Shown here: positions 1 through 64,000 of the stretch, piece after piece | Position numbering within the stretch: the first letter of the stretch is position 1 | How the letters are laid out: every line of letters begins with the position of its first letter | Origin: an uncultured bacterium | GTDB taxonomy: Bacteria > Fidelibacterota > UBA2242 | Length of the DNA stretch: 64,000 nucleotides | Direction: 5' to 3' | Assembly: GCA_964576275.1 (NCBI GenBank) | Contig: CAZNUN010000003.1 | Coordinates: 136,730 to 200,729 of the forward strand | The notes under the pieces: generated by a model | The model's input: the letters and a program-made list of their open reading frames with translations, nothing else | Databases searched by the model: none | Told to the model about the DNA's origin: nothing | Position numbers and translations under genes: made by a program

Positions 1-1439
1 ATGGAGACGGCGACACAGAGGAGGATTTGGTCTGGGATGATACTCAAGAAGGCCCCCATCCCGGTTTCTTGTATGATGAAAATAATTACTGGTGGGTAAT
101 GGGTGACGACGAGGGCTACCGGGATCAGGAATCCTGGACGAATACACTCAAGGGGGATTTGGTCAACCAGATAAATCATAACCATCTTATCAAGACCGGA
201 TTTGAATTCAAATATCATCGCACCGCCGTCGAAAATGTCGCCTGGACTCTGGGTTATGGCACCTTTCGGAAAGACATCTGGGACCAGAATACTATTGACC
301 TCGGACTGTATGCCCAGGATAAAATCGAATTCCAGGGTATCATCGCCCTAATCGGTCTGCGTTATGACTATTTCGATCCGGCCGGCGGCGACGGTGGAAT
401 CACTTATCCGGCAGACTATAATAATCCTTATTCGACTCTGGATAGCAATGGCCTGCCGATCCTGATTGACGCCGCAGAACCGGCTGTCAAGTCACAGATC
501 AGTCCGCGCATTGCGATCTCACATCCGATCACAGATCGTGATGTCATTCACTTTTCTTACGGTCATTATTTCCAGCGTCCGGATGCCTATTTCCTCTATC
601 GTAATATGTATTTGCAGGATTTTACGAAGGTTGGTAACTATGTCGGTAATCCGAATATCGATCCGGAAAAAACGGTCGCCTACGAGATTGGTGTCGAGCA
701 CCTTTTCAGCGATAATGTCAAGGGATCGATCACCGGTTATTACAAAGACGTGACCAATCTGATGAACTGGTATAAGTACATCGGGGAAAACCTTCAGGGC
801 ATCGAGCTCAATGTCTATGGCAACGCTGACTATGGCAATATAAAAGGGTTGGAATTTGCCCTGACGAAAAGACTCGGCCGATACTGGGGCGGTTCGGTTA
901 ATTATACTTTTTCGGTTGCTAAAGGACGAGCCTCGACTTATAGCAGCGGGGCCGGGGGGTTCACAGATTCACGCAAACTGAATTATCTGAGTTACGATCA
1001 AACCCATACGATCAATGCTAACCTGACCCTGTGCACTCCAAACGAACCGGTTTTGGGTTTGCGATTTGGGAGTTATAAACCATTTGCAAACTGGCGGTCC
1101 AATTTTCAGTTCAAATATGGCAGCGGATTACCGTATTCCTCCTATGGCACTGGAAAAATCAATGACAAGCGTTTACCAGCAACATTCAATACAGATCTGA
1201 GATTAAGTAAGACGATTAACATTGCCAAGACAGATTTGAACCTTTTCCTGGATGTGTTCAACCTGTTTAACAGCCTCAATGTCGATTATCTCGGAAGCAC
1301 TTATCTTTACGAAACTGTCGAATCTCATGCAGTTGCGGCTGTGCGCGATGAAACAGCGCTGGGCGGTAGTGTTATATATAATCCTCAGGTTTACAGTGAC
1401 CGGCGGCAATATCGTTTCGGTGTGGAAGTGCAATTCTAA
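1..1439 (+). CDS. TonB-dependent receptor, C-terminal beta-barrel portion (5'-partial, runs off window start)
   Basis: The ORF is open back to nt 3. It has an alternating amphipathic beta-strand pattern, 'FDVFNLFN'-type barrel motifs and a C-terminal 'RFGVEVQF' ending in Phe, which is typical of a TBDR/OMP barrel terminus. Confidence 0.6.
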   Translation, partial: GDGDTEEDLVWDDTQEGPHPGFLYDENNYWWVMGDDEGYRDQESWTNTLKGDLVNQINHNHLIKTGFEFKYHRTAVENVAWTLGYGTFRKDIWDQNTIDLGLYAQDKIEFQGIIALIGLRYDYFDPAGGDGGITYPADYNNPYSTLDSNGLPILIDAAEPAVKSQISPRIAISHPITDRDVIHFSYGHYFQRPDAYFLYRNMYLQDFTKVGNYVGNPNIDPEKTVAYEIGVEHLFSDNVKGSITGYYKDVTNLMNWYKYIGENLQGIELNVYGNADYGNIKGLEFALTKRLGRYWGGSVNYTFSVAKGRASTYSSGAGGFTDSRKLNYLSYDQTHTINANLTLCTPNEPVLGLRFGSYKPFANWRSNFQFKYGSGLPYSSYGTGKINDKRLPATFNTDLRLSKTINIAKTDLNLFLDVFNLFNSLNVDYLGSTYLYETVESHAVAAVRDETALGGSVIYNPQVYSDRRQYRFGVEVQF

Positions 1440-1460
1440 GTGGGTGACGGAGGTTATTTA

Positions 1461-3512
1461 ATGAGACAGCAAGGTAAAAATATAGTTAAGATCTTATTAG
1501 TCGGTCTGATTATTTTCAATTTGGCGATGAGTGCCGACGGTTTACGTAAGCCGGATAAATTACCCCGACTTTCAATGGCGACCACCAGCCCGATCGTGGA
1601 TAATAATTTTAAATGGCATAAAGTCGGCAATATCTGGAATCGTTGCACAAATTTTAGTTATATGGGTGATGACTCATATACAGGTCGTACACCATCGGGA
1701 GATTATCCCGGCGGTTCCGGGAATTCTTATCTTTACCGCGGAACGATCTGGCTGTCGGCTTTTGTGGATGGCACTTTTCACTCAACGCAGGGTGATGACC
1801 ATGAGTTTTCGGCGCTGGATTCGGTGCATGTGGATACCAGTGCGACTGCTCGTTCGGATGAGGATACCTATACCAGATACTATGATGTTTCGGCCCCGCT
1901 GGCGTCGGCGCATTTCCCACTGGGTCTGGAGGTTCAGGAGCGCACTTATGCCTGGTCGGTCAGCTATGCGGCGGATTTCATCATTTACGAGTACACCATC
2001 AAGAATGTCGGGATTGACACCGATGGAGACGAAATTCCCGACACTCAGCGAGGTCTGAAGGACTTTTACTTTACGATCCGCTTTGACGCGGATGTCTCCA
2101 AATTGTTGCAGTGGGATGCTGAATCTAAATTTTGCAATATTGACGATCATGCTATGGCAAACAGTCAATGGAATTGGATAGAAAAATTTGCCGATCCGAG
2201 CGATCCAAACGATAATAAAAGTTGCATGGCTGGCCGCGATCACGATTTGACTGCCGCGGATGCCGACAGCCATATGATTATCATGTTCGACGGTGACAAT
2301 CCCGGTTATGCGGCCGATAATGGTTTATCTAACGATTTTGGTAATCCCGGGGCTGATAGTGTTTTGCAAACCCCTGGTTTTATCGGTATTAAAATGTTGA
2401 AAAGCGTTCCGGAACTGAAACCGAGTTCTTTTCATGTTTGCCAGATATATAATGATCCAGCTACAGACGCCGAAACCTGGTCGCGCATGATCAGTAGCCC
2501 GATTTTCGAAGATATATTTACCCACCCTACGACTGGTTTACCCTACGCCTATGATTTTCGCGGGATTCTGACATTTGGTCCACTGGATACTCTGGCACCA
2601 GGCGATTCAGTGGTCGTGACGACCGCTTTGGGCATTGGTTGTGATTTTGACAGCGGCGGAGTATATAGCTTGGTGAAGCTGGTTAAGATCATGGATGTGG
2701 CGCAGTATCTCGTTGACAATGATTATTCTCTTAATCCTGATGAAGTATGTCCGCCGGCGCCGAACGTTACCCTTGAGCAAAATGTTATCACCGATGCAGA
2801 ATTGGGTTATCAAGTCACGAACGGAGTGAAAATACTCTGGGACACGACTTCCGCTTCGCATGAAAATTTTAAGGAATACAAGGTTTCCAAAGGCCAGAAA
2901 AACACCACCGGTTCGATCGACTGGTCCATTATGGCAACCTATACCGATACTGTCGGCAGCACTTCCTGGCCGCCGCCGAAGAGTGAAGATGGAACTCACT
3001 ATCAGCTGGTTGACACTGATGTGATAAAAGGGTTGGTGTACTACTATTCAGTTCAGGCTTTCACAAATAATATTACCGAACCAATTCCATTTGGGGTTTT
3101 ACATACCAACATCATTGATGCCAAGAGTTGTAAACTGATCGCACCAGCTAATCCGGTTGCCCTAACGACTCTGAAAAATGTCAAGGTTGTCCCCAATCCA
3201 TACATCGGCAGCGCCAGGTGGAATAATCCTACTCCCAGCGACGGCAGTCCGTGGCAACATCGCGTGCAGTTTACCAATCTGCCGTCTGACGCTAAGATTA
3301 AAATATTTACGCTTGATGGAGATTATGTAGCTGAAATCAAAGCCAATGAAACGGTTGTAGCCGGCGAGGAGGATGCTCCTAATGCCGCCAGTGTCGCCGA
3401 GTGGGATCTGATGACCCGCAATAATCAGGAAGCCGCTCCCGGAATTTACATGTACGTGGTTCAATCGCCGACTCTGGGTGAAAAAGTCGGCAAATTCGTA
3501 ATCGTTCGTTAA
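1461..3512 (+). CDS. large secreted hypothetical protein with C-terminal T9SS-type sorting domain (putative T9SS cargo)
   Basis: GGAGGT RBS 5 nt before ATG 1461. The N-terminus is a hydrophobic signal peptide (KILLVGLIIFNLAMSA). The C-terminal roughly 100 aa ('KIKIFTLDGDYV...WDLMTRNNQEAAPGIYMYVVQS...KFVIVR') resemble T9SS/Por C-terminal domains. The body has no recognisable catalytic motif. Confidence 0.5.
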   Translation: MRQQGKNIVKILLVGLIIFNLAMSADGLRKPDKLPRLSMATTSPIVDNNFKWHKVGNIWNRCTNFSYMGDDSYTGRTPSGDYPGGSGNSYLYRGTIWLSAFVDGTFHSTQGDDHEFSALDSVHVDTSATARSDEDTYTRYYDVSAPLASAHFPLGLEVQERTYAWSVSYAADFIIYEYTIKNVGIDTDGDEIPDTQRGLKDFYFTIRFDADVSKLLQWDAESKFCNIDDHAMANSQWNWIEKFADPSDPNDNKSCMAGRDHDLTAADADSHMIIMFDGDNPGYAADNGLSNDFGNPGADSVLQTPGFIGIKMLKSVPELKPSSFHVCQIYNDPATDAETWSRMISSPIFEDIFTHPTTGLPYAYDFRGILTFGPLDTLAPGDSVVVTTALGIGCDFDSGGVYSLVKLVKIMDVAQYLVDNDYSLNPDEVCPPAPNVTLEQNVITDAELGYQVTNGVKILWDTTSASHENFKEYKVSKGQKNTTGSIDWSIMATYTDTVGSTSWPPPKSEDGTHYQLVDTDVIKGLVYYYSVQAFTNNITEPIPFGVLHTNIIDAKSCKLIAPANPVALTTLKNVKVVPNPYIGSARWNNPTPSDGSPWQHRVQFTNLPSDAKIKIFTLDGDYVAEIKANETVVAGEEDAPNAASVAEWDLMTRNNQEAAPGIYMYVVQSPTLGEKVGKFVIVR

Positions 3513-3537
3513 CATGATAATCAGAGAGGAAAATACT

Positions 3538-4521
3538 ATGAAACGAAATAATACAGTTCTTTTTGCCTTGATGATCGTCCTGTTAATTGGTTCCCGGGGC
3601 TACACAGCGGAATTTGCGCCGGTAGGGACCGCCGTTGCTCAATTTCTGGAAATCGGCGTCGGAGCCCAGGCAGCGGGTATGGGTGAAGCTTTTACGGTGG
3701 TTGCCAATGATGCCAGCGCAGTTTTCTGGAATCCGGCTTGTTTGGTAGACGCCGGCAATCGCAATCTGTTCAGCGCCTATAATCAATGGCCGGCCGACAT
3801 CGCCTTCGCCGGTTTGGCCTATTCAATGAAATTAGGCCGGATCGGAACAGTTGCTGTCAGCGGCGTTTACCTGATGACCGATGACATGGAAGTCACCACC
3901 ATTGAACAATCGGAAGGCACCGGTGAGATGTTTAGCCTGATTAATTATGCCCTGGGATTGTCGTACGCCCGATTCCTGACCGATCGGGTTTCGGTTGGCC
4001 TTACCGCGAAAATGGTCAGCGAAGATTACTTCGGTTATGGCTATGACACCTGGGCAATAGATCTGGGAACCGTGTACCGCACCTCCTTTCATGGCTTGAA
4101 GCTCGGCATGTCGATCATGCATTTTGCTCCGGAAGTGCAATTCAGCGGGACTTATTATGATTATAGTGAATCTGACAGCATCAAAGAAAAGAAATTCGAG
4201 ACCTACTCTTTGCCAATGAATTTCCGGTTTGGCGTGAGTATGAATTTACTGGAAACGACCAACCATAAAATTCTGCTGGCCGCCGATCTGATTCATACCA
4301 ATAACAATCTCGAGCAGTATAATCTGGGACTCGAATATTCTTTCATGAAAATGTTCTGTCTGCGGAGTGGCTACAAAATGACGACCGACGAAGGCGGGCT
4401 GACATTCGGAGCCGGTGTGAAGATAAGAATGGGGGAACTGGGATTGAATGCCGATTATGCCTATTCCGACCTGGGCATCCTGAAAGGTGCTCACCGGGTT
4501 TCATTAGGCATCGCTTTTTAA
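3538..4521 (+). CDS. PorV/PorQ-like outer-membrane beta-barrel protein
   Basis: RBS GAGAGGA before ATG 3538, followed by a signal peptide. The N-terminal motif 'GVGAQAAGMGEAFTVVANDASAVFWNPA' is characteristic of the PorV/PorQ (UPF0164-like) family. The C-terminus ends '...SLGIAF' with a terminal Phe. The gene sits between two T9SS-CTD cargo genes. Confidence 0.5.
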   Translation: MKRNNTVLFALMIVLLIGSRGYTAEFAPVGTAVAQFLEIGVGAQAAGMGEAFTVVANDASAVFWNPACLVDAGNRNLFSAYNQWPADIAFAGLAYSMKLGRIGTVAVSGVYLMTDDMEVTTIEQSEGTGEMFSLINYALGLSYARFLTDRVSVGLTAKMVSEDYFGYGYDTWAIDLGTVYRTSFHGLKLGMSIMHFAPEVQFSGTYYDYSESDSIKEKKFETYSLPMNFRFGVSMNLLETTNHKILLAADLIHTNNNLEQYNLGLEYSFMKMFCLRSGYKMTTDEGGLTFGAGVKIRMGELGLNADYAYSDLGILKGAHRVSLGIAF

Positions 4522-4560
4522 AATATTTAGGAGTTATTATTAACAAAACAGGAGGTATGC

Positions 4561-7197
4561 ATGAAGAAGCTTGTTACTGTTTTTTGCGTGTTGTCTCTGG
4601 CGTTGTTGGCTTATAGCTACGCCGGGATAACCGGTTTCACCCGTGGCGGTGAAATTGCTGTTCCGGAAGCCACTCTGAATAATGGCGGCATCGGGAACAT
4701 GGTTTCAGGCGTCGACCTGGATGGCGACGGCAAGACCGAAATCTATTTGGTAAATGACAACTGGAACGATGGCCCCACGGAGGTTATCCCGCGGATCTAT
4801 AAATTAGAGAATAGCGGCACATCCTGGGACATTGTCTGGCAATCCAAACTTGATCCATTTTATCAGAACACTTGGCCGGTTCTCGTGCTGACCGATCTTG
4901 ACGGTGATTCGAAACAGGAACTGACCTGGATGCCGGTTAATTCCTTCTCTGTTTCGACTAATCCGGTGAGAGTGGCGGTCTATGAGCAGGCGACCGGTGA
5001 TGTCCTGGGGGTTGACGATGGCGCCGGCGGTTATAAGCCAAATTCGACCTGGACCATCACAACAACCGAAAGTCTCAACATTCGTCCAATCGATGCCGAG
5101 GCTGTTGATATTGATAGCGACGGCAAAACAGAAATTATTTTTGCCGATCGCGCTGGTAAGACCAGCGGTTACTACGGAGCGGTCATCTCAGTCAGCGATA
5201 TTCCGGATAATGGCGATGCTTCCGAGACCTGGTCCTTGGAAGTTACCGGTGTTGATCTTAGTATGACGACTGCGGCCGAAAATAAATGGGACGTGGTGGT
5301 CATTGACAACCGGGCCTATTTCTTTTCTGAAACCGAAGTTAGTTTAATTTCTTACAGCGGCTCCGGCTGGACATACACGGCTTTGAATCCTTTGGTCGGT
5401 GGTTCGCCTGTGCAGTCGGCCCAGGCCGTTGATCTCGACAAAGACGGCACGAAAGAAATCGTTTGCGCCGTTTATGACTGGGGCGATGACACAAAGAAAG
5501 GCATCTATCTTCTCCAGGAAGTTGCCGATACCTTAAAACCGACCGAGCTTTTTAATCTTTCGGCTAATTGGCCGGACGGCGTACGCGGTCCCTGGGGCGG
5601 CGCCAGCGGTGACATTGATAATGACGGCAATCTGGATTTTGTATACGGCTCAAGAGCTTCGACTCCTAACGCCCTGATTACCTGTATGTCATATTTGGGT
5701 GGCGACATCACCAATCCGGCGAATTATGAACTGATGCTGATCGATTCACTATATTCTGCAACCGCGGCTGACGGCATTTGGTCGGTTCTTAATATTGCCA
5801 ATGTGGACGACGATCCGGAAAAGGAAGTCCTATATACATCCAGTACATCGATCGGAGGTATTTTCGCTTCCTCAGCGCCAGTCGTTATTCTGGATGCGGC
5901 TGTGACCGGCGGAGGCTCGGAGCTGGGACAATTAAGCGTCGTCACGGATCTGGACTCGCTGGGGATGAGATTTAAACCCGGCCGCATTCTGGACAATGGC
6001 CAGACCATCTGGGTAACGGCTCTGGCGAGTGATGTTTTCGGGAATAATACTTATGCCTATTTATCTACTGATGGCGGAGCAACCTTTACTCAGAGCGCGG
6101 CCATTAGTGGTCACCGCGCCGCTCAGATCGACGCTTTTGATGCCAATATTGCTTTAGTGGTATCGGCTGAAGGTTCTATATGGAGAACTGACAATGGCGG
6201 CAGCAGTTGGACCGAAGTTCACTCGTATTCCGGTGGCTGGTTCGATGGCGTGCGTGTGCTAAACGACAGTGTCGCCGTAGCCTATGGCGATGGTATGTAT
6301 TTTTGTCGTACAACTGATAAAGGCGCGACCTGGACAGCGATTTCCGGAATTGATTACAAGGATGCGATAGAAGCTATTTACTCGTACGGTATGGCGGCTT
6401 ATAATATCGGAGAGACGGCCTGGTTTACCGCTTATCCGGCCAGTGGCGGGACTATGGCCTATATCTTTAAAACCGAGGATGCTGGTGTAACCTGGAGTAC
6501 CATTGAAATTCCTGTCGAAATTTCCAAAGCTCGTCAGCTCTATGGTATTTCATTTACCGATGTCAACATCGGAATGGCCAATGCCAATGGTAAAAAACCT
6601 ATCTATACCACTGATGGCGGAGCGACCTGGGATAGCTGCGCGACCAATCCAGGCGCAGACGGTGATGCCTGGGTCAATGCAGTCGTAGCCTTGCCGGATG
6701 AAGACATTTTCATTGCCCTGTGTGATTATGAATTGTACTTTACGGCCGATTTGGGCGACTCATGGGTTAAGATGGAAACTCCAGCCAATACCGACGATGA
6801 GTACTTTATCTCAGCTGTCGTATTAGATAGAGAAAATGCACTCTTTATGACTCAGCAGGGAACCGCCTTGCAGTTCGGTGCCGGATCTGGTATTGTACCA
6901 AAACATTCCGAAATACTGAATAATTTTCAGATTCACCAGAACTATCCCAATCCGTTCAATGCCACGACGAATTTCGAGTTCGATGTCCCGTCTGAGAATC
7001 TTGTTTCTCTGACGATTTACGATATGCTTGGCAAGGAAATCATCAGGCTGGTGGATCAGAAAATGGCGGCCGGCAACTATATGGCGACCTGGAATGGTCT
7101 GGATCGCAATGGCCGTCAGATGGCGACCGGTATCTATTTCTATGCCCTGAAAATCGGCAATATTACTAAGGTCAAACGCATGACCCTGATTAAATAA
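4561..7197 (+). CDS. secreted FG-GAP-like / BNR (Asp-box) repeat protein with canonical T9SS type-A C-terminal sorting domain
   Basis: Signal peptide MKKLVTVFCVLSLALLAYSYAG. It has repeated 'DLDGDGKTEI / DIDSDGKTEI / DLDKDGTKEI / DIDNDGNLDF' FG-GAP/Ca-binding-like motifs. It has multiple BNR Asp-boxes (TDGGATF, TDNGGSSWT, TDKGATWT, TEDAGVTWS, TTDGGATWD). The C-terminus 'NYPNPFNATTNFEF...LTIYDMLGKEI...GIYFYALKIG...KRMTLIK' is TIGR04183-like. Confidence 0.65.
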   Translation: MKKLVTVFCVLSLALLAYSYAGITGFTRGGEIAVPEATLNNGGIGNMVSGVDLDGDGKTEIYLVNDNWNDGPTEVIPRIYKLENSGTSWDIVWQSKLDPFYQNTWPVLVLTDLDGDSKQELTWMPVNSFSVSTNPVRVAVYEQATGDVLGVDDGAGGYKPNSTWTITTTESLNIRPIDAEAVDIDSDGKTEIIFADRAGKTSGYYGAVISVSDIPDNGDASETWSLEVTGVDLSMTTAAENKWDVVVIDNRAYFFSETEVSLISYSGSGWTYTALNPLVGGSPVQSAQAVDLDKDGTKEIVCAVYDWGDDTKKGIYLLQEVADTLKPTELFNLSANWPDGVRGPWGGASGDIDNDGNLDFVYGSRASTPNALITCMSYLGGDITNPANYELMLIDSLYSATAADGIWSVLNIANVDDDPEKEVLYTSSTSIGGIFASSAPVVILDAAVTGGGSELGQLSVVTDLDSLGMRFKPGRILDNGQTIWVTALASDVFGNNTYAYLSTDGGATFTQSAAISGHRAAQIDAFDANIALVVSAEGSIWRTDNGGSSWTEVHSYSGGWFDGVRVLNDSVAVAYGDGMYFCRTTDKGATWTAISGIDYKDAIEAIYSYGMAAYNIGETAWFTAYPASGGTMAYIFKTEDAGVTWSTIEIPVEISKARQLYGISFTDVNIGMANANGKKPIYTTDGGATWDSCATNPGADGDAWVNAVVALPDEDIFIALCDYELYFTADLGDSWVKMETPANTDDEYFISAVVLDRENALFMTQQGTALQFGAGSGIVPKHSEILNNFQIHQNYPNPFNATTNFEFDVPSENLVSLTIYDMLGKEIIRLVDQKMAAGNYMATWNGLDRNGRQMATGIYFYALKIGNITKVKRMTLIK

Positions 7198-7220
7198 TCC
7201 GTTTTTCAAAATCATAAAAA

Positions 7221-7246
7221 AGGGCGGGAGTTCCCGCCCTATTTTA
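7221..7246. terminator. bidirectional rho-independent terminator between convergent genes
   Basis: A perfect 9-bp stem AGGGCGGGA (7221-7229) pairs with TCCCGCCCT (7232-7240) around a 2-nt loop. It is preceded by an A6 run and followed by ATTTTATT, so it can terminate on both strands. Confidence 0.7.
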
Positions 7247-8203
7247 TTGGATTGTTTCGTCCGCCTGTCGTAACAGTTCAGGCGGTAAAGCAAGACTGAA
7301 TGACCGGGCTATTTTCTGATTCAGGATGATGGTTTTACTGATTGCCGGACGGACAGGGTTTTTCGGAAGTGTATGATTTTTTATAATTGTTGCGGCCAGA
7401 GTTCCGCTTTCGCGTCCCCAATCTTTATAAGAAATCCCAATTCCGGCCAAAGCGCCCTTGCGGACTTCCCCAGGCTCGGTGATAAAGATCGGGATTTTAT
7501 GCTCGAAAGACACTTTTACCAAAGCGTCCATAGCCAGAGCAATGGTGTTATCGGCGGTCACAGCAAAAGCGTCCACCTTTTTTCGCGACAGAGACTGGGC
7601 GGCCTGCAAGACGTCATTGGAGGAAGCCACCACCACAACCTCGACCGCCAGATTCTGGTGCAGACATTCGATCTGAAGCCGTTCGGCGGCATACTGGGAA
7701 TTGGCTTCGGCGGGATTGAAAGGCAGTCCGATGCGCTGACAGCTTGGCAGGACCGATTTAATCATTTCAACGAAAAATTCCATATCCAGCGGATCATAAA
7801 CCCCAGCGACGTTTGAGTCGGTCAGAGCAAGTCCGATCTGTTCCGGACTGAATGCCACCGTGAAAACGATCGGAATATCATGAATGGCCTGCACGGCTGC
7901 GACCATACAGGGCGTGCCGACTGTAACGATCAGATTGACTTTGGCAGTGCGAAAAGATTGCAGGATCAGGTTGATATTCGGTATCTCTCCCTGGGCATTC
8001 CGGTAAAGAATGCGAATATTCCTGCCTTCAACGAATCCGGAATCCAGTAAAGTTGAAATCAGGGCTGTACGCGCCTCGTCCAAAAGCGGATTTTCGGTGA
8101 TTTGAACGATTCCGATAGTATATATTTCGGATTGAGGGGCTTTACTGCAAGACGATAAAAATCCGAAAATAATCATCAGAATCGCGATCGAATGATTTTT
8201 CAT
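7244..8203 (-). CDS. ABC transporter substrate-binding lipoprotein (PF04392/ABC_sub_bind-like), orphan
   Basis: Lipoprotein signal 'ILMIIFGFLSSC'. The 'IYTIGIVQITENPLLDEAR...LIVTVGTP' pattern is typical of the BMP/ABC_sub_bind family. A GGAG lies 8 nt upstream of the internal ATG at 8203. No permease or ATPase is adjacent. Confidence 0.55.
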   Translation of the reverse strand: MKNHSIAILMIIFGFLSSCSKAPQSEIYTIGIVQITENPLLDEARTALISTLLDSGFVEGRNIRILYRNAQGEIPNINLILQSFRTAKVNLIVTVGTPCMVAAVQAIHDIPIVFTVAFSPEQIGLALTDSNVAGVYDPLDMEFFVEMIKSVLPSCQRIGLPFNPAEANSQYAAERLQIECLHQNLAVEVVVVASSNDVLQAAQSLSRKKVDAFAVTADNTIALAMDALVKVSFEHKIPIFITEPGEVRKGALAGIGISYKDWGRESGTLAATIIKNHTLPKNPVRPAISKTIILNQKIARSFSLALPPELLRQADETIQ

Positions 8204-8293
8204 GGTTGAAACTCCGGATTGCATTTTCGGCGAAATTAAAACTGTCAGGTAAGTTTTAAAAGAGATTTGTGTTAGATTACGAGAGTAATAATT

Positions 8294-9973
8294 ATGAAAA
8301 TTTATCTCGTTCAGCCGCCAATTGAAGATTTCTATGCAACCCCGCTGCGTAATATTCCCTACGGCCTGTTGTCAATCGCGGCTTCTTTAAAGGGGCACGA
8401 GATTGTTTTGCTGGATTTACGACAGGGCAAGCCGCACCGCCGCGCCGTGCCGCCGGAACTGCAACCGGTGCAAAAATTTTATCGCCCGGAAGACGCTTCG
8501 CCGTTTGGATTGTATAAAGCCTTTTACCGGTTTGGCTTTTCCGGCGCCGAACTATCGTCACACATTCCGAACGACGGCGATATCTATTTGGTCTCGAGTC
8601 TTTTCACGACTTATGCCGCCACGGTGTTTGAATTATTTGGCCTGATCCGGGAAAAAAATCGCTTGGCTAAGATCGTCGCCGGCGGAGCCCATGCAACGAT
8701 CCGGCCGGAGGAAATATTGCGGCACGGGGCGGATTTTGTCATTCGCGGCGAAGGCGAAGTTGCCCTGCCTAAATTGGTCGCTGAACTGAATAAAAACACG
8801 CCGCAGTTCGCGGAAATTCCCAATCTTTCCTGGCAGGATAGCAACGGTAATTTCTGGCATAATCCGGTAAAATTGATCGAAAACTTGAACGTCCTGCCGT
8901 TTGCCGATTATCAGATTACCGGCGTACCGGATTATCGTCACCACGGGCGACCGCATGTCATGCTGGCTGCCAGCCGGGGCTGTCCGCATCGCTGCGCGTT
9001 TTGCTGCATTCATCAGACGATGGGCGGCCGTTACCGAATGCGTTCGGTGGACAATGTGCTGTCCGAAATGACTGAAAAAATTGCTCAGGGCGTCCGGTCG
9101 TTCGATTTCGAGGACGATCATCTCGGCGGAGACCGGGACTGGTTTGTGGCGTTGTTACAAGGTATCCGGGAACGTTTTACCGGACTGGATATAGCTCTGC
9201 ATGCCATGAATGGTATTACAGCCGAGAATCTGGATGAGGAGATTCTGACGGCGATGTGGGCAGCTGGATTCCGCACGTTGAATCTGGCTTTGGTGACGCC
9301 TTCTGAAAGGCGTCAGAAGCATTTGAACCGCCCGTTTGGAACAGAAAAATATCTGGAGGTCTATACCGCTGCTCGCCGAATAGGCTTTTTTATTACGACT
9401 TATCTGATTATCGGATTGCCCGGCGACCAAGCTGAGGAATTACTCCGCTCGGTTTTATTTTTAGCCCCGCTGGCGACGCTGATCGGACCGTCTTTATTTT
9501 ATTTGGTGCCAGAAACACAAACCTTCAATCGTTTGGTCCGCCTGAACAAAATTCCCGATTCGCCGCTGTGCTATCGGTCTTCCTTTTATCCAATTGACAG
9601 TCAGGATTGCAGCCGTTGCGCGGCGATGACTCTATTCCGGATTTGCCGGATATTGAATTTCATGCATGCAGTGATTGATTCCGACCCGCGCCCGTTGTTA
9701 CAGATAAATGACGATCGGCTTATTATCGATAGAACTATGGATCCCCGCACCGTACGCCTGAATTTGGGGCTCGGATTGCTGAAATTATTTTTCCGGCACG
9801 GCAGCATCTACGGCACGGCGCGTTGGCGCGACGGCGGCTATCCCATAGTCGCAGAGGAAGCCGATCGGCGTATTCTTGATCTTTTTATGAAAGAATCTTG
9901 GCGGATCAGCGGGCTCCGTCGCTCCGCGATTCTAGGCCGGGATGAATTTATCGGAAAATATCTGGGTGGTTAA
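8294..9973 (+). CDS. B12-binding domain-containing radical SAM protein
   Basis: N-terminal B12-binding-like region (IYLVQPP...LLSIAASLKGHEIVLLD). Canonical CX3CX2C radical-SAM cluster motif 'CPHRCAFC'. Length 559 aa. Confidence 0.7.
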   Translation: MKIYLVQPPIEDFYATPLRNIPYGLLSIAASLKGHEIVLLDLRQGKPHRRAVPPELQPVQKFYRPEDASPFGLYKAFYRFGFSGAELSSHIPNDGDIYLVSSLFTTYAATVFELFGLIREKNRLAKIVAGGAHATIRPEEILRHGADFVIRGEGEVALPKLVAELNKNTPQFAEIPNLSWQDSNGNFWHNPVKLIENLNVLPFADYQITGVPDYRHHGRPHVMLAASRGCPHRCAFCCIHQTMGGRYRMRSVDNVLSEMTEKIAQGVRSFDFEDDHLGGDRDWFVALLQGIRERFTGLDIALHAMNGITAENLDEEILTAMWAAGFRTLNLALVTPSERRQKHLNRPFGTEKYLEVYTAARRIGFFITTYLIIGLPGDQAEELLRSVLFLAPLATLIGPSLFYLVPETQTFNRLVRLNKIPDSPLCYRSSFYPIDSQDCSRCAAMTLFRICRILNFMHAVIDSDPRPLLQINDDRLIIDRTMDPRTVRLNLGLGLLKLFFRHGSIYGTARWRDGGYPIVAEEADRRILDLFMKESWRISGLRRSAILGRDEFIGKYLGG

Positions 9974-9979
9974 GACCGA

Positions 9980-12145
9980 TCAGAAAACGACGTTATCTCT
10001 TTCGCGTGGTTGGCTGATCTCCTGATGTATCTGGCAGTGTTCGGTCGGGACGGTTTGTTTGGTAAACACTTCGGTCTCGATGGGGCAGTATTTGGAGGGT
10101 AGCAATTTGGTTTCCGAGCAAATCACCTCTTCGATGATCCCGTCCGGTCGGGTAAATTCTTTAGCGGTCCAGTTTTTAGCTTTGTGAGCTTCCCGCATGA
10201 AATTTGCCCAAACAGGCAGAGCCGCGGCTGCTCCGGACTGGCGGTTGCCGAGTGAAATAGCCGGATTGTCGACCCCGATCCAGACGCTGGCGACCATATA
10301 AGGCGTATAGCCCACGAACCAGGCGTCATTGAAATTATTGGTAGTTCCGGTTTTTCCGGCGGCGGGCAGGCGAAATCCATAGGCGCTGCGAGCGATGGAG
10401 CCGGTTCCACCAGGCTCCATGGCGGATTCCAGAAGACTGGTGGTCAGGTAGGCGGTTTCTTCGCTGAGCACCAATTCCTGTCGCGGTTTATATTGAGCTA
10501 TGATATTGCCGTAACGATCTTCAATCCGGGTGATGGCGATCGGTTCAACCCAGACGCCGTGGTTGTCGAAAATTCCATAGGCAGAGGTCAGCTCGATTGG
10601 AATGACCTCGCAGGCGCCGAGCGCCAACGCGTCTACTGGTAAAATATTGGTGCTAAGATGCATTCGCTGGGCAAGCTCCACAACGGAGGCCGGCGAGATC
10701 AGTTCCTGGATGACCCGTATGGAAATCAGGTTGAGAGATTTGGCTAATCCAACCCGCAGAGTCGTGGCGCCTCCCGTAGATAAATCGTAGTTTTTCGGAG
10801 CCCAGCGGGTTCCATCCGGCATATTTAAAACGACCGGTTGGTTGAGCAGCTGGGTAGTCACCGGGAAACCGTTGTCAATAGCCGTTGCGAATACGATGGG
10901 TTTAAAGGCGGAACCCGGCTGACGCTTGGCCTGGGTGGCGCGATTGAATTCCGATTCACGGAAATCCCGCCCGCCGATCAAAGCCAGGATGTGACCAGTA
11001 GCCGGGTCAATGGCAACCAATGCGCCTTGCACCGCCAGAGACGACAACATGCTTGGACTCATAGGCAGGCTGCCCCGGATCATCTCCCGCACCTGTTCAA
11101 TCGAAATCGAGGTGTCTTTGACGAATTCGCGCAGTTCAGATAGATTGTTGAGCAATCTTTGATTTAGCAGATTTTGCTGGTGCTCCAGATGCTGTTGCAT
11201 AGCGGAGTCAGCGGCGGCCTGAATTTTGGAGTCGATCGTAGTGTAAATCGACAAACCGTCGCGATAGATGTCAATGCCGAGTTTTTCATCCTCGCGTTGC
11301 AGCCATTGCCGGATATATTCGACGAAGTAAGGGGCGCGTCGGGCCGGTGGCTCCGGTTTAAAAACCTGCAAAGGCGTGTTTTTATAAAGCGCATATTCCT
11401 CTTCGGTCAGAAAACCGTTTTTATACATTCGGTTCAGCACCAGATTGCGGCGCTGGTAAGCGCTGATCGGCCGGCGTAAGGGCGAGAAGCGTCCGGAGTG
11501 TTTAATGATTCCCGCCAACAGAGCGCATTCATCCGGAGTCAGTTCGTCGGAATTTTTATCAAAGTAACGGCTGGCGGCGGCTTGGACACCATAAGCTCCA
11601 TGCCCCATCCAGGAAGAATTGATATACATTTCCGCGATCTCAGTCTTGGAGTACATGCGTTCGATCTGAAGGGCGGTCAACAGTTCTTTGATTTTTCTGG
11701 AAAAAGTTTTTTCAAATCCGATCGATTCGTACAACATTCGGGCTAATTGTTGCGTCAGGGTGCTGGCGCCTTCCTTTTTACTGAGAGTCAGGATGTCGAT
11801 GATCATCGCCCGGCTGAAATCGCGCATACTCACCCCCCAGTGTTTCAGAAAGCGGCTGTCCTCGATGGCGATTACGGCGTTCACCATGGATTGCGGGATT
11901 TTTTCGATCGGGACATAAATCCGGCGCTGGGTGTAGAGTTCCTGTAGAATGACTCCGTCCGACGAAAAGATGCGGGTCACCATCTCGGGATCGACTTTCT
12001 GCAGCTGTTCGATCGATGGCAGGTCATTCGAGTAAAATAATAAAATCAGATATGCAATCAGACCCAGGATAAAATAAATCCCGGCAGCTGTAAAAAAGGC
12101 CTTTGGCCAGCTTAATGATTTGATCGAATTTTTCGGGCGTCCCAT
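9980..12145 (-). CDS. mrcA: class A penicillin-binding protein 1A (glycosyltransferase + transpeptidase)
   Basis: N-terminal TM segment. GT51 motifs 'AIEDSRFLKHWGV' and 'TLTQQLAR', followed by a transpeptidase domain. Length 721 aa. Confidence 0.85.
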   Translation of the reverse strand: MGRPKNSIKSLSWPKAFFTAAGIYFILGLIAYLILLFYSNDLPSIEQLQKVDPEMVTRIFSSDGVILQELYTQRRIYVPIEKIPQSMVNAVIAIEDSRFLKHWGVSMRDFSRAMIIDILTLSKKEGASTLTQQLARMLYESIGFEKTFSRKIKELLTALQIERMYSKTEIAEMYINSSWMGHGAYGVQAAASRYFDKNSDELTPDECALLAGIIKHSGRFSPLRRPISAYQRRNLVLNRMYKNGFLTEEEYALYKNTPLQVFKPEPPARRAPYFVEYIRQWLQREDEKLGIDIYRDGLSIYTTIDSKIQAAADSAMQQHLEHQQNLLNQRLLNNLSELREFVKDTSISIEQVREMIRGSLPMSPSMLSSLAVQGALVAIDPATGHILALIGGRDFRESEFNRATQAKRQPGSAFKPIVFATAIDNGFPVTTQLLNQPVVLNMPDGTRWAPKNYDLSTGGATTLRVGLAKSLNLISIRVIQELISPASVVELAQRMHLSTNILPVDALALGACEVIPIELTSAYGIFDNHGVWVEPIAITRIEDRYGNIIAQYKPRQELVLSEETAYLTTSLLESAMEPGGTGSIARSAYGFRLPAAGKTGTTNNFNDAWFVGYTPYMVASVWIGVDNPAISLGNRQSGAAAALPVWANFMREAHKAKNWTAKEFTRPDGIIEEVICSETKLLPSKYCPIETEVFTKQTVPTEHCQIHQEISQPRERDNVVF

Positions 12146-12200
12146 ATTTATCGGGTATTTTAAGCGACTGTTTTCACGAAAGCAAGTTTTGATTCACGAA

Positions 12201-13028
12201 TTATTTGAGTTGGCCGACAATTTGTTCCATCAGCGCTGAATAAACCTTTTTACTGGCTTCGGCTGCGATCTGGACCTCTTCATGCGTGATGGGAGTGTCG
12301 AGGATTCCGGCGGCAAAATTCGTGACCAGGCTGATTCCAAGAACCTGCAAGCCCAGGCGTCGGGCGGTTATCGCTTCCGGTACGGTAGACATGCCGACAA
12401 CGGCGGCGCCCAGTTTCCGGGCAGCTTTGATCTCCGCGGGGGTCTCGAAACTCGGACCAAGCGTCCAGCAGTAGATTCCTTCATGCAGATCGATCCGGTT
12501 CTGTTGGGCGATCCGACGGGCCAGCGCAATAAATTCGCCCGAAAATGGTGAACCAAGCATCTGATTATCCGATTCGTTCAGTGGGATCTGGGTGAAACTG
12601 ATGTAATCGGTCAACAAAACGAGATTTCCCGGATGTAGGTTGGTATCGATCCCGCCGGCAGCATTGGTCAGAATTAAATAGCGAACGCCTAAGCGGGCTA
12701 ATATTTCCACATAGAAGGTAACTTCCGCCAAACTACGGCCTTCGTACAGGTGAGTTCTCCCTTGAATTGCCAGCAACGAAGACGCTGCGATCCGCCCGTT
12801 GATGATTTTCCCGGCGTGTCCGACCACTGTGGACGGTGGATAAAAGGGTATATCGTGACTGTCGATGCTGTCAGTGACGGCAATCTGTCCGGCGAAGTAG
12901 CCTAAACCGGAACCCAGCACGACGGCAACAGGAGCGACCGGCCCTGTCAGGTGTTTTTTTACATATTCAACGGCTTCGGATATCTTGGTTTGGTCGGCGG
13001 TATTTCTCATTTTCTGTAATGCTCTCAT
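12201..13028 (-). CDS. punA: purine nucleoside phosphorylase (PNP-I/PunA family)
   Basis: Near-collinear motifs with PunA: 'VAVVLGSGLG', 'STVVGHAGK', 'LTNAAGG', 'MSTVPEAI', 'LGISLVTNFAAG'. Confidence 0.8.
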   Translation of the reverse strand: MRALQKMRNTADQTKISEAVEYVKKHLTGPVAPVAVVLGSGLGYFAGQIAVTDSIDSHDIPFYPPSTVVGHAGKIINGRIAASSLLAIQGRTHLYEGRSLAEVTFYVEILARLGVRYLILTNAAGGIDTNLHPGNLVLLTDYISFTQIPLNESDNQMLGSPFSGEFIALARRIAQQNRIDLHEGIYCWTLGPSFETPAEIKAARKLGAAVVGMSTVPEAITARRLGLQVLGISLVTNFAAGILDTPITHEEVQIAAEASKKVYSALMEQIVGQLK

Positions 13029-13136
13029 TTTGTTATTTTGATCGCTCGCAAATTATAGACAATAATCCAACCGAGCAATAAAAAAACCGTACGCCAACTT
13101 ATTGAAATAACCGCGAGGAATGGTTATCTTTACGCC

Positions 13137-14387
13137 GTGAAAAAATATGGGAAGACTTTGAAAACAAAAGATTTTATTTTAAAAAATATCGGGCAGTTGG
13201 TGACTTTCGAAACCACCGGTCAGAGGATGCGGGTGGAATCAGCGGTCGAGATGGTCGTCGCAAATGGTATGATTGCAGCCGTTGGTAGAGATCTTGACTC
13301 GCCCGAATTGATCAAGGTTGACGCTCAAGGCGGTCTGGTAACCCCGGGATTTGTAGATCCACACACTCATCCGGTTTTCAATGCGACTCGTGAGCAGGAA
13401 TTCGAAATGCGCCTGATGGGTAAAAGCTATCAGGAAATTGCTTTGGCAGGAGGTGGGATTCTTTCCAGTGCTCATAGTTTACAGGAGATCGGTTCGCGAG
13501 AGCTGGCCAGGAAAGTGCGCGCCCGCTTGGATGGATTCCTCAGGCAGGGGACGACCACGATCGAGGCCAAGAGCGGTTATGGGCTGTCAGTTGAAGGTGA
13601 ACTTAAATCTTTGCGTCTGCTGAAGAGATTAGCCGCAAGGCATCCGCTTGACATTCGGACGACTTTTCTGGGGGCGCATGCCTATCCGCCGGAGTATAAG
13701 AACGATCATGCGGCTTATCTCGATCTTTTGATTGAGAAAATGCTGCCGCTGGTGGTGCGCGAGGGGTTGGCGGATTTCTGCGATGTGTTTTGCGAGGAAG
13801 GGGTTTTCAGTGTGGCTGAGTCGCGCCGGATATTGGAGACGGCTAAATTTTTAGGTCTCGGATTGCGGATTCACGCCGATGAATTTCGTTCGTTGGGTGG
13901 AGTGCCGTTAGCCGTAAAGATGGGCGCATTCTCAGCCGATCACCTGACGGTTATTGATGAGGAGGGCATCGCGGCCTTGGCGGCCGGACAGGTTGTGCCG
14001 GTGCTGCTGCCGGCGACCACCTTTTTCCTGGGATCGGATAAATATGCTCCGGCGCGGCGGATGTGGGATGTCGGCCTGCCGGTTGCCCTTGCAACTGATT
14101 TCAATCCCGGTAGTTCTATGACCCAGTCGATGGCTTTGGTGATTACCCTGGCCTGTCTGAAAATGCATCTGCATCCACTGGAAGCCCTCCAGGCTGCCAC
14201 CTACAATGCCGCCCGTTCGTTGAGAATGGAGTCCATGGTCGGCAGTCTCGAGCCGGGCAAGCAGGCTGATTTCGTCATTTGGAAATTTCCCTCTTATCAG
14301 GGAATTCCTTATTTTCTCGGTTTTCCCGCCAAGGCATCGGTTTGGAAAAAGGGACGTAAAGTCTGGCACGATGCGCATGCGATATAA
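13137..14387 (+). CDS. hutI: imidazolonepropionase
   Basis: 'GFVDPHTHPVF' metal-binding motif and 'SYQEIALAGGGILSS' HutI signature. Amidohydrolase fold of 416 aa. Confidence 0.8.
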   Translation: MKKYGKTLKTKDFILKNIGQLVTFETTGQRMRVESAVEMVVANGMIAAVGRDLDSPELIKVDAQGGLVTPGFVDPHTHPVFNATREQEFEMRLMGKSYQEIALAGGGILSSAHSLQEIGSRELARKVRARLDGFLRQGTTTIEAKSGYGLSVEGELKSLRLLKRLAARHPLDIRTTFLGAHAYPPEYKNDHAAYLDLLIEKMLPLVVREGLADFCDVFCEEGVFSVAESRRILETAKFLGLGLRIHADEFRSLGGVPLAVKMGAFSADHLTVIDEEGIAALAAGQVVPVLLPATTFFLGSDKYAPARRMWDVGLPVALATDFNPGSSMTQSMALVITLACLKMHLHPLEALQAATYNAARSLRMESMVGSLEPGKQADFVIWKFPSYQGIPYFLGFPAKASVWKKGRKVWHDAHAI

Positions 14388-14415
14388 ATTTTTAGCGTCA
14401 GTCGTTAAAATTTGT

Positions 14416-14444
14416 TTGACAAAGGCGTGTAATTTATCTAAACT
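14416..14444 (+). promoter_or_regulatory. sigma70-like promoter (TTGACA-17-TAAACT)
   Basis: TTGACA at 14416-14421, a 17-nt spacer, then TAAACT at 14439-14444, about 45 nt upstream of the TTG start at 14489. Confidence 0.4.
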
Positions 14445-14488
14445 TTAGGGCAATAAATGAGAACAGCGAATTTAGAGGAGGCAGAGAC

Positions 14489-14914
14489 TTGAGCAGAAGG
14501 CACCTATTTTCAAGCTTGACCGTTATCATTAGTTTACTCATTGTTTTCAGCGCATCCGGCTGGGCTAACACGCGGCTGTTTTCTTCGATTCAGCAGATTT
14601 GCACGGCCTACCAGGTGAAAATAAGCAACGATGATATTACTATGATTACCCATGAAGATGGCAGTAAAGAATTGACAATAAATGCTCAAAGTGGCCGGAA
14701 TGACTTCGATCGCGTCATGCTGATTGCTTTTTACGCAGCCGGCAAAGCCATGAAGTATCATAAAGTAATGGTTAGCCATGTGACGATAATCGTCTCAGTC
14801 GAATACAAAGATGCCGCCAGCGTATTGGCGACCGCCACTATTGACGATATAAATAGATATGTGGACGGCAGTTGTTCATCTTCGGATTTTGTCCGCAGAT
14901 TAAAGTTCAGTTAA
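14489..14914 (+). CDS. small secreted hypothetical protein
   Basis: TTG start preceded by AGAGGAGG. N-terminal signal peptide (LTVIISLLIVFSASGWA). No recognisable domain. Confidence 0.4.
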   Translation: MSRRHLFSSLTVIISLLIVFSASGWANTRLFSSIQQICTAYQVKISNDDITMITHEDGSKELTINAQSGRNDFDRVMLIAFYAAGKAMKYHKVMVSHVTIIVSVEYKDAASVLATATIDDINRYVDGSCSSSDFVRRLKFS

Positions 14915-14947
14915 AAAAATAAAATCAACACTCACAAGGAGGCATGC

Positions 14948-15181
14948 ATGGATCCTTTTTCATGGTCTTATACGTTAATGATGTATCTGAGAGGTATCGG
15001 TTGGGCAATCGTGGCCGCGATCGGCTTTTCCTTTGGTGTCGGTCTGGCAATCAAGGTTTTTGATATGCTTTCCAAAGACATCGATGAATGGGAAGAGATA
15101 AAAAAAGGAAATATCGGTGTAGCTCTGATCATTGTGTCGCTGATTATCATGGTCGGATTGCTGGTATATAAAGTTATCTGA
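14948..15181 (+). CDS. DUF350-like small two-TM membrane protein
   Basis: AAGGAGG RBS. 77 aa with two hydrophobic helices (GWAIVAAIGFSFGVGLAI and GVALIIVSLIIMVGLLV) around an acidic loop, resembling the DUF350/YjfL family. Confidence 0.45.
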   Translation: MDPFSWSYTLMMYLRGIGWAIVAAIGFSFGVGLAIKVFDMLSKDIDEWEEIKKGNIGVALIIVSLIIMVGLLVYKVI

Positions 15182-15368
15182 CCCTAATATCTTTTAACCT
15201 TACGGTGCGAAGAGGAGCAGAGCCCTCTCCGCGGGGTTGTTTTTAATAATGGCCGCTGTTTATGTTAGGCGGTCATTTCATTTTTATAGATTCGGAATTG
15301 AATCTGCTACCTGTTTGTATTGCAGGTCATATAATCACATTTCGGAATGCCGGCGGCGGTTCGGACTA

Positions 15369-15397
15369 TTGATTCCTGTCGAAAAATCCTTTATATT
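15369..15397 (+). promoter_or_regulatory. sigma70-like promoter (TTGATT-17-TATATT) upstream of Tat micro-protein gene
   Basis: TTGATT at 15369-15374, a 17-nt spacer, then TATATT at 15392-15397. An AAGGTGA RBS lies 5 nt before ATG 15422. Confidence 0.4.
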
Positions 15398-15421
15398 CTA
15401 GCGGTATTCAAAAGGTGATAA

Positions 15422-15631
15422 ATGATGAAGAATAAGAAAACCATCGAAGAAAAAAACATCAATCGCCGTGATTTTCTGAAAAAATTGGCCGCCGGGGCTG
15501 TTTTTACAGTACCAACTATTCAGTCTTTTTCCCTGTTGGACTCCGATACCAATCCGGAAAAAAGCTGGTGGACCGGACATGGCCATGGTCATCATAACCA
15601 TACTCCGGCCCCCCCGCCGCCCGGTTATTAA
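15422..15631 (+). CDS. Tat-signal small protein with His/Pro-rich C-terminal tail
   Basis: Twin-arginine motif 'RRDFLKKLAAGAVFTVPTIQSFS' and a mature tail 'SWWTGHGHGHHNHTPAPPPPGY'. It has its own promoter and strong RBS. Confidence 0.45.
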   Translation: MMKNKKTIEEKNINRRDFLKKLAAGAVFTVPTIQSFSLLDSDTNPEKSWWTGHGHGHHNHTPAPPPPGY

Positions 15632-15675
15632 TCCAAATTATTTTTTAATATACCGATTTTGTAGGACAAGCAGTG

Positions 15676-16524
15676 TTAGCCGGCCGTCGTCTGACGTGAA
15701 ATTTTTTGCAGCTTGGCGTCATATTCGATCTTGTGAATGCCTTTTAGGGTATGTTCGTGACCCTGTAGATTAGCGGCTAAGGCGTCGATTTCCACTCCTG
15801 AAAAACGCACGGCGTTGAGAACATGCTTTTCAAATGCCTTGAAGGCCAGCGGCGCCACGGCACGGGTAATTTCGGCGATGGCGTTGGCGTACTGACGGAT
15901 TTCCATCTGAGCATGTTCATCCATTCGTAATTGCAGGAAATGCAGCAAATTATGCAGATCAATCTGCCAGTACCACTGAGTGTATAAAGAAAGCGGCAGA
16001 TTGATGCGGGCCAGTTCGCGGGCAATATCGGCTTCAATTAAAGTCTGATAATCAGCATAGGCCAATTGTTGGCCGATAGTCAGCATTTTGATGACTTTCT
16101 GGCGCAAGTCGGCGGGTACTTCTTCCGGGTTACGTCCCTGGCGGTTGTCCTTACTCTGATACTGGATGTTGGTTTCGTCGGGAATGTAAAATTCGTCATC
16201 CATAATACTATAGCGGCCGGAGATTTCATTCACCCGGGCGGCGCGGTGGCGAATCCACTGGCGAGCGACGAAAATCGGCATCTTACAGTGAAATGTCATC
16301 ACGACCTGTTCAAATGGCGACGTGTGTTGATGACTCATCAGGTAGTCGATCAGGGCTTCATCCTCGCGCACGGATTTGGTGCCCTGGCCGTATGAAACGC
16401 GGGCGCTCTGCACGATCCGGCTGTCACCGCCCATATAATCCACCAGCCGAACAAAGCCGTGATCGAGTACTTTAATTTCTTTATCCAATAAAGCTTCGGC
16501 TTCTGGAACCACCACATGCGCCAT
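15676..16524 (-). CDS. thyX: flavin-dependent thymidylate synthase
   Basis: ThyX signature 'RHRAARVNEISGRY' (RHRxxxxxS). Length 282 aa. Confidence 0.85.
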   Translation of the reverse strand: MAHVVVPEAEALLDKEIKVLDHGFVRLVDYMGGDSRIVQSARVSYGQGTKSVREDEALIDYLMSHQHTSPFEQVVMTFHCKMPIFVARQWIRHRAARVNEISGRYSIMDDEFYIPDETNIQYQSKDNRQGRNPEEVPADLRQKVIKMLTIGQQLAYADYQTLIEADIARELARINLPLSLYTQWYWQIDLHNLLHFLQLRMDEHAQMEIRQYANAIAEITRAVAPLAFKAFEKHVLNAVRFSGVEIDALAANLQGHEHTLKGIHKIEYDAKLQKISRQTTAG

Positions 16525-16647
16525 GATATTTCTCCTTATAAATTAACTGCCGGAATTTAAAACATCCGCGGCGACAAGCGCACGTTTTTTATTTCCAGCT
16601 GACTGCTTTCTTGTGAATCAGGTCGCTCCCGTCGTAAATTTCACGCC

Positions 16648-18444
16648 GTGGATTTGAATATTCGTAATTTTTGTATTATCGCTCATATCGATCATGGCAA
16701 ATCGACCCTGGCCGATCGGATGCTGGAATTTACCGGAACCGTCAGCAAACGTGAAATGAAGGAACAGGTGCTCGATAATATGGATCTGGAACGCGAGCGC
16801 GGTATAACCATCAAATCGCATCCGATTCAGATGAATTACCGCTCGCCAGACGGTAAGGATTATATCCTGAATCTGATCGATACTCCCGGACATGTCGATT
16901 TTTCCTATGAAGTTTCACGCAGTCTGGCGGCCTGTGAAGGCGCCCTGCTCCTGGTGGATGCTTCGCAGGGCGTGGAAGCTCAGACGGTCAGCAATGCTTA
17001 TCTGGCTGTCGAGAACGATTTAACTATTATCCCGGTAATCAATAAAATCGATTTACCCGGCGCCATGATTCCGGAGGCTAAACATCAGATTGTCGATTTG
17101 ATCGGCTGTGATGAAAGTGAAATCATCCTGACCAGTGCCAAGAGCGGCGCCGGACTCGAAGAGATATTCGAAGCGATCATTAAACGCATTCCACCGCCTC
17201 GATATGAACCTAACAAGCCGTTGAGAGCCTTGATTTTCGATTCGGTTTTCGATTCGTTCCGCGGCGCGATTCCATATATTCGGGTTTTCGAAGGCGAAGT
17301 GCGTGCCGAAGACTGGATTCGCTTTTTTGCCAAAAGCACCAATCATGAAGTCTCGGAAGTGGGTGTTTTCAAGATGCAGCGCCAGAAAGTCGAAAAACTC
17401 AGTTCCGGTGACGTCGGCTATCTGGTGGCGGGAGTCAAAGATATTTCCAATATTAAAGTTGGCGATACGATCACTCAAAAGACTAATCCGGCGGCCGAAC
17501 CCTGGCCGGGTTATCGGGTCATTAAACCAATGGTTTTCAGCGGTATGTACCCGGTGGCAGCCGAAGATTTTGAGGATTTACGCTCTTCGTTGGAAAAGAT
17601 GAAACTCAACGATTCCAGCCTGCTTTATGAGGCGGAAACTTCGACCGCTCTGGGATTTGGATTCCGCTGCGGTTATCTCGGGCTGCTGCATATGGAAATC
17701 GTGCAGGAACGGCTGGAGCGTGAATTCAATCTGAATCTGATCACAACGATGCCCAATGTGGAGTATCAGGCGCTGCTAAAATCCGGTGAAATCGTTGATA
17801 TTGACAATCCGACCGAGATGCCGGAAGTCGGTGAGATCGACGAACTGCGCGAACCTTTCGTGCGAGCGGAAATCATTGTGCCGACCGCTTTTCTGGGAAA
17901 TGTCCTGAAGCTCTGCCAGGAAAAACGCGGTGTCTATAAGACGACCCGTTATCTGGACGCCAATAAAGTGCAGATCCAGTACGAGCTGCCGCTGGCGGAG
18001 ATAATTTTCGATTTCTATGATAAATTGAAATCGGTTTCGCGCGGATATGCTTCCTTCGATTATGAACCGATCGGTTACCGCGCCGGCGACCTTGTGAAAG
18101 TTGATATTTTGATCTCCGGAGAACCGGTTGACGCTCTCTCTTTTATCGTACATCGCGAAAAGGCTTATGCTCACGGACGCAGTCTCTGTACCAAACTCAA
18201 GGAATTGATCCCGCGCCAGATGTTCGAGCTGGTAGTCCAGGCCGCTATCGGCGCTAAAGTCATCGCGCGCGAATCGAAAGGTCCGCTGCGCAAGAATGTC
18301 ACCGCCAAATGCTATGGTGGCGACATTACCCGTAAGCGCAAACTGCTCGAAAAACAAAAAGAAGGCAAGAAGCGCATGAAACAGATCGGCCGGGTCGAAG
18401 TCCCTCAGGAAGCCTTTTTAGCCGTACTGAAAATGGAACATTGA
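16648..18444 (+). CDS. lepA: elongation factor 4 (LepA)
   Basis: GTG start. '[18 protein letters not shown]' G1 motif, 'DTPGHVDF', 'NKID', and a LepA-specific C-terminal domain. Length 598 aa. Confidence 0.95.
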
Positions 18445-18495
18445 CCGGCATTAACCGGTCTATCGGTAATAGATAGATTTATCTACTTTCCTGAG

Positions 18496-19203
18496 ATGAA
18501 GATTCTGAAAGAATACTGGAGTTACTCCAAAAATCCGTTTTACAGCATCATTTTCGCGCTGCCGTTGCTTCTGGCTTACGAAATCATGATGTTTTCATTT
18601 AATCATTCCGATATAATCGGTCTGCGGAATGGCGCGGACGTCCTGTTCCGCCAGTTTTTCGGAATTTTCAATGTCTATGGCTTTTATGTGGTCGGGCTGG
18701 TCGTGCTCCTGGCGCTGATGGTGGCCTATCATTTTAATTTCAAAGGCCGGAAGCGACCGTACCTGGAAACCCGTTTTTACGTTCTGATGTTTTTGGAAAG
18801 CGCCCTTTATGCAATCACGATGTATGTGGCTGTCAACAAACTCGGTCGGTGTCTAATGCTTGCCGGCGACGGTCAGACGACGCGCGAACTAATCGTGCTG
18901 GCGCTGGGGGCCGGCATTTACGAGGAATTTATTTTTCGGGTAATATTAATAACTGGATTTGTGTTCTTTTTTAAGGATATTTTAAAAATTCATGACAATG
19001 TCGCTTCGGCAGCCGCCATGATTTGCGCGGCGTTTCTGTTTGCGCTCTTTCATTATCTGGGACCTTTCGGAGAGACGCTGGCATTCAGGTCTTTTGCGAT
19101 TCGCTTCGGAGCCGGGATGTTTTTATCATTGCTTTATTTATTGCGTGGTTATGGAATTACGGCTTATACACATACATTATATGACCTGATTGCGATACTA
19201 TAA
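18496..19203 (+). CDS. CPBP family intramembrane metalloprotease (CAAX protease-like)
   Basis: Polytopic membrane protein with 'EEFIFR' (EExxxR) and 'FALFHY' (FxxxH) CPBP motifs. Confidence 0.65.
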   Translation: MKILKEYWSYSKNPFYSIIFALPLLLAYEIMMFSFNHSDIIGLRNGADVLFRQFFGIFNVYGFYVVGLVVLLALMVAYHFNFKGRKRPYLETRFYVLMFLESALYAITMYVAVNKLGRCLMLAGDGQTTRELIVLALGAGIYEEFIFRVILITGFVFFFKDILKIHDNVASAAAMICAAFLFALFHYLGPFGETLAFRSFAIRFGAGMFLSLLYLLRGYGITAYTHTLYDLIAIL

Positions 19204-19212
19204 GGAGGAAAT

Positions 19213-21045
19213 ATGTTGCGGAGGGCGAGATTCTATGTTTTATATGGCATTTATTGGTTATTCATTTTTGTCATTATCCGGCTGCTTTTTCTGGTTTATA
19301 ATTTTCCCGAGTCCGCCAGTCTTGGGCCAATCGTCTGGTTAAAAACCTTCTGGCATGGTGCAGCTTTGGACATCTCAGCGGTGGGTTACATTTTGATCTT
19401 GCCATCACTTTTAATAATCGCGACGGCCTTTTACAGAAATGAAATTGTTTATCATTTTACCAGGATCTATACATTATTGCTCTTGGTAATAATCTGTTAC
19501 GCGGCTGTGGCGGATATGGTGATCTATGGTTACTGGGGATTTCGCTTCGATATTTCGGCGCTCTGGTATTTAAAGACACCCGATGAGGCCATGGCGTCGG
19601 TCGGCTGGCTGGAGATTCTCGGGCCTTCGGCAATTGGCACTGCGTTATGGTTGAGCTTTTGGTGGTTGTACCGGCGATTTGTGGCGGATGCTGCCCGACA
19701 TTGGGAACGTAGTTTATGGCAAGCGCCGCTAACCTTCAGCCTGATAATCCTGCTCTCGATCATCCCTATCCGCGGGGGGCTTGGGCTGGCGCCGAATAAT
19801 CTGGGACGAGTTTATTTTCACTCAAATATGTTTGCCAATCACGCTGCTATTAATCTGCCCTGGAATATTCTCTATTCGATAACTCAGAGAAAGAATCTGA
19901 ACCGCGAATATCGCTTCATGGCGGACGAAACGGCTCAGCAAAAGTTCGATTCATTATCAACCTCGGTTGGCGCGGTTAAACCGGTTTTAAGGATAAAAAG
20001 ACCAAATATCCTTATAATAATTCTGGAAAGTTTTACCGCGAAAGTGGTAGCTCCGGTCGGCGGTTTACCGGACGTGACCCCCAATCTGAATCAATTGTCC
20101 CGGGAAGGATTGTTGTTCACTAATTTTTACGCCTCCGGAGATCGCACCGATAAATGTATTGTGCCCATTCTAAGTGGTTATCCGGCACTGCCGCGCGGTC
20201 AGGTTATCAAGATGCACCGTAAGCTGGAAAGTTTACCGAATATTCTAAACGACCTGAGGAATGCTGATTATCAGACGGCCTTTTATTATGGAGGTGATAT
20301 TAATTTTGCCAATCTGAAATCGTATCTCCTGATGGGAAAAGTCGGCCGGCTGGTCACGATGCAGAATTTTCCCGACTCGACCTATAATGCCAAGTGGGGA
20401 GTTCACGATCATATTATGTTTGAGCGCTTGCTAACCGATCTGCGCTCGGCGGCAGAGCCGTTTTTCTATGTGTTCCTGACTCTAAGCAGTCATGAGCCTT
20501 TTGATGTGCCCGGACCGCCGGTTTGCGACACCAGCACAAAAGATGGCAAATTCATCAATTCGGTTTTCTATACGGATAAATGCCTGGGTGATTTTATCAG
20601 AGTCTCGAGACATGAGAAGTGGTGGAACAACACGCTGGTGGTTTTATTAGCCGATCACGGCGTAAGGATGATAGGGCGCTCGCCGAATTACGCTCCTGAA
20701 AAATTTAAAATCCCTATGTTATGGCTGGGAGGTGCACTCAACCTAAAGGGAGAGCAAATAGAGGCATTTGCCTCTCAGAACGATCTGGCAATCATGCTGC
20801 TGCATCAGCTCGGATTGGATGCCAGGGCTTATCCATTTTCTAAGGATGTTTTGTCTGCCGGAATCTTTCCTTATGCATTCTATACCTTCAATGACGGATT
20901 TGGCTTTCTGACCGAAAAATCGCAGGCGGTCTATAATAATCATAGTCAGAGCTTTATCCTGCTTGAACCGAAAGAAAGCCGCGAGGTGGCAGATTGGGGA
21001 AAGGCCTATTTACAGATTCTTTCTCAAGATTTTCTGCGGCGTTGA
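19213..21045 (+). CDS. LTA-synthase/sulfatase-family membrane protein (alkaline-phosphatase superfamily)
   Basis: GGAGGA RBS. The N-terminal half has 5 TM helices. The C-terminal sulfatase-like domain has 'ILIIILESFTAK' and 'SGDRTDKCIVPILSGYP'. Confidence 0.65.
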   Translation: MLRRARFYVLYGIYWLFIFVIIRLLFLVYNFPESASLGPIVWLKTFWHGAALDISAVGYILILPSLLIIATAFYRNEIVYHFTRIYTLLLLVIICYAAVADMVIYGYWGFRFDISALWYLKTPDEAMASVGWLEILGPSAIGTALWLSFWWLYRRFVADAARHWERSLWQAPLTFSLIILLSIIPIRGGLGLAPNNLGRVYFHSNMFANHAAINLPWNILYSITQRKNLNREYRFMADETAQQKFDSLSTSVGAVKPVLRIKRPNILIIILESFTAKVVAPVGGLPDVTPNLNQLSREGLLFTNFYASGDRTDKCIVPILSGYPALPRGQVIKMHRKLESLPNILNDLRNADYQTAFYYGGDINFANLKSYLLMGKVGRLVTMQNFPDSTYNAKWGVHDHIMFERLLTDLRSAAEPFFYVFLTLSSHEPFDVPGPPVCDTSTKDGKFINSVFYTDKCLGDFIRVSRHEKWWNNTLVVLLADHGVRMIGRSPNYAPEKFKIPMLWLGGALNLKGEQIEAFASQNDLAIMLLHQLGLDARAYPFSKDVLSAGIFPYAFYTFNDGFGFLTEKSQAVYNNHSQSFILLEPKESREVADWGKAYLQILSQDFLRR

Positions 21046-21160
21046 GTGGGTAAATTCAGGTTGAAAGTTTAAGATTACAGATTCATGATAAATTGCCGCT
21101 GACAGACGATAAATAAAAATAATTGAAAATCTTTTTTATCTGTCCAAATTTGCGGAGAGA

Positions 21161-21215
21161 CCGGGATTTCCCGCCGTTGGCGGGACTAATCCCGCCGCAG
21201 GCGGGGCGAACCCGG
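21161..21215. repeat. nested double-hairpin (cruciform-like) GC-rich structure
   Basis: An outer stem CCGGG pairs with CCCGG and encloses two hairpins, TCCCGCC-GTT-GGCGGGA (21169-21185) and TCCCGCC-GCA-GGCGGGG (21190-21206). The structure overlaps the last roughly 10 codons of the GIY-YIG ORF. Confidence 0.6.
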
Positions 21216-21455
21216 GGGATTGATTAATTTTCTGAATGCTTCACCGCCTTTATATGACTTAATTTCCAGTTCGCGTTTTTTGGCTTGCTGGATTGTGTTG
21301 AATTCTTCGCGATAGACGATTCGGAGCGGAATTCGATGTTTCAGGGATCTTGTTTTTCCGGAATTATGCTGGCGGAGACGTTTATCCATATCTGAAGTGT
21401 AACCGATGTAATAACCGCCATCTTTCTCACTCTGAAGAATATAGACCCAGTACAT
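21186..21455 (-). CDS. GIY-YIG nuclease family protein (UPF0213-like)
   Basis: 'MYWVYILQSEKDGGYYIGYTSDMDKRLRQHNSG' is a classic GIY-(10)-YIG motif followed by the R..H..G core. Length 89 aa. The gene starts 4 nt from the tRNA 3' end. Confidence 0.7.
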   Translation of the reverse strand: MYWVYILQSEKDGGYYIGYTSDMDKRLRQHNSGKTRSLKHRIPLRIVYREEFNTIQQAKKRELEIKSYKGGEAFRKLINPPGSPRLRRD

Positions 21456-21458
21456 TTG

Positions 21459-21548
21459 CGGAGAGACAGGGATTCGAACCCTGGGTACCGCTTTTGGCAG
21501 TACAACTGCTTAGCAGGCAGCTGCCTTCAGCCGCTCGGCCATCTCTCC
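21459..21548 (-). tRNA. tRNA-Ser (anticodon GCT)
   Basis: The minus-strand read is GGAGAGATGGCCGAGCGGCTGAAGGCAGCTGCCTGCTAAGCAGT...CCAGGGTTCGAATCCCTGTCTCTCCG. It has a 7-bp acceptor stem, anticodon loop CTGCTAA, a long variable arm, and a GTTCGAATC T-loop. No CCA is encoded. Confidence 0.85.
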
Positions 21549-21629
21549 AGTTAAAATCAGGTCTATTAAAAAACCGGGTGAATTTATAGAATTAATTCTT
21601 TAAATTCAAATTACAATTTGGAGGTGTAT

Positions 21630-23444
21630 ATGAGTTCTTGGGTTATTTCACACAGATTTTTTAATAGCGTCAAGCAATTTGCGGATAAACCAGCCCTGTT
21701 GTCCAAAGTGGCCGGGAAATATCGCCCCGTGCTGTACCGTGAATTGGGCGATATTGTCAGAAATATCGCTCTGGCACTTGATTCCTGGGGAATTCGGAAG
21801 GGCGACCGGGTTTCCATTTTATCTGAGAACCGGGAAGAATGGATCATGTCTGACATGGCCAATCAGTCCATTGGAGCCATCTCGGTGCCGATCTATCCGA
21901 CCTTGGTGATCAATCAGGTTGAAGAATTACTGAAACATTCCGAGCCGCGGGTAATATTCGTATCCAATGGACTACTGCTAAAAAAGGCATTGGCGACCGG
22001 CTATCAGTTTGAACATATTGTAATCTATAAGGCCGATTCGGATCTACCGCAAGCTATGGCGTTGGCGGAAATGTGCGCCGTCGGGCAGAAAATTGCCGAA
22101 AGCAATCCGGAAGCATTTGAGTCTCTCCTCAATGCAGTAGAGCCCGAAGATATCGCCTGTATAAATTATACCTCAGGCACAACCGGTGTTCCGAAGGGCG
22201 TATTGTTGACCCATAAAAATTTCGTTGTTGACGTTGATAACAGTGTCGGCATTATGCAAATGGTACCCGAAGATTGTTTCCTGTCTTTTCTGCCATTAAG
22301 CCATGTGCTGGAACGTATGGGAGGATATTACGTCCCGATGTTGGTTGGAGCCACAATCGGATTCGCCGAAAGCATCGAGAAAGTGGTGGAAAATATGGCC
22401 GAGGTTCAGCCGACGATCGTAGTCAGCGCCCCGCGCCTGTTCGAAAAAATTTATGCTACGGTCATGTCAGGCATCGAATCCGGCTCCGCAATAAAAAAGA
22501 AAATCTTTTTCTGGGCCTTGAAAGCCGGAAAAGCCCGTATGTATTCGTATATCAACAAAACTCCGCTGACTGGCTGGCAAAAAAGAAAAATCAAGATTGC
22601 CGACAAGCTAGTTTTTAGCAAACTGCAGAATAAAACCGGCGGAAGAATCACCAGATTTGTTTCCGGCGGAGCGCCGCTATCGAAGGAAATTGCTGAATTT
22701 CTGTTTTCGGCCGGATTGCCGGTTCTGGAGGGCTATGGCCTGACCGAAACCAGTCCGGTGATCACCTTAAACGGTCCCGGCAAGGTACGGCTTGGCTCGG
22801 TGGGCGTCGCCATTCCGGAAACGGAATTTAAGATCGCCGAAGATAATGAAATCCTAGTGCGTGGCCCGCAAGTTATGAAAGGGTACTACAAGAATGAATC
22901 CGCCACCAGCGAAGTGATTGATGCCGACGGCTTTTTACATACTGGCGACATCGGTTATTTTGACGCCGACGGATTTCTGTTCATTACCGACCGTAAGAAA
23001 AATATCCTGATCACGGCCGGTGGAAAAAATGTAGCCCCGCAGCCCATCGAAGATGCCATTAAACTCAGTCCATATATCACGGAAGCCATTTTATTCGGCG
23101 ACCGGCGCAGCTATGTAGTCGCCCTCGTGACCCTGGACCAGAATAACGTAAAAAAATGGGCTGAAACCCAACATTTGCCATTTGATTCCTACTCCGAGTT
23201 TGTCAAGCGGCCGGAGCTGTATGCTCTGATTGAAGCCGAAATTGAAAGACAAACCGCGCACTTTTCCCGCTTCGAAAAAGTTAAAAAATTCCGGATCATT
23301 CCGAATGATTTCACTATAGATACCGGCGAACTTACTCCCTCGCTGAAAGTCAGGAAAAAAGTGGTCGCAGAAAAGTACGCCGATCTGATTGATGAAATGT
23401 ATCTGGAACAAAGTCCCGGACAAACAACCGATTCTCTCGCATAA
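21630..23444 (+). CDS. long-chain-fatty-acid--CoA ligase (AMP-dependent synthetase)
   Basis: GGAGG 5 nt before ATG 21630. AMP-binding motif 'INYTSGTTGVPKGVLLTH'. 'GYGLTE' and 'TGDIGYFDADGFLFITDRKK' motifs. Confidence 0.8.
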   Translation: MSSWVISHRFFNSVKQFADKPALLSKVAGKYRPVLYRELGDIVRNIALALDSWGIRKGDRVSILSENREEWIMSDMANQSIGAISVPIYPTLVINQVEELLKHSEPRVIFVSNGLLLKKALATGYQFEHIVIYKADSDLPQAMALAEMCAVGQKIAESNPEAFESLLNAVEPEDIACINYTSGTTGVPKGVLLTHKNFVVDVDNSVGIMQMVPEDCFLSFLPLSHVLERMGGYYVPMLVGATIGFAESIEKVVENMAEVQPTIVVSAPRLFEKIYATVMSGIESGSAIKKKIFFWALKAGKARMYSYINKTPLTGWQKRKIKIADKLVFSKLQNKTGGRITRFVSGGAPLSKEIAEFLFSAGLPVLEGYGLTETSPVITLNGPGKVRLGSVGVAIPETEFKIAEDNEILVRGPQVMKGYYKNESATSEVIDADGFLHTGDIGYFDADGFLFITDRKKNILITAGGKNVAPQPIEDAIKLSPYITEAILFGDRRSYVVALVTLDQNNVKKWAETQHLPFDSYSEFVKRPELYALIEAEIERQTAHFSRFEKVKKFRIIPNDFTIDTGELTPSLKVRKKVVAEKYADLIDEMYLEQSPGQTTDSLA

Positions 23445-23610
23445 AGATCCTTTTCGAAAACCGGCAGTTCGATTTTCGGATTTGAAAGCCCTCAGATAAA
23501 TTGTCCGGAACAATCGGGGTAGGCGCCGATTAAATATTTTTGTGGACGAACCTTACGATATTGGAGAATTACATCCGTGTGGATAAATTTACCCGAAATT
23601 AAGGATTTTA

Positions 23611-26600
23611 TTGAAGAAGGCTGTTAAAATATCAATTTTAGGAATTGTGCTGCTGTTTTTTATCATCAGCGCCGCCGGTTTTTTAATACTGAAGACCGAT
23701 ACCTGGAAGAAAATTTTATTCGGTTATGTCAACAGCCAACTGAGCCAGCGCTTCAATATGCGCCTCGAATCCGAAGGATTGAGTGGCAATCTGTTCTATA
23801 ATCTCAGTTTTGATCGACTCACTTTGGTAAATCTCAATCAGACCGAACTGGTTACGATGTCAGGAGTAAGCCTGACCTATAATTTAAAATCATTGATCAG
23901 TTTCGGACATTTGATCCACCGGTTGAGAATCGACAGTCTCGCATTTTCCTATCCGGACGGTATCGATTCATTAATAGCCTGTCTTCCCGAAAAAACCGAT
24001 ACTCTGGCCCCGAAGGTTCATTTTAATCTGCAGAGCCTGAGCGTCAATCACTGGAACGTTACCGACAGCCATAACTCCGGTCAGATGATATTTATCGGCG
24101 ATTCCCTTAAAGCTTCGCTGACAATCGCTCCTGATACTATCGCCGCCCGGCTCGTTTCTCTGCATGGCTATCTGCCGGGTATTGGGGAGCACTTCAGAAT
24201 TAACGACGCGAATCTCGCCCTGGCAGGCGGCGCTTTAGTTATCAGGAATTGCCGGTTGCACAATCAGGGAGCGCTGGCCGAGATTAACGGGCTGGCTCTG
24301 CTAGAACGACCGTTCGCCAGTCGATTAGATCTGCGGCTCACCAATTTTCATCCCGGCGAAAAATTGCCTGGTTTGGAGGCGGTTTTTCAAAAGAGCGATC
24401 ATTTTAATCTCCGTGGGCAAGTTGAAACCCGGGGCAAATCCATCGCTCTAGACGTGGGTTTTTCCGGTCAATGGCGCGGACGGAATTTGAGTGACGGCCG
24501 CATTGCCGGTAAGATCGACGGTTCGCAGGTGGATATATCCAAAATAGCTTTTAAATCCGCGGCAGAGAAATTTGCGGGCGATATCCATGGACGGCTCGGA
24601 GCGCAACTGATCGCCAACTTAAAATTTGTGGGGATCGATGCATTTTCATGGGGAATATCTTCAGCTAAAACCAATCTTCAGGGTGATGTGCGTTTGACCC
24701 TGGAAGGTTCTTTTAGTGATATCGATCAGGTTACCGCGTTTATTGATCTTCAGGAAAGCAAAATCGCACCGCTGGAATTCAATCGGGTCAAAGGTGAGTT
24801 GGTTTATAAAGACGGATTCCTGGCTATAGTGGATACGTTCAAATGTCTCTTGGGTGAAACCAAAGTAGAATTAGAAGGCGGCGCCGATCTGAAAGGCAAG
24901 ACGGTTGACGCCCGGGCCTATTTTTCGGCCGTCAATGCCAACCTGTTGTCGTCCGTATTAAAAATCGATACACTGGTCGGTACGGTGGATGGATTTGTGG
25001 AAGCTACCGGGGCCTTGACCGCGCCTGACCTGCGCGGCTGGTTCCGGGGCGATCAGTTCGGCTTGCCAAACCTTAAATTTGAGGAAAGCGTCGCCCGTTT
25101 TGGTCTGGTTAATATCCGGGAACAGAAATACGGCGATATTTTTATCGAAGCGACCAATTGCCAAACTAATCTGATTCCCGAGACCGTGCCGTTAACCTCG
25201 CTGATCGTGCGCTTTGAAGGAGACACGACCGTAGTGCAGATGTTTAAAGCCGTTGGTGCTAACCTGGATTTGGAAATCCGGGGCAATATCGTTCATTATA
25301 CCGATTTTAACCTGAACAGCATTCGAATTACCCGCAGTGGTAATGTACTTGAGAACGTCGATCCAATTTATTTTTCGTGGAAACAGGACACAATCGCCCT
25401 TGAAGCCGTCCGATTCCGTCTGAATGAAGGCCTGCTGGTAGCTTCAGGGCGAGCGGTAAAAGGCCGGCTGGAAAACGCCCGAATTGCTCTCCGTGATCTG
25501 TCTATCGAACCGTTTAACGCTTTCATCAGGGGAGCTCGGGGAGTACGCGGTATTCTGGCCGGGGAAGTAGCTTTTGAACATAATGGACAGGGCCCGCAAT
25601 TTAGCGGGGAATTAGGCCTGAAAGACGCCCGTTTGGTCGGGCAGGTCTTTAAAGATATAAGCCTTAAAGGCCGGGTGAATTCCCATCATTTATGGGTTGA
25701 TAAACTTGTAGTGCAGGATGGCGAGAACGGCCTGATCCGTGGGCATGGTTTAATCACCTGTGATCTGTATGCCGCCGACAAGCGGGCAATTTTCAACGCT
25801 ACGGATTCGGTTGCCCTGACTCTCGATTTAACCCGTTTTGACATGGAAGTCTTCGACAATTATTTATTAAAAAACATCAAGCTCGACGGAGCGGTTTCCG
25901 GACAGATAAGTATCTATAATTATCTGAACGACCCGCGGATGAATTATGATCTGGCGATAAGCAATCCGGTTTTCGACAAACTGACTGGTAAGGAAATGAC
26001 TTTTAAGGGACTTTACCAGGGCAATCGCCTCTCATTTACTGAAGCTACCCTGACAACCCCATATGGAGTTACCCGCGGGCGGGGATATCTGCCCTATGCG
26101 GTCAGCTTTGTACCAGGGCGCTTTGCCATTTTACAGGATGCGCCGCTTAGTATGAATTTTTCTATGAAGACCAGCGAACTGGATTTTCTGACTGCTTATT
26201 TGGATGCTGCCGAAGAAATTAGTGGTGATTTCAATCTGGCAATGAGCGTTTCCGGTACACCCGCCCACCCGATTCGGGCTGGTAATCTATCCGCCAAGGA
26301 CGCAATCATTACCATCAGCGCTATCGAAAATCCAATCACGGGGGTAAGCGGAAGCGCCGTCATGGAAAACAATCGCCTGGAAATCATTTCGCTCACCGGC
26401 TATCTGAAGAAACCACATTCCCCTAACGGCTCCGCCAGCTTTAAGGATAAATTCAAAGCCGTTACCTGGGATGTACTCTTTCCGCCTCAGGTTGCGGAGG
26501 ATTTGCCCAATCTGACGATCAGTGGAGGAATCGATTTTACCGAATTTTTCCGCCCGCGCTATGATATTACCTTAAAAGGCGAGGAACTCTATTTACGCAC

Positions 26601-27534
26601 TTTGCTGGCCGAGCAGGAAGGGGTGGTCACCGGTTCGTTTACTATGACCGGTCGTGATTCGATTTTATATGAAGGCGAGGTTGAGGTTGAGGATTTCATA
26701 ATACGGAATGAATTTGCTGGCCGCGAGGAAGTCATCCAGAACAATAAACCATCTAAATTTTATTCGGCGGTTAATTTACATCTGATTATTCCCGGAAGTC
26801 TTCAGTTTAAAAACGCTCAGCTGGACGGTGACCTGGATGGTGAAATGTGGATCATCCGCAATGGCGATGAACCCTATCGCTTTTCTGGCACGTTGGATAT
26901 TCTCGACGGCAGCTTCTATTATTACGGCTGGGAGTTTGAAGTGGTCAGCGGTTCGATCAGTTTTGATCCGATTGAATTCAATCCGACTTTGGACATCGAA
27001 GCCCAGGTCGACCTCGCGGCCTATGGTATGGCTGACACGACGTCGTCTTCATCCGGTGAGAGTGAGCTGGTAACGGTTTATCTGACCGGTTACTTAGATA
27101 ATCCCAGCCTCGAATTCGAGTCGGCCAATTATTCCCAGAGCGACATATTGATGTTTCTATCCCGCGCCCAAAATATCGGTTCCGAGACTACCGGTCAGGA
27201 TCAGCTATCCGCCAGCGCCGCCAATGTTGTCGGCTCCTGGTTCGAGCGACAGATCGAACGCAATATCGGCCGGATGGCAGGGCTGGACGATTTCGAACTG
27301 CGCACCAACGGTAATCTTTTATCATCCAATCCCACTACTGATCAGTGGAGTGTCGTCCTCGGACGCAAGCTGGCCTCCAATTTATACGTTAAATATGAGC
27401 GTACATTTTCATTGGTCGAACCCAATCAGCAGTTCGGTCTGGAATACCGCCTGAATCGGAATATGTCAATTGCGGGAGATGTCGACCAGGAAGGTCTGCT
27501 CAGCATTAATTATCGCTACAAGTATCGCTATTGA
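23611..27534 (+). CDS. TamB-like translocation/assembly module protein (DUF490 C-terminus)
   Basis: TTG start with AAGGA RBS. N-terminal TM anchor, a roughly 1300-aa beta-rich body, and a C-terminal DUF490-like region '...LGRKLASNLYVKYERTF...GLEYRLNRNMSIAGDVD'. Confidence 0.65.
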   Translation: MKKAVKISILGIVLLFFIISAAGFLILKTDTWKKILFGYVNSQLSQRFNMRLESEGLSGNLFYNLSFDRLTLVNLNQTELVTMSGVSLTYNLKSLISFGHLIHRLRIDSLAFSYPDGIDSLIACLPEKTDTLAPKVHFNLQSLSVNHWNVTDSHNSGQMIFIGDSLKASLTIAPDTIAARLVSLHGYLPGIGEHFRINDANLALAGGALVIRNCRLHNQGALAEINGLALLERPFASRLDLRLTNFHPGEKLPGLEAVFQKSDHFNLRGQVETRGKSIALDVGFSGQWRGRNLSDGRIAGKIDGSQVDISKIAFKSAAEKFAGDIHGRLGAQLIANLKFVGIDAFSWGISSAKTNLQGDVRLTLEGSFSDIDQVTAFIDLQESKIAPLEFNRVKGELVYKDGFLAIVDTFKCLLGETKVELEGGADLKGKTVDARAYFSAVNANLLSSVLKIDTLVGTVDGFVEATGALTAPDLRGWFRGDQFGLPNLKFEESVARFGLVNIREQKYGDIFIEATNCQTNLIPETVPLTSLIVRFEGDTTVVQMFKAVGANLDLEIRGNIVHYTDFNLNSIRITRSGNVLENVDPIYFSWKQDTIALEAVRFRLNEGLLVASGRAVKGRLENARIALRDLSIEPFNAFIRGARGVRGILAGEVAFEHNGQGPQFSGELGLKDARLVGQVFKDISLKGRVNSHHLWVDKLVVQDGENGLIRGHGLITCDLYAADKRAIFNATDSVALTLDLTRFDMEVFDNYLLKNIKLDGAVSGQISIYNYLNDPRMNYDLAISNPVFDKLTGKEMTFKGLYQGNRLSFTEATLTTPYGVTRGRGYLPYAVSFVPGRFAILQDAPLSMNFSMKTSELDFLTAYLDAAEEISGDFNLAMSVSGTPAHPIRAGNLSAKDAIITISAIENPITGVSGSAVMENNRLEIISLTGYLKKPHSPNGSASFKDKFKAVTWDVLFPPQVAEDLPNLTISGGIDFTEFFRPRYDITLKGEELYLRTLLAEQEGVVTGSFTMTGRDSILYEGEVEVEDFIIRNEFAGREEVIQNNKPSKFYSAVNLHLIIPGSLQFKNAQLDGDLDGEMWIIRNGDEPYRFSGTLDILDGSFYYYGWEFEVVSGSISFDPIEFNPTLDIEAQVDLAAYGMADTTSSSSGESELVTVYLTGYLDNPSLEFESANYSQSDILMFLSRAQNIGSETTGQDQLSASAANVVGSWFERQIERNIGRMAGLDDFELRTNGNLLSSNPTTDQWSVVLGRKLASNLYVKYERTFSLVEPNQQFGLEYRLNRNMSIAGDVDQEGLLSINYRYKYRY

Positions 27535-29375
27535 GAATCCTGCCAAGTAAAATCCAATTCCTGACACTTATCATATTTGCAGTCATCTTTCTCTGGATAG
27601 CTCCGGCGTTCCCGAAAAGTGAATTCCAGGCGACCGAGTATCATGTCGATCAAATTAGCCTGAGTGGAAATAAACACTTCTCAACCCGCAAACTTAAACG
27701 ACAGATCAATCTGAGAGAAAAACGGTTCTGGCGCAATCAGACCTTTACCCGCAGGCTGCTGGAGCTGGACAGACTCACGCTGGAGTCAATCTATGTCAAA
27801 CAAGGGTATCTCTACTGCTCCGTTACCGATTCGTTTGCCGTTCACTCCGGTAACCGGGTGGATGTATTCTTTAAAATTGATGAGGGTCAGACCTTTAATC
27901 TCAAAGAGGTCGTGATCCGGGGAAATGAATCGCTGAGCGAGAAAAAGATCCTCAGCCTGCTGGATCATAAAACCGGTCAGCCTTATAATCCGATCCAGAT
28001 TCGCAACGGCATAAAATCAATTTACAACGAATACGCCAATATCGGACGGCCGCTGACAACGGTAACGGATTCGCTGGAAGCCAATCACGGCATCCGATTG
28101 TTCCTGACCGTCAAAGAATCCAATCCGATTCGGATAAATCAGGTAAATATTTTCAATAATAAATTAGTGAAAGAGAAACCTATCCGGCGCGAAATGGTGC
28201 TCAAGCCGGGCGATCTGTATTCCCTGAAAAAACTCGACCTGTCAAAACGACATATCTATGAAACCGGTCTTTTTTCCAGCGTCAACATTCGCCTGGCGGA
28301 TGTGGATACGGTTCTCAATAAAGTCAATCTAGCAGTCGATGTGCGCGAACTTGATATGCGCTACCTGAATATGGATTTTGGATTAGGCCAGGATCGTGGT
28401 CTGAAAGAAGGAGGCGAACCATATACTTCCCTGGAAGCATCTGGTCAATGGCTACATCGCAACATCGCCGGCCGCGGCAGTCGCTTGAGTTTGCAGGTGG
28501 ATGCGTCTCTTAATCTGATCGAAAGCCTGACCCGGCCTTACCTGGCAGCGGAAGTATCCTGGATTGAACCCTGGCTGCTCGGCTTTCGGTCTTCCAGTAC
28601 ATTTACATTATTTACCAAGTATCAGCAACTGGGCACTGATTCCTCACAGACAAATTATGGTGGAGAAACCGCCCTGATCTACCAACCCGAGCGGCGTATC
28701 TATCTGAAAATTGGTTTTTCGATGCAAACGGTTAATGCTGATTATCCACAGCAATCTACTTCGGATCGTGAACGGGCTGTCAGTTTGTCATTTAGCCGGG
28801 ATTTCCGGGATAATTTTCTTTTTCCGAAGCATGGTACCTATTTTACAACAACGGGGAAAATCGGCTCGATTATCGGCAGCGCCGGCGATTACTATAAGAT
28901 CGAAACGACCTTTTGTCAGTATCTTAATCCGATCGGGCCAATAGTACTGGCTTACCGTGCCAAAGCCGGCCTGATGAATCCGCTCGTGGCTGGTGAATCG
29001 ACCCCGCAGTATGAGAAATTTTACCTCGGCGGTACGTCCAGTCTGCGAGGATGGGGTGAGAGTCGCCTATATACTTCCAATGGTGAAGAGGATGGAGACC
29101 CGCTCGGTAACAATCTCAAAGTTCTTACCACGGCTGAAATCCGTTTTCCGCTATTTTGGTTGTTGGGCGGCGAAATATTTTTAGATGGCGGCAACCTGGT
29201 TTCTGACTTTTCAACGCTTACAGATATGACATATCGCTGGGATGCCGGAATTGGCCTGACCCTTGCTACTCCTTTAGGTCCGATAAGGATTGACTATGCG
29301 AAGAAACTTAACCCTACCCAGGATGAAGAAAATAATCTTTGGCATTTTCAATTTGGAATCCCATATGCTTTCTAA
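27531..29375 (+). CDS. Omp85-family outer membrane protein (TamA/BamA-like; POTRA + beta-barrel)
   Basis: Overlaps the tamB-like stop by 4 nt. Signal peptide, POTRA-like N-terminal repeats, a C-terminal barrel ending 'FQFGIPYAF', and a Bac_surface_Ag-like 'LGGTSSLRGW' motif. Confidence 0.7.
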   Translation: MRILPSKIQFLTLIIFAVIFLWIAPAFPKSEFQATEYHVDQISLSGNKHFSTRKLKRQINLREKRFWRNQTFTRRLLELDRLTLESIYVKQGYLYCSVTDSFAVHSGNRVDVFFKIDEGQTFNLKEVVIRGNESLSEKKILSLLDHKTGQPYNPIQIRNGIKSIYNEYANIGRPLTTVTDSLEANHGIRLFLTVKESNPIRINQVNIFNNKLVKEKPIRREMVLKPGDLYSLKKLDLSKRHIYETGLFSSVNIRLADVDTVLNKVNLAVDVRELDMRYLNMDFGLGQDRGLKEGGEPYTSLEASGQWLHRNIAGRGSRLSLQVDASLNLIESLTRPYLAAEVSWIEPWLLGFRSSSTFTLFTKYQQLGTDSSQTNYGGETALIYQPERRIYLKIGFSMQTVNADYPQQSTSDRERAVSLSFSRDFRDNFLFPKHGTYFTTTGKIGSIIGSAGDYYKIETTFCQYLNPIGPIVLAYRAKAGLMNPLVAGESTPQYEKFYLGGTSSLRGWGESRLYTSNGEEDGDPLGNNLKVLTTAEIRFPLFWLLGGEIFLDGGNLVSDFSTLTDMTYRWDAGIGLTLATPLGPIRIDYAKKLNPTQDEENNLWHFQFGIPYAF

Positions 29376-29387
29376 GGAGTGAATGGT

Positions 29388-32000
29388 ATGTTTTCGATGG
29401 ATAAATTTACGATTAAAGCCCGCGAGGTAGTCGAAAACGCTTTCAATGCGGCCGCGCGGTTAACCAATCAGGCGATCGAGCCTGAGCATTTTATGTATGC
29501 AATTTTGACAACTCCTGATAACACTGGCCTATTGATTCTGAATAAATTGATCGGTAACGCCGAGCTGTTTAGTCGCGAGGTTGATAAATTACTGGAAGCC
29601 TTTCCAAAAGTTCAGGGCGGAATCCGATCTTACCTGAGCGCGACTTCCGAAAAAATGTTGCAGGCCGCCGAAGATCAGGCCAAGCAATTTCAGGACGAAT
29701 ACCTTAGCGCCGAACATCTGTTGCTGGGCATAAATGAAGTCGCCGGCGGCGAGCTGAAGAAAATTCTGAAGCGCAGTGGAATTTCCGGCGAGACCATTCT
29801 GGCGGCTCTGAAGGAGATCCGCGGTACGCAAACCATCACCGATCAGACGCCGGAAGATAAATATCAGGCTTTGAAGAAATATTGCCGCGATCTGAATGAA
29901 TTCGCCCGCCGCGGCAAACTCGATCCGGTTATCGGCCGCGAAGATGAAATCCGGCGCGTCCTGCAAGTCTTGGCGCGGCGCACTAAGAATAATCCGGTTT
30001 TAATCGGCGAACCCGGCGTTGGCAAGACGGCCATTGCCGAAGGGTTGGCTTTAAGGATCGTATCGCAGGATGTTCCGGAGAGTTTTCGGAGCAAGCGTAT
30101 CCTGGCGCTTGACATGGGAGCTTTAATTGCCGGCGCGAAATTCCGGGGCGAATTTGAAGACCGGCTGAAGGCCGTCATGCGTGAAATTGGCGAAGCCCAG
30201 GGAAGCATCATCCTGTTTATTGATGAAATTCATACCGTAGTTGGCGCCGGCGCGGCCGAAGGCGCCGTTGACGCCTCAAATCTACTTAAACCAGCTCTGG
30301 CGCGCGGCGACCTGCGCTGTATCGGTGCCACGACCTTTATTGAATATCGCAAATACATTGAAAAGGACAAAGCTCTCGAACGCCGTTTTCAACCGGTGCA
30401 GATTGACGAACCATCTGTTGAAGATTCAATTTCGATCATGCGCGGCCTCAAGGAACGCTATGAGATCCATCATGGCATCCGCATCACAGATTCGGCTTTG
30501 GTAGCGGCGGTGGAACTTTCCGACCGTTATATTACAGAGCGCTTTTTACCTGATAAGGCAATTGATCTGGTGGATGAAGCCGCCAGCCGTCTGCGGCTCG
30601 AAATTGATTCCCTGCCGGTCGAACTCGACGAAGTCGAGCGCAAAATCAGCCAGCTCGAAATTGAAAGCCGCGCGCTCGCCAAGGAAAAAGACATCGAGGA
30701 ATCCCGGCTCCGTTACGAAAAAATTCAACAGGAACTGGCGCAATTAAAAGAAACCGCCACGGTTCTGCGGGCGCGCTGGCAGTCCGAAAAGCAGCATATC
30801 GCTGCCATAACGAATCTGAAGAAACAGATCGAACAGAGAAAATCCGAAGCCGAGACGGCTGAGCGTGAAGGTAACTGGGAAAGAGCCGCCCAGCTGATGC
30901 ATGCCGACCTGATCGCTCTCAATAAACAGCTTGAAAATGAAAAAGATAAGTTAAGAAAGATCCAGGCAAAACGGGCTTTGCTGAGAGAAGAAGTCACCGA
31001 AGAAGACATCGCCGAAATTGTCTCCAAATGGACGCACATTCCGGTTTCACGTCTGATCGAAGGCGAACGCGTTAAACTGCTGCACATGGAAGATAAACTC
31101 CACGAGCGGGTGGTTGGACAGGATGAGGCCGTGCGCGCGGTCAGCAACGCCGTCCGCCGGGCGCGCGCCGGATTGCAGGATGAACATCGTCCCCTGGCTA
31201 CCTTCATCTTCACCGGTTCGACCGGCGTCGGCAAGACCGAATTAGCCAAAGCCCTGGCCGAATTCCTTTTCAATGACGAAAACGCCCTGATCCGGATTGA
31301 TATGTCCGAATATATGGAAAAGCACGCCGTCTCGCGCCTGATCGGCGCGCCGCCCGGATACGTCGGCTACGATGAAGGCGGCCAGCTGACCGAGGCCGTC
31401 CGCCGCAAACCTTACGCGGTCATCCTGCTGGATGAAATCGAAAAAGCTCATAGCGACGTTTTCAATATACTGCTACAGGTGCTGGAAGACGGGCGCCTGA
31501 CAGACAACAAAGGCCATGTCGCGAATTTTAAAAATACTATCATAATCATGACTTCCAATCTGGGTTCGGAACAGATCATGTCGCAGGCTGGCGATGTTGA
31601 CGAGAATAATATTAACATAGTTTACGCCAATATTCAGGAGGTTGTGCTTTCGCAGTTACGCCAGATGCTCAAACCAGAATTTTTAAACCGGATTGACGAA
31701 ATCGTGGTTTTCAAACCACTCCTGCCGGATGAAATCCGCCGCGTCGTAGGATTACAGTTTAACCGCCTTTTGGAAAGGGTCAGAGCCAGCGGCATTCAGG
31801 CGACATTATCCGAAACGGCCGGCGCGATGATCGCCAAAGCCGGTTGGGATCCGGCTTTCGGCGCCCGTCCGGTCAAACGCATTATCCAAAGACAGATTCT
31901 GGACCCGCTGGCGCTGGATATTCTGGAAGAAAAATTCAAGACCGGCGATCATATTACGGTTGATATTCAGGACGGACAAATTCACTTCGTAAAAATTTAG
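29388..32000 (+). CDS. clpB: ATP-dependent chaperone ClpB
   Basis: AGGAG 8 nt before ATG 29388 (MFSMDKFT...). Two AAA+ modules (GEPGVGKT and GSTGVGKT Walker A), a long middle coiled-coil, and a ClpB C-terminal domain. Confidence 0.95.
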
Positions 32001-32111
32001 GACAGATCGGAACAATTCTTTTGGCATGTCCGTTAAAGCCAATTCGTCTGAGGAGAGTCAGAAATGAACTTAATGATAAACCATATTATGAATGTTAGGA
32101 GGATTGAGGTT

Positions 32112-32630
32112 ATGCGTCGAATACTGCTACCGGTTCTGATTTTGGGAAGCGCCCTTTCGCTGGCATCCTGCGGAAAACCGGATAACACTGCCAGCGGCTA
32201 CTGGGATAAGGCTATCGCTTTGTTCAGCGATGCCGATTATCAGGGAACCATCAAGCAATATGAAAATATTGCCAAATATTATCCGGACGACAGTCTGGCG
32301 GTTCCGGCTTTATTCACAGCGGCCGATATTTATAAGAATAATCTGAATCAGGCCGAAAAAGCGATAAAAATTTATCAGAATGTCATTAAAAAATATAAGA
32401 AAGACGAATGGGACGCTAAAGCCCATTTCATGATCGGCTATGTCTACGCCAATGACTTAAAAGACTTGAAACAGGCCGAAAAATATTATAAATCTTTCCT
32501 CGAAAAATATCCGACCAATACTCTGGCGCCGTCAGCCGAATGGGAATTAAAGAACCTCGGTAAATCTCTCGAGGAAATCCCCGAACTTCGGGTCGTAACT
32601 CAGGGCGACACCGTCGCTCAGGGCAATTAA
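32112..32630 (+). CDS. TPR-repeat outer-membrane lipoprotein (YbgF-like)
   Basis: GGAGG RBS before ATG 32112. Lipobox 'LSLASC'. TPR-like repeats (AIALF...YQGTIKQYENIAKYYP; KAIKIYQNVIKKY). Confidence 0.5.
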   Translation: MRRILLPVLILGSALSLASCGKPDNTASGYWDKAIALFSDADYQGTIKQYENIAKYYPDDSLAVPALFTAADIYKNNLNQAEKAIKIYQNVIKKYKKDEWDAKAHFMIGYVYANDLKDLKQAEKYYKSFLEKYPTNTLAPSAEWELKNLGKSLEEIPELRVVTQGDTVAQGN

Positions 32631-32646
32631 CATTACGGAGTGCGTC

Positions 32647-33639
32647 ATGGCTTTTAATTTATCTGAAATGAACGAACGCATCCGCCAGGAAAGCGCTTTT
32701 ATCTCCGGCATCAAGAGCGAAATGGGCAAGGTGATCGTCGGCCAAGAACGGATGATTGAACGTTTGATGATCGGCTTGCTCTGCAACGGTCATATCCTGC
32801 TGGAAGGCGTGCCCGGTCTGGCCAAATCGCTGACCGTCAGCACGCTCGCTAAAATCATCCAGGTCAATTTCCGACGTATCCAATTTACCCCGGATTTATT
32901 GCCCGCCGATCTGGTCGGAACGATGATCTACAATCAGAAAAGCGGGGTCTTTGAAACCAAACGCGGACCGATCTTTAGCAATATTATACTGGCGGATGAA
33001 ATCAACCGCTCGCCCGCCAAAGTGCAATCGGCATTGCTGGAAGCGATGCAGGAGCGCCAGGTGACAATCGGCGAAACCAGTCATGCTCTGGACGATCCTT
33101 TCCTGGTACTGGCAACCCAGAACCCGATCGAACAGGAAGGAACCTATCCCCTGCCGGAAGCTCAGGTTGATCGCTTCATGCTTAAAGTCATCGTCAAATA
33201 TCCTCAGAAAGACGAAGAACTCGACATCGTCAAACGCATGGCTCACAATGCCGCTCTGCCGCCGGTCAATCCGGTCATTTCCGCGGAAGACATCCGGCGT
33301 GCCCGCCGGACGGTGGATGATATTTACATTGACGAAAAAATCCACAAATACATCATTGATCTCGTGTTCGCCACGCGCGACCCAAAGGCCGTCAACCTGG
33401 CCGATCTCGCCGATCTGATTCATTACGGCGCCTCGCCGCGCGCTTCGATTTACCTGGCGCTGGCGGCCAAAGCCCAGGCCTTTATCGAAGGCCGCGGGTA
33501 TGTCACTCCGGAAGATATTCGCGCCGTCATTTGGGATGTTTTAAGGCATCGCATCATTCTGACTTTTGAGGCGGAAGCCGAAGAGATTAACGTCGAAGAG
33601 ATCATCCGGCGCATCATTGACACCGTTGAAGTTCCGTAA
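32647..33639 (+). CDS. MoxR-family AAA+ ATPase
   Basis: 'HILLEGVPGLAKS' Walker A, 'ILADEINR' Walker B, and MoxR-type sensor motifs. Length 330 aa. Confidence 0.9.
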   Translation: MAFNLSEMNERIRQESAFISGIKSEMGKVIVGQERMIERLMIGLLCNGHILLEGVPGLAKSLTVSTLAKIIQVNFRRIQFTPDLLPADLVGTMIYNQKSGVFETKRGPIFSNIILADEINRSPAKVQSALLEAMQERQVTIGETSHALDDPFLVLATQNPIEQEGTYPLPEAQVDRFMLKVIVKYPQKDEELDIVKRMAHNAALPPVNPVISAEDIRRARRTVDDIYIDEKIHKYIIDLVFATRDPKAVNLADLADLIHYGASPRASIYLALAAKAQAFIEGRGYVTPEDIRAVIWDVLRHRIILTFEAEAEEINVEEIIRRIIDTVEVP

Positions 33640-33665
33640 TCTGTTCCGGTAAAAAGCGGTCGTCT

Positions 33666-34544
33666 ATGCTTCCCAGGGAAATTCTCAAGCAGGTTCGTCA
33701 GATCGAGTTGCGCACGCGCCATCTCGTCAACGATGTTTTCAGCGGCGAGTATCACTCGGTTTTCAAGGGGCGCGGTATGGAATTTTCCGAAGTGCGCGAG
33801 TATCAGTATGGCGACGATATTCGTTCCATAGACTGGAATGTCACCGCCCGCTATGCCCACCCGTTCGTCAAAATCAATGAGGAAGAGCGCGAACTCAATG
33901 TAATGCTGGCCGTGGACGCCTCGCGTTCGGGCGCTTTCGGTTCGAAGGGTAAATTCAAGAACGAGATCGCGGCTGAAATTTGCGCACTGCTGGCCTTTTC
34001 CGCGATCAAAAATAATGATAAAGTCGGCCTGCTGATCTTCACCGATCAGATCGAAAAATTCATTCCGCCGCGCAAAGGTAAATCGCACACCCTGCGGGTC
34101 ATTCGCGAAGTGCTTTATTTTCAGCCGGAATCGCCGCGCACCAGCCTGCACACCGGCCTGGAATTTTTACTGAAAGGTCTCAAACGCCGCTCGATTGTCT
34201 TCCTGCTGTCCGATTTCTACGATGATGATTACACCAAACCGTTGCGCATTCTGAATAAAAAACACGACGTGATCGCCATTCACCTTCAGGATGAACGCGA
34301 AAAAATTTTGCCACCGGTTGGTTTGCTGAATCTGAAAGACGCCGAAAGCGGCAGGGAGGTCTGGGTAGATACAGGCGACCGAACGCTGATGGAACGCTAT
34401 GCCGAATTAGTCGGACAGCAACAGCAAAACCTGCTGAGTATGGCGCGGGGAATGAATCTGGACTGGATTCAGATTGACACTTCCGGCTCGTATGTTGATC
34501 CGCTGGTGGCTTTCTTCAAAATGAGGGAGCGTCGCTACCGCTAA
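33666..34544 (+). CDS. DUF58 (vWA-like) protein, MoxR partner
   Basis: 'GEYHSVFKGRGMEFSEVREYQYGDDIRSIDWNVTAR' is the DUF58 signature. It lies immediately downstream of moxR. Confidence 0.8.
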   Translation: MLPREILKQVRQIELRTRHLVNDVFSGEYHSVFKGRGMEFSEVREYQYGDDIRSIDWNVTARYAHPFVKINEEERELNVMLAVDASRSGAFGSKGKFKNEIAAEICALLAFSAIKNNDKVGLLIFTDQIEKFIPPRKGKSHTLRVIREVLYFQPESPRTSLHTGLEFLLKGLKRRSIVFLLSDFYDDDYTKPLRILNKKHDVIAIHLQDEREKILPPVGLLNLKDAESGREVWVDTGDRTLMERYAELVGQQQQNLLSMARGMNLDWIQIDTSGSYVDPLVAFFKMRERRYR

Positions 34545-34562
34545 CCTGAAACCGTAAAAGGG

Positions 34563-35519
34563 ATGCAGATGAATCGTCCGGGACAATATTTTATTTTAAT
34601 AGTATTCATCGGCATTTTTGGCTTGCAGGTCGCGCCGGCGCAGGAAAATCAAATCGCCGTTGAAACTATAATTGATACGACTGTGGCAACGATTGGCGAT
34701 CGGGTGCATCTGCGAATTAATCTGCGCTTTCCGCCGGGAACGGTTTTTGAATTGCCGCAAATCGAAAAAAGTCTCGGAAAATTTGAAGTTTTCGGCAATC
34801 GCCTCTCCGAGCCGCGCAAACAGGATCGGATGCTCGAACAGGACTGGGAATTAACGCTGGCGGTCTTTGACACCGGACAGGCCACAATTCCGGCTCTGGA
34901 AATCAAAGCCCGCAAGCCGGAGGATTCGACGGCCGTCTTGAGTTTTAAAACTGTGCCGCAGACCGTGCAAGTCTATTCCGTTTTGGCGCCAGACAGCCGG
35001 GAACTGAAAGATATCAAGCCTCCTTTCCGTCTGCGTCGCTATATTTCCGGCCAGACGATTCTGTTGATCGCTTTAGTTGGGTTGCTGGCAGGTGCGTATT
35101 GGTATTACCGGCGCTGGAAGAAAGCCCATCCGCCGGTGTTCATTGATGAGAAATTTCTCGATCCGCCCCACGTTGTAGCGTTGAATCAACTGAATGCCCT
35201 GAAAGAAGCCCTGGAGACCACGCCGGAAGGAGTGCGGCTCTTTTATTTCCGGATTTCGGAAATTCTGCGGGAATTTCTGGAGCGGCGCTTCTTCATCCGG
35301 GCGCTGGAAATGACCACTTCCGAGATTGCGGAAGCTTTTAATTACGTCGAAGTTGAAAAATCCGCAGCTGCGGAATGGAACGCGCTGTTGCCGGAACTCG
35401 ATATAGTCAAGTACGCCGGGCAAATACCGGCACTCAGAGATATATTGACGGTATGGGAAAAAGCCTGCCGTTGTGTCGAACTCACGAAACACGAATCTTT
35501 TTTATGGAGGACGATGTGA
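34563..35519 (+). CDS. hypothetical membrane protein (Bat-operon-associated position)
   Basis: Signal peptide plus an internal TM 'TILLIALVGLLAGAYWYY'. No catalytic motif. It occupies the position of the uncharacterised protein that often follows DUF58 in MoxR modules. Confidence 0.35.
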   Translation: MQMNRPGQYFILIVFIGIFGLQVAPAQENQIAVETIIDTTVATIGDRVHLRINLRFPPGTVFELPQIEKSLGKFEVFGNRLSEPRKQDRMLEQDWELTLAVFDTGQATIPALEIKARKPEDSTAVLSFKTVPQTVQVYSVLAPDSRELKDIKPPFRLRRYISGQTILLIALVGLLAGAYWYYRRWKKAHPPVFIDEKFLDPPHVVALNQLNALKEALETTPEGVRLFYFRISEILREFLERRFFIRALEMTTSEIAEAFNYVEVEKSAAAEWNALLPELDIVKYAGQIPALRDILTVWEKACRCVELTKHESFLWRTM

Positions 35520-36463
35520 TTGAAGTACAGAATCTGGTAAAGCATTACGGGACTGTCAAGGCCGTGGATGATATTTCGTTCACCGTCGAACGGGGCGAGA
35601 TTCTCGGCTTTCTCGGTCCGAATGCCGCCGGTAAAACCACCACGATGCGCATAATTACAGGTTTTATGCCATCTTCTGCTGGAACGGTCAAAGTTGCCGG
35701 CTATGATGTTTTCGAACAGGGTTTGGAAGTCAAGAAACGGATTGGTTATCTGCCGGAAAATCCGCCGTTGTATACCGATATGCGCGTGCGCGATTATCTG
35801 CGCTTTGCCGCCCGGATCAAAGGAGTCAATCCTAAAACTATCGATGTCGAAGTCAATCGCGTGGCCGAGCGCATGTCGGTCACCGGCGTCATGGATAAGC
35901 ATATCAGCAAATTATCCAAAGGTTATAAGCAACGCGTCGGCTTTGCCCAGGCCCTGCTGAATAACCCGCCGGTGCTGATATTGGATGAGCCGACCAACGG
36001 TCTTGATCCGCGCCAGATTATCGAAGTGCGCGAAATAATCAAAAGCCTCGGCAGCGATCATACCGTCATTCTTTCGACTCACATCCTGCCGGAAGTCAGT
36101 ATGACCTGCAACCGCGTTGCGATCATTAATGAAGGCAAATTGGTCAAGATCGACACGCCTGATAATCTAACGACGCAACTGCGTGGCTCGGAATCGATTT
36201 TACTGGAAGTCGAGGGGCCGGTGGCTGAAGTCCAGGCGGCTTTCAGTCAGCATAATCTGGTAACGGCCGTGTCCGCTCAACCCGGCCGGCGGGATGACCT
36301 GGCCGATTACAAGGTCGAAGCAGCGGTCGGCTCCGATATTCGGCGCGACCTGGCCGCCCTGGTCGTCAATCGCGGCTGGGGTTTACTGGAAATGAAATCC
36401 GAAAGCCTGAGCCTCGAAGATATTTTCCTGAAACTTACGACCAAAGAAGAGGAGGTCAACTGA
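35517..36463 (+). CDS. ABC transporter ATP-binding protein (GldA-like)
   Basis: GTG start 5 nt after GGAGG, beginning 'MIEVQNLVKHYG'. Walker A 'GPNAAGKTT', signature 'LSKGYKQRV', Walker B 'ILDEPT'. Confidence 0.8.
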
Positions 36464-36464
36464 A

Positions 36465-37232
36465 ATGGGCAATTTACTGGCAATCTATAAACGGGACCTG
36501 AAGGGATACTTTTCTTCACCGATCGCCTATGTCGTCATCGGTCTTTTCCTGATCGTCACCGGGATTTTCTTTTATCTGATCCTGAACAGTTTTCTGCAGT
36601 ACAGCTACGCGGTAATGATGCAGAGACAGGGCGCCACGGTGAATGTCAACCTGCAGATGATCCGCCCGTTCTTTTTGAACATGAGTGTCATCGTATTGTT
36701 CGTGATCCCGATGATCACGATGCGTAGTTTTTCCGAGGAGAAAAAGAGCGGCACGATGGAGCTCCTGCTGACCTCGCCGCTGACCAACTGGCAGGTGATT
36801 ATCGGCAAATACCTGGCGACCTTTACGCTTTACTTTGTAATGGTCATGGTCACCTTTCTGTTTATGGTCTTCCTGTTCGTTTGGGGTAAACCGAATATGT
36901 GGCCGATTCTGATCAGTTATCTCGGAATTCTCCTGATGGGTATGGTTCTAATTGCCGTCGGGAATTTCATTTCTTCACTGACCGAGAACCAGATCGTTGC
37001 AGCAGTTGGAACGTTTGGCGCCACGATGCTTTTGTGGGTGATCGGCTTTGCCGGAGATTTTGCCGGTAAGGTGTTTGGTGAATTATTCAAATATCTTTCG
37101 ATTGTCAACCACTTCGAGGATTTTTCCAAAGGGGTTTTCGACACCAGTCATCTGGTCTATTACCTCTCACTCTCTTTCCTGATGTTGTTTTTAACCTATC
37201 AGTCAATCGAATCTTCCAAGTGGAGGGGTTAA
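36465..37232 (+). CDS. ABC-2 type permease (GldF-like)
   Basis: Six predicted TM helices. It starts 1 nt after the ATPase stop. ABC-2 family features. Confidence 0.7.
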   Translation: MGNLLAIYKRDLKGYFSSPIAYVVIGLFLIVTGIFFYLILNSFLQYSYAVMMQRQGATVNVNLQMIRPFFLNMSVIVLFVIPMITMRSFSEEKKSGTMELLLTSPLTNWQVIIGKYLATFTLYFVMVMVTFLFMVFLFVWGKPNMWPILISYLGILLMGMVLIAVGNFISSLTENQIVAAVGTFGATMLLWVIGFAGDFAGKVFGELFKYLSIVNHFEDFSKGVFDTSHLVYYLSLSFLMLFLTYQSIESSKWRG

Positions 37233-37235
37233 ACC

Positions 37236-38747
37236 ATGAAACTTTATAAATGGATTCTTACTGCCGGATTAATCCTGATCGCTTTAGGATTAATCATCTA
37301 TTCAATTGTCAACGTCTGGAACTGGCAGATCATTGTGCTGCTGGCTCTGGGCTTTGGCGCCAGTGTTTTAGCGCTGATAAAACTGGACATCAAAACGATT
37401 CTGAAAAACCGGCGCGTGATCTACAGCGGGAACATGGCGCTGGTAATTGTCCTGGTGATTGCCATCATCGGGCTGGTCGATTTCTTCTTCGCCCGGCATA
37501 GCTGGCGGGTGGATACGACCGAGAGCGGGACATTCAGCCTATCTGATCAGACCCGCCGGGTTCTGAACGATTTGGATAAGGATGTCAAAATTCTGGCCTT
37601 TGCCAAGAATATCAATAAATCCAGTATCGAGGATCGGCTCGGCGAATACCGCCATTATTCCAAGCGTCTCGAATGGGAAATCATTGATCCGGATGAGAAA
37701 CCAGGTTTGGCGAAGCAGTATAAAGTTAAAGATTATGGCAATCTGGTAGTGCTTTGCGAAGGTAAAGAGGAGCAGATTTCCAACTTTAGCGAAGAATCGA
37801 TCACGAATGCGATCATAAAAGTCACCCGCGAAGGCCAAAAGAAAGTCGCTTTTCTGACCGGCCATGGCGAAGGCAATATCGCCAGTTCCGAGCGGGATGG
37901 CTTTAACAGGGCTAAGCAGGCAATCGAAGAGCAGAATTACACTGTCGAAGAAATCATTCTGGCCGACAAAGACTCCATCCCAGCAGATGTTTCCGTGATG
38001 GTGATCGCCGGCGCGGAGAAGCCGCTGTTCGACAAGGAACTCGATATGCTGACGAAATACATCGAAAACGGCGGTAGCAGCCTGTTCATGCTCGATCCGC
38101 GTCCCGCGCCCGGTCTGAGTGATTATCTGAAACAGTGGAAAATCGAAGTCGGCGACAATCTTATTATCGACGCCAGCGGTTTCGGCCGCATATTCGGCGC
38201 GGGCCCGGACATTCCATTGGTCTCCAACTATACCGATCATCCCATTGTGAAGGATATGAAAGGCGTAATGACTTTCTTTCCGATGACCCGTACAGTCGCC
38301 CGAATTGAATCCGAAGACCAGGGCGTCGAAGTCGAAGAACTGGCTCGTACCAGTCAGCAGAGTTTCGCCGTGAAAAATATCGAACAAATATACCGTACCG
38401 GCAAGGTCTCTATGGAGCCTGACGATCTACGCGGTCCGCTTTCGGTAGCCTGCGCCGCTACGGTGGACGCGACTGGTCAGCGCAAAGGCCGTATCGTAGC
38501 GGTCGGCGATTCCGATTTTGCGTCGAACGCTTATTTTAACAATCAGGCCAACGGCGATCTGTTTATGAATATAATCAGCTGGCTGCTGGCTGACGAAGAC
38601 CTGATCTCGATCCGTCCCAAAGCTCCCGAAATCCGCACGATCGATATGACGCCCGGACAAACCAAGACGGTCATGTGGTTGACGGTAATAATTTTGCCGG
38701 CGATCGCTTTCGGAGTGGCAATCATGGTGTTTGTCAGGAGGAAATAG
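37236..38747 (+). CDS. GldG-like ABC-transporter auxiliary protein
   Basis: N-terminal and C-terminal TM segments flank a large periplasmic domain. It lies immediately after the GldA/GldF-like pair. Confidence 0.65.
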   Translation: MKLYKWILTAGLILIALGLIIYSIVNVWNWQIIVLLALGFGASVLALIKLDIKTILKNRRVIYSGNMALVIVLVIAIIGLVDFFFARHSWRVDTTESGTFSLSDQTRRVLNDLDKDVKILAFAKNINKSSIEDRLGEYRHYSKRLEWEIIDPDEKPGLAKQYKVKDYGNLVVLCEGKEEQISNFSEESITNAIIKVTREGQKKVAFLTGHGEGNIASSERDGFNRAKQAIEEQNYTVEEIILADKDSIPADVSVMVIAGAEKPLFDKELDMLTKYIENGGSSLFMLDPRPAPGLSDYLKQWKIEVGDNLIIDASGFGRIFGAGPDIPLVSNYTDHPIVKDMKGVMTFFPMTRTVARIESEDQGVEVEELARTSQQSFAVKNIEQIYRTGKVSMEPDDLRGPLSVACAATVDATGQRKGRIVAVGDSDFASNAYFNNQANGDLFMNIISWLLADEDLISIRPKAPEIRTIDMTPGQTKTVMWLTVIILPAIAFGVAIMVFVRRK

Positions 38748-38749
38748 AC

Positions 38750-40123
38750 ATGCAGAAAGGCAGAACCACTCTGATCCTGCTGACCGTCCTGATAGTCTTG
38801 TTCGCGGTCATTTACTTCTTCGATGTCAAGGGCGGTGAAAAACGCGAAAAAAAGACCAAACAGGGCAATCAGCTCTTTCAAGCCGAAAAAGACAGCGTCA
38901 CCCGGCTGATCCTCACCACCGCCGATAATCATATTGTCTGTGAGAAAAAAGGCGCGGAATGGATTATTACCAGTCCGGTCCGGACTCAGGGCGATGCCCA
39001 GACGATCGAATCCAGCCTGAGCGGTATTCTAAGCGCCAGCATCGAGCGAAAGATCGCGGACTCGACCTCCGATCTGAGCGCCTACGGTCTGAGCGAACCG
39101 CGCGGCCAGGTGCAGATAACCGCAGCCGGCGGCAGTCACGTCACCCTGATGATCGGCGATGATAATCCAACCGGCGACGTCATTTTTGTCAAACATCCCG
39201 TTTCACCGGCGGTCTATACGACCGCGAAGTCTCTCTGGAACAATGTGAATAAGAAGCTGTACGATCTGCGCGATAAAAAGCTCATGCACTTCCTCACCGA
39301 TGACGTGCGCCGCATCAGCATCAACTCCCGCAGCAAGGGCAAGGTCAGCCTCGAAAAAATGAATGGCAACTGGCAGATCGTTTCACCCGCCAGCCTGCGC
39401 GCCAATGACAGCGAAGTCAAATCTTTCCTGAACCGCATGGCCAACGGCAAGGTGAAAAATTTCATTGCGGAGGAGCCGTCTGATCTAAAAAAATTCGGTC
39501 TGGAAAAACCGGATATAGCCATTCAGCTGGAAATCGGCGAAAGTTTGGCGCGCACCAGTTTCATCATCGGCGACACTGCTAAAAATGACAACGGCGGATT
39601 CTATGCCAAAGAAGAGACCCGCCAGCCGGTTTTCACAATCGAAAAATGGGCTCTGGATGGCCTCAATAAAAACGCCTTCGATTTCCAGGATAAAAAAGTG
39701 CTTGGCTATGACGGGAAAAGCGCCGACCGCATCGTCTGGCGCATCGCCAGTCAGGAATACGCCGCGATCAGAGTTGACAGTCTGAACTGGATGATCATGG
39801 CTCCGGAAACCCTGCAAACCGACCAATCCGCGATGAGCCGCTGGCTAAATGCTCTACGCGACTTCAGTGTGGATGAACTGGAATCCTATCAGCCTAAACC
39901 GCTGAACAAGTACGGCCTGGAAAAGCCGTATCTGCATTTATCTATTTATAACGGCAATGAAATGATCGGAACGATTCTGGTCGGTGATAAGACCGGCGAA
40001 AAATATTACACCAGGACCGGTCAGGCGCCCTACATCTACCGAATCAAAAAGAATAATTTCGAGCGTTTGTATAAAACGCCGGAGGATTTGGCCGCTAAAA
40101 AGCCCGCCGGATCGTCCGATTAA
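38750..40123 (+). CDS. DUF4340-like protein (GldG-associated)
   Basis: GGAGGA RBS before ATG 38750. N-terminal TM, and a repeated 'W-I-- --P-- --D' pattern typical of the DUF4340 proteins that follow GldG. Confidence 0.55.
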   Translation: MQKGRTTLILLTVLIVLFAVIYFFDVKGGEKREKKTKQGNQLFQAEKDSVTRLILTTADNHIVCEKKGAEWIITSPVRTQGDAQTIESSLSGILSASIERKIADSTSDLSAYGLSEPRGQVQITAAGGSHVTLMIGDDNPTGDVIFVKHPVSPAVYTTAKSLWNNVNKKLYDLRDKKLMHFLTDDVRRISINSRSKGKVSLEKMNGNWQIVSPASLRANDSEVKSFLNRMANGKVKNFIAEEPSDLKKFGLEKPDIAIQLEIGESLARTSFIIGDTAKNDNGGFYAKEETRQPVFTIEKWALDGLNKNAFDFQDKKVLGYDGKSADRIVWRIASQEYAAIRVDSLNWMIMAPETLQTDQSAMSRWLNALRDFSVDELESYQPKPLNKYGLEKPYLHLSIYNGNEMIGTILVGDKTGEKYYTRTGQAPYIYRIKKNNFERLYKTPEDLAAKKPAGSSD

Positions 40124-40148
40124 AAAAAAAGTTCAGACAGATACAATA

Positions 40149-40191
40149 AACAGTCTCTAAATTCGTCTATCAAGATGAAATGGAGACTGTT
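40149..40191 (+). promoter_or_regulatory. perfect 9-bp inverted repeat bracketing the ECF sigma start codon
   Basis: AACAGTCTC (40149-40157) pairs with GAGACTGTT (40183-40191). The 25-nt spacer contains ATG 40180, and the 3' arm forms codons 2-4. Confidence 0.4.
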
Positions 40192-40707
40192 TTGACTAAT
40201 AAACTTACCATCAGTTACGAACACGAAAAGTCTGGTCTGCTGCGCTATATTCGTTCGAAAATCAGTAATCTGCGGGACGCCGAAGACATTTTGCAGGAAG
40301 TCTTTTTACAGGCTCTGAAAAATATGAATGTCATGGAACCGGTTGACAATCTGCTGGGCTGGCTGTACACCGCCGCTCATAATCGGATCGTAGATTGGTA
40401 TCGTCACCGGAAGACCGCCGAAAGGTTTGAAAGCGATCTGACGAAGGAATTGTTCGGCGAGGCCGATCCGAACCTACTGGACGGAGCTGATCAGGAGTTA
40501 TTAATGGAGCAAATTTACGCCGCTATCAACGAATTGCCTGAAGAACAAAAACGCGTCGTTATTTTGCAATCCCTGCATGAAATGACTTTTCAGGAAATTG
40601 CGGAAATGGAAGGCGTTTCGATTAATACGTTGCTGGCCCGTAAGCGCTATGCCATTAACTATCTCCGTAACCGTCTGGCGGATTCGGAATTATTCCATGA
40701 TAAATAA
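40180..40707 (+). CDS. ECF-type RNA polymerase sigma factor (sigma-70 family)
   Basis: Region 2 'DAEDILQEVFLQAL...LLGWLYTAAHNRIVDWYR' and region 4 'EQKRVVILQSLHEMTFQEIAEMEGVSINTLLARKRYA'. Confidence 0.8.
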   Translation: METVLTNKLTISYEHEKSGLLRYIRSKISNLRDAEDILQEVFLQALKNMNVMEPVDNLLGWLYTAAHNRIVDWYRHRKTAERFESDLTKELFGEADPNLLDGADQELLMEQIYAAINELPEEQKRVVILQSLHEMTFQEIAEMEGVSINTLLARKRYAINYLRNRLADSELFHDK

Positions 40708-40723
40708 TGAAAGGAGTTACGAT

Positions 40724-41059
40724 ATGAATTCGCACATTGTAAATCATCACCGGCCGGTACGTTATATTGTCTGGGGGATCGGAGGGTTGGCGCTCGCCGC
40801 CGCGGCCGCTTTCTTCTTCGGTTTTATATTGATGCTGTTATGGAACTGGCTGATGCCGGCGATCTTCGGCCTGCCGAACATTACCTTCTGGCAGGGATGG
40901 GGATTGGTGTTACTGACGCATATTCTTTTCAAGGCCGGACCTCACGATCATTTTCACGGGCACAATTCGGATGATTTCAGGAAGAAATTCCACGAGCGTC
41001 TGAAAAAACATGGGCCGCATTACCCTGAAACCAATACGGATGAAACGTCCGCTGTCTAA
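40724..41059 (+). CDS. His-rich single-pass membrane protein (possible anti-sigma/metal sensor)
   Basis: AAAGGAG RBS before ATG 40724. The TM is 'WGIGGLALAAAAAFFFGFILMLLW'. The C-terminus is 'GPHDHFHGHNSDDFRKKFHERLKKHGPHYPE'. The listed 40598 ORF start is an out-of-context extension overlapping the sigma gene. Confidence 0.4.
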   Translation: MNSHIVNHHRPVRYIVWGIGGLALAAAAAFFFGFILMLLWNWLMPAIFGLPNITFWQGWGLVLLTHILFKAGPHDHFHGHNSDDFRKKFHERLKKHGPHYPETNTDETSAV

Positions 41060-41081
41060 CCCGGAAACCTGCGAGCCTGCC

Positions 41082-41492
41082 ATGTCAGCCGAACACTCAA
41101 TCCTTGGTGCGCAAAAACACTTTCGGAATAATGCCGGCTGGCTGATTGCCCTGGAAATTTTTATGGCGGTGTGGGCGGCGGATGTTTTCTGGTTGAGATG
41201 GACGACCTTTGCCTCCGAACTGGTTCCGGAATCTGTGGTTTTCGCATTAGGGTTTTCGCTGTGGTTGAGCGCCGGATTGTTGCTGATCAGTGACTATTTC
41301 GGAAGGCTGGTTAAGCGGCCGGTTTTACTGGCGGCTTTACTGGGCGCTCTCGGCCTCGTGATTGTCAGCCTTTCGCTGGCGGCCCTGGCGGTCTGGTTGA
41401 TAATTTTGTATTTTCACCACTGGCGTTTATGCTGGTATCTCTTGACGGAAGAGGCCGTTTCTTTAAACATTTTTGGCGGAGGTGAATCATGA
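41082..41492 (+). CDS. degenerate ICMT-like methyltransferase paralog
   Basis: The N-terminal 60 aa are collinear with the downstream paralog ('LIALEIFMAVWAADVFWLRWTTF'), but 'RHPVY' reads 'KRPVL' and the EE...FG...Y tail is truncated. Confidence 0.4.
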   Translation: MSAEHSILGAQKHFRNNAGWLIALEIFMAVWAADVFWLRWTTFASELVPESVVFALGFSLWLSAGLLLISDYFGRLVKRPVLLAALLGALGLVIVSLSLAALAVWLIILYFHHWRLCWYLLTEEAVSLNIFGGGES

Positions 41493-41980
41493 ATACTCCA
41501 TTGCAGGAACGCAACGGCGAGCATCCCCTTGGTGACCTCGGGCAATTGATCGCTTTAGTGATTTTTATGGCTGTCTGGATTGGCGATTCATTTTGGCTGA
41601 GATGGACCACCTTTGGATTGGAAACGATCCCGAACGTCATCCGGATGGCAGTGGCTATTCCGATCTGGCTGCTGGCCGGAATCTTAATCAAGGTCAGCCA
41701 TTACGTGGTGCATGCCGAAAATCGTCCGGCCGGAGTAATTTCCCAGGGTGTATTTAAATATGTCCGTCACCCGGTGTATCTTTCGGCGCTGCTGGTTTAT
41801 CTTGGATTAGTCGTTTCGAGCCTGTCGGTCGCGGCCCTGGTGGTTTGGCTGCTGATTTTGGTCTTTTATAATTACATTGCCGTCTACGAGGAACATCTGC
41901 TGATCGCCAGGTACGGCGATGCTTACCGGGCTTACCAGCGTCGCACCGGCCGCTGGCTGCCGAAACTGAAAACCCGCTGA
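41489..41980 (+). CDS. isoprenylcysteine carboxyl methyltransferase (ICMT/PEMT) family membrane protein
   Basis: 'GVFKYVRHPVYLSALLVYLG' and the C-terminal 'EEHLLIARYGDAYRAYQRR' ICMT-family motifs. It overlaps the upstream paralog in an ATGA arrangement. Confidence 0.65.
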   Translation: MNTPLQERNGEHPLGDLGQLIALVIFMAVWIGDSFWLRWTTFGLETIPNVIRMAVAIPIWLLAGILIKVSHYVVHAENRPAGVISQGVFKYVRHPVYLSALLVYLGLVVSSLSVAALVVWLLILVFYNYIAVYEEHLLIARYGDAYRAYQRRTGRWLPKLKTR

Positions 41981-42166
41981 ATTAATTTACTCGTTAAATT
42001 TATCCACCGGTCGCGATCACCTGACGCGGCCGGTTCTTATATGTAACATTGTTACGGCACTTCTTTATTTATCCGGTTGGAAAACCCGCAACCCTCTTTT
42101 AAGTGACGAACAATCCGTCAGAGCCGGATTTCGCTACGCTCAACGAGTGACGAGTAACTAGTGAAC

Positions 42167-42201
42167 TCGCAACCCGTAACTCGTAACCCGTAACCCGCAA
42201 C
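42167..42201. repeat. 5x tandem heptamer YCGYAAC
   Basis: The units are TCGCAAC, CCGTAAC, TCGTAAC, CCGTAAC and CCGCAAC. They lie directly 3' of the stop of the minus-strand serine hydrolase gene, and related GTGACGA/GTAAC words occur just upstream. Confidence 0.6.
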
Positions 42202-43415
42202 TATTCCGCCAGACTGCCGGCGACGATATTGGCGACTTTGGCGCGCAGCGGACCGGCATCCCCGTCCGGCAGATGCACGCGGTTGGTCAGGATAATGATG
42301 AAAGTTTGCGTAGCCGGATCAATGACGACGGATGTGCCTGTAAAACCGGTATGCCCGAAAGCTGTTTTAGGCAGCAGGTCACCCATCAAAGAATAATGCG
42401 AGACGTTGACGCCCCAGCCCAGGCTGCGTTCCGAAAAGGCAAAGTCGGGATAGACTGTGCCGATCAGCTTGACCGAGAGCGGTGAAAGGATGTGCGTTTT
42501 GCCATAAGTGCCGCCGTTTAAAATCATCTGGCAGAAAATCGCCAGGTCGTCGACGCATGAAAAGAGTCCGGCGTTGCCGGAAACACCGCCCAGCAGTTGG
42601 GCCAGCGGGTCGTGGACTTTGCCACGCAGCGGATTGCCGTTCATGACTTCGGTCGGTACGATGCGGGGCAGCAGGTCAGCCGGCGGGAGATATTGCGTGC
42701 TGGTCATGCCGAGTGGCAGGAAAATGTTTTCGCGCGAGAACTGGGCAACATTTCGCCCGGAAACGCGCCGGACGATTTCGCCGAGCGTAATGAATCCGAG
42801 GCAGCTGTAAGCATACTTATCGCCGGGCGCACTCCGCTTTTTAATGGTGGCGATAGTTTGAATCAGCTGATCGTAACATGGCTCACCGTATTTTTCACGC
42901 AGCGCAGCGGCGTTTGTGTAAGGCGGCAAACCGGAGGTATGCGTCAGCAGGTGGACGATGGTCGGAACTTCAGCCGTATCGCCATTTTCGGCGACGAATG
43001 GGAGGAAGTCCGGAATGTACTTCGTGACTTTATCAGTCAATCGGATCTGGCCGGATTCGATCAGCATCATCACAGAAGTAGTGGTGGCGACGGATTTGGT
43101 GACCGAAGCCATGTCGAACAGATTATCAGCGGTCATCGGTTCTTTCTGAGGGACGATTTGAGAATTGCCATAGGCTTTGCGGAAAACCACGTTGCCGTTG
43201 CGGGCGACCAGGATGACGGCGCCCGGTATATGCCCGGCGGCGATTTCGGAAGTGACCGCGTCGTCGATTTTCTGCAGGCGCATGGCGTCGACACCGGTTT
43301 TTCCGGTCGGTTTATATTGCAGCAGGCGACCGCTATCGGCCTGACCCAATCCGAGGGCGGTATTCAATGCTAAAAGTAATCCGGTGATCAGAATTCGTTG
43401 CGATTTCATTTTCAT
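42201..43415 (-). CDS. beta-lactamase-fold serine hydrolase (class C / PBP4*-like)
   Basis: Signal peptide. 'DMASVTKSV' is an S-x-x-K active-site motif. Length 404 aa, with a 'YAYS' Y-x-N-like region. Confidence 0.8.
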   Translation of the reverse strand: MKMKSQRILITGLLLALNTALGLGQADSGRLLQYKPTGKTGVDAMRLQKIDDAVTSEIAAGHIPGAVILVARNGNVVFRKAYGNSQIVPQKEPMTADNLFDMASVTKSVATTTSVMMLIESGQIRLTDKVTKYIPDFLPFVAENGDTAEVPTIVHLLTHTSGLPPYTNAAALREKYGEPCYDQLIQTIATIKKRSAPGDKYAYSCLGFITLGEIVRRVSGRNVAQFSRENIFLPLGMTSTQYLPPADLLPRIVPTEVMNGNPLRGKVHDPLAQLLGGVSGNAGLFSCVDDLAIFCQMILNGGTYGKTHILSPLSVKLIGTVYPDFAFSERSLGWGVNVSHYSLMGDLLPKTAFGHTGFTGTSVVIDPATQTFIIILTNRVHLPDGDAGPLRAKVANIVAGSLAE

Positions 43416-43427
43416 TCTCCAGTAGAA

Positions 43428-44066
43428 TTATCTTAATGAATCGATAGGAATATCCAGATTAGGCTTTCCTTCATATCCCTTGTAATCGAAGTGCCACCAT
43501 TCGCTGGGCAGCGGAGTAAAGCCGTGGCGGACCATCGCATCTTCCAGAATCTGGCGGTTGCGGAGAGCTTCAGGAGGCAAATCCATATAATTGCGCCGGG
43601 CTTTGGCGGAGAAATTATCAAATTCGGTCGGCATTAAAAGCGGTTTGCCATTCAAATCCAGCAGGCTGACATCGACTGCATATCCGCGATTGTGACGGGA
43701 GCCCGTGGCGGGATCGGCCACGAATTCCGGATTGGGCAAAATCCCCCACATTATTTTCTGGACGGAGAGCGGTCGGTAACCGTCAAATACGACGAGCTGA
43801 TAGCCCTGCTCTTTCAGGTCTTGCTGAACTTTAGCCAGGGCTTTGGCGGCCGGTTTGACCAGAAAACAGCGCGCGGAAGGATAAAGCACTTTGCCGACGA
43901 AATTATTGTCGGTGGCGTAGCGAATATCAAGCACGACATCGGGAATAACCTGATTCAGTTCGACCAATTGTGGCAGGCGGTCACATTGAATAGTCGTGAA
44001 AACTAAAAAGGCCGCCAGTATGATACGTAGCAATTTCACATTGCCGGATAAGTTGGATTTTTTCAT
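43428..44066 (-). CDS. D-alanyl-D-alanine dipeptidase (VanX/DdpX, peptidase M15D family)
   Basis: 'VFDGYRPLSVQ' and 'SRHNRGYAVDVSLLD' (S-x-H-x-x-G-x-A-x-D zinc site), followed by a 'WWHFDY' region. AGAGG RBS before the internal ATG at 44066. Confidence 0.7.
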   Translation of the reverse strand: MKKSNLSGNVKLLRIILAAFLVFTTIQCDRLPQLVELNQVIPDVVLDIRYATDNNFVGKVLYPSARCFLVKPAAKALAKVQQDLKEQGYQLVVFDGYRPLSVQKIMWGILPNPEFVADPATGSRHNRGYAVDVSLLDLNGKPLLMPTEFDNFSAKARRNYMDLPPEALRNRQILEDAMVRHGFTPLPSEWWHFDYKGYEGKPNLDIPIDSLR

Positions 44067-44177
44067 AATGCCTCTCATTATATCAATAGTTTAATGGTCG
44101 GGAGGCGGGAAAGCAAATTTTTCACCGTTGGAAATATTTAAATAATAGATTATCTTCAGGGCAGTTTTGGTGAAACT

Positions 44178-44732
44178 GTGAAGATGAAGGTCATTGAATC
44201 AATATTGCAGAAAAGTCTGAATGAGCGCAACACCCGAAAGATCGCCCAGTTTAATCCAGGGCTGATGGGTGACCAGGATTCCCGCGTTCGCCTGCTGATT
44301 TGTCTGCCGTTCGATTATGCTCATTTTTACACGGCACTCAGGGTATTTTTACCGGTAATCCGGCAGCATCCGGCCATCAGCAGGCTGGTTGTTACCCAGG
44401 CGCTTTTTCCATTGATTAAAGAGATTGATCCTGATCTGCTGATTCCATTGATTGTTACCCGGATCGATGAAGCCGGATTCCCGACGGATCCGGACTTATT
44501 GGCGATAATGAGCGCCGAATTAGTAGTAGCAATCGACCTAAATCTGAGGCCTTCGGTGACCTCGGCCGCCATCGTGGCGCGCAGCCGGGCTCATATCCGG
44601 GCTGGCTTTCAGACCGAATTCTCGGAGGATTTGTTCAATTTGATCCTGACCTGTAAGTCTGACAATCTGGTGGAGAATGTCTATAGGCGCATTTGGACAT
44701 TGGTACAACCGGAAATCTTGAAGTCCATATAA
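44178..44732 (+). CDS. hypothetical protein
   Basis: 184-aa ORF preceded by an AAGGTGA-like sequence. No recognisable motif. Confidence 0.3.
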   Translation: MKMKVIESILQKSLNERNTRKIAQFNPGLMGDQDSRVRLLICLPFDYAHFYTALRVFLPVIRQHPAISRLVVTQALFPLIKEIDPDLLIPLIVTRIDEAGFPTDPDLLAIMSAELVVAIDLNLRPSVTSAAIVARSRAHIRAGFQTEFSEDLFNLILTCKSDNLVENVYRRIWTLVQPEILKSI

Positions 44733-44794
44733 AAATTACTTGACGCACAAGCCTTCGGCGTGTATATTTAGCGCCATAAAAAAGGTGATAATAG

Positions 44795-45211
44795 ATGGAA
44801 GATTTAGTTTGTCCCGAATGTGGCGCCCCTCTCAAAGAAGAAGAATTGAAAGAGTCTCTGATCTGTCCGCATTGCAAAACCAATTTACGGGATTCCAAAT
44901 ATCTCGACTTTCTGGAACTGTTGGTTTATTACGACATTGTAGACGACATTGATTTTTTCGATATGAGTCTTTACGGTGAAGAAATGCTTAAAAACGAGCG
45001 CGAAGACTACGACGAACCGGACATCGATCCCTCCAAATTTGAGAAGAAGAAAGAGGTCTGGGATGAATTCGAGGACGACATCGAATTGAACGAAAATTTA
45101 TCCGAAGAAACCGAAGAAACCGAAGATCCCTGGAACCTTGTGGACAACGACATTCCCTTTGAGGATGACTGGAATGAAGAAAATGATGACCGTGAGCGGG
45201 ATGATTATTAA
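44795..45211 (+). CDS. zinc-ribbon protein with hyper-acidic C-terminal tail
   Basis: AAGGTGA RBS. 'CPECG...(17)...CPHCKT' CxxC-CxxC pattern. The last roughly 95 aa are about 45% Asp/Glu. Confidence 0.45.
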   Translation: MEDLVCPECGAPLKEEELKESLICPHCKTNLRDSKYLDFLELLVYYDIVDDIDFFDMSLYGEEMLKNEREDYDEPDIDPSKFEKKKEVWDEFEDDIELNENLSEETEETEDPWNLVDNDIPFEDDWNEENDDRERDDY

Positions 45212-45228
45212 TATGATGTGAAGGAAAA

Positions 45229-45549
45229 ATGAACACACCTAAACCGGTCCAAATCCAAATTGAATTGCCAGAGGCGAAAGCAGAAGGCAATTACAGCAAT
45301 TTTACCGTAATATCCCACTCCGGGGCCGAATTTGTACTCGATTTCGCGCGCGTCATGCCCGGCACACCCAAAGCTGTGGTCCAGAGCCGTATTATTCTGA
45401 CTCCGATCCATGCCAAGACCCTGTTGTTTACCCTGCAGGACAATATTGCCAAGTTCGAATCCAAATTTGGGGAGATCAAGCTTCCCGAAAAGGAAGCTTA
45501 TCTGCCTTTCGGTTTACCGCCGGAAGATACCAGCAAGTTGCCGAACTGA
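45229..45549 (+). CDS. DUF3467-like protein
   Basis: 'YSNFTVISHSGAEFVLDFARVMPGTPKAVVQSRIILTPIHAKTLL' matches the DUF3467 pattern. It starts 17 nt downstream of the acidic protein gene. Confidence 0.55.
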   Translation: MNTPKPVQIQIELPEAKAEGNYSNFTVISHSGAEFVLDFARVMPGTPKAVVQSRIILTPIHAKTLLFTLQDNIAKFESKFGEIKLPEKEAYLPFGLPPEDTSKLPN

Positions 45550-45571
45550 CCGGCGCCATATTTTTTAGCCT

Positions 45572-47614
45572 TTATAGATTTTCCCTGAAGAAAGCTACCG
45601 CCTTGCGGAAAAGATCGTACTGATCGGCGCTTTTTCGAATCGTGCTGCTTTCCCACGGATAGAGATTAAAGTCAACTTTCTTGTGTCTGGCTAACAGCTC
45701 GGGGAGCAGACGATTGGCTTCGATCAATTCCGGCAGGCAGCTGGCGGCTCCTTGAACCATGAGGAAACGTCCACCCAGATAATGGTAATATTTGTGAGGA
45801 TCGATATCGGCAGCAATCTGCTGATCGTCAAGTAGTAAATTCGTCAGATAGCGCAGGTAATTACTTTCCGGATGCGACCATTCCAGGGCGCTGGTCACGG
45901 CGAACCCAGTCCGGAAAACCGTCGCCTCTTTGAACATCGCCATGGTTGCCAGATACCCGCCGTAACCCCAGCCGCAAATCCCGGCGCGGGCTAAATCGAC
46001 ATAATCTAATTTGCCGATGTTATCTAAAACCGCCCGCAGATCTGATAGTTGCACGGACAGCGGGTCCTGGATTCCCGGCTTAACAGTCAGAGTGGCAGCG
46101 GTTCTCAGGTCGGTATATTCGATCGCCACGACCACATAGCCGTTGTTGCTCAGGATTTGATAAAAGAATATATCCGGGCGCCAGGCTTCCGTTGTGACTT
46201 CTACACAGTCGATGCCGTTCAGCACAATGATGACGGGATATTTGCGGGCGACCAGATTGCCGTCCGGCAACCACATACGGTAATTGATAAGGCGTCCGGT
46301 CAGCGGATTTATAGCCGCGCCGGATTTGGGAAGTTTGTTTCGGAAGGTGCCGGCAGGAGCCAGCGGGCGTTTCGTAATCGGATTCATTTTACTTTGCGGA
46401 GCGGCTTCGATCCAATAAAGTTCGGGAGGGGTGAGCTGATCGGAAAAGACCTCGACGATTTTTTGACCTGAATTGGAAAGTCGGAAGCGGTAATCACCGC
46501 CGCGATACGAGACAGGAGCTATCTCGCCGGTTTTCAGATGGGCGAGGTATAATTGCAATTGGTCGGGCCGGTCTTTGGTTCCAGTAAAATAGACCGTTTG
46601 ACCGGCGGCGTCGATAGTGTAATTTCGTACGTTCCATTTACCGCGGGTCAGGGCATTATATCGTCCGGTTTCCACCTCCAGAGTATATAGGTGATTGAAA
46701 GAATTGTTTTCAATGCCGAACAGGATTTTCGCTTCCGGTTCGATCCAGTAGAGCTGGTAGCCGAAATCCGCCACCCGGTTTTCACGGATTTCACGATATA
46801 GAGTATCCATACGGCTGTCTATCAGATCGATGAGCACCAGGCAGCGTTCCAGTAAATTTTTTGAAACCGATTCAAAGACGAGATTCTGATCGTCGGGAGA
46901 CCAGATAAAATTGCGCACTATGGAAAGGCGGTTTGGGGGATTTTTAATCACAATTTCGTCCTGCGCGCCGTTTGTAACGTTTACTATTTTAAAACGCACC
47001 GCGTTATCTTGCTGGTCCGAAGCTAGACAAATGGCGATCCGGTCGCTGCGATGCGACCATCGATAATCAGTTATTTGTAAACCGGTCCGGGAGTCAGAGT
47101 AACCACTAATCCTGATTTCCGGAAGGACGGCTTGGGCTTTGTCGGCCGTCAGATCGTACAGAACCAGCGCGCCCTGCCTCCCGTAGGTCAGATATTTTCT
47201 GTTTGGCGACAGAGACACCGGACTTTCGCATTGGGAAATTCCTTCAATCCGCCGTAATGTGCGTTCATGTAAAAGACCGGCGATCCAAATGTCACCCTGG
47301 AATTCAAAACATAGACTGCGGTTAGTTAACCAGGCGACCGTGCCGATTGCCGGAAAATCGAGATTCAATTCCGGGTTGAAACTGGTCAGTCGTTCGAGCT
47401 GGCCGGTCAATGGATTAGCGACCCACAAGTTGCGAAATTCCTCACCCTGATCGTTCCATAAAAATGCAATCAGCGAATCATTTGGCGACCAGATCATCTG
47501 CTGCGGGTCCGCCCCTGACTGATAGGGCGGTGAGAAGAGCATCTGCAGGTCGGGCGGATCCGCGGCGGTGGCTATCGTTCCGCAGATCATCAATATTGCC
47601 AGGAATTTCCTCAT
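45572..47614 (-). CDS. S9/DPP-IV-family peptidase homolog with substituted catalytic triad (likely pseudoenzyme)
   Basis: Signal peptide, an N-terminal TolB/beta-propeller-like repeat region, and a C-terminal alpha/beta-hydrolase domain collinear with DPP-IV. 'GWSYGGY' reads GWGYGGY (the Gly codon GGT is complementary to plus 45965-45967). The Asp region reads 'MVQGAAS' and the His region reads 'YPWESS'. Confidence 0.7.
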   Translation of the reverse strand: MRKFLAILMICGTIATAADPPDLQMLFSPPYQSGADPQQMIWSPNDSLIAFLWNDQGEEFRNLWVANPLTGQLERLTSFNPELNLDFPAIGTVAWLTNRSLCFEFQGDIWIAGLLHERTLRRIEGISQCESPVSLSPNRKYLTYGRQGALVLYDLTADKAQAVLPEIRISGYSDSRTGLQITDYRWSHRSDRIAICLASDQQDNAVRFKIVNVTNGAQDEIVIKNPPNRLSIVRNFIWSPDDQNLVFESVSKNLLERCLVLIDLIDSRMDTLYREIRENRVADFGYQLYWIEPEAKILFGIENNSFNHLYTLEVETGRYNALTRGKWNVRNYTIDAAGQTVYFTGTKDRPDQLQLYLAHLKTGEIAPVSYRGGDYRFRLSNSGQKIVEVFSDQLTPPELYWIEAAPQSKMNPITKRPLAPAGTFRNKLPKSGAAINPLTGRLINYRMWLPDGNLVARKYPVIIVLNGIDCVEVTTEAWRPDIFFYQILSNNGYVVVAIEYTDLRTAATLTVKPGIQDPLSVQLSDLRAVLDNIGKLDYVDLARAGICGWGYGGYLATMAMFKEATVFRTGFAVTSALEWSHPESNYLRYLTNLLLDDQQIAADIDPHKYYHYLGGRFLMVQGAASCLPELIEANRLLPELLARHKKVDFNLYPWESSTIRKSADQYDLFRKAVAFFRENL

Positions 47615-47653
47615 CCTACACCTCGATTCGTATGGTTGCCAGAGATCATTCGC

Positions 47654-48319
47654 TCAGTTGTTCGGCGCCGTTTTTTCTAACCAGAAGATGCATTGAGCGT
47701 GAAAAAACCGCAGCGGTTTGCGCATTTTTACGACTTTCAGACCGCAGTCCTGCAGTTCGGTTTCCCACTGTTTACGCGCGATCAGAGTCATACGGCGCTT
47801 GCGGCCTGAAAGCACTTGGGTCAGGCGATGAAAACCGGATTCAAGATAAACGGATACGATCAGCGTCCGACGAGAGACACGGGTGAGCTCTTTTAGTAAT
47901 GTCACGCGTTCGGCGCTGGTTTTAAAATGCTGCAAGAGTCGGAAATTGAACACGACGTCTACCATGTTGTCGCAAAACGGCAGACAATTGCCGTTGGTGA
48001 CAACCGACATGCGGATATCCAAGTTGCAGCGCTGCTGATAGATTAAAGCATACAGGTTCAGGTCGCCGTTGATCACACTGAAGCCGTATTTTCTGAAAAA
48101 CTGGGTAAACCGCCCGTAGCCGGCCGGCATGTCGAGTAAAGTTTGTTTTGGTCCCGCCAAATCCTTCAGATAATCGTCTATGATGTGTTGTTCGCGCCAG
48201 GAAATCAACCGCTGATCCAAGTGTAGATAGCGGCTGCGGGCATAATTTTCAACGGCTTCGACGCTCTGCCAGGTGACGGCATAGGCTGGGCGCGGGTCTG
48301 ACGGTTCGGATTTACTCAA
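47654..48319 (-). CDS. class I SAM-dependent methyltransferase
   Basis: Motif I 'LLDMPAGYGRF' and a Methyltransf_11-like layout. Length 221 aa. Confidence 0.6.
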   Translation of the reverse strand: MSKSEPSDPRPAYAVTWQSVEAVENYARSRYLHLDQRLISWREQHIIDDYLKDLAGPKQTLLDMPAGYGRFTQFFRKYGFSVINGDLNLYALIYQQRCNLDIRMSVVTNGNCLPFCDNMVDVVFNFRLLQHFKTSAERVTLLKELTRVSRRTLIVSVYLESGFHRLTQVLSGRKRRMTLIARKQWETELQDCGLKVVKMRKPLRFFHAQCIFWLEKTAPNN

Positions 48320-48448
48320 TTTAGTCCACTGTTACGATTTGTTTGATAATGACGCGCCCATTTTACACACAATGATAAAATTAGTCAAATGATTTAAAAT
48401 CGGTGACTGCAATCTGTCGCAAAGCGAAATTATGGAAATTGCATGGCC

Positions 48449-49093
48449 TCAATTCCGCAGTCTGAAGATCACCGGAATGGCGATGTATACTCCGACGTTG
48501 CGATCACGCTGCTGAGCCGGAATGAAACGAACTTTCCGGATAGCGTCTATGGCGGCTTCTTCCAGCCCGGTGTTCGGCATGCCTTTTAAGACCGAGCATT
48601 CGGTGACTTCGCCGCGCTTGTCAACGAAAGCCCGTATAACGACCGTCCCCTCAATGCCGGCTTCCTGGGCAATCGCCGGGTAGATTATATTTTTTTGAAT
48701 GGCTGCGTATCCACCAATCGGCTCCGGATCTTTATCATAAACAATAAAGGTATCACGAAGAATTCCAGCCTCCGGCGGCAGGGGCGGCGGCGCATCCCAG
48801 GGTTGATAGGATCCGAAATTGACCGGTTCGAGAGTAATATCGGGAGATAAATCCGGCTCATCAGAAGGTAGCGGAAGTGACGGGCGGGCGGGTGGTTTGG
48901 ACGGCTCGGTGGGATTATCGACTATTGGAGGAGTGACTGTCGTAATAATTATTGGTGGGGTCCGCATAACGACCTCGTTCTTTTTGACTTTTGGAAAGGC
49001 CAACAACAGAATGATCAGTATGACAAGTATTCCAACCAGAGCCAGACGCAAGACCAATGGCTGGCTGGTTTTCAAATCATTTTTTGATTTCAT
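48449..49093 (-). CDS. energy transducer TonB (paralog 1)
   Basis: N-terminal TM, a Pro-rich spacer, and a C-terminal TonB domain 'GIEGTVVIRAFVDKRGEV...GVYIAIPVIFRL'. Confidence 0.75.
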   Translation of the reverse strand: MKSKNDLKTSQPLVLRLALVGILVILIILLLAFPKVKKNEVVMRTPPIIITTVTPPIVDNPTEPSKPPARPSLPLPSDEPDLSPDITLEPVNFGSYQPWDAPPPLPPEAGILRDTFIVYDKDPEPIGGYAAIQKNIIYPAIAQEAGIEGTVVIRAFVDKRGEVTECSVLKGMPNTGLEEAAIDAIRKVRFIPAQQRDRNVGVYIAIPVIFRLRN

Positions 49094-49218
49094 CTTAACC
49101 TCCCGGTTTTAATTGATAGCCGAACTACATCTGAATATTAGAGATGAAAGATGAAAATATCAAGATACAAAAAAGGCGAAGAGAAATCTTCGCCTTTTCC
49201 CGAATTTTTAAGATGTTT

Positions 49219-49887
49219 CTATGTCTTGAGTTTGAAAATTACCGGGATCGAAATATAGACGCCGACATTGCGGTCTCTTTGTTTAGCCGGTTTGAAACGG
49301 GTTTTTTTGATTGCGGCGATGGCGGCTTCCTCAAGGCCGGTATTGGGCATGCCTTTGAGGATTATACATTCGGAAACCACGCCGAATTCATTGACAAAGG
49401 CCTGCACGACAACGGTGCCTTCGATGCCGGCCTCCTGAGCGATTTCAGGATAGACGATATTTTTTTGAATGGCGGCAAATCCGCCCATCGGTTCCGGGGC
49501 CTCATCGTAAGGAATGAACCTGACGCGTGGACCTTCGTCGCCACTCTGCTGTTCCGGTGGGGGCGGCGGGGCTTCCCAGGCAGTATAGGAATCAAAGTCA
49601 GTTGTCTCGTCAATTGTAATATCTTCGGACAGGTCTTCGTTGTCTGATTCGATCGGAATTGAAGGCCGGGAGGGTGGCTTGGCCGCTTCGATCTTCTGTT
49701 CGATCTGGGGCATTTCAGTAGCCTCGATGACAAATTCGACTTTCCGTTGCTCAACCACGCCTTTTTCAAATTTTGGGAAAGCCAGCATTATGCCGGTGAT
49801 CAGAACCAGACTGGAAACTAACCCGATCCGCAACATCAGAGGTTGGCGTAATTTTAAACTTGCTTCGGGTTTTTTTCTTAGTATCAT
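49219..49887 (-). CDS. energy transducer TonB (paralog 2)
   Basis: Same architecture as paralog 1; the C-terminal domain 'GIEGTVVVQAFVNEFGVV...GVYISIPVIFKL' is nearly identical to it. Confidence 0.75.
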   Translation of the reverse strand: MILRKKPEASLKLRQPLMLRIGLVSSLVLITGIMLAFPKFEKGVVEQRKVEFVIEATEMPQIEQKIEAAKPPSRPSIPIESDNEDLSEDITIDETTDFDSYTAWEAPPPPPEQQSGDEGPRVRFIPYDEAPEPMGGFAAIQKNIVYPEIAQEAGIEGTVVVQAFVNEFGVVSECIILKGMPNTGLEEAAIAAIKKTRFKPAKQRDRNVGVYISIPVIFKLKT

Positions 49888-49897
49888 GCTATTGTCC

Positions 49898-50305
49898 TTA
49901 AATAGCTGTTTTGGTGGAATAATTAACTTTCAGGGCGTCCGCAAGGCGCAGCTCCTTGTGGATACTGCTCATCAGTGACATATTCACCCTTTCATCCGCT
50001 CGGATTGATACGGTCAGCTGCGGATCGTTTTCACGTTTTTCGTAGAGAATCATTCTAAGACTGTTAACATTGACTAATTTACCGTCGATAGAAATCAATT
50101 CTTCCTTAGAAACCCAGAGTTGGGTCACGTGCACTTTCGAAGTCAGTTTTTCGATCTGCTTGGCTTTTGGCATAATGACCGGCAGGCCGGAATACTGGCG
50201 CATAACCGAAGAAGCCATGAAGAAAAAGATCAACATGAAGACAATATCCGGCATCGAGGAGGTGGGAATTGCAACATTTACTTCTTTTTTATGTTTAAAG
50301 GCCAT
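49898..50305 (-). CDS. exbD: ExbD/TolR biopolymer transport protein
   Basis: 135 aa with a single N-terminal TM 'IVFMLIFFFM' and the ExbD fold. Confidence 0.8.
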   Translation of the reverse strand: MAFKHKKEVNVAIPTSSMPDIVFMLIFFFMASSVMRQYSGLPVIMPKAKQIEKLTSKVHVTQLWVSKEELISIDGKLVNVNSLRMILYEKRENDPQLTVSIRADERVNMSLMSSIHKELRLADALKVNYSTKTAI

Positions 50306-50318
50306 TAATCAAACTCCT

Positions 50319-50729
50319 CTATTCGGCGATCGAGATACGGGTGGCCTTGGCCTGCTTAAGCTGGTCGAGCACCTCGATATATTTATCGTAGCGGCAACGG
50401 GGGTGAGCTTTTACGGAAAAGATCATTTTATCATTATTCGCAAGGTAACCTTCACAGATTCCTCTGATGCGATTGATTTCCACTTCTTTTATCTGTCCGA
50501 GATGCCCAACCATAACCGCCCCCTGGGGATCGATTGTGATTGTGGTAATGTTTTGCTTCGGAATTTCGACGGGAGCGTCGCCTTCCGGAGGAAGGATCAG
50601 CCCGATTCCTTTATCGGTGTCAATCGTAGTAGCCACCATAAAGAAAATCAGCAGGAGAAAGGCAATGTCGGCCATCGACCCGGATGGAATCTCAACTTTG
50701 CGCATTCCCTTTTTTTTCATCAGAGCCAT
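50319..50729 (-). CDS. exbD: ExbD/TolR biopolymer transport protein (second copy)
   Basis: 136 aa with TM 'IAFLLLIFFMVAT'. Confidence 0.8.
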   Translation of the reverse strand: MALMKKKGMRKVEIPSGSMADIAFLLLIFFMVATTIDTDKGIGLILPPEGDAPVEIPKQNITTITIDPQGAVMVGHLGQIKEVEINRIRGICEGYLANNDKMIFSVKAHPRCRYDKYIEVLDQLKQAKATRISIAE

Positions 50730-50731
50730 GA

Positions 50732-51358
50732 TTAATCTCTGTTCTCCTTTTTATCGTCTATATTTGTCAGGGTTTCCAGCAGGCTCATGGTACTCTCTTC
50801 CATTTCAACTACGATACCATCCACCCGAGCGGTAAACAGGTTGTAAGCAATCTGCATCGGTACTGCGACGATCAGACCAAAAAGAGTCGTTAAAAGAGCT
50901 TCCGAAATACCACCGGCCACGATCGCGGGTGAAATGTCATTGGCGGCTGCGATCGCATCGAAAGCGCCAATCATACCGGAAACAGTTCCGGCGAATCCCA
51001 GCATCGGCGCTAAAGTGATGACAGTAGCCAGCCATATCATACCTTTATCAAGGAAGGCCATCTCGACCGTACCGGCGCTCTGAATGGCTTTTTCGACGGC
51101 TGCCATTCCGGAGTTCATTTTCTCAAGCCCGGCATGGAAAATCTCGGCGATCGGGCCGGGAGTGCTTTCGCACAATTGCAGCGCTTTCTCGACGCCATCT
51201 TCTTTGACGACCTTTGTAACTTTGGGAACGAAGCGTTTGGTAGCCCACGAGGCTTTAGCTAAGGTGTAAATTCTTTCAATTGTAACCATTAGTCCAAATA
51301 CCATTAAAGCCAGAATCGGCCACATGAACATTCCGCCTCTGAGAAACAGTTCAACCAT
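50732..51358 (-). CDS. exbB: ExbB/TolQ/MotA proton channel
   Basis: Three TM helices and a 'GLLGTVxGM'-like motif (GFAGTVSGMIGAF). Confidence 0.85.
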   Translation of the reverse strand: MVELFLRGGMFMWPILALMVFGLMVTIERIYTLAKASWATKRFVPKVTKVVKEDGVEKALQLCESTPGPIAEIFHAGLEKMNSGMAAVEKAIQSAGTVEMAFLDKGMIWLATVITLAPMLGFAGTVSGMIGAFDAIAAANDISPAIVAGGISEALLTTLFGLIVAVPMQIAYNLFTARVDGIVVEMEESTMSLLETLTNIDDKKENRD

Positions 51359-51467
51359 TATTTATTTACCTCCATAAAATATAACTCATACTTCCAATTT
51401 GTAAATGCCGAATATTTTAAGCCAATATTTTTAAAAAGTCAATACAATTTTCCGACGAGAATTACAT

Positions 51468-53096
51468 TTATCGACGCTTCGGGATCATTCGACGGGCTTC
51501 GCTCAGATATTTGACGCCTTCGGCTACCTGGTTGTCGGACAGACGCACGATCCGGTAATATTCATCGTAGCCCCAGTAACTGCGTGCGATCTCGGCCTTG
51601 ATTAAAATTTTCAGATAATCCTTGTCTTTTTCGATTTGCGAGAGGTCAAGGTCCTTGATCTTTTCCTTGGCCATTTTAGTAAACGCCTCGAAATTTTGAT
51701 CGCTCAGGCTATATTTAAGGTAGAAATTTCTGCGGTCATTGGCCCGGTCTTTATTCTTTTTAACGAAATCGGAAGCATATTCGAACACAACCCGCGAGGA
51801 ATGTCCCAGCAATTTGTAGGTCTCCTTGCTGAGAACCCGGTCATATTTTACGGCGTAATCGGGCGTGATACCACCACCGCCGTAAACCGTGCGTCCGCCG
51901 ATCGTGCTATATTTCGGACGATTCTTCAGCGAGTCTTTAGCCGCCAGCAGGCTGTCGCGGTTGTCTTCATTAAAAGTGTCATAATAGTCGTCGATCTTGC
52001 CGTCGTAAGGACGTTGAATGAGACGGCCGCTGGGAGTGTAATAACGTGCCACGGTAACCCGGACGGCCGAACCGTCGCGCAATGGATACTGGCGCTGTAC
52101 CAATCCTTTACCGAAACTGGTTTCGCCGACAATAATACCGCGGTCCAAGTCCTGAACCGCACCGGCTACGATTTCACTGGCGCTGGCCGAACCGCGATTG
52201 ATCAGGACAACCAGCGGTATATTTTCGAACGGCTCGGTGCGGCTGGTGAAAAATTCCTCATTGGCGCTCGGAATCCGACCTTTTGTGTATACAATTTTCT
52301 GGCGGCCACCGATGAATTTATCGGTTATCTCGACAGCTTGTTCAAGATACCCCCCGCTATTACCGCGCAAATCAAAAATCAGGCGCTGCATGCCTTCGTT
52401 GGATAATCGTCTCAATGCTTGTTCGACTTCCGTGCTGGTTGTTCCGCTGAAACGATTCAGGAAAATATATCCGGTACTGTCGTCCAACATGAAAGCCGCT
52501 GAGACACTATAGAGCGGGATTTCGTCGCGGATGATTTTGACATCGAAATCAGCCTGACCCTGGCGGCGAATGGTGACGGTTACTTCAGAACCCTTCGGCC
52601 CGCGCAACTTTTTCTGAACATCGTCACGGCTGATCCGGTAAGCAGACTCATCATTGATTTTAACGATCTTGTCGCCGACTTCCAGCCCGGCGCGTTCAGC
52701 CGGTGCGCCAGCGACCGGCGAGATTACGGTAATATAGCCGTCCAGAATGTCGAATTCGATGCCGATTCCCTCGAATTTTCCGGTGAATTGCTCGTTCAGA
52801 TTGTCTAATTGTTTCGGTTCGATGTACACCGAGTGCGGATCTAATTCCTCCATCATGCCGCGGTAAGCGCCTTCCATGACTTTATTCCAGTCGGGCGATT
52901 CGACATAGTTATCGTTGACGATCCGGATGATCTCCTGGAGGACATTCAGTTTTTGATAAAGATCATTTCCGGAAGCGATAATGGCTTTTCCCAGAGGAGA
53001 AATGAATAAAAATATCAGTAAAACAACGGCGATAATCACCGGAAGAGTGGCTTTGCGCATGATTTTTTCCAATTTATTTTGTGAATTAAGATTCAT
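51468..53096 (-). CDS. ctpA: S41 family C-terminal processing peptidase with PDZ domain
   Basis: PDZ 'GLEVGDKIVKIND'. S41 catalytic 'RGNSGGYL' and 'LVLINRGSASASEI' motifs. Length 542 aa. Confidence 0.85.
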   Translation of the reverse strand: MNLNSQNKLEKIMRKATLPVIIAVVLLIFLFISPLGKAIIASGNDLYQKLNVLQEIIRIVNDNYVESPDWNKVMEGAYRGMMEELDPHSVYIEPKQLDNLNEQFTGKFEGIGIEFDILDGYITVISPVAGAPAERAGLEVGDKIVKINDESAYRISRDDVQKKLRGPKGSEVTVTIRRQGQADFDVKIIRDEIPLYSVSAAFMLDDSTGYIFLNRFSGTTSTEVEQALRRLSNEGMQRLIFDLRGNSGGYLEQAVEITDKFIGGRQKIVYTKGRIPSANEEFFTSRTEPFENIPLVVLINRGSASASEIVAGAVQDLDRGIIVGETSFGKGLVQRQYPLRDGSAVRVTVARYYTPSGRLIQRPYDGKIDDYYDTFNEDNRDSLLAAKDSLKNRPKYSTIGGRTVYGGGGITPDYAVKYDRVLSKETYKLLGHSSRVVFEYASDFVKKNKDRANDRRNFYLKYSLSDQNFEAFTKMAKEKIKDLDLSQIEKDKDYLKILIKAEIARSYWGYDEYYRIVRLSDNQVAEGVKYLSEARRMIPKRR

Positions 53097-53162
53097 CCAG
53101 TTTAAAAATTTTCCGTGTCTAATTTAAACGTTCCAAGCCGTAAAAGTTGCCGGTTATTTTTT

Positions 53163-53636
53163 TCAGAACAGATCTATGACCTTTTTGGCGATGGCTTCCA
53201 GCAGGGCTCGTTCAGCATTACCAAAGCGTGCGGGACGATGCGAATCGATGTCAAGTTCGCCTAAAAACGTACCGTTTTTTATTATTGGGATGACGATCTC
53301 GGAGCGAACGTCCAGACTACACGCCAGATAATTCGATTCGGCGCTGACATCGGCAATATTGATGGTATCCAGGGTCACGGCAGCCTGTCCACAGACTCCG
53401 CGACCGAAGGGTATGCGGACATGCTCGGTCGGCGCGCCGGCGAACGGTCCGAGAACCAGTTCCCGGCATTTATGATCGCTCAGATAAAAACCAACCCAGT
53501 CGAAATCTTCGATATTAGTTTTGAGATAATGGCAAACTGCCAGCAGTTTTTCATCCCGGCTGCTACGACTGTTCAATATCCGCCGGATAGCATTCAGCGG
53601 AGCACGGGAGGATTGCGGGGCGGCTGACTTTTTCAA
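53163..53636 (-). CDS. GAF domain protein (free Met-R-sulfoxide reductase-like)
   Basis: 157-aa GAF fold with 'DWVGFYL', 'GPFAGAPTEHVRIPFGRGVCGQAA' and 'ADV...LACSLDVRSEIVIPI' motifs typical of the fRMsr/MsrC family. Confidence 0.65.
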   Translation of the reverse strand: MKKSAAPQSSRAPLNAIRRILNSRSSRDEKLLAVCHYLKTNIEDFDWVGFYLSDHKCRELVLGPFAGAPTEHVRIPFGRGVCGQAAVTLDTINIADVSAESNYLACSLDVRSEIVIPIIKNGTFLGELDIDSHRPARFGNAERALLEAIAKKVIDLF

Positions 53637-54976
53637 ATTTTAATGAAAATTTTCCTCTTATACAGAATCAAGGCCAATCCAAACCAGATCAGAATATAGC
53701 AGCACGCCCAGAGCAGAGAAGCATTCATTGGTGATAGCAAAGGTTGGAAATAATTATTGTAAAGGAATGTTTTCAGGGCGATCGGATTGCCTTCCGGACC
53801 GGGAACTTTCCACCAGTAAACCAGGGCGCGGGCGGTCAGACTTGACAGGGCATATACCGTAATGGCATTCGATCCGAAAATGACAAACGGCTGCGCCCAA
53901 CCTTTGTAGCCGCGAATGTCTATCAGCCAGTAACACATGCCCAGAAACAGCAACGCCATTCCGGCCATGAAAACAGTATAGGATGGCGACCAGAGGTTTT
54001 TGTTGATCGGGAACCAGATGCCCAGGATTTCGCCTAACACCAGACCGATGATTCCAAAGACAAACAGACCGGTGACCTTTTCGTAATCATTTTTAGTGGT
54101 CCGGAGCCAGTGCGCCGTCAGTACCCCGAAGAGCACCGAAGAAATCGCTGGAATTGTACTTAATATACCTTCCGGATCGAATCCGGCAGCTGGAGCGCCG
54201 CTCCAGGTGTGACCGGCTAATAGTTTTGAATCAATCCACCAAGCCAGATTACCCATGGTATTCTGGTGTGTCGTCGGATCGGTGATCAAGGCTAAGACGC
54301 CTGCACCATAGCCTGGCACCGGTACTAATTTCATCAGTAGCCAGTAGACAACCAGAAATCCAATCGCTAGGTAAGCCTGCCCTTTCACACTGCAATTCAG
54401 TACGATGATAGATGCAATGCAGTAAGTGACCGCAATTCTTTGCAGTACTCCCGGAATCCGTAGTTTGGACCAATCGAGACCTTGAAGGGCACTGCCGGCC
54501 AAAATCAACGCCAGGACGATCAAGGTCCACTTCAGGGTTTTCAGATAATTCGTTTTAATGTCAGACTTGACTGCAAACTTTACCGTAAGATAAGCTGCCC
54601 AACAGATTAGAAACAATCCACCGAAAATTCTAAGAACGAGCGGAGGAATTCCTTTAAATGCCGTCAGATATAAGCCGATTAAAAACAGTAAGGCGGTGCG
54701 TTTCAGAATTTTCAGATAGAGGCTGACGGCGGGAGCTCCGGAAGACTGTCGGTTTGCGAAAGCATAGACGATCGCTACTCCGACGATGAAAAGGAAAAAT
54801 GGGAAAATGAAATCGGTAGGCGTCCAGCCATTCCAGGCGGCATGTCGGAGTGGTGGATAGATCGCACTCCAGGTGCCCGGATTGTTAACCAAAATCATTC
54901 CAGCAATCGTGATACCCCGGAAAGCATCCAGCGAAATGAGACGGTTTGATTTTTTTATCAGGTTCGGTTCGCTCAT
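53633..54976 (-). CDS. DUF1624/DUF5009 (HGSNAT-like) polytopic acyltransferase-family membrane protein
   Basis: 'RLISLDAFRGITIAGMILVNNPG' N-terminal signature and about 11 TM helices. It overlaps the GAF gene by 4 nt. Confidence 0.6.
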   Translation of the reverse strand: MSEPNLIKKSNRLISLDAFRGITIAGMILVNNPGTWSAIYPPLRHAAWNGWTPTDFIFPFFLFIVGVAIVYAFANRQSSGAPAVSLYLKILKRTALLFLIGLYLTAFKGIPPLVLRIFGGLFLICWAAYLTVKFAVKSDIKTNYLKTLKWTLIVLALILAGSALQGLDWSKLRIPGVLQRIAVTYCIASIIVLNCSVKGQAYLAIGFLVVYWLLMKLVPVPGYGAGVLALITDPTTHQNTMGNLAWWIDSKLLAGHTWSGAPAAGFDPEGILSTIPAISSVLFGVLTAHWLRTTKNDYEKVTGLFVFGIIGLVLGEILGIWFPINKNLWSPSYTVFMAGMALLFLGMCYWLIDIRGYKGWAQPFVIFGSNAITVYALSSLTARALVYWWKVPGPEGNPIALKTFLYNNYFQPLLSPMNASLLWACCYILIWFGLALILYKRKIFIKI

Positions 54977-54998
54977 CTGTCAGTCCTCCAGTGATTGA

Positions 54999-56345
54999 TT
55001 AAACTTTCTTTAAATTTTTCAGAACACCCTGGGCGGCAAATATGCCGGTTACGGCAGAATAAACTATCCCACGGCTATGGCCGCTGGCATCGCCTGCGAC
55101 GAAAAAATTCTTCAACGAAGTTTCAAGGTTGGGCGTAACCTTGTATTTTGTGTCGTAAAACTTGATTTCGGGCGCGTACAGTAAAGTGTTATTGGACATC
55201 AGGCCGGAAATGATTTCGTTGAGCGTATTTAAACCTTCGATCAGGTTGGTTATGATCCGGTGTGGAAATGCCATGGCAATATCGCCGGGAGTGACGTCTT
55301 TCAGGGTCGGAATGGTGGCCGACCTTCCGATGCGCTCCCAGGTCGAGCGACGCCCGGAAACGAAATCCGTCAGACGTTGGATGATCGGTTTGCCGCCGCC
55401 AATTGTGGTTGCCAGGCGGGCGATGTCACGCCCGTATTTTGTCGTGTCTTCGACCGGATCGGTCAGCATCACGCGTGAGAGCAGAGCAAAGTTGGTATTT
55501 TGAGTTTTGGAATTCCACTTGGCATGACCGTTAACCAATACGAAGTCATCGAATTTTTCAGGAACAATATATCCACTCGGATTGGTGCAGAAAGTGCGTA
55601 CCAAATCGTCGTATGATTTGGTGTAGAGGCGAAATTTAGCATCGTACATGACGGCGGCGATCGGTGCGTAAATGACATCTGGAAATTCGACCCTCACGCC
55701 AACATCGATCGGTCCATACATCGTGCGGACTCCGAGGCTATGAGCTTGTTCACGCAACCAGTAGGCGCCAGCCCTTCCAGGTGCAGCGATGACGGCCTGG
55801 GCGGTAAAAGTTCGCCCATTACTGGTTAATTTGAACCATTCGCCCTCCTTGGTAATCGTATCGATACAGGTATTGGTAAGAAAACTTATACCCCGGTCTG
55901 TCAGTCGTTTATAAAACTGTTGAATGACATCTGGTAACCGGTCGGTGCCGATATGACGTTGTTTAGCGAAAATGAATTCGACGCCGGCAGCATGCGCCGA
56001 TCGCAGTAGATCCTGATATACCTGGCCGTTTTCTCCGGAGTAGCCGCCAGTTACACCCAGCGAGGAAAAGATATCATCGACTTTTTGGATAAGTTCTTCC
56101 ACTTCATGAGAATTGCGGCCGAAGCTGTCGGGTTCGCCTCCAATGCGGTGAGTAAGGTTAAGCTTGCCATCGGAAAATGCTCCGGCTCCACCGATGCCGA
56201 AATTGGTATCCCGACGCTTGAGAGGCTCATCGCCGCGATCTATTACCAGGACCGAAAGTCCCTGGCCGGCTAAAGTTTCAGCCCCAAAAAGCCCGGTCGG
56301 TCCAGCCCCGATTAAAATGACATCAAAAGTTTCAGGATGTTTCAT
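54999..56345 (-). CDS. FAD-dependent oxidoreductase (COG2509-like)
   Basis: 'FDVILIGAGPTGLFGA' dinucleotide-binding motif. Length 448 aa, with a C-terminal FAD-dependent-protein domain. Confidence 0.7.
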   Translation of the reverse strand: MKHPETFDVILIGAGPTGLFGAETLAGQGLSVLVIDRGDEPLKRRDTNFGIGGAGAFSDGKLNLTHRIGGEPDSFGRNSHEVEELIQKVDDIFSSLGVTGGYSGENGQVYQDLLRSAHAAGVEFIFAKQRHIGTDRLPDVIQQFYKRLTDRGISFLTNTCIDTITKEGEWFKLTSNGRTFTAQAVIAAPGRAGAYWLREQAHSLGVRTMYGPIDVGVRVEFPDVIYAPIAAVMYDAKFRLYTKSYDDLVRTFCTNPSGYIVPEKFDDFVLVNGHAKWNSKTQNTNFALLSRVMLTDPVEDTTKYGRDIARLATTIGGGKPIIQRLTDFVSGRRSTWERIGRSATIPTLKDVTPGDIAMAFPHRIITNLIEGLNTLNEIISGLMSNNTLLYAPEIKFYDTKYKVTPNLETSLKNFFVAGDASGHSRGIVYSAVTGIFAAQGVLKNLKKV

Positions 56346-56498
56346 GTGACGATTTCAATCAAAATTATTATACTTCAGAGCGCTCAAAAAATAGCAATGG
56401 AAATTAGGAAAGATTTTGAATTAATCCACTATTTTATAGCATCTGTTGTTGCATTTGACGTTGATGATTAATAAACTTAAACGTTTTTTTGTGTTATA

Positions 56499-57893
56499 TT
56501 GCGGATAATGGCTTCGATCATAATTATAGATGATGATATAGGTATTCGCGACCTGCTAAAGGAATCGCTGGAATCTGGCGGACACGAGACAATCGGATTT
56601 TCTTCCGCCGAAGAAGCCTTGCAGCATCTGGATAAATATGATCCGGAACTGATCTTGCTGGATTTAAATTTACCGGGAATGCACGGTTTCGAATTTTTGG
56701 AAAAAGCCCAAAACTGGAATCTAAATGTGCCCGTTGTAGTCGTAACCAGTAACAGCGACGTCGCTTCGGCTGTCAAGGCCATGAAACTGGGCGCGTTCGA
56801 TTATATCTGCAAACCGTTCAATCTTGAAGAACTGTCTTTTATAATCCAAAAAGTCATCGATAGCAGAATTAAAGACGATCATATTGCATACCTGCGCCGT
56901 AAGAGTCAATATTCCGATTTTGAACGCATCGTCGGTGACAGCGCTCCGATGCGGGAAGTGTATAGGTTTATCGATCAGGTCGCCAGTACCGACAAGACCA
57001 CCGTTTTAATCCGTGGTGAGACCGGAACCGGCAAGGAATTGGTTGCCAAGGCTATTCACTATCAGAGCAACCGCGCCAATAAACCATTTATCGATATCAA
57101 TTGTTCAGCATTCAACGAAAATCTACTGGAAGCCGAGTTGTTTGGTTATGAGTCCGGCGCATTCACCGATGCCAAGCACCGCAAGAAAGGACTGCTGGAA
57201 TTGGCGCATCAGGGGACCTTTTTCCTGGATGAAATCGGCGATATGGCGATCGGTCTGCAGGCCAAAATATTAAAAGTTATCGAGAAACAAACATTTCGCC
57301 GACTCGGCGGGACTCAGGAAATTAAAGTCGACACCCGTATAATCAGCGCAACCTCACGTGACCTGGAAGAAGGAATCAAGAAAAAAACCTTTCGGGAAGA
57401 TCTATATTACCGCTTGAATGTTGCTACCATCACCCTGCCACCACTCAGAGACCGACGCAATGACGTTCTGGCATTGGCTGATTTTTTCCTGAATATGTAC
57501 AACCGGGAATTCAAGAAAAATATCAAAGGTTTTAGCGCGGAAGTTCGGGCGATACTGAGTAAATATACCTGGCCGGGGAACGTTCGCGAATTACGCAACG
57601 CTATTGAAAAGGCTGTTCTGTTTGAGACTCACGATCAGATCACCACGGTCAATTTCAAGATCGTCGGTCTGGATAACGGAAAGAATATCCATTTCCTTAC
57701 TTCACCGGCCAATTTTATTCTTCCTCTGGACGGCATTTCTCTCAAGGAAATAGAGAAAGCCCTGATCGAAAACGCCTTGATTTCTACCCGCGGCAATCAG
57801 TCAAAAGCAGCCAAACTTCTAAAGATCAGCCGCGAAACATTTAAATACCGAATGCGAAAGTATAACGTTCGTTATGGCCAAAGCCAAATGTAA
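56499..57893 (+). CDS. sigma-54-dependent response regulator (NtrC family: REC-AAA-Fis HTH)
   Basis: REC D-box 'LILLDLNLPGMHG'. Sigma54-activator motifs 'GETGTGKELVAKAIH', 'GAFTDA' and 'ESELFGYE' (as EAELFGYE). C-terminal HTH 'QSKAAKLLKISRETFKYRMRK'. Confidence 0.9.
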   Translation: MRIMASIIIIDDDIGIRDLLKESLESGGHETIGFSSAEEALQHLDKYDPELILLDLNLPGMHGFEFLEKAQNWNLNVPVVVVTSNSDVASAVKAMKLGAFDYICKPFNLEELSFIIQKVIDSRIKDDHIAYLRRKSQYSDFERIVGDSAPMREVYRFIDQVASTDKTTVLIRGETGTGKELVAKAIHYQSNRANKPFIDINCSAFNENLLEAELFGYESGAFTDAKHRKKGLLELAHQGTFFLDEIGDMAIGLQAKILKVIEKQTFRRLGGTQEIKVDTRIISATSRDLEEGIKKKTFREDLYYRLNVATITLPPLRDRRNDVLALADFFLNMYNREFKKNIKGFSAEVRAILSKYTWPGNVRELRNAIEKAVLFETHDQITTVNFKIVGLDNGKNIHFLTSPANFILPLDGISLKEIEKALIENALISTRGNQSKAAKLLKISRETFKYRMRKYNVRYGQSQM

Positions 57894-58145
57894 CTATTCG
57901 TATGAACCAGGCGAGGTGGTTTGAATCAACCAAAAATTGGTTGATATTTTCCAGGTTGAACCGCAATCTATGTTTTTGACCTGCCTATTTGCTTTGGGTT
58001 GAATGAAAAAATATTATTGAGCGATTGAAAATGTTAATCATGTTAATTATATTGATTATTGCGATGTTGCTTCAATTTGCTATTTTAAAAACGGTGATTC
58101 TGGTCAAAGCTCGATTTGGATAAAATGTATAAAGTGGTATAGATT

Positions 58146-58174
58146 TTGAATGTGTAAAAAAGGTTGTTTATAAT
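58146..58174 (+). promoter_or_regulatory. sigma70-like promoter TTGAAT-17-TATAAT
   Basis: TTGAAT at 58146-58151, a 17-nt spacer, then TATAAT at 58169-58174. The GGAGGTG RBS and ATG 58204 follow about 25 nt downstream. Confidence 0.5.
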
Positions 58175-58203
58175 ATCATTTTTCTTATTATGGAGGTGTT
58201 GAA

Positions 58204-58791
58204 ATGTTAAAGAAAGTTGCGACTCTGGGGATTTGCAGTTTAGTTCTCTTGAGTATGATGTCTTTAAGCACCTGTGAGAAACAGGTCGCCGGTCCGGCTG
58301 AAGATGTTTTACAGTTGACTGGAGTTAGTAAAAGTGAAGTAAATTGGGTCATGCTATCTGCAGAGTATGCAGGTAAAATCGATGAACTGGCAAAAAGCGG
58401 GTACGCTGGCGGTTGGGTTTCGCCGGAATACGGCGGATTCGTCGGCGGAATGCAAACATTTGGCAATTCGGTCTATTTCCCGGCCGGTGCCGTGCAATCC
58501 AGAACTTATGTAACCGTTGATGCGGTGATCGAAGAAGTCAATGGCGTCAGAACCATTTCTTATGAATTTTTACCCAGTATGACTTTTTCTACGCCGGTTA
58601 CAATCAATCTCAGCTGGGCTTTTCTGGATATCAGCTATGATGATATCGTTAATGGCAATTACCAGATATATTATTCCCAGGACGATGAAACCTGGTACCC
58701 GATTGATAAGTCCACCGTCACCGTTAACTATTACTGGCGCACCATATCCTTCCCGACCGATCATTTCACGCGGTACGGATGGGGATTTTAG
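58204..58791 (+). CDS. hypothetical secreted/lipoprotein
   Basis: Signal peptide with 'LSTC' lipobox-like cysteine. 195 aa with no known motif. Confidence 0.4.
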   Translation: MLKKVATLGICSLVLLSMMSLSTCEKQVAGPAEDVLQLTGVSKSEVNWVMLSAEYAGKIDELAKSGYAGGWVSPEYGGFVGGMQTFGNSVYFPAGAVQSRTYVTVDAVIEEVNGVRTISYEFLPSMTFSTPVTINLSWAFLDISYDDIVNGNYQIYYSQDDETWYPIDKSTVTVNYYWRTISFPTDHFTRYGWGF

Positions 58792-58831
58792 TTGAATTGG
58801 AAAAACTAAAATTAATAGGTGGGGTAACTAA

Positions 58832-60079
58832 TTGCCTACGAATAAATTACTTATAAACGATACTGTGTCTCTTGCAACCAAATTATGCGGTCAAGAGTAT
58901 GCAGAAAAAGTATTATCGCTTCGCAATGAACGTGAGCGCATTTTACATAATATATGGCGGGAAGGAGCTTTTCCGGAAGAATTTGAGCCGCACCGTAAAG
59001 AGGCCTTCTACCGGGATATTGACTTCGATACCGCCGTTCATTATGCCAGAAAATGCCTGAATGATACAAAATATCTGAAATTTTTATACGGCGTAGCTGA
59101 ATCTGCAATTAATTATGGCGAATTAAATAAAGCTGAACACCTTTTAAAACAAATCACAGATCATTTTGAAAATCATGCAGATTATCAATTGCTTTCCGAT
59201 GCCCATTTTAAATTAGGAAATGTTACTTTCCTTAAGAATGATTTTAAAACTGCGGATAAGGAATTCACCAAAAGTCTCCAATATTATCATAACGTTCAGA
59301 ACCCCCGTGCTTCGGCGATGGTAACAAACGCACATGGTATTTTAAAGGTCAATCTAAATCTGATTGAGCAAGGTATTGCGCTTTTTAATGAGGCTATCAA
59401 ACTTGCGCAGCAGGTTCATGATGATGAAACGCTTGCCAATGCATATATGAATTTAGGTAATGCAAATCATCTAAAGGGGAATTGGGATAAGGCGATGTCT
59501 TTTTATAAAGAAGCCTTAAAACTGTTTGGCGTTAAGGATCATAAGATCAATCTAGCCTATATCTATTTGAACCTGGCGATTTCCTTTAAATCCAAGAACG
59601 AGATGACGCAGGCCAAGAGCCATTTGCAGAAAACCTACGATCTTATCAAGGAGACCAATAACAAATATCAAAAGGGTTTGGCCTATCTGCTGGACGCCGA
59701 ATTGCATTTCATGGATGCCGATCTGCCTTCGGCCACCGCCCTGGTGACTTCGGCATTCTCGATTTTCAGTGAGATTGGCGATCGTTTGAGTGTCGCGGAA
59801 GCTTATAAGATCATGGGTATGATCAATCGCAGAAACAAAGAATATGAAATTGCTAATTCGTTCTTCGAGAACAGTCGCCGGATCAATGAAGAGCTTGGTA
59901 ATTTTCCGAATCTTGGAGAAACCTTAGTCGAAATGGGTTTGCTGTATGAGGAAACCGGCGATTTGACCAATGCCCTGAAATCTATGAATCTGGCCTCTGA
60001 TTACTTTAAGAAAATTGAAGCTGACGAGAGGATTAGAACGGTACTCGGACATATTGACCGGTTAACCGATAAAAAGTGA
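58832..60079 (+). CDS. tetratricopeptide-repeat protein
   Basis: TTG start. Multiple TPR-like 34-aa repeats (e.g. 'AYMNLGNANHLKGNWDKAMSFYKEALKL'). Confidence 0.6.
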   Translation: MPTNKLLINDTVSLATKLCGQEYAEKVLSLRNERERILHNIWREGAFPEEFEPHRKEAFYRDIDFDTAVHYARKCLNDTKYLKFLYGVAESAINYGELNKAEHLLKQITDHFENHADYQLLSDAHFKLGNVTFLKNDFKTADKEFTKSLQYYHNVQNPRASAMVTNAHGILKVNLNLIEQGIALFNEAIKLAQQVHDDETLANAYMNLGNANHLKGNWDKAMSFYKEALKLFGVKDHKINLAYIYLNLAISFKSKNEMTQAKSHLQKTYDLIKETNNKYQKGLAYLLDAELHFMDADLPSATALVTSAFSIFSEIGDRLSVAEAYKIMGMINRRNKEYEIANSFFENSRRINEELGNFPNLGETLVEMGLLYEETGDLTNALKSMNLASDYFKKIEADERIRTVLGHIDRLTDKK

Positions 60080-60176
60080 TCCTGTTCGATCTGCTTATAG
60101 CCTTTCCGATTTTCATTTTGTAACTTATCGTCCGTGCAAGCGGGCGATAAGTAATTTTTAACAAAACGATACTATA

Positions 60177-61640
60177 ATGGATAAGTACAAATTCATCTTC
60201 GATAAAATCACCGATACAATCCTGCTTTGTGACGTCGATTTCAATATCCAGGAATCAAATTACGCCGCCGAAATATTGCTCGGAGAAGGTGAAAGCCTGG
60301 TCGGTAAAAAATGCCATTCCGTTTTGCGGTTACAAGAACGCCCCTGTCTTGATTGCCCTCTGGCCGACACCTTGAAAAGCGGTGCAATCATCCCGCTGGT
60401 TAAATACGACGAACGGTTTGGGGAATATTTTGAAGAGCGCACCTATCCTGTGGAAAAAACGGAGGGAAGCCTCGATTCCTTTATCATTACCTGTAAAAAC
60501 GTCACCAAGAGTCGCGAGTTGGAAGAGAAATCAGCCCAGCTCAAGAAATTATCGGCTCTAGGGCAAATCAGTTCCGGGGTAGCCCATGATTTTAACAATG
60601 TTCTGACAGTTGTACTGGGGCGGATTCAATTACTTAAAAAACAGATCAAAGACCCATTGATCTTAAACAGTCTGGACATGATCGAGAAGTCAGCGCTGGA
60701 CGGCGCCTCCAAGGTCCGGAAAATACAGGAATTTTCTCGTCCCAAAGAGGGGCGTTTGGATGAGGTCATCGATCTGAACAAGTTGATACAGGAAGTGGTC
60801 GAAATCACGCGTCCCAAATGGGATATCGCCGCCAAAATCAGAGGAATTTTAATTGAACCGATTCTCGATCTGGAAAAGAATCTGTTTATCTATGGCGATT
60901 CGTCCGATCTTCGCAATGCTTTTACCAATATCATTTTCAATGCGGTTGATGCCATGCCGGAGGGCGGCGTCCTCTCTATAAAATCACATTATCAGAACAA
61001 TCAGGTTACCGTCGAATTTATGGATACCGGCATCGGCATGACGGAAGAGGTACAAGAGAAGATCTTCGATCCATTTTTTTCAACCAAAGGAGTACTTGGA
61101 ACCGGACTCGGCATGAGCGAAGTCTGGGGAATAATCAAACGGCATAACGGCCGGATCGTTATTAACAGCCATATTGGCAAAGGCACCACTATCCGGCTGT
61201 TCCTGACCCTGGCCGAAAAACCGGTCGATCAAGATATATCTCAAGTCAGCCAGCAGATCGCTCCCTGCAATATCTTGGTTGTCGACGACGAAGAATATAT
61301 ACTTGAGATTATGAAAGAATTACTCACCGAATTAGGGCATACCGTTACTACCTTTTCGTCGGCACCAAAAGCCTTGGAGCATTTCAGAAAAAATGCCTTT
61401 GATATTGTTCTGACCGATCTGGGAATGCCGGAGATGAATGGTCTGGAGATGGCCGCGAAGCTTAAAGAAATTAAACCTGACACGCTGGTTATTATGATGT
61501 CCGGCTGGGGCTTGAATCTGGATGAAAAAAGCACCACTAACATCGTTGATTACATTATTAATAAACCATTTTCAGTCGAAAAGATCATTTTCATCATCTC
61601 CGAATCAACGGCCAAAATAAAAAAGCTTGCGGGCAAATGA
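60177..61640 (+). CDS. hybrid sensor histidine kinase/response regulator (PAS-HisKA-HATPase-REC)
   Basis: H-box 'SGVAHDFNNVLT', N/G boxes 'NAVDAMPEGG' and 'GTGLGMS', and a C-terminal REC 'ILVVDDEEYILE...LTDLGMPEMNG'. Cytoplasmic, with no TM. Confidence 0.85.
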   Translation: MDKYKFIFDKITDTILLCDVDFNIQESNYAAEILLGEGESLVGKKCHSVLRLQERPCLDCPLADTLKSGAIIPLVKYDERFGEYFEERTYPVEKTEGSLDSFIITCKNVTKSRELEEKSAQLKKLSALGQISSGVAHDFNNVLTVVLGRIQLLKKQIKDPLILNSLDMIEKSALDGASKVRKIQEFSRPKEGRLDEVIDLNKLIQEVVEITRPKWDIAAKIRGILIEPILDLEKNLFIYGDSSDLRNAFTNIIFNAVDAMPEGGVLSIKSHYQNNQVTVEFMDTGIGMTEEVQEKIFDPFFSTKGVLGTGLGMSEVWGIIKRHNGRIVINSHIGKGTTIRLFLTLAEKPVDQDISQVSQQIAPCNILVVDDEEYILEIMKELLTELGHTVTTFSSAPKALEHFRKNAFDIVLTDLGMPEMNGLEMAAKLKEIKPDTLVIMMSGWGLNLDEKSTTNIVDYIINKPFSVEKIIFIISESTAKIKKLAGK

Positions 61641-63376
61641 GACGCGGGCATTTTATTCTTGCAATCATTTTTTTTTCTTTGCTGCAATTGGTTTCCTGCG
61701 ACCGCTCCAGGAAAAGGGTGGATCATCCGGCACCCGTCACAAGCAGTGTTTCCGGCGGCGTTTTGGTCGCCGGCCTGAATGTCGAGCCGGAAAGCCTAAA
61801 TCCAATAACGGCTCTATCTCAGACTTCCCGTAATGTTATCAGGCTGATTTTCCAGCCACTGGCCGTGATCAATCCCGATTTAAAGACCTTCAGCCCGGCC
61901 TTGGCGCGCGCCTGGGAAATCAAACCGGATTTAAGCATCGTTTTTCATTTGCGGACCGATATTGTCTGGCATGACGGGCAACCATTTACGGCTGAAGACG
62001 TGGTTTTTACCCATCAATTGTATATCAATCCAGCGGTGGAATGGGATGGAATTTCATACAAAGAGGATATTGTCAGCGTTACTGCTGTGAATGACTCGAC
62101 TGTGATTTTTCGCTTCCGACAACCGTCCCTGACGATGTTAATGGATGCAGTCGAAGGCGAGATCGTTCCGCGCCACATTCTTGGGAAAGTGCCGCCGGAG
62201 AAGATGTTCGAGTGTGATTTCAACCGTCACCCGATCGGCTGCGGTCCATTCCGGTTCGTCGAATGGCGGCCCCAACAGTTCATTATGCTCGAGAAAAACC
62301 CAGCCTACTACCTCAGAAACAAACCATACCTGGCGCGGGTTGTATTTAAAATTGTTCCGGACAATGTCAGTCTTTATCAGCAATTGCTCGGCGGTGATCT
62401 CGATCTGGCCGAAGGTCTGCTACCGGCTGATTTCGTTCGCCTTCAGGAATTAGCCCGCGATGGTAAAACGGCTTTAAAGCCGGTCAGCTATCTCGGTCGC
62501 CAATATGACTTTATCGGATGGAATCTCGTCGAACCGCAATGTTATCAACGTTTGAGTGATCTGGATTCGGTTCAGAAAGTGAATTTCCCCCAGTGGCTGA
62601 TTCCGCATCATTTATTCGGCGATCGGGTTGTGCGCGAGGCTTTGACTCTGGCGATTGACCGTGATAAGATCACCGCAATTGTTAATGCCGGCCAGGCCAT
62701 TCCGATGCACGGTCCGGTTCCGCCGATTCTATGGGCATATAATCCCGCTGCCAATAAAGTTTGGGCGTATAATCCTGACCGCGCCCGGAAAATTCTGAAA
62801 AACGCGGGCTGGATTGACAGAGATGGTGATGGCATTCTGGAAAAGGATGGCCGTCGATTCTCCTTCGAAATGATTACCAATGCCGGTAATATTCGCCGTC
62901 AGCACGTACTCACCTTACTACAGGAACAATTTAAAGCGGTCGGAGTGGAGATGACGACCCGGACGGTCGAGCCCGGTTATTTGGCGAGCCGGATTATTCC
63001 GACGCGCGATTACGACGCTCTTCTGTTTGGTTGGTCGGTCGGGCTGAAAATGAATCTGACGCCGCTTTTCCATAGCAGTTCGTTCTTTCAGCCGTTTCAT
63101 TTTAATAGTTACTACTCATCCCGCTTCGATTCCCTGGCAGAGAAAGCCAGTAGTACCCTGAATCCGGATTCTGCCCGGCAGATCTGGGATGAAATTGCCA
63201 GTCTGCTATCCAATGATCTGCCTTATACCTGGCTGTATTATAAAATGGAATGTTCGGCTATCCACCGGCGATTCCGGGATGTAGTCGTTGACCAACGCGG
63301 CATGTACAATAATGTCGAAGAGTGGTGGATTCCGCCTGAAGAAAGAACCAATCTTGATCGCCTGGTAACCCCGTAA
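61637..63376 (+). CDS. ABC transporter substrate-binding protein, family 5 (peptide/nickel type)
   Basis: Signal/lipobox 'LLQLVSC' and an SBP_bac_5-like layout. It overlaps the kinase stop by 4 nt. Confidence 0.75.
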   Translation: MRRGHFILAIIFFSLLQLVSCDRSRKRVDHPAPVTSSVSGGVLVAGLNVEPESLNPITALSQTSRNVIRLIFQPLAVINPDLKTFSPALARAWEIKPDLSIVFHLRTDIVWHDGQPFTAEDVVFTHQLYINPAVEWDGISYKEDIVSVTAVNDSTVIFRFRQPSLTMLMDAVEGEIVPRHILGKVPPEKMFECDFNRHPIGCGPFRFVEWRPQQFIMLEKNPAYYLRNKPYLARVVFKIVPDNVSLYQQLLGGDLDLAEGLLPADFVRLQELARDGKTALKPVSYLGRQYDFIGWNLVEPQCYQRLSDLDSVQKVNFPQWLIPHHLFGDRVVREALTLAIDRDKITAIVNAGQAIPMHGPVPPILWAYNPAANKVWAYNPDRARKILKNAGWIDRDGDGILEKDGRRFSFEMITNAGNIRRQHVLTLLQEQFKAVGVEMTTRTVEPGYLASRIIPTRDYDALLFGWSVGLKMNLTPLFHSSSFFQPFHFNSYYSSRFDSLAEKASSTLNPDSARQIWDEIASLLSNDLPYTWLYYKMECSAIHRRFRDVVVDQRGMYNNVEEWWIPPEERTNLDRLVTP

Positions 63377-63382
63377 TCAAGC

Positions 63383-64000
63383 GATGCGGCATCTATTCTT
63401 ATCGCGGACAGGTGAACTCATTTTAGTGGTTTGGTTGGGCATTACCCTGACTTTCTTCGTAATTCACCTGGCGCCCGGCGACCCGACCCTGCGTCTGATC
63501 AATCCAAACAGTTCTCCGGAAATTCAGCAACGTATGATCGGGCGTTTCGGGCTCGATCAGTCCCTGTCTGTACAATATTACCGCTGGTTAAAACAGATTG
63601 TCCTATATGGCAATTTCGGCCATAGCTTTGTTACCGGTCAACCGGCATTGGAACAAGTTTGGGCGGCCTTGCCGGCGACACTGCTGGTCACCGGATTAGC
63701 CCTTCTGTTAGCGGTTGTTCTGGGAGAATGGCTGGGAGTTTTCGCTGCCCGACATCGCGATAGCATTGCCGACCGTATCATCACCGGTCTGATGTTTTTT
63801 TTCTACTCGATGCCGGCTTTCTGGTTGGGTTTGATCCTGCTCGGCTTTTTTGCGGTCAGATTGGGCTGGCTGCCATCCGGCCAGGCCGTGTCTTTGTTTC
63901 ATGACCAAATGAGCATCGGTCAGCAAATTCTCGATTATTTCCGGCATCTGGTATTGCCGGTGATTACACTCGGTTTTTCGATGGCGGCTGTCTTTTACCG
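63383..64000 (+). CDS. ABC transporter permease (OppB/DppB-like), 3'-partial
   Basis: The open frame from ATG 63383 to the window end encodes 'LILVVWLGITLTFFVIHLAPGDP' (the classic DppB N-terminus) and 'YFRHLVLPVITLG' (EAA-loop vicinity). It is not in the ORF track because no stop lies inside the window. Confidence 0.7.

Follow-up and report, generated by a model that had tools for sequence, protein, structure and literature searches.

A small gene with its own promoter and ribosome-binding site

Between a p141-DUF350 gene pair and a convergent thyX gene lies a short open reading frame (ORF), referred to here as the micro-gene, whose product we call the micro-protein. We analyzed it within the window, by which we mean the whole 64-kb stretch of DNA, and alongside related loci. 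Its features are collected in Table 1. The first-pass annotation had described a 69-aa ORF preceded by a TTGATT-17-TATATT promoter and an AAGGTGA ribosome-binding site (RBS), and we recovered all of these elements: the ORF with exactly the sequence quoted, both hexamers separated by the given spacer, and the RBS. The start codon was the exception. The ortholog alignment favors the second ATG, at 15425, which is the aligned start in the orthologs, over the start at 15422, and the true product is therefore probably 68 aa long.

Table 1. Features of the micro-gene and its surroundings, in positions of the window
Feature	Position	Strand	Basis and remarks
Micro-protein precursor CDS	15422..15631	+	ORF list, homologs, codon statistics, ortholog alignment; 69 codons from 15422, stop codon 15629-15631
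Sigma-70-type promoter	15369..15397	+	Consensus scan, hexamers invariant in 8 orthologous upstream regions; -35 TTGATT(C) at 15369-15374, 17-nt spacer, -10 TATATT at 15392-15397
RBS AAGGTGA	15412..15418	+	Sequence; GG columns invariant in ortholog alignment
Twin-arginine motif R15-R16-D-F-L-K-K21	15464..15484	+	TIGR01409; 61-sequence conservation
Signal-peptide h/c-region (LAAGAVFTVPTIQS)	15485..15526	+	Hydrophobicity; family conservation
Tail core W49-W50-T51-G52-H53-G-H55-G-H-H58	15566..15595	+	Family conservation
Proline-rich C-terminal end P-A-P-P-P-P-G-Y	15605..15628	+	Family conservation
Two tandem hairpin + T-run terminators	15207..15290	+	Terminator scan, RNA fold, conservation; elements at 15207-15232 and 15248-15277
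p141	14489-14914	+	Signal peptide and small alpha/beta domain; outside the micro-gene transcription unit
DUF350 membrane protein, 77 aa	14948-15181	+	Pfam DUF350, E 2e-6; outside the micro-gene transcription unit
thyX	15676-16524	-	Pfam Thy1, E 6.5e-59

Taken alone, the consensus match of the promoter is not significant, as a scan of the region returned 6 promoter-like sites against 4.2 expected. The string TTGATTC-N17-TATATT is, however, invariant across eight orthologous upstream regions whose flanks cannot be aligned, and at further loci either it recurs or a TTGACA/TTGCTG-type equivalent stands in its place. Searched for with a relaxed regular expression, it occurs only once in the 64-kb window. 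The 5' untranslated region of the micro-gene is only ~25 nt long.

Upstream, the tandem terminators close the p141-DUF350 operon, which makes the micro-gene a separate transcription unit. The ATGACCGCC...GGCGGTCAT terminator hairpin is kept in close relatives, and distant relatives have different hairpin and T-run elements at the equivalent place. The micro-gene is monocistronic, with its own conserved promoter.

The first-pass annotation had placed the micro-gene in a cluster of small exported and membrane proteins. These genes are present, but they belong to the separate operon, and although about half of the lineages show synteny of the p141-DUF350 pair with the micro-gene, several lack the pair beside it, so that the idea of a cluster is weakened. 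No Pfam or NCBIfam family matched p141, which is known only from Marinimicrobia-type contigs (the homolog search gave nine clusters, and the single named source is a Neomarinimicrobiota metagenome-assembled genome [MAG]). Its AlphaFold2 model is good (pLDDT 84); a Foldseek comparison of this model with the PDB gave nothing below an E value of 0.05 and TM scores of at most 0.41, and p141 yielded no functional clue. We rejected p141 as a Tat substrate because its leader "SRRHLF" is not conserved in its homologs.

On the other side, the convergent gene is indeed thyX, as had been noted. It lies zero to three genes from the micro-gene in most loci and is absent in L035 and L036. Given this absence, and given that it encodes a cytoplasmic enzyme, we rejected a functional link and judge the proximity to be inherited synteny. 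A permissive Rfam scan of positions 14300 to 16700 returned only chance snoRNA-like matches and no riboswitch or small RNA.

The micro-protein belongs to a conserved family of small proteins

Homolog searches returned 9 close homologs and then 68 profile matches, and the family comprises ~66 homolog clusters with true lengths of ~58 to 93 aa; a few gene calls exceed this length because their starts were placed too far upstream. When 1.84 billion representatives were searched exhaustively with phmmer, no true homolog of greater length emerged, and the long matches were repeat proteins or unrelated Tat leaders. The possibility, raised earlier, that the ORF is conserved as a micro-protein is thus borne out by a metagenomic search that recovered small, conserved relatives throughout. 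All named sources are Marinimicrobia/Neomarinimicrobiota/Fidelibacterota MAGs, the others being unbinned metagenome contigs, and as far as is known the family is restricted to this phylum. Viral contigs contained no relatives. We found no description of the family in the literature, and its members are currently labeled generically as "Tat signal domain-containing" or "hypothetical". One distant look-alike, P0076, has a context of glycosyltransferases and a PqqD-like gene, which was uninformative.

Comparison of the homologs gave dN/dS values of 0.07 to 0.22, with synonymous sites near saturation, and codon-position entropies of 0.72, 0.47, and 1.37 for positions 1, 2, and 3, respectively. By these codon statistics, the micro-gene is under strong purifying selection across the whole ORF. 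The conserved promoter, the dN/dS values, and the TIGR01409 match described below support the earlier picture of a small gene equipped with a promoter and a Tat-type leader, and we regard its product as very probably a real, conserved, exported-type micro-protein and not a relic.

A twin-arginine leader with a putative cleavage site

As read from the sequence, residues 1 to 35 are built like a Tat signal, with a long charged n-region, RRxFxK, and a weakly hydrophobic, Pro-containing h-region. The leader runs N-R-R-D-F-L-K-K and then continues for 18 residues without a charge, corresponding to the S/T-R-R-x-F-L-K motif followed by an h-region of at least ~13 residues by which such signals are recognized. 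Across 61 sequences, R15, R16, F18, and K20 never vary, and conservation reaches at least 90% at L19 and K21. The two profile models disagreed: the leader scored 20.6 bits against NCBIfam TIGR01409, above the cutoff of 16.7, but only 14.5 against Pfam TAT_signal (PF10518), below the cutoff of 22.7, and the latter score counts against Tat. What the first-pass annotation had called an unmistakable twin-arginine leader is therefore upheld by one model and not by the other.

The mean frequency of the top residue is 0.95 in the RR motif, 0.72 in the h/c-region, and 0.29 in the linker, and the signal region is more conserved than either the linker or the far tail. Such high conservation of the leader hints that the N-terminus may do more than target the protein. 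The h/c-region ends in a putative signal peptidase I site, P31-T-I33-Q-S35 / F36. Position -3 ([IVM]) and position -1 ([ST]) of this site are conserved across the family while position -2 varies freely, and the conserved P-T-[IVM]-x-[ST]/F looks like a signal peptidase site. Residues 22 to 39 form an uncharged stretch of 18 residues with a mean Kyte-Doolittle value of 1.49; it contains Pro, Thr, and Gln and would therefore make a poor stable membrane anchor.

On these grounds we lean toward Tat, and not Sec, as the export route. No tatA, tatC, or other Tat substrate was found in the window or in ~20 related loci (~300 kb, much of it redundant) by phmmer with E. coli TatA and TatC queries, which counts against this route. 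The canonical RRxFLK, long n-region, and mildly hydrophobic h-region are those of the TIGR01409/PF10518 Tat signal domain, but these models describe a targeting signal only, and the cargo in our case would be ~30 disordered residues and not a folded domain that carries a cofactor. According to Richter et al. (2007, J Biol Chem 282:33257), a work that appears in the reference list of PMC13186574, small hydrophilic polypeptides without structure can be transported by Tat. Mini Tat cargos have a precedent in the family TIGR02811 ("formate dehydrogenase region TAT target"), which is of the same size class (~66 aa) and likewise combines a Tat leader with a very short mature part. The micro-protein differs from it in scoring 18.6 against a cutoff of 48.45, with the leader alone aligned (profile positions 5 to 25 of 66), in having an unrelated tail, and in lacking nearby formate dehydrogenase genes, in whose place stand p141, DUF350, thyX, or the FN3-TPR/beta-helix cassette described below. 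A hydrophobic patch such as WW to WWWW is said to be one that might fail Tat proofreading, which counts against export by this route.

A disordered, His-rich tail as a candidate metal-binding peptide

AlphaFold2 modeled a helix at residues 3 to 24 only and the remainder as coil, with no fold, and the tail of ~30 residues is predicted to be disordered. Its core follows a family motif, W-T-[GA]-H-x-H and then a His run. T51 and H53 are invariant and W50 and H55 at least 90% conserved among the 61 sequences; G52 is at least 90% conserved in an alignment of 22 sequences, Ala being the alternative in the wider family. Across the family, the RR-to-TGH spacing stays within 32 to 38 residues. Every member has two to seven His residues and none has Cys, and the clustering of conserved His in the exported part is that of the His-rich metal-binding class. 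Beyond the core, P62 to P64 are at least 90% conserved. The Pro run has a median length of 6 (range, 1 to 9) and ends 0 to 10 residues before the stop codon, homolog stops falling within a few residues after it; it is absent from two members (P0015 and P0016), which counts against the mechanism proposed below.

HxH and HGH runs are classic Zn, Ni, and Cu ligands, as in the ZinT N-terminus, the ZnuA loop, PcoE/SilE, and the prion octarepeat HGGGW. Metal binding by the micro-protein is plausible because the WTGHxH core is near-invariant and is accompanied by a His run. Like the His-rich periplasmic metal binders (ZinT with its HGHHSH, ZnuA with its His loop, PcoE/SilE, and Csp1), it would be exported and carries HxH/HGH-type runs. 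PcoE and SilE remain disordered in the absence of metal, and Csp1 is a Tat-exported copper storage protein, so that Tat is usable for metal-storage proteins. Unlike these proteins, the micro-protein is far smaller, shares no sequence homology with them, has a Trp-Thr-Gly-His core and a poly-Pro end, and lacks a metal-resistance gene context. Across the related loci, no metal-homeostasis gene is a conserved neighbor, which counts against a metal role; we found no metal-responsive operator or riboswitch, and when the family profile was run against PDB sequences, only stretches resembling His tags matched. As a function for the micro-protein, metal binding is accordingly put forward tentatively, with the odds somewhat against it.

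In the mechanism that we propose, TatBC would recognize the 68-aa precursor and export it, and signal peptidase I would probably cut after Ser35, at the [IVM]-x-[ST]/F site. This putative cleavage would release a peptide of ~34 aa and 3.8 kDa (FSLL...WWTGHGHGHHNHTPAPPPPGY), which the Trp cluster may hold at the membrane interface. There the W-T-G/A-H-x-H core and the His run would together form the chelating site for a divalent metal (Zn, Ni, or Cu), most likely at the outer face of the inner membrane. The peptide could serve as a periplasmic metal buffer or chaperone, or it could carry metal bound in the cytoplasm out via Tat, and the poly-Pro end may act as a stiff spacer or docking tail. 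Such a Tat-exported, His-rich metal-binding peptide is our best explanation overall, at a probability of roughly 40%.

Alternative functions of the tail and of the leader

A different function for the exported tail is suggested by genomic context. In 7 of ~13 distinct lineages, the micro-gene lies directly beside a cassette encoding two paralogs, U and D, with lipoprotein-like leaders, an FN3-like domain, and TPR repeats, and a beta-helix (BH) type IX secretion system (T9SS) surface protein of 1,270 to 1,470 aa. The order is U, micro-gene, D, BH in L009, L010, L014, L027, L030, and L036 and micro-gene, U, D, BH in L005-7. The outer flanks of L036 are wholly different, with a his operon and without thyX, p141, or DUF350, and the retention of the cassette there implies that the micro-gene travels with it. 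TPR domains commonly bind extended or Pro-rich peptides, and the tail might thus be a peptide ligand or adaptor of the U and D lipoproteins and the T9SS surface protein, its poly-Pro/WWWW portion docking in the TPR groove to, for example, tether or regulate an envelope complex. WWWW variants occur in six of the seven cassette lineages and in one of ~8 cassette-free lineages, although this correlation is confounded by phylogeny. The cassette genes are on the strand opposite to the micro-gene and therefore are not cotranscribed with it. Moreover, the 64-kb window lacks the cassette, as do the loci of five or more other lineages in which the micro-protein is equally well conserved; the lineage of the window would have to have kept the peptide with the cassette located elsewhere or lost. 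We consider this role as a ligand unlikely.

The leader could instead remain uncleaved and, as in the Tat-inserted Rieske subunit, anchor the micro-protein in the membrane in an N-in/C-out orientation, with a Trp belt at the interface and a periplasmic His/Pro tail; a membrane complex might then include it as an accessory subunit. Trp clusters are typically found at the edges of transmembrane segments, conservation of the h/c-region is unusually high (0.72), the RR-to-TGH spacing is fixed within its narrow range, and the Rieske Tat-signal family UCR_Fe-S_N shows a weak similarity (E 0.047). This similarity is confined to the leader and scores under the cutoff, however, and the micro-protein has no Rieske domain. 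Its hydrophobic segment is short and of modest hydrophobicity, is interrupted by Pro31 as well as Thr, Gln, and Ser, and was not modeled as a helix by AlphaFold2, and the pattern of small conserved residues at -1 and -3 around a variable -2 suits a signal peptidase site. A stable anchor therefore has a low probability in our estimation.

It is less likely still that export is by Sec or YidC, or does not occur, with RR conserved for a reason other than TatC. The lack of TatA/TatC matches in the window and related loci and the subthreshold Pfam score would fit such a reading, as would the cargo, which is tiny and unfolded and so has no need of Tat. Set against this are the invariance of RRxFxK and the conservation of RRxFLKK at 90% or more in ~60 sequences that are otherwise 40 to 50% identical, the TIGR01409 score, and the Tat-like combination of a long charged n-region with low h-region hydrophobicity.

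The micro-protein might also be the precursor of a ribosomally synthesized, posttranslationally modified peptide (RiPP), with the conserved N-terminus as the leader and the Trp/His/Pro tail as the modified core. In favor are a leader that is better conserved than the linker and far tail, an abundance of aromatic residues and His in the core, and a gene for a B12-binding radical-SAM protein (8294-9973) ~5.4 kb upstream. Five housekeeping or other genes lie between that gene and the micro-gene, and most related loci lack the radical-SAM gene, which occurs in one clade only; among the neighbors conserved across the loci there is no modifying enzyme, RiPP recognition element (RRE), peptidase, or transporter. 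In addition, the family lacks Cys and its WTGHxH core is near-invariant and not hypervariable, all of which leaves a RiPP very improbable.

Slightly less credible again is a regulatory arrest or EF-P-sensing leader peptide, in which ribosomes would stall at PPPPG near the stop codon and so control a gene downstream. In its small ORF, its N-terminal export signal, and its Pro-rich, stalling-prone C-terminus near the stop, the micro-gene resembles SecM, MifM, VemP, and ApdA/ApdP; the combination of such a signal with such a motif is the layout of secretion monitors, and a Pro run ends 0 to 10 residues before the stop in nearly all members. In every locus (~13 distinct lineages), however, the next gene is convergent, the 3' ends of the two genes even overlapping in L014, L027, and L030, so that there is no downstream co-oriented ORF to regulate; unlike the arrest peptides, the micro-gene is conserved as a stand-alone gene. 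Pairing between (UGG)n and (CCN)n in the 3' coding region was not significant (z = -0.2), and we found no significant RNA structure there. A cis-regulatory arrest peptide is effectively refuted, and only a trans function of stalling would remain.

Finally, the suggestions of a chance ORF or of the N-terminal relic of a larger Tat-exported enzyme, such as a multicopper oxidase, are refuted, since no longer homolog exists among the 1.84 billion representatives, all homologs are small, selection acts on the whole ORF, the promoter is conserved, and the resemblance to hydrogenase, Rieske, and formate dehydrogenase proteins is only that of a generic leader.

Implications for an uncultured phylum

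The micro-protein defines an uncharacterized, phylum-restricted family. We also entertain, as a long shot, the idea that it is a phylum-specific, natural Tat "mini-cargo" of ~30 disordered residues serving either metal-peptide export or the FN3-TPR/beta-helix T9SS module as a dedicated tail ligand. In the first case, the His/Trp core would bind metal in the cytoplasm and the micro-protein would be sacrificed in exporting or delivering that metal; in the second case, the poly-Pro/Trp tail would tether or control the FN3-TPR lipoprotein and the giant beta-helix T9SS module. Either, if true, would give a Tat substrate a role of a new kind.

As a defined and easily synthesized peptide, the micro-protein suits tests of metal binding, of Tat transport of unfolded cargo, and of EF-P-dependent expression. 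The analysis also flags a recurrent, unexplained genomic partnership of the micro-gene with FN3-TPR lipoproteins and a giant T9SS beta-helix protein. Marinimicrobia/Fidelibacterota is an abundant, almost uncultured phylum of the ocean and subsurface. If it is expressed and exported as predicted, the micro-protein would be among the smallest natural Tat cargos and a conserved, lineage-defining envelope micro-protein of this phylum.

The micro-gene forms its own transcription unit

The 69-aa translation quoted in the first-pass annotation was identical to that of the window ORF, and the promoter and ribosome-binding site (RBS) that it had placed ahead of this micro-gene were both present, as was the convergence with thyX. 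Because the region contained 6 promoter-like sites against 4.2 expected from shuffles, a bare consensus match to a promoter means little. The comparative data change this: eight orthologous loci had an invariant TTGATTC-N17-TATATT and an invariant GG in the RBS, yet their upstream gene and ORF were separated by unalignable sequence, further loci carried either the identical motif or a TTGACA/TTGCTG-type equivalent at equal distance, and with a relaxed regular expression the whole window yielded a single occurrence of the motif. Terminators behind the upstream DUF350 gene were conserved in relatives or swapped for other hairpin and T-run elements. Together with the promoter data, they therefore mark the micro-gene as a separate transcription unit whose 5′ UTR is ~25 nt long.

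The ORF opens with two adjacent ATG codons (15422-15427). The orthologs and database entry P0001 begin at the second, so translation probably starts at 15425 and the protein is likely to have 68 residues, not 69. We also noted that the micro-gene had no terminator of its own (window 15631-15676; L012:4245-4259; L014, L027, and L030) and that its stop codon lay 13 to 45 bp from, or overlapped, the 3′ end of the convergent gene, which is thyX in the window. The transcript probably runs antisense into that gene.

Coordinates of the micro-gene, its signals, and neighboring or related features
Feature	Position	Strand	Remarks
Micro-protein ORF	15422..15631	+	69-aa translation
−35 / spacer / −10	TTGATT 15369-15374 / 17 nt / TATATT 15392-15397		consensus scan
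RBS AAGGTGA	15412-15418		sequence
Tandem hairpin + T-run terminators	15207-15232 and 15248-15277		after DUF350 gene; second is ATGGCCGC...GGCGGTCAT, kept in close relatives
thyX	15676-16524	−	Pfam Thy1, E 6.5e-59
p141	14489-14914		signal peptide + small alpha/beta domain
DUF350 protein, 77 aa	14948-15181		always p141's partner
U/D/BH cassette loci	L009:6895-13617; L010; L014; L027:6953-13235; L030:6991-12935; L036:6971-13043; L005:8320-14117		outside window
B12-binding radical-SAM protein	8294-9973	+	Pfam B12-binding + Radical_SAM
FG-GAP/BNR-repeat protein, 878 aa	4561-7197	+	T9SS Por_Secre_tail
TonB homolog	49219-49887	−	APPPPPE spacer; Pfam TonB_C

A conserved family of small proteins

Among the alternatives offered by the first-pass annotation were a conserved micro-protein and the truncated remnant of a Tat-exported enzyme. 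A word-indexed search of 5.8 billion proteins returned 9 relatives of 65 to 74 aa, and phmmer, run exhaustively against 1.84 billion representatives, returned 19 matches, the true ones all being 50 to 93 aa; no true longer homolog was found among these representatives. Profile searching enlarged the family to ~66 clusters at 90% identity. Among 15 orthologs, codon-position entropy was 0.72/0.47/1.37, pairwise dN/dS was 0.07 to 0.22 where dS could be estimated, the remaining pairs being dS saturated, and indels comprised whole codons. The small size of all true homologs and this pattern of selection therefore refute the relic and confirm the conserved micro-protein: the micro-gene is real, is under selection, has its own promoter, and has no long homolog. 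The long phmmer matches were instead repeat proteins or unrelated Tat leaders, and the few family calls above 93 aa (106 to 147 aa) were upstream mis-starts.

All named sources were Marinimicrobia, Neomarinimicrobiota, or Fidelibacterota metagenome-assembled genomes (MAGs), with the single exception of P0017, which is labeled "Nanoarchaeota" yet lies on a contig with bacterial-type genes (e.g., those for an M23 peptidase and a response regulator). No relatives were found in viral contigs or in the PDB, no Pfam or NCBIfam family takes in the micro-protein beyond a generic Tat-signal model matched by its leader, database labels give only a generic name or "hypothetical," and our literature searches turned up no account of these proteins.

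An alignment of 61 family sequences defined its anatomy. A variable, K/E/D/N-rich n-region precedes the twin-arginine motif R-R-x-F-L-K-K (mean top-residue frequency, 0.95), in which R15, R16, F18, and K20 are invariant, with at least 90% conservation of L19 and K21. There follow an h/c-region, ..A-V-F-T-V-P-T-I-Q-[ST]-F-x-L-L (mean conservation, 0.72), a variable linker of 4 to 10 residues (0.29), and zero to four Trp residues leading into a near-invariant core, W-T-[GA]-H-x-H (0.84), which is held 32 to 38 residues from the twin arginines. Beyond the core lie a run of 2 to 7 His residues (HHHHH or HGHGH) and a Pro run (median, 6; range, 1 to 9) that ends 0 to 10 residues ahead of the stop, the C terminus often being G-[LFYW]. 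Cys is absent from all 61 sequences.

The numbers of W, H, and P differ widely among orthologs. Variants P0023 and P0024, whose sequences depart wholly from the family beyond the signal region or within the repeats that code for Trp and His, look like frameshifts arising from assembly errors or from slippage in (TGG)n/(CAY)n/(CCN)n tracts. Three distant small proteins of 61 to 86 aa in unrelated contexts, P0076 (L033:6001-6261), P0077, and P0027, match this layout, sharing RRDFLKK, an h-region of the form ..F.VP.I.SF.., and a short tail. An HHHH run occurs in the tails of P0076 and P0077, and the former also has PPP. The three may represent a wider, unrecognized class of mini Tat-signal proteins or may be convergent.

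Export and processing

The twin-arginine leader reported in the first-pass annotation was borne out by its anatomy and by NCBIfam model TIGR01409 (20.6 bits against a cutoff of 16.7), while Pfam TAT_signal scored below its cutoff (14.5 versus 22.7). The 18 uncharged residues after RRDFLKK have a mean Kyte-Doolittle value of 1.49 and include Pro, Thr, Gln, and Ser. Hydrophobicity this low resembles that of Tat signals and would be ill suited to stable anchoring in the membrane, which counts against one main rival reading, that the micro-protein is an uncleaved, signal-anchored micro-subunit. In the family pattern P-[TSV]-[IVM]-x-[ST]-[FY], positions −3 and −1 are conserved and −2 is free to vary (Q, T, K, R, N, A, S, or H), in keeping with the −3/−1 rule for signal peptidase I; the probable cleavage after Ser35 would leave a 34-aa peptide of 3.8 kDa and pI ~6.2.

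In an AlphaFold2 model built from the 61-sequence alignment (mean pLDDT, 68), residues 3 to 24 alone were helical and the remainder was coil, from which the cargo tail is predicted to be intrinsically disordered. There is an experimental precedent for Tat carrying polypeptides that are small, unstructured, and hydrophilic (Richter et al. 2007, J Biol Chem 282:33257, as cited in PMC13186574). E. coli TatA and TatC probes found no match in the window or in ~20 related loci. A further main rival is export by Sec; from the leader, Tat is the more probable route.

Genomic context

Three neighbors recur beside the micro-gene, and none is universal. The first-pass annotation had placed the micro-gene in a cluster of small exported and membrane proteins; small genes do sit upstream on the same strand, but p141 and the DUF350 gene form a separate operon, which is present in the window, L001-11, L028, L029, L031, and L032 and absent from L012/13, L027, L030, L035, and L036. 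Homologs of p141 form only 9 clusters, with a Neomarinimicrobiota MAG as the sole named source, and p141 appears to be restricted to the phylum of the micro-gene. Its AlphaFold2 model was confident (pLDDT, 84); no PDB fold relative and no Pfam or NCBIfam family was found for it. Its N-terminal SRRHLF is twin-arginine-like but is not conserved in homologs. The convergent thyX lies 0 to 3 genes downstream in most loci and is absent in L035 and L036.

The third neighbor is a cassette that encodes two lipoproteins, U and D, paralogs of ~300 aa that both combine an FN3-like domain with TPR repeats, together with BH, a beta-helix (NosD/Beta_helix) protein of 1,270 to 1,470 aa that carries a C-terminal domain of the type IX secretion system (T9SS). 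It directly adjoins the micro-gene in 7 of ~13 lineages, in most of which the micro-gene lies between U and D on the opposite strand (<U micro> <D <BH in L009, L010, L014, L027, L030, and L036; micro> <U <D <BH in L005-7). The module in L036 is bounded instead by a histidine-biosynthesis operon and a peptidase gene, so that it lies as a whole in a different neighborhood, and in this locus the micro-gene and the cassette therefore travel together. This recurrent adjacency favors another main rival, that the micro-protein serves the FN3-TPR/beta-helix envelope module as a ligand or adaptor, but the cassette is absent from the window.

No neighbor in the loci examined indicated a metal, redox, or Tat function. 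Synteny of the radical-SAM gene, ~5.4 kb upstream, is confined to the close clade of the window, and elsewhere this gene is unlinked to the micro-gene. The TonB homolog and the Por_Secre_tail protein together show that the organism is diderm with T9SS cargo.

Proposed mechanism and significance

In the best-supported reading, a constitutively promoted, monocistronic gene would yield a pre-peptide that is targeted by its Tat-type leader and probably cleaved, so that a short, disordered peptide would remain on the periplasmic side. The Trp cluster would favor the membrane interface. Function most obviously resides in the invariant WTGHxH core with its His run, whose simplest role would be to supply the ligands for a divalent metal. 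The poly-Pro end would be a stiff spacer or docking element, and a poly-Pro end should make synthesis of the micro-protein EF-P dependent. Readings as a RiPP precursor and as an arrest peptide fail on their defining context, since no maturase is conserved and a co-oriented downstream gene is never present; the 3′ region had no significant RNA structure, and an Rfam scan found nothing.

The leader falls within the generic Tat-signal class, but the micro-protein is not a member of TIGR02811, the ~66-aa "TAT target" proteins (18.6 versus 48.45, with a leader-only alignment). In composition and putative function, it resembles the exported His-rich metal-binding segments of ZinT, ZnuA, and PcoE/SilE and the Tat-exported Csp1. 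The original observation thus holds, and of its interpretation the conserved micro-protein stands and the enzyme relic does not. The micro-gene also has a recurrent partnership with a T9SS surface module. We class the product among the small exported proteins that bear a Tat signal, its Trp/His/Pro tail being novel and restricted to the phylum and its function being proposed from its sequence; it is clean, conserved, and easily testable, and its cargo is unusual for Tat.

Follow-up and report, generated by a model that had tools for sequence, protein, structure and literature searches.

Among the described systems that most closely resemble the locus analyzed here, SegB, one of the free-standing GIY-YIG HEGs of the T-even phages, is a protein of ~220 aa from the I-TevI/UvrC+ lineage and is equipped with DNA-binding modules. 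SegB cleaves within tRNA genes at the sequence RAWTSGAAC, it drives a nuclease- and recombination-dependent tandem amplification of the segment comprising the tRNA plus segB, and truncation of its C-terminus abolishes its toxicity (PMC13096335). By our own reading of the motif, its reverse complement corresponds to the tRNA T-loop consensus. For tRNA-targeting integrases, which mediate the entry of genomic islands and prophages, the part of the tRNA gene between its T-loop and its 3' end is the typical position of the att core, and the REP/RAYT and IS200/IS605 systems rely upon HUH transposases with covalent intermediates, whereas a GIY-YIG enzyme can only cut. The stand-alone Slx1-like family of GIY-YIG proteins is regarded as vertically inherited with a presumed role in repair, and a linkage to tRNA genes was not noted in its description (PMC1564403). 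The literature that we searched yielded no account of minimal GIY-YIG cassettes linked to tRNAs or of hairpin-substituted tRNA copies. In the present work, we have analyzed a 64-kb stretch of bacterial DNA (referred to below as the window) in which such an arrangement is present, together with related loci from other genomes.

The window contains a tRNA-Ser(GCT) gene on the minus strand, located at 21458–21548 by ARAGORN and at 21459–21548 by Rfam (RF00005; 58.1 bits, E = 1.6e-11), the latter span being used here for the functional tRNA. This gene has no encoded CCA; its 3' end (...CTCTCCG) is followed by CAA, and these 3 nt alone separate the discriminator base from the ATG of an intact ORF for an 89-aa GIY-YIG nuclease of the Slx1/UPF0213 type (21186–21455, minus strand; Pfam PF01541). 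The whole cassette, including both copies of a tRNA-derived direct repeat, spans 21148–21485 on the minus strand, and an occupied site is longer than an empty one by 306 bp, which is the period of the repeat. The tRNA, the repeat, the ORF and the hairpins described in the original prediction were all recovered where it had placed them.

The 21-nt sequence ATTTGCGGAGAGACAGGGATT (21454–21474) has a second copy, ATTTGCGGAGAGACCGGGATT, at 21148–21168 (20/21 identical), the two copies starting 306 nt apart. This match is real, but the repeat is longer than had been proposed: past a 38-nt hairpin pair it resumes with CGAACCCGGGG (21207–21217), which corresponds at 10/11 positions to CGAACCCTGGG (21475–21485), giving a full repeat of 21 nt plus 11 nt that is identical at 30/32 positions. 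Hence, the distal copy represents a 32-nt T-arm and acceptor 3' strand that is split by the hairpins in its T-loop. The proximal copy (21454–21485, minus strand) covers both strands of the T-stem with the T-loop between them and continues through the acceptor 3' strand into CAAAT. In the distal copy, the T-stem 5' strand and TTCG (CCCCGGGTTCG on the minus strand; 21207–21217) overlap the 3' end of the GIY-YIG ORF, and the 3' half of the T-loop, the T-stem 3' strand and the acceptor 3' strand plus CAAAT (21148–21168, minus strand), i.e., the repeat as first described, run straight into the native 3' flank of the tRNA. The distal T-stem is self-consistent, as 21207–21217 pairs with 21160–21164 (CCGGG/CCCGG; the stem of the functional tRNA is CAGGG/CCCTG). 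When the window was searched with the 19-nt core of the repeat, allowing up to 3 mismatches, two sites only were found against a chance expectation of 0.04, and two or more sites occurred in 0 of 100 shuffles; the tRNA-derived repeat is not due to chance.

We designate the second, hairpin-bearing copy of a tRNA as tRNA*. In the window, tRNA* is reduced to the T-arm and the acceptor 3' strand, and its T-loop holds two GC hairpins of the form YCCCGCC-N3-GGCGGGR, situated between TTCG and AATCC with the insertion point between G57 and A58. Hairpin 1 (minus strand CCCCGCC-TGC-GGCGGGA; CCCGCCGCAGGCGGG at 21191–21205) occupies 21190–21206 and hairpin 2 (minus strand TCCCGCC-AAC-GGCGGGA; CCCGCCGTTGGCGGG at 21170–21184) occupies 21169–21185. 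The linker between them (21186–21189; TTAG on the minus strand) provides the TAG stop codon of the ORF, and in the related locus L006, where the linker is TTTG, the ORF is 3 codons longer. These two are the only exact matches to the hairpin pattern in the window, and both lie in the cassette. The hairpins had been predicted to form a nested structure just inside the distal repeat; they are located instead within the repeat, and across 10 related sequences they form two side-by-side stems enclosed by the T-stem, with 92.6% of cells paired and the innermost pair of each hairpin covarying independently, whereas the nested fold leaves pair 17–42 unpaired in 5 of the 10 and was rejected. Folding of the hairpin region gave z = -3.35. 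Both the hairpins and the T-stem of tRNA* retain their pairing through compensatory changes, an example among relatives being the hairpin 2 variant CCCGCT...AGCGGG; the loops are mostly of 3 nt and variable in sequence, and the hairpin motif is conserved across phyla. A search of Rfam at a permissive E-value over 20500–22200 returned the tRNA and a chance plastid match on the tRNA antisense strand, with no match for the hairpins, and a scan for promoters and terminators found no terminator and promoter-like sites at background level only.

The nuclease ORF matches the Pfam GIY-YIG family at 54.5 bits (cut-off 22.6; E = 1.5e-14), and its best sequence matches in the PDB are the UPF0213 structures 1ZG2 (E = 2.3e-10) and 1YWL (E = 5e-8), followed by SLX1. 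The GIY-YIG core domain comprises residues 1–79 (about 21219–21455), and the last ~10 codons (NPPGSPRLRRD), which read through the distal T-arm and the first hairpin, are predicted to encode a disordered tail. For an AlphaFold2 model of the protein (pLDDT 84.7, with residues 83–89 below 50), Foldseek returned 1ZG2, then SLX1 (6SEH, 4XM5, 7CQ2) and HIGLE, with I-TevI and UvrC far weaker. By its sequence and its predicted structure, the protein is placed in the Slx1/UPF0213 branch of the GIY-YIG superfamily, which comprises structure-specific nucleases; it consists of the ~80-aa catalytic core, and the extra DNA-binding domain(s) needed for a long recognition site are absent. The catalytic positions expected of the superfamily (the Tyr of "GIY", the Tyr of "YIG", an Arg, and the metal-binding Glu) are conserved: across 26 homologues there is no variation at the putative catalytic residues Y5, Y16, R26, H30, and E62, nor at G18, and dN is 0.17–0.32 with dS saturated, so that no dN/dS is obtained for most pairs, including those of the window. 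The suggestion that the element is decayed must be set aside in view of the intact ORF, the invariant catalytic residues and these dN values. The identical protein (100%) occurs on 11 contigs, for which 5 places are listed. The subfamily to which it belongs bears the motif KSYKGGxAF.

The neighbours of the cassette are genes for PBP1, ThyX, LepA, an Rce1-like protein, a sulfatase, an AMP-binding enzyme, TamB, an Omp85-family protein, and ClpB. The expectation that no integrase accompanies the element was borne out: neither integrases nor transposases were found within ~10 kb on either side in the window, and no tyrosine or serine recombinase was found in the related loci L001–L006 (~3-kb loci). 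The proposal of an insertion at the tRNA gene, bounded by tRNA-derived direct repeats, is supported by relatives with empty sites in the same synteny (AMP-binding enzyme, tRNA-Ser(GCT), Rce1/sulfatase). In these relatives (L088, L089, L090/L091, L092, and L094/L095), nuclease gene, hairpins and repeat are all missing, and L088–L092 carry lone identical or near-identical tRNAs; the same synteny is occupied in the window, L086, L093, L006, and L032. The nuclease gene is therefore polymorphic for presence at one locus among related genomes. The 3' flank of the tRNA at empty sites (GTTAATCTTGTCTAAAAT...) adjoins tRNA* rather than the functional tRNA in the occupied locus L086. No occupied/empty pair with more than 95% identity, as would be needed to place the junction exactly, was found among the relatives. 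A neighbouring protein is 90% identical between the occupied locus L093 and the empty locus L094; these were rejected as a clean occupied/empty pair on account of ~490 nt of unrelated filler in L094. Locus L004 was left out, as this Logan contig has a different upstream sequence and is probably a chimera that arose in assembly, with its junction at the tRNA. In L009 the neighbouring protein is 83% identical and the nuclease only 58% identical, and the corresponding values in L006 are 68 and 78%. Within the Marinimicrobia, the gene lies beside the same tRNA in relatives down to 51% identity, and in this clade the element may have been largely inherited vertically and lost, rather than gained repeatedly.

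By means of two peptide patterns alone, 378 stretches carrying the nuclease subfamily were retrieved from 185,579 species-representative genomes. A same-strand tRNA abuts the gene in 74 of 79 genomes encoding relatives and an opposite-strand tRNA in none, with four of the five exceptions ending at a contig end; the arrangement does account, as first suggested, for the small GIY-YIG genes seen beside tRNAs. Most loci possess a tRNA* in which the D-arm, the anticodon arm or the T-loop is replaced by a hairpin such that the positions of the cloverleaf arms are kept, and the tRNA/nuclease/tRNA* design is found at Ser, Pro, Thr, Tyr, His, Lys, Glu, and Gly tRNA genes in many phyla. The hairpin motif is recognisable in 59 of the 79 loci and absent in 20, and its density falls from 1.94 per kb near the gene to 0.17 per kb in the flanks, an ~11-fold depletion. 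In L036, a normal tRNA-Pro precedes a series of at least 6 [GIY + tRNA-Pro*] units (period 358), tandem [nuclease + tRNA*] arrays are also present in L048, L015, L072, and L067, and a vestigial second GIY start follows tRNA* in L006, L007, and L032. Clades of the nuclease track tRNA families (viz. the Bacteroidota with Pro isoacceptors and the Marinimicrobia with Ser), which fits targeting by sequence homology. In the Ser(GCT) clade the ATG lies 2–5 nt past the tRNA 3' end, and loci with tRNA* upstream of the gene, which are mostly from the Candidate Phyla Radiation (CPR) and Omnitrophota, have their hairpins 5–30 nt before the ATG. Searches for the protein in phage, plasmid, IMG/VR and viral-contig collections returned distant matches only or none, and the cassette is hence not evidently carried by these vectors.

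These characteristics relate the cassette to several known systems and at the same time set it apart from each of them. As with SegB, the nuclease gene is embedded among tRNA genes; the distal T-loop of the window is broken exactly inside the SegB motif, and the [GIY + tRNA*] arrays of L036 and L048 look like the same kind of outcome as the SegB-driven amplification. However, the window protein, from the Slx1/UPF0213 lineage, is no more than a catalytic domain of 80 aa, the element resides on bacterial chromosomes with none found in the phage and viral collections searched, and the conserved hairpin and hairpin-substituted tRNA pseudo-copy distinguish it from SegB as described (PMC13096335). 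The UPF0213 Slx1-like proteins BH0048 (1ZG2) and EF2693 (1YWL) share its minimal single domain and are its best matches in sequence and structure, but unlike UPF0213 proteins as described, the KSYKGGxAF proteins are encoded by genes that are nested at tRNAs, are polymorphic in their presence, form arrays, and go together with a specific hairpin. A small nuclease gene flanked by short GC-rich palindromic hairpins that resemble cis-acting sites recalls REP/RAYT and IS200/IS605, but the enzyme is of the GIY-YIG and not the HUH (Y1) type, and the hairpins are not dispersed (2 in 64 kb, both in the cassette) and lie inside tRNA copies.

The reading that we consider probable is that of a selfish tRNA-nested nuclease cassette that would spread and be amplified by tRNA-homology recombination, with the hairpin as its cis-acting site. 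Its two putative working parts are the ~80-aa stand-alone GIY-YIG nuclease and the hairpin-bearing pseudo-copy of the adjacent tRNA. Entry and amplification would occur by homologous recombination between the tRNA* of the cassette and a resident tRNA gene, by way of Campbell-type integration of an excised circle and unequal exchange. Recombination would be stimulated when the nuclease nicks or cuts its own hairpin, or branched DNA extruded by the hairpin-armoured cloverleaf, which would match the structure specificity of its Slx1 relatives; we infer from the sequences the nuclease activity itself, its substrate, be it DNA or RNA and a duplex palindrome or a hairpin, and any role in mobility. 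Preservation of the functional tRNA would make the cost to the host low. Expression may depend on read-through from the tRNA promoter, and with the ATG only 3 nt past the tRNA 3' end, the ends of the mRNA would be set by tRNA processing. Several points do not fit easily. A break in its own tRNA* would normally make the element the recipient of information and erase the hairpin, so that the benefit to the element is not self-evident, and an 80-aa protein has little surface to read a 7-bp half-site. For a T-loop hairpin, the Campbell-type model expects tRNA* upstream, with which L049 agrees, whereas tRNA* is downstream in the clade of the window, where its position would be explicable only by a 5' truncation of tRNA*; the model agrees with the D-arm hairpin loci, for which a tally from our table gives tRNA* downstream in 15 and upstream in 4. 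Self-homing by cleavage of the tRNA-Ser 3' region, as first envisaged, faces the logical problem that the occupied locus retains an intact functional tRNA; as it is the distal T-loop that is broken, a simple disruption of the site is not evident.

Among the other explanations that we have considered, a decayed integrase-mediated island, with attL/attR in the tRNA 3' end and the nuclease as its only remaining cargo, comes nearest to the attL/attR geometry that was originally proposed. The functional tRNA is indeed kept, as in integrase islands and prophages inserted at tRNA 3' ends, and the displaced duplicate of its 3' part bounds the insert as a direct repeat that spans the T-loop to the 3' end; this part of the proposal stands. 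However, the duplicate is split by a conserved 38-nt hairpin pair, foreign to att sites, it often occurs in tandem arrays, the D-arm and upstream-side variants misfit att geometry, anticodon-arm variants exist as well, and the element is just 306 bp (0.3 kb versus several kb for such islands). As no integrase was found in the window neighbourhood or in the ~3-kb related loci examined, and the same compact design recurs in 79 genomes (start codon 2–5 nt from the tRNA, hairpins in the repeat, arrays), this explanation is close to refuted. It is very unlikely that the gene belongs to the host and serves DNA repair or tRNA metabolism, its co-transcription with tRNAs being incidental and the distal tRNA piece being debris of an unrelated tRNA duplication: although the protein is under purifying selection, keeps the same tRNA neighbour across Marinimicrobia relatives down to 51% identity, and has stand-alone prokaryotic Slx1-like relatives that are classed as vertical repair proteins and include one fusion to a TrmH-like tRNA methyltransferase (PMC1564403), equally close relatives have empty sites, the gene occurs in tandem arrays, one hairpin is present in tRNA copies of eight isotypes across phyla, and the identity of the nuclease is incongruent with that of its neighbours.

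Two further explanations give the hairpin another part to play. That the hairpin of tRNA* acts as RNA, with a cis-regulatory or stabilising function in an element that is still selfish, and is not a DNA cleavage site, appears unlikely to us; it could serve in autoregulated translation of a toxic nuclease, in shielding the mRNA ends left by RNase P/Z processing or, in a bolder version, as a handle for protein binding that is joined to a guide of tRNA sequence. The hairpins are always on the sense transcript at an ORF boundary (over the stop codon in the window, and shortly before the ATG in the CPR and Omnitrophota loci with an upstream tRNA*), and the retained cloverleaf arm positions, the covarying hairpin and T-stem pairing, and the closeness of the ATG to the tRNA in the Ser(GCT) clade are all consistent with it. 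On the other hand, the characterised GIY-YIG enzymes known to us all act on DNA, the variable, mostly 3-nt loops are typical of DNA mini-hairpins or interrupted palindromes and not of stable RNA tetraloops, and the hairpins match no Rfam family; at outer and inner stem positions on the sense strand, C.A mismatches number 27 against 9 for G.T (G.U-compatible), a weak indication at most, from a small sample of non-independent sequences uncorrected for shared ancestry. We consider it quite unlikely that the cassette is an addiction or defence module, in which a toxic nuclease restrained by the hairpin/tRNA* as an RNA or DNA decoy, in the manner of a type III TA system, persists at tRNA loci through post-segregational killing or by protecting the tRNA supply. 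The constant linkage of nuclease and structured repeat, unit by unit in arrays, and the patchy presence among relatives would suit such a module, as would the counter-defence that SegB-driven tRNA amplification provides in phages. The likeness to ToxIN-like systems is architectural only, a nuclease beside a structured repeat with no homology to ToxN; homologues were not found on phages, plasmids or viral contigs in the collections searched, the neighbours are housekeeping genes, and it would be unexplained why the partner copies the neighbouring tRNA.

Along with the selfish tRNA-nested cassette that we favour, we raise tentatively, as a possibility that is on balance doubtful, that a bare Slx1-like GIY-YIG nuclease and a hairpin-armoured pseudo-tRNA constitute an unrecognised class of prokaryotic selfish element. 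The pseudo-tRNA would then act towards any similar tRNA gene as a homology arm, or landing pad, and its hairpin would be the specific substrate or handle of the nuclease, either as a DNA cloverleaf or junction mimic or as an RNA guide-plus-handle; re-targeting would require just recombination with a new tRNA. If true, this would provide a biological role for part of the long-uncharacterised UPF0213 family.

Many lineages of uncultured bacteria carry the same tRNA/nuclease/tRNA* design next to tRNA genes, and this pattern explains the annotation oddity of small GIY-YIG genes next to tRNAs, the tRNA "duplicates" that are called by tRNA finders despite a replaced arm, and the contig breaks at such loci. 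An 80-aa nuclease and a defined 17-nt hairpin also make a simple system for studies of minimal-nuclease specificity. As a chromosomal counterpart to the SegB-driven tRNA amplification, the cassette would bear on the evolution of tRNA gene copy number. For the stand-alone GIY-YIG proteins of UPF0213, which have had structures since 2005 and no assigned function, it would mean that at least one large subfamily behaves as a tRNA-nested selfish cassette, contrary to the view of these proteins as vertically inherited repair proteins (PMC1564403).

The tRNA-Ser(GCT) gene of the window (21459–21548, minus strand; ARAGORN; Rfam tRNA 58.1 bits) is followed on the same strand by an intact 89 aa GIY-YIG ORF (21186–21455; Pfam GIY-YIG, E=1.5e-14), whose ATG lies 3 nt (CAA) past the tRNA discriminator base. 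The last 16 nt of the tRNA plus 5 nt (21454–21474) recur with one mismatch at 21148–21168, and two GC hairpins (21169–21185 and 21190–21206), which alone in the window match CCCGCC-N3-GGCGGG exactly, lie between the ORF core and this distal repeat. All of these elements were found where the original prediction had placed them, and the repeat is tied to the tRNA and is no common genomic word, its 19-nt core having only two sites in the 64 kb (≤3 mismatches allowed; 0.04 expected by chance). However, 21 nt is not its whole extent, as tRNA homology restarts past the hairpins, where CGAACCCGGGG (21207–21217) matches CGAACCCTGGG (21475–21485; repeat family D9). In the orientation of the tRNA, the distal segment reads CCCCGGGTTCG-[CCCCGCCTGCGGCGGGA-TTAG-TCCCGCCAACGGCGGGA]-AATCCCGGTCTCTCCGCAAAT and comprises the entire T-arm and acceptor 3' strand, with a 38-nt insert in the T-loop at the TTCG/AATCC boundary; such a hairpin-bearing second copy is referred to here as tRNA*. 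The two strands of its T-stem are complementary (CCGGG/CCCGG); the functional tRNA has a different stem (CAGGG/CCCTG). The last ~10 codons of the nuclease ORF (NPPGSPRLRRD) are an in-frame reading of the distal T-arm/hairpin sequence, and its stop is the TAG of the linker separating the hairpins. The predicted double hairpin is present, but a nested fold fits 10 related sequences less well than a T-stem with two side-by-side hairpins, for which 92.6% of cells pair (modest evidence, the sample being small and related) and the innermost pair of each hairpin covaries independently. An AT-rich imperfect hairpin directly past the distal tRNA fragment (21108–21144; arms 76% complementary) may be the native terminator of tRNA-Ser; it was not called in a terminator scan.

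By sequence and fold, the nuclease is a member of the Slx1/UPF0213 branch of the GIY-YIG superfamily. Among solved structures it is most closely related to the UPF0213 proteins BH0048 (1ZG2) and EF2693 (1YWL), followed by SLX1, and its AlphaFold model (pLDDT 84.7; disordered tail, residues 83–89 below 50) resembles I-TevI and UvrC less than it does 1ZG2, SLX1 nuclease domains and HIGLE. No catalytic position varies among homologues, dN is 0.17–0.32 with dS saturated, and the sequences point to purifying selection. Apart from a few distant hits, the gene was absent from the phage, plasmid and viral-contig collections searched. The N-terminal "extensions" of some database homologues (P0011, P0013, P0017, P0049; e.g. 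...REFESLPLRLRK-YFVY) are gene-caller read-through from the upstream tRNA T-arm and acceptor strand, not real protein.

The comparison of occupied and empty sites shows that the cassette is an insertion with presence/absence polymorphism. Relatives were sampled via the neighbouring AMP-binding gene, hence blind to the nuclease, and loci of shared synteny were retrieved in both states, viz. occupied (L086/L087, L093) and empty (L088, L089, L090/L091, L092, L094/L095). The empty sites, whose existence had been anticipated, carry the same tRNA without nuclease gene, hairpin or repeat. Occupancy is patchy across the neighbour-protein similarity matrix: the nearest locus to occupied L086 is empty L091 (81%), and the neighbour protein is 90% identical between occupied L093 and empty L094. 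In L086 the sequence that natively flanks the tRNA 3' end at empty sites (…GTTAATCTTGTCTAAAAT…) adjoins the distal tRNA fragment, so that this fragment continues the original tRNA end; the functional tRNA leads directly into the nuclease ATG. Nuclease identity is also incongruent with neighbour identity (58 vs. 83% in L009; 78 vs. 68% in L006). The identical protein occurs at the same locus on 11 metagenome contigs, for which 5 places are listed. In L094/L095 (1790–2320), which among the "empty" relatives come closest to L093, the place of the cassette between an Rce1-like gene and the tRNA is taken by ~490 nt of filler sequence, unrelated and uncharacterised. The Logan contig L004 (1–360) has an identical cassette with a different tRNA 5' part, a tRNA-Ser(TGA) upstream and no AMP-binding gene there; the probable cause is chimeric assembly, with the join inside the tRNA.

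Across 185,579 species-representative genomes, a pattern scan yielded 378 confirmed relatives, the best 79 of which were examined; their hosts include Marinimicrobia, Bacteroidota, Patescibacteria (CPR), Omnitrophota, Ignavibacteria, Lentisphaeria, Acidobacteria and others. The suggested association of small GIY-YIG genes with tRNAs holds widely, a same-strand tRNA abutting the ORF in 74 of the 79 loci and an opposite-strand one in none (0/79); a contig end truncates four of the five exceptions. At most loci a duplicated tRNA encloses the ORF, one copy being normal and the other a tRNA*, the latter having at least one of its D-arm, anticodon arm, T-loop or T-arm replaced or interrupted by the same hairpin, YCCCGCC-N3(-4)-GGCGGGR (clear in L040, L047, L029, L027, L070 and L074). 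This motif is present in 59/79 loci, its density being 1.94 per kb up to 200 nt from the gene and 0.17 per kb elsewhere; Watson-Crick pairing of the stems is kept through C-G to T-A changes, and the loops, mostly 3 nt, are of arbitrary sequence. Nuclease clades correlate with the tRNA family and the host group: in Bacteroidota the elements are found at each of the three Pro isoacceptors, in Marinimicrobia at Ser(GCT) or Ser(TGA). In Pro-type cassettes (L040, L015, L036, L042, L084 and others) the ORF terminates within the 5' acceptor strand of tRNA*, its stop being the conserved U8-A9-G10 (TAG) of the tRNA, hence the recurrent C-termini ...GV*, ...GK* and ...GR*. In some tRNA* copies the T-loop is broken by an insert of a second type, which has no relation to the CCCGCC hairpin (GGGAGTCC...GGACTCCC-type hairpins, ACTTCTCTCAGCGAAGCT, TCCCGAATATTCGGAA; L093 2190–2290 (= L102 590–670), L050 1800–1830, and the tRNA-Pro* T-loops of L060/L078 and L072), reflecting either other hairpin families or selection for T-loop breakage by any means. 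The labels of several MAG contigs (L029 "Heimdallarchaeota", L084 "Bifidobacteriaceae", L026/L047/L067/L077/L083 "Gammaproteobacteria") look doubtful because their tRNA and GIY resemble CPR or Bacteroidota versions; binning contamination or true cross-phylum transfer could be responsible.

Some loci are arrays. In the long-read assembly L036 (1020–3242; Chitinophagaceae MAG, 1.65-Mb ONT contig), a normal tRNA-Pro is followed by at least 6 identical [GIY + tRNA-Pro*] units of period 358; similar arrays occur in L048, L015, L072 and L067, and in the window's clade L006, L007 and L032 retain the start of a second nuclease copy past tRNA*. ARAGORN calls the hairpin-substituted copies of L036 ordinary tRNA-Pro genes, and a 5' fragment (acceptor strand, hairpin and 8 nt) lies directly upstream of its normal tRNA, L048 having two such fragments. 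At one tRNA-Ser(CGA) locus (L105 279–560), three traces surround the functional tRNA: upstream, a 5' fragment of tRNA* bearing other hairpins; a "solo" T-arm* that has the twin hairpins without an ORF; and a full cassette with three hairpins in the T-loop. They suggest repeated events at one site.

The hairpin is the sole nucleotide feature that cassettes share across tRNAs and phyla, and on this comparative ground it is the best candidate for the cis-acting site of the nuclease. Slx1 relatives cut branched DNA, and a cloverleaf with arms exchanged for very stable GC mini-hairpins could plausibly be an extruded junction. If it were broken or nicked, recombination between the tRNA* and tRNA copies could be raised, from which arrays, excised circles and insertion into tRNA genes of similar sequence would follow; the functional tRNA would be retained in every case, and the nuclease gene would rely on its transcription and processing. 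For D-arm hairpins the side occupied by tRNA* fits a Campbell-type model (downstream at 15 loci, upstream at 4, in our own tally), but in the window's clade it does not. Cutting its own copy would also tend to cost the element its hairpin, which counts against this mechanism. Alternatively, the hairpin may act at the RNA level, in autoregulation, in mRNA end protection, or as guide plus handle.

The cassette is not an integrase island of attL/attR type, because it has no recombinase (as predicted, no integrase, nor any transposase, was found within about 10 kb), is only 0.3 kb long and carries its hairpins inside the repeat; nor is it a REP/RAYT-like system, since it has no HUH enzyme and its hairpins are not dispersed. 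In its action the cassette would most resemble SegB-type free-standing homing endonuclease genes, although those have an added DNA-binding domain that this nuclease lacks, and simple destruction of the target site in the occupied allele, a classical requirement for such genes, is not evident here. The phage GIY-YIG nuclease SegB, which cuts tRNA genes at RAWTSGAAC and causes recombination-dependent tandem amplification of a tRNA-plus-nuclease unit (PMC13096335), provides a precedent for the key step; in our own reading, the reverse complement of this site matches the tRNA T-loop consensus. A 2006 phylogenomic survey took the stand-alone Slx1-like proteins of prokaryotes to be repair factors passed on vertically, assigned the selfish GIY-YIG members to the other lineage and reported no tRNA linkage (PMC1564403). 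No description of the tRNA/nuclease/tRNA* architecture was found in the full-text literature, a scope leaving out most subscription-journal papers, where an earlier description is possible. The cassette is probably a selfish nuclease gene, and the chance that it merits a class of its own is substantial.

Follow-up and report, generated by a model that had tools for sequence, protein, structure and literature searches.

A DPP-IV-fold protein family of Fidelibacterota that has lost the Ser-Asp-His triad and is probably non-catalytic

A 64,000-nucleotide stretch of DNA from an uncultured member of the Fidelibacterota (hereafter the window) encodes a protein that has the S9/DPP-IV fold and carries, as far as sequence comparison can tell, no usable Ser-Asp-His triad. 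We refer to this protein as pseudo-DPP-IV. With the triad unusable, pseudo-DPP-IV is therefore predicted to be non-catalytic, and comparison with its relatives supports this conclusion. It has no catalytic residues and yet is selected across Fidelibacterota, so it looks like a repurposed pseudo-enzyme.

The pseudo-DPP-IV gene lies at 45572..47614 on the minus strand, with a TAA stop codon at 45572-45574, and encodes 680 aa, as a preliminary description of this DNA had stated. That description had also given the protein the propeller plus alpha/beta-hydrolase architecture of DPP-IV/S9 enzymes, an assignment that Pfam, a phmmer search of PDB sequences and an AF2 model all upheld. Indeed, Pfam matched DPPIV_N at residues 201-397 (2.5e-26) and Peptidase_S9 at residues 486-680 (6.6e-13), that is, the N-terminal propeller followed by the C-terminal Peptidase_S9 domain that is expected of S9B proteins. 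The top PDB matches were bacterial DPP-IV enzymes (5yp1, 1e-28; 2d5l, 6e-28), and the AF2 model reached a pLDDT of 83.4. Model secondary structure, the constraint-shift table and the family alignment placed the beta-propeller at residues ~20-405 (46400..47557, minus strand), where 31 predicted strands fit 8 four-stranded blades. The alpha/beta-hydrolase domain, once catalytic, was placed by the Pfam Peptidase_S9 assignment at residues 456-680 (45575..46249, minus strand).

Residues 1-17 (47564..47614, minus strand) form a predicted Sec signal peptide on the basis of N-terminal features, with a cleavage site inferred between MRKFLAILMICGTIATA and AD. Equivalent N-termini were found in 17/17 family members: an MKK or MRK n-region, a hydrophobic core of ~14 aa whose hydropathy peaks at residue 4, and a c-region of small residues. 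None of the 17 members had a further TM-like segment. A lipoprotein was considered and rejected, Cys11 of the query being unconserved in the family and outside any lipobox. Pseudo-DPP-IV would be, judging from these N-termini, a Sec-exported, soluble and periplasmic protein.

The preliminary description had reported substitutions at all three triad positions. Alignments and codon reading placed Gly550 where the elbow G-W-G-Y-G-G-Y would carry its nucleophile; phmmer aligned this elbow to GWSNGGY/GWSYGGF of PDB entries. The GGT codon of Gly550 is at 45965..45967 on the minus strand, within ggc tgg GGT tac ggc ggg tat, and the codons read exactly as had been claimed (GGT complementary to plus 45965-45967). 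The catalytic Asp position is occupied by Ser625 (AGC, 45740..45742, minus strand), in QGAASCLP instead of HGxADDNV, and the phmmer alignment paired "mvQGAASCLP" with "liHGMADDNV". The catalytic His position is occupied by Ser657 (AGC, 45644..45646, minus strand), "YPWESSTIR" being paired with "YPGAKHGLR". In an HMM alignment, S, D and H fill the three triad columns in 158/158 triad-bearing relatives, and Ser625 and Ser657 sit in the D and H columns, which confirmed the acid and His substitutions described as VQGAASCL and YPWESSTI.

The triad loss thus stood, and the list of losses proved incomplete. The oxyanion-hole Tyr position (Tyr547 in human DPP4) is held by Asn466 (AAC, 46217..46219, minus strand; HMM alignment and codon read); most active relatives have Y or H in this column, and the family has N, S, H, K or R. 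The equivalents of N710 and V711 are Leu and Pro. Where DPP-IV has its N-terminus-anchoring Glu-Glu helix, alignment and pLDDT indicated a loop, residues 165-183 (47066..47122, minus strand). Active relatives read DWVYPEEL or EFIAQEEL in this segment, the family having a shorter, unrelated stretch, and residues 168-181 had a pLDDT below 50 in the AF2 model. The features that mark an active S9B peptidase, namely the Ser-Asp-His triad, the Glu-Glu motif and the oxyanion Tyr, are all absent.

We then considered how far these losses extend beyond the window. The family alignment comprised 17 full-length members, falling into ~10 clusters at 50% identity, and all genome matches of the family were to Fidelibacterota or unclassified MAGs. 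The triad was lost at all three positions in 17/17 full-length members (HMM-column table), so related genomes do share the substitutions, a check that the preliminary description had proposed. The nucleophile column held G in 14 members, H in 2 and N in 1, against S in 158/158 active relatives. The acid column held S, G, A, P or N, against D in 100% of active relatives, and the base column S, C, G, N, P, D, A, E, T, L or Y.

These data bear on the possibility of an artefact or of a pseudogene in decay, that is, that a sequencing or assembly error hit the Ser codon or a peptidase gene was recently inactivated. GGT is one transition away from AGT, and one related MAG (L019) harbors a copy that is frameshifted, truncated and C-terminally deleted, which also indicates that the gene can be dispensable. 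However, the triad is lacking at all three positions in independent samples, both in P0001, an identical protein, and in 16 full-length homologues that have diverged. Because orthologues from independent metagenomes and MAGs, at 26-68% identity, have non-Ser, non-Asp and non-His residues there, sequencing error is excluded, as the three substitutions had already been taken to argue. Moreover, the window and over 15 independent contigs from metagenomes or MAGs have intact ORFs whose lengths stay within 666-694 aa, and dN/dS was 0.10-0.24 for unsaturated pairs of family members. The family is deeply diverged and monophyletic (100/100 NJ bootstraps), and a profile search left a score gap between its members, at least 459 bits, and the best triad-bearing match, 345 bits. 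Orthologues, dN/dS and monophyly rule out a sequencing error or pseudogene, to which we attach a negligible probability. The pseudo-DPP-IV gene is under purifying selection, and the distribution of the substitutions indicates a triad loss ancestral to the monophyletic clade, with a single origin. With homology to S9B, loss of the catalytic residues and maintenance of the gene all observed, the protein qualifies as a non-peptidase S9B homologue, and it is highly probable that it is a conserved, catalytically dead S9B homologue.

Pseudo-DPP-IV might nevertheless have kept enzymatic activity, as a hydrolase whose apparatus is non-canonical or as a catalyst of other chemistry, the classical triad having moved. 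Evolution has put alpha/beta-hydrolase folds to use in other chemistries as well. Purifying selection is strong, the protein keeps the geometry of the elbow and its G-x-x-Y-G-G motif (58% identity in the family), and invariant polar residues specific to the family exist (R234, R257, D270, T271, R324, S43, H308 and K409). Against this, the elbow residue varies (G, N, H), the acid and base positions are hypervariable and the oxyanion Tyr is gone. Twenty positions that are at least 80% conserved in active enzymes are lost in the family; 17/20 are in the hydrolase domain, and these 17 conserved positions close to the active site are relaxed. Across the 17 members, the hydrolase domain contains no invariant Ser, Cys, Thr or His, nor any invariant Asp/Glu, at or near the triad positions. 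D540 is at least 90% conserved, but it is common to active enzymes and upstream of the elbow, and H308 and several other invariants are likewise structural motifs common to active DPP-IVs. An alternative Ser/Asp/His triad, which the preliminary description had named as evidence that would overturn its reading, was searched for in the alignment of the 17 members, and no conserved substitute emerged. Candidates involving S579-H580, C626 and E629 were rejected, none being conserved in the family; S579-H580 is specific to the query and not kept even in relatives at 54-68% identity. Segments of the former pocket are the least conserved stretches of pseudo-DPP-IV: mean pairwise identity within the family was 9% for residues 165-183 (the Glu-Glu loop) and 21% for residues 574-612, versus 37% overall. 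Taken together, retained enzymatic function appears quite improbable to us; a non-proteolytic activity via other residues would still be conceivable from the sequence.

Constraint of another kind is seen elsewhere in the protein. Mean identity within the family was 36% for the hydrolase domain and 37% for the propeller. The constraint-shift table contained 43 conserved positions peculiar to the family, mostly in the propeller, where they include D46, S47, F79, R234, R257, D270, T271, F284, G285, R324, Y370 and F377. Family-specific residues cluster at three places: blades 5-6 of the propeller, with three invariant Arg and Asp-Thr; the P-x-S-K-M linker between the domains; and Y-P-W. The latter signature, Y652-P653-W654, precedes Ser657; all members of the family have Y652 and W654, and active relatives lack W654. 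A new site may reside in the propeller. As purifying selection and conserved residues of its own followed the loss of the triad, pseudo-DPP-IV would be a neofunctionalized pseudo-enzyme.

The scenario that we propose runs as follows. The ancestor would have been a bacterial DPP-IV-type (S9B) peptidase, whose peptidase chemistry was permanently lost in a single event, in an ancestor within Fidelibacterota (Marinimicrobia/SAR406). Descent would have kept the 8-bladed propeller, the alpha/beta-hydrolase architecture and the strand-turn-helix "elbow", and discarded the Ser nucleophile, acid, base, oxyanion Tyr, Glu-Glu anchor and most S1/S2 pocket residues. After the loss, the gene would have remained under purifying selection and gained new conserved residues. 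Pseudo-DPP-IV would now act in the cell envelope by binding either another protein or an anionic ligand, away from the old catalytic pocket, and would be co-expressed with a lineage-specific SAM methyltransferase, downstream of ExbB-ExbD-ExbD-TonB genes in most lineages. Taken as a whole, the statement that pseudo-DPP-IV is a neofunctionalized, non-catalytic, Sec-exported periplasmic S9B pseudo-enzyme that binds a partner or an anionic ligand has our moderate confidence. Its role as an envelope binding or scaffold protein, considered separately, is proposed more tentatively, at slightly less than even confidence.

Next, we analyzed the neighboring genes. The methyltransferase gene (47654..48319, minus strand) is 39 bp upstream of pseudo-DPP-IV and encodes a 221-aa class I SAM-dependent enzyme of the Pfam family Methyltransf_11. 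It was found directly upstream in the window and in 16/17 related loci with readable upstream DNA, the exception being L011, and is the most widely conserved partner gene of pseudo-DPP-IV. All 26 homologues found were at least 40% identical, so the methyltransferase family looks narrow and lineage-specific; the sole organism name among them was Marinimicrobia. A specific function was sought for it and none could be assigned, the matches being the generic Methyltransf_11 and weak, sub-threshold NCBIfam models. The methyltransferase is probably cytoplasmic, unlike the exported pseudo-DPP-IV. Upstream of it, at 48388-48360, is a promoter-like TTGACT-17-TAAAAT, a consensus match only.

Further upstream on the minus strand, Pfam and NCBIfam identified genes for ExbB (50732-51358), a first ExbD (50319-50729), a second ExbD (49898-50305), a first TonB (49219-49887) and a second TonB (48449-49093). 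Pfam thus bore out the neighborhood given in the preliminary description, finding Methyltransf_11, a pair of TonB_C proteins, a pair of ExbD proteins and a single ExbB. Its "duplicated TonB/ExbBD block" held in part. A clade-specific second TonB does exist, at 55% identity to the first and limited to the window, L001-L003 (one protein in three samples) and L009, but ExbB-ExbD-ExbD-TonB is the usual FCB-type set, and the two ExbD proteins of the window are 24% identical. Likewise, of the claimed adjacency to a methyltransferase and a TonB block, the former is widely kept and the latter is not universal: besides the window, 13 loci (L001-L004, L006-L009, L015, L018 and L025-L027) have the ExbB-ExbD-ExbD-TonB block upstream of the methyltransferase and pseudo-DPP-IV, and L011, L012 and L017 do not have it.

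On the other side, a convergent three-gene set (44178..45549, plus strand; Pfam), encoding a 184-aa protein, a Zn-ribbon/acidic 138-aa protein and a DUF3467 protein, adjoins the 3' end of pseudo-DPP-IV at every family locus with 3' flank, down to 28% identity. PADLOC gave no defence-system match for pseudo-DPP-IV, the methyltransferase or the three convergent genes. A block of ~20 kb was collinear across the phylum. Much of the synteny around pseudo-DPP-IV may be phylogenetic inertia, and the TonB/ExbBD genes are to be read as context, not necessarily as one functional unit with it.

This gene order could also mean that pseudo-DPP-IV is an accessory of the ExbB-ExbD-TonB machine, either as a TolB-like propeller or as a substrate-capture or adaptor protein for TonB uptake, whose substrate in this phylum could be peptides or muropeptide stems. 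The order ExbB-ExbD-ExbD-TonB-(TonB)-methyltransferase-propeller protein resembles tolQ-tolR-tolA-tolB; the window shares it with the 13 loci, down to ~31-36% identity. Like TolB, pseudo-DPP-IV is predicted to be a periplasmic propeller protein, with PD40-type repeats, and in most lineages its gene lies downstream of MotA/TolQ/ExbB-, TolR/ExbD- and TonB/TolA-type genes. ExbB scored 90 bits for TolQ versus 61 for ExbB, and ExbD 43 bits for TolR versus 28 for ExbD, all far below cut-off. The window also holds a TonB-dependent receptor fragment (27-1439), and the neighbors include an S41 Ctp, upstream, with an M15 D-Ala-D-Ala dipeptidase and a beta-lactamase-family gene nearby. Exogenous muropeptides sustain the cultured member of the phylum, a trait said to be ancestral to it (PMC11652737). 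In contrast, L011 and the L012/L017 clade lack this linkage: there pseudo-DPP-IV follows unrelated genes (T9SS cargo, homocysteine S-methyltransferase) and is conserved nonetheless. A 129-bp gap with the promoter-like match separates the second TonB from the methyltransferase, and both TonB proteins carry TonB_C, not TolA_C. Whereas TolB consists of TolB_N followed by a 6-bladed propeller, pseudo-DPP-IV lacks TolB_N and has the reversed domain order and another propeller; TIGR02800 (TolB) matched it partially, at 18.5 bits for a cut-off of 343. Scanning of window ORFs, a set that did not include those at 33666-37232 and 56499-63376, turned up no Pal/OmpA gene. TolB identity was ruled out by domain content and the TIGR02800 score. 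Because the old pocket and the Glu-Glu anchor are unconserved, peptide capture at the ancestral site is disfavored as well. All in all, we consider an accessory role in the TonB machine unlikely.

Returning to a non-catalytic S9B pseudo-enzyme, we compared pseudo-DPP-IV with the active bacterial enzymes Pseudoxanthomonas mexicana DAP IV (5yp1), Porphyromonas gingivalis PTP (2d5l) and Bacteroides thetaiotaomicron DPP4 (7y4f). They have in common the two-domain architecture, an N-terminal signal peptide and the motifs WSPD, GxxHLY, LTxGxW, GxxYGG, D540 and Y-P. Pseudo-DPP-IV differs by its 43 conserved positions, by the loss of Ser, Asp, His, oxyanion Tyr, Glu-Glu anchor and N710 equivalent, and by a length ~30-70 residues shorter, with deletions at the Glu-Glu helix and in the propeller after residue 204. 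For the B. thetaiotaomicron DPP4 homologue BT4193, enzyme inhibition does not reproduce the envelope-integrity phenotype (bioRxiv 10.1101/2024.05.28.596221). This failure of the inhibitor suggested a structural role for BT4193, and our reading of pseudo-DPP-IV agrees with that hint that DPP-IV-fold proteins are structural in the cell envelope of the FCB group.

To our knowledge, the sole well-studied non-catalytic members with the S9B/DPP-IV fold are animal DPP6 and DPP10. These auxiliary subunits of Kv4 channels have kept the fold for non-catalytic protein binding. Both DPP6 (DPPX) and DPP10 (DPPY) are non-catalytic S9B proteins, and in DPP10 Gly stands where the nucleophile Ser would be (GKGYGG) and the oxyanion Tyr is missing (PMC4350108). 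The change of the nucleophile to Gly is thus found in both DPP10 and pseudo-DPP-IV. However, DPP6/DPP10, in which Asp or Gly replaces the nucleophile, retain the acid Asp, and in DPP10 the His and Glu-Glu are preserved too, whereas pseudo-DPP-IV has lost Asp, His and Glu-Glu alike. DPP6/DPP10 are also type II membrane glycoproteins, while pseudo-DPP-IV is bacterial, predicted to be soluble and signal-peptide-bearing, and has no channel partner. In phmmer, DPP6/10 matched at 4e-8 to 1e-6 (DPP10, 4e-8), versus 1e-28 for bacterial DPP-IV. The best reading would be that pseudo-DPP-IV is an independent bacterial counterpart of DPP6/DPP10. MamO of magnetotactic bacteria, which is reported to bind metal, and CspC of Clostridioides difficile, which is reported to sense a germinant, are likewise serine-protease folds selected after catalysis was lost and re-used for binding; they are trypsin-like and subtilisin-like, respectively, folds unrelated to pseudo-DPP-IV, and have experimentally defined functions. 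A literature search retrieved no account of a bacterial triad-less S9B family. Pseudo-peptidases as such are already known; a phylum-wide bacterial S9B pseudo-peptidase is undescribed.

Pseudo-enzymes are common and seldom characterized in bacteria. The pseudo-DPP-IV family is more extreme than DPP6/DPP10, all catalytic and substrate-anchoring elements being gone while both domains are conserved, and it offers a natural experiment on the capabilities of the DPP-IV scaffold without chemistry. It occurs in the Fidelibacterota, which are abundant and almost uncultured in ocean and subsurface, and its members pose a systematic risk for annotation, since a metagenomic inventory of protein degradation by Marinimicrobia can list them under "DPP-IV/S9 peptidases". 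A bolder reading, which we hold to be rather unlikely, is that pseudo-DPP-IV is a phylum-wide envelope component of Fidelibacterota, in which the DPP-IV shell became a periplasmic receptor or adaptor with an Arg-rich propeller site for an anionic ligand or partner. Stems of muropeptides or peptides could be candidates, and so could a partner linked to TonB/ExbD or to Ctp. If true, this would tie pseudo-DPP-IV to the unusual cell-wall economy of the phylum and, among bacterial S9B pseudo-enzymes, it would be the first to have a defined function other than catalysis.

On the minus strand of the window, positions 45572-47614 form an ORF of 680 aa, the pseudo-DPP-IV gene. The preliminary description had read its product as a propeller followed by an alpha/beta-hydrolase domain, the architecture of S9/DPP-IV enzymes, and this was borne out. 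Pfam placed DPPIV_N at residues 201-397 (2.5e-26) and Peptidase_S9 at residues 486-680 (6.6e-13), both above the gathering threshold. In phmmer searches of the PDB, the closest solved structures by sequence were bacterial S9B enzymes, namely Pseudoxanthomonas DAP IV (5yp1, 1e-28) and Porphyromonas prolyl tripeptidyl peptidase (2d5l, 6e-28), and animal DPP10 and DPP6 were far weaker matches (4e-8 to 1e-6). The AlphaFold2 model, built from a 33-sequence alignment, was confident (mean pLDDT 83.4, pTM 0.85) and showed 31 propeller strands, which fits eight four-stranded blades, followed by the alpha/beta domain. A TolB identity was rejected, as Pfam gave no TolB_N and TIGR02800 scored 18.5 bits against a cut-off of 343. 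The sole NCBI name returned for any family member was "DPP IV N-terminal domain-containing protein".

The catalytic residues were gone. In the phmmer alignments to PDB entries, the elbow G-W-G-Y-G-G-Y faced GWSNGGY/GWSYGGF, the acid segment QGAASCLP faced HGMADDNV, and the His segment YPWESSTIR faced YPGAKHGLR. The codons at the three positions, all on the minus strand, are GGT for the nucleophile (45965-45967, exactly where the preliminary description had put it), AGC for the acid (45740-45742) and AGC for the His (45644-45646). When a single HMM was used to align all 187 retrieved proteins, the triad columns were S/D/H in 158 of them (the active relatives) and G/S/S in pseudo-DPP-IV, in agreement with the earlier claim that all three positions were substituted. 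In the same alignment, the oxyanion-hole Tyr column held Asn466, and the N710 and V711 columns held Leu and Pro. There was no counterpart to the Glu-Glu motif that active relatives carry in the propeller (DWVYPEEL, EFIAQEEL); the loop at this site (165-183) is shorter, hypervariable and modelled at pLDDT <50. We rejected an alternative triad because no invariant Ser, Cys, Thr or His was found in the hydrolase domain of the family alignment. The triad loss and this lack of a conserved substitute residue support the earlier reading of a non-catalytic S9-fold protein.

How widespread are such proteins? A word-indexed search returned one identical protein and eight homologues of 679-682 aa (28-68% identity), one of them named as Candidatus Marinimicrobia. 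When 1.84 billion cluster representatives were searched exhaustively with a profile, about ten 50%-identity family clusters emerged (P0003, P0039-P0047, and fragments); the full-length ones scored 459-1212 bits, versus 345 bits for the best triad-bearing protein. Scanning one genome per GTDB species yielded 13 family loci, nine labelled Neomarinimicrobiota or Marinimicrobia (today's Fidelibacterota, in the FCB group) and four from unclassified bacterial MAGs. The HMM alignment showed that the substitutions are shared, the triad being absent from every family member: the elbow was occupied by G, N or H and the acid position by S/G/A/P/N, and the base position was almost random. A neighbour-joining tree was computed from 17 family members together with 45 active relatives and 5 other S9 proteins lacking the Ser. 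It recovered the family as monophyletic in 100/100 bootstraps; therefore, triad loss occurred once and was then inherited. On these alignments, it is a shared trait of a family and not an accident.

Decay of the gene was rejected. Nei-Gojobori dN/dS between orthologous genes, with dS saturated in pairs including the window gene, was 0.10-0.24 (0.10 for loci L012/L017, 0.12 for L014/L016 and for L006/L007, and 0.23-0.24 for L013 vs L012 and L017), and family ORF lengths were confined to 666-694 aa. Mean pairwise identity was similar in the propeller (37%) and the former catalytic domain (36%). Conservation was weakest in the stretches that had formed the lining of the old active site (EE loop, 9%; residues 574-612, 21%; residues 497-520, 25%), with elbow identity still at 58%. 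Comparing the 17 family members column by column with the 158 active relatives, we found 20 positions at least 80% conserved in active enzymes that were relaxed or replaced in the family, 17 of them in the hydrolase domain. They include D499, R501, G502, G507, G519, S550, P575, V576, Y582, T587, P594, Y601, H621, D625, N627, V628 and H657 (residue of the active enzymes, query number). Conversely, 43 newly conserved positions were at least 85% conserved in the family but <30% in active enzymes. About 33 of these lie in the propeller and linker, among them D46, S47, F79, R234, R257, D270, T271, F284, G285, R324, Y370, F377, P406, S408, K409, M410 and W448; Q621 and W654 are among the others. Judged from sequence conservation, this is the pattern that neofunctionalisation predicts, not decay. 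We show that Ser-His-Asp peptidase chemistry is impossible for pseudo-DPP-IV and that its N-terminus anchor is absent, the gene being maintained nonetheless.

The family can, however, be lost. In the related MAG bacterium KR13_S3.mb.119 (L019:2349-4038), several frameshifts and stops interrupt the DPP-like orthologue, and ~55 codons that would span its former acid and His loops are missing as well. The genes around it, for the methyltransferase, DUF3467, the Zn-ribbon protein, M15 and the beta-lactamase-family protein, remain intact. This copy is probably a genuine pseudogene.

Pseudo-DPP-IV is homologous to S9B peptidases but without their defining catalytic features, and should be filed, on this residue evidence, as a non-peptidase homologue of S9B. 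Like DPP6 and DPP10, it keeps the DPP-IV shell for non-catalytic purposes, and DPP10 shares with it the Ser-to-Gly change and the loss of the oxyanion Tyr (PMC4350108). Yet these form a metazoan group of which it is not a member, and far more is lost in pseudo-DPP-IV. Literature searches returned no description of such a triad-less bacterial S9B family, which is a new, independently evolved bacterial pseudo-peptidase of DPP-IV fold. Five more Ser-less S9 proteins outside the family (P0118, P0119, P0121, P0122, P0174) were among the best 150 profile matches. The same G-W-G-Y-G-G-Y change occurs in unrelated S9 proteins of other phyla (Proteobacteria, Povalibacter, KSB1 and Solibacteraceae), with four Ser-less genes at L020:8828-10927, L021:1262-3319, L022:2608-4653 and L023:9029-10987; the L020 and L023 proteins retain Asp and His, DPP10-like. 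Nucleophile loss is therefore recurrent in bacterial S9 proteins. The finding is solid, clearly bounded and phylum-wide, yet large families can be expected to contain pseudo-enzymes.

The N-termini of all 17 members share a basic n-region, a ~14-residue hydrophobic core and a small-residue c-region, the query N-terminus and predicted cleavage site being MRKFLAILMICGTIATA|AD. None of the 17 has a further hydrophobic segment, and query Cys11 is not conserved in the family alignment. Pseudo-DPP-IV carries no T9SS C-terminal domain, though T9SS cargo is common in these genomes. From these features, we infer a soluble periplasmic protein. Incidentally, the identical protein, P0001, has a public gene call of 672 aa that starts at Met9, leaving out 47591-47614 and cutting off the n-region and half of the signal-peptide hydrophobic core. 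The 680-aa start (ATG 47612-47614, GAGG 9-12 nt upstream) agrees with all homologues.

The minus-strand order in the window is S41 C-terminal processing protease (Ctp), ExbB, ExbD, ExbD, TonB, TonB, Methyltransf_11 and pseudo-DPP-IV. Convergent to this run is a trio at 44178-45549 (+) encoding a 184-aa protein, a 138-aa protein with a Zn-ribbon and a highly acidic tail, and DUF3467. None of the three had an NCBIfam or PADLOC match, and the 184-aa protein had no Pfam match. In a synteny comparison of 21 related loci, the trio was kept, down to 28% identity, in every family locus with its 3′ flank on the contig. The methyltransferase was directly upstream of the DPP-like gene in all loci with readable upstream DNA except L011, and three methyltransferase homologues (43-55% identity) taken as starting points had a DPP-like neighbour each time (3/3). 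A sigma-70-like match, by consensus only, lies within the 129-bp gap that precedes the methyltransferase gene. An ExbB-ExbD-ExbD-TonB block lay upstream in the window as well as in 13 loci, at identities as low as ~31-36%, and was replaced by unrelated genes in the L012/L017 clade and L011. The methyltransferase and TonB/ExbBD neighbours noted earlier were thus confirmed, but the block is not duplicated as a whole. The tandem TonB genes (48449-49093 and 49219-49887, minus strand) are 55% identical, and the second occurs only in the window, L009 and L001-L003 (one protein, three samples). Only one TonB is present in the other relatives, which makes the second a recent clade-specific duplication. 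The two ExbD proteins, at 24% identity, are ancient paralogues. Since gene order in a ~20-kb block is shared throughout the phylum, inheritance and not functional coupling may explain much of the pseudo-DPP-IV synteny.

We also noticed that the ExbB-family (MotA/ExbB) protein at 50732-51358 scored 90 bits for TolQ vs 61 for ExbB, and the ExbD at 50319-50729 scored 43 bits for TolR vs 28 for ExbD, all far below curated NCBIfam cut-offs. A 447-aa ORF without Pfam match (53633-54976, minus strand) lies between FAD-dependent and GAF proteins, and most relatives (L001, L004, L015, L018, L025-L027) retain it in the syntenic block. Beyond the trio, at 42201-44078 (minus strand), an M15 D-Ala-D-Ala dipeptidase with a signal peptide and a beta-lactamase-family (DD-peptidase-like) gene adjoin the block in many relatives, a pair worth noting because the cultured phylum member scavenges muropeptides (PMC11652737).

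As to function, pseudo-DPP-IV would act by binding. Because conservation does not fall on the surface of the old pocket, a partner or ligand would probably be recognised elsewhere, candidate sites being the family-specific invariant Arg/Asp/Thr cluster in blades 5-6 and the P-x-S-K-M linker. Its export, its neighbours (TonB system, Ctp, peptidoglycan-peptide enzymes) and the precedent of the Bacteroides thetaiotaomicron DPP4 homologue BT4193, for which inhibiting activity reportedly does not reproduce the envelope phenotype (bioRxiv 10.1101/2024.05.28.596221), suggest an envelope role. The phylum has a single cultured member, which needs exogenous muropeptides; this dependence, described as an ancestral trait (PMC11652737), makes a part for pseudo-DPP-IV in cell-wall peptide handling an attractive speculation.
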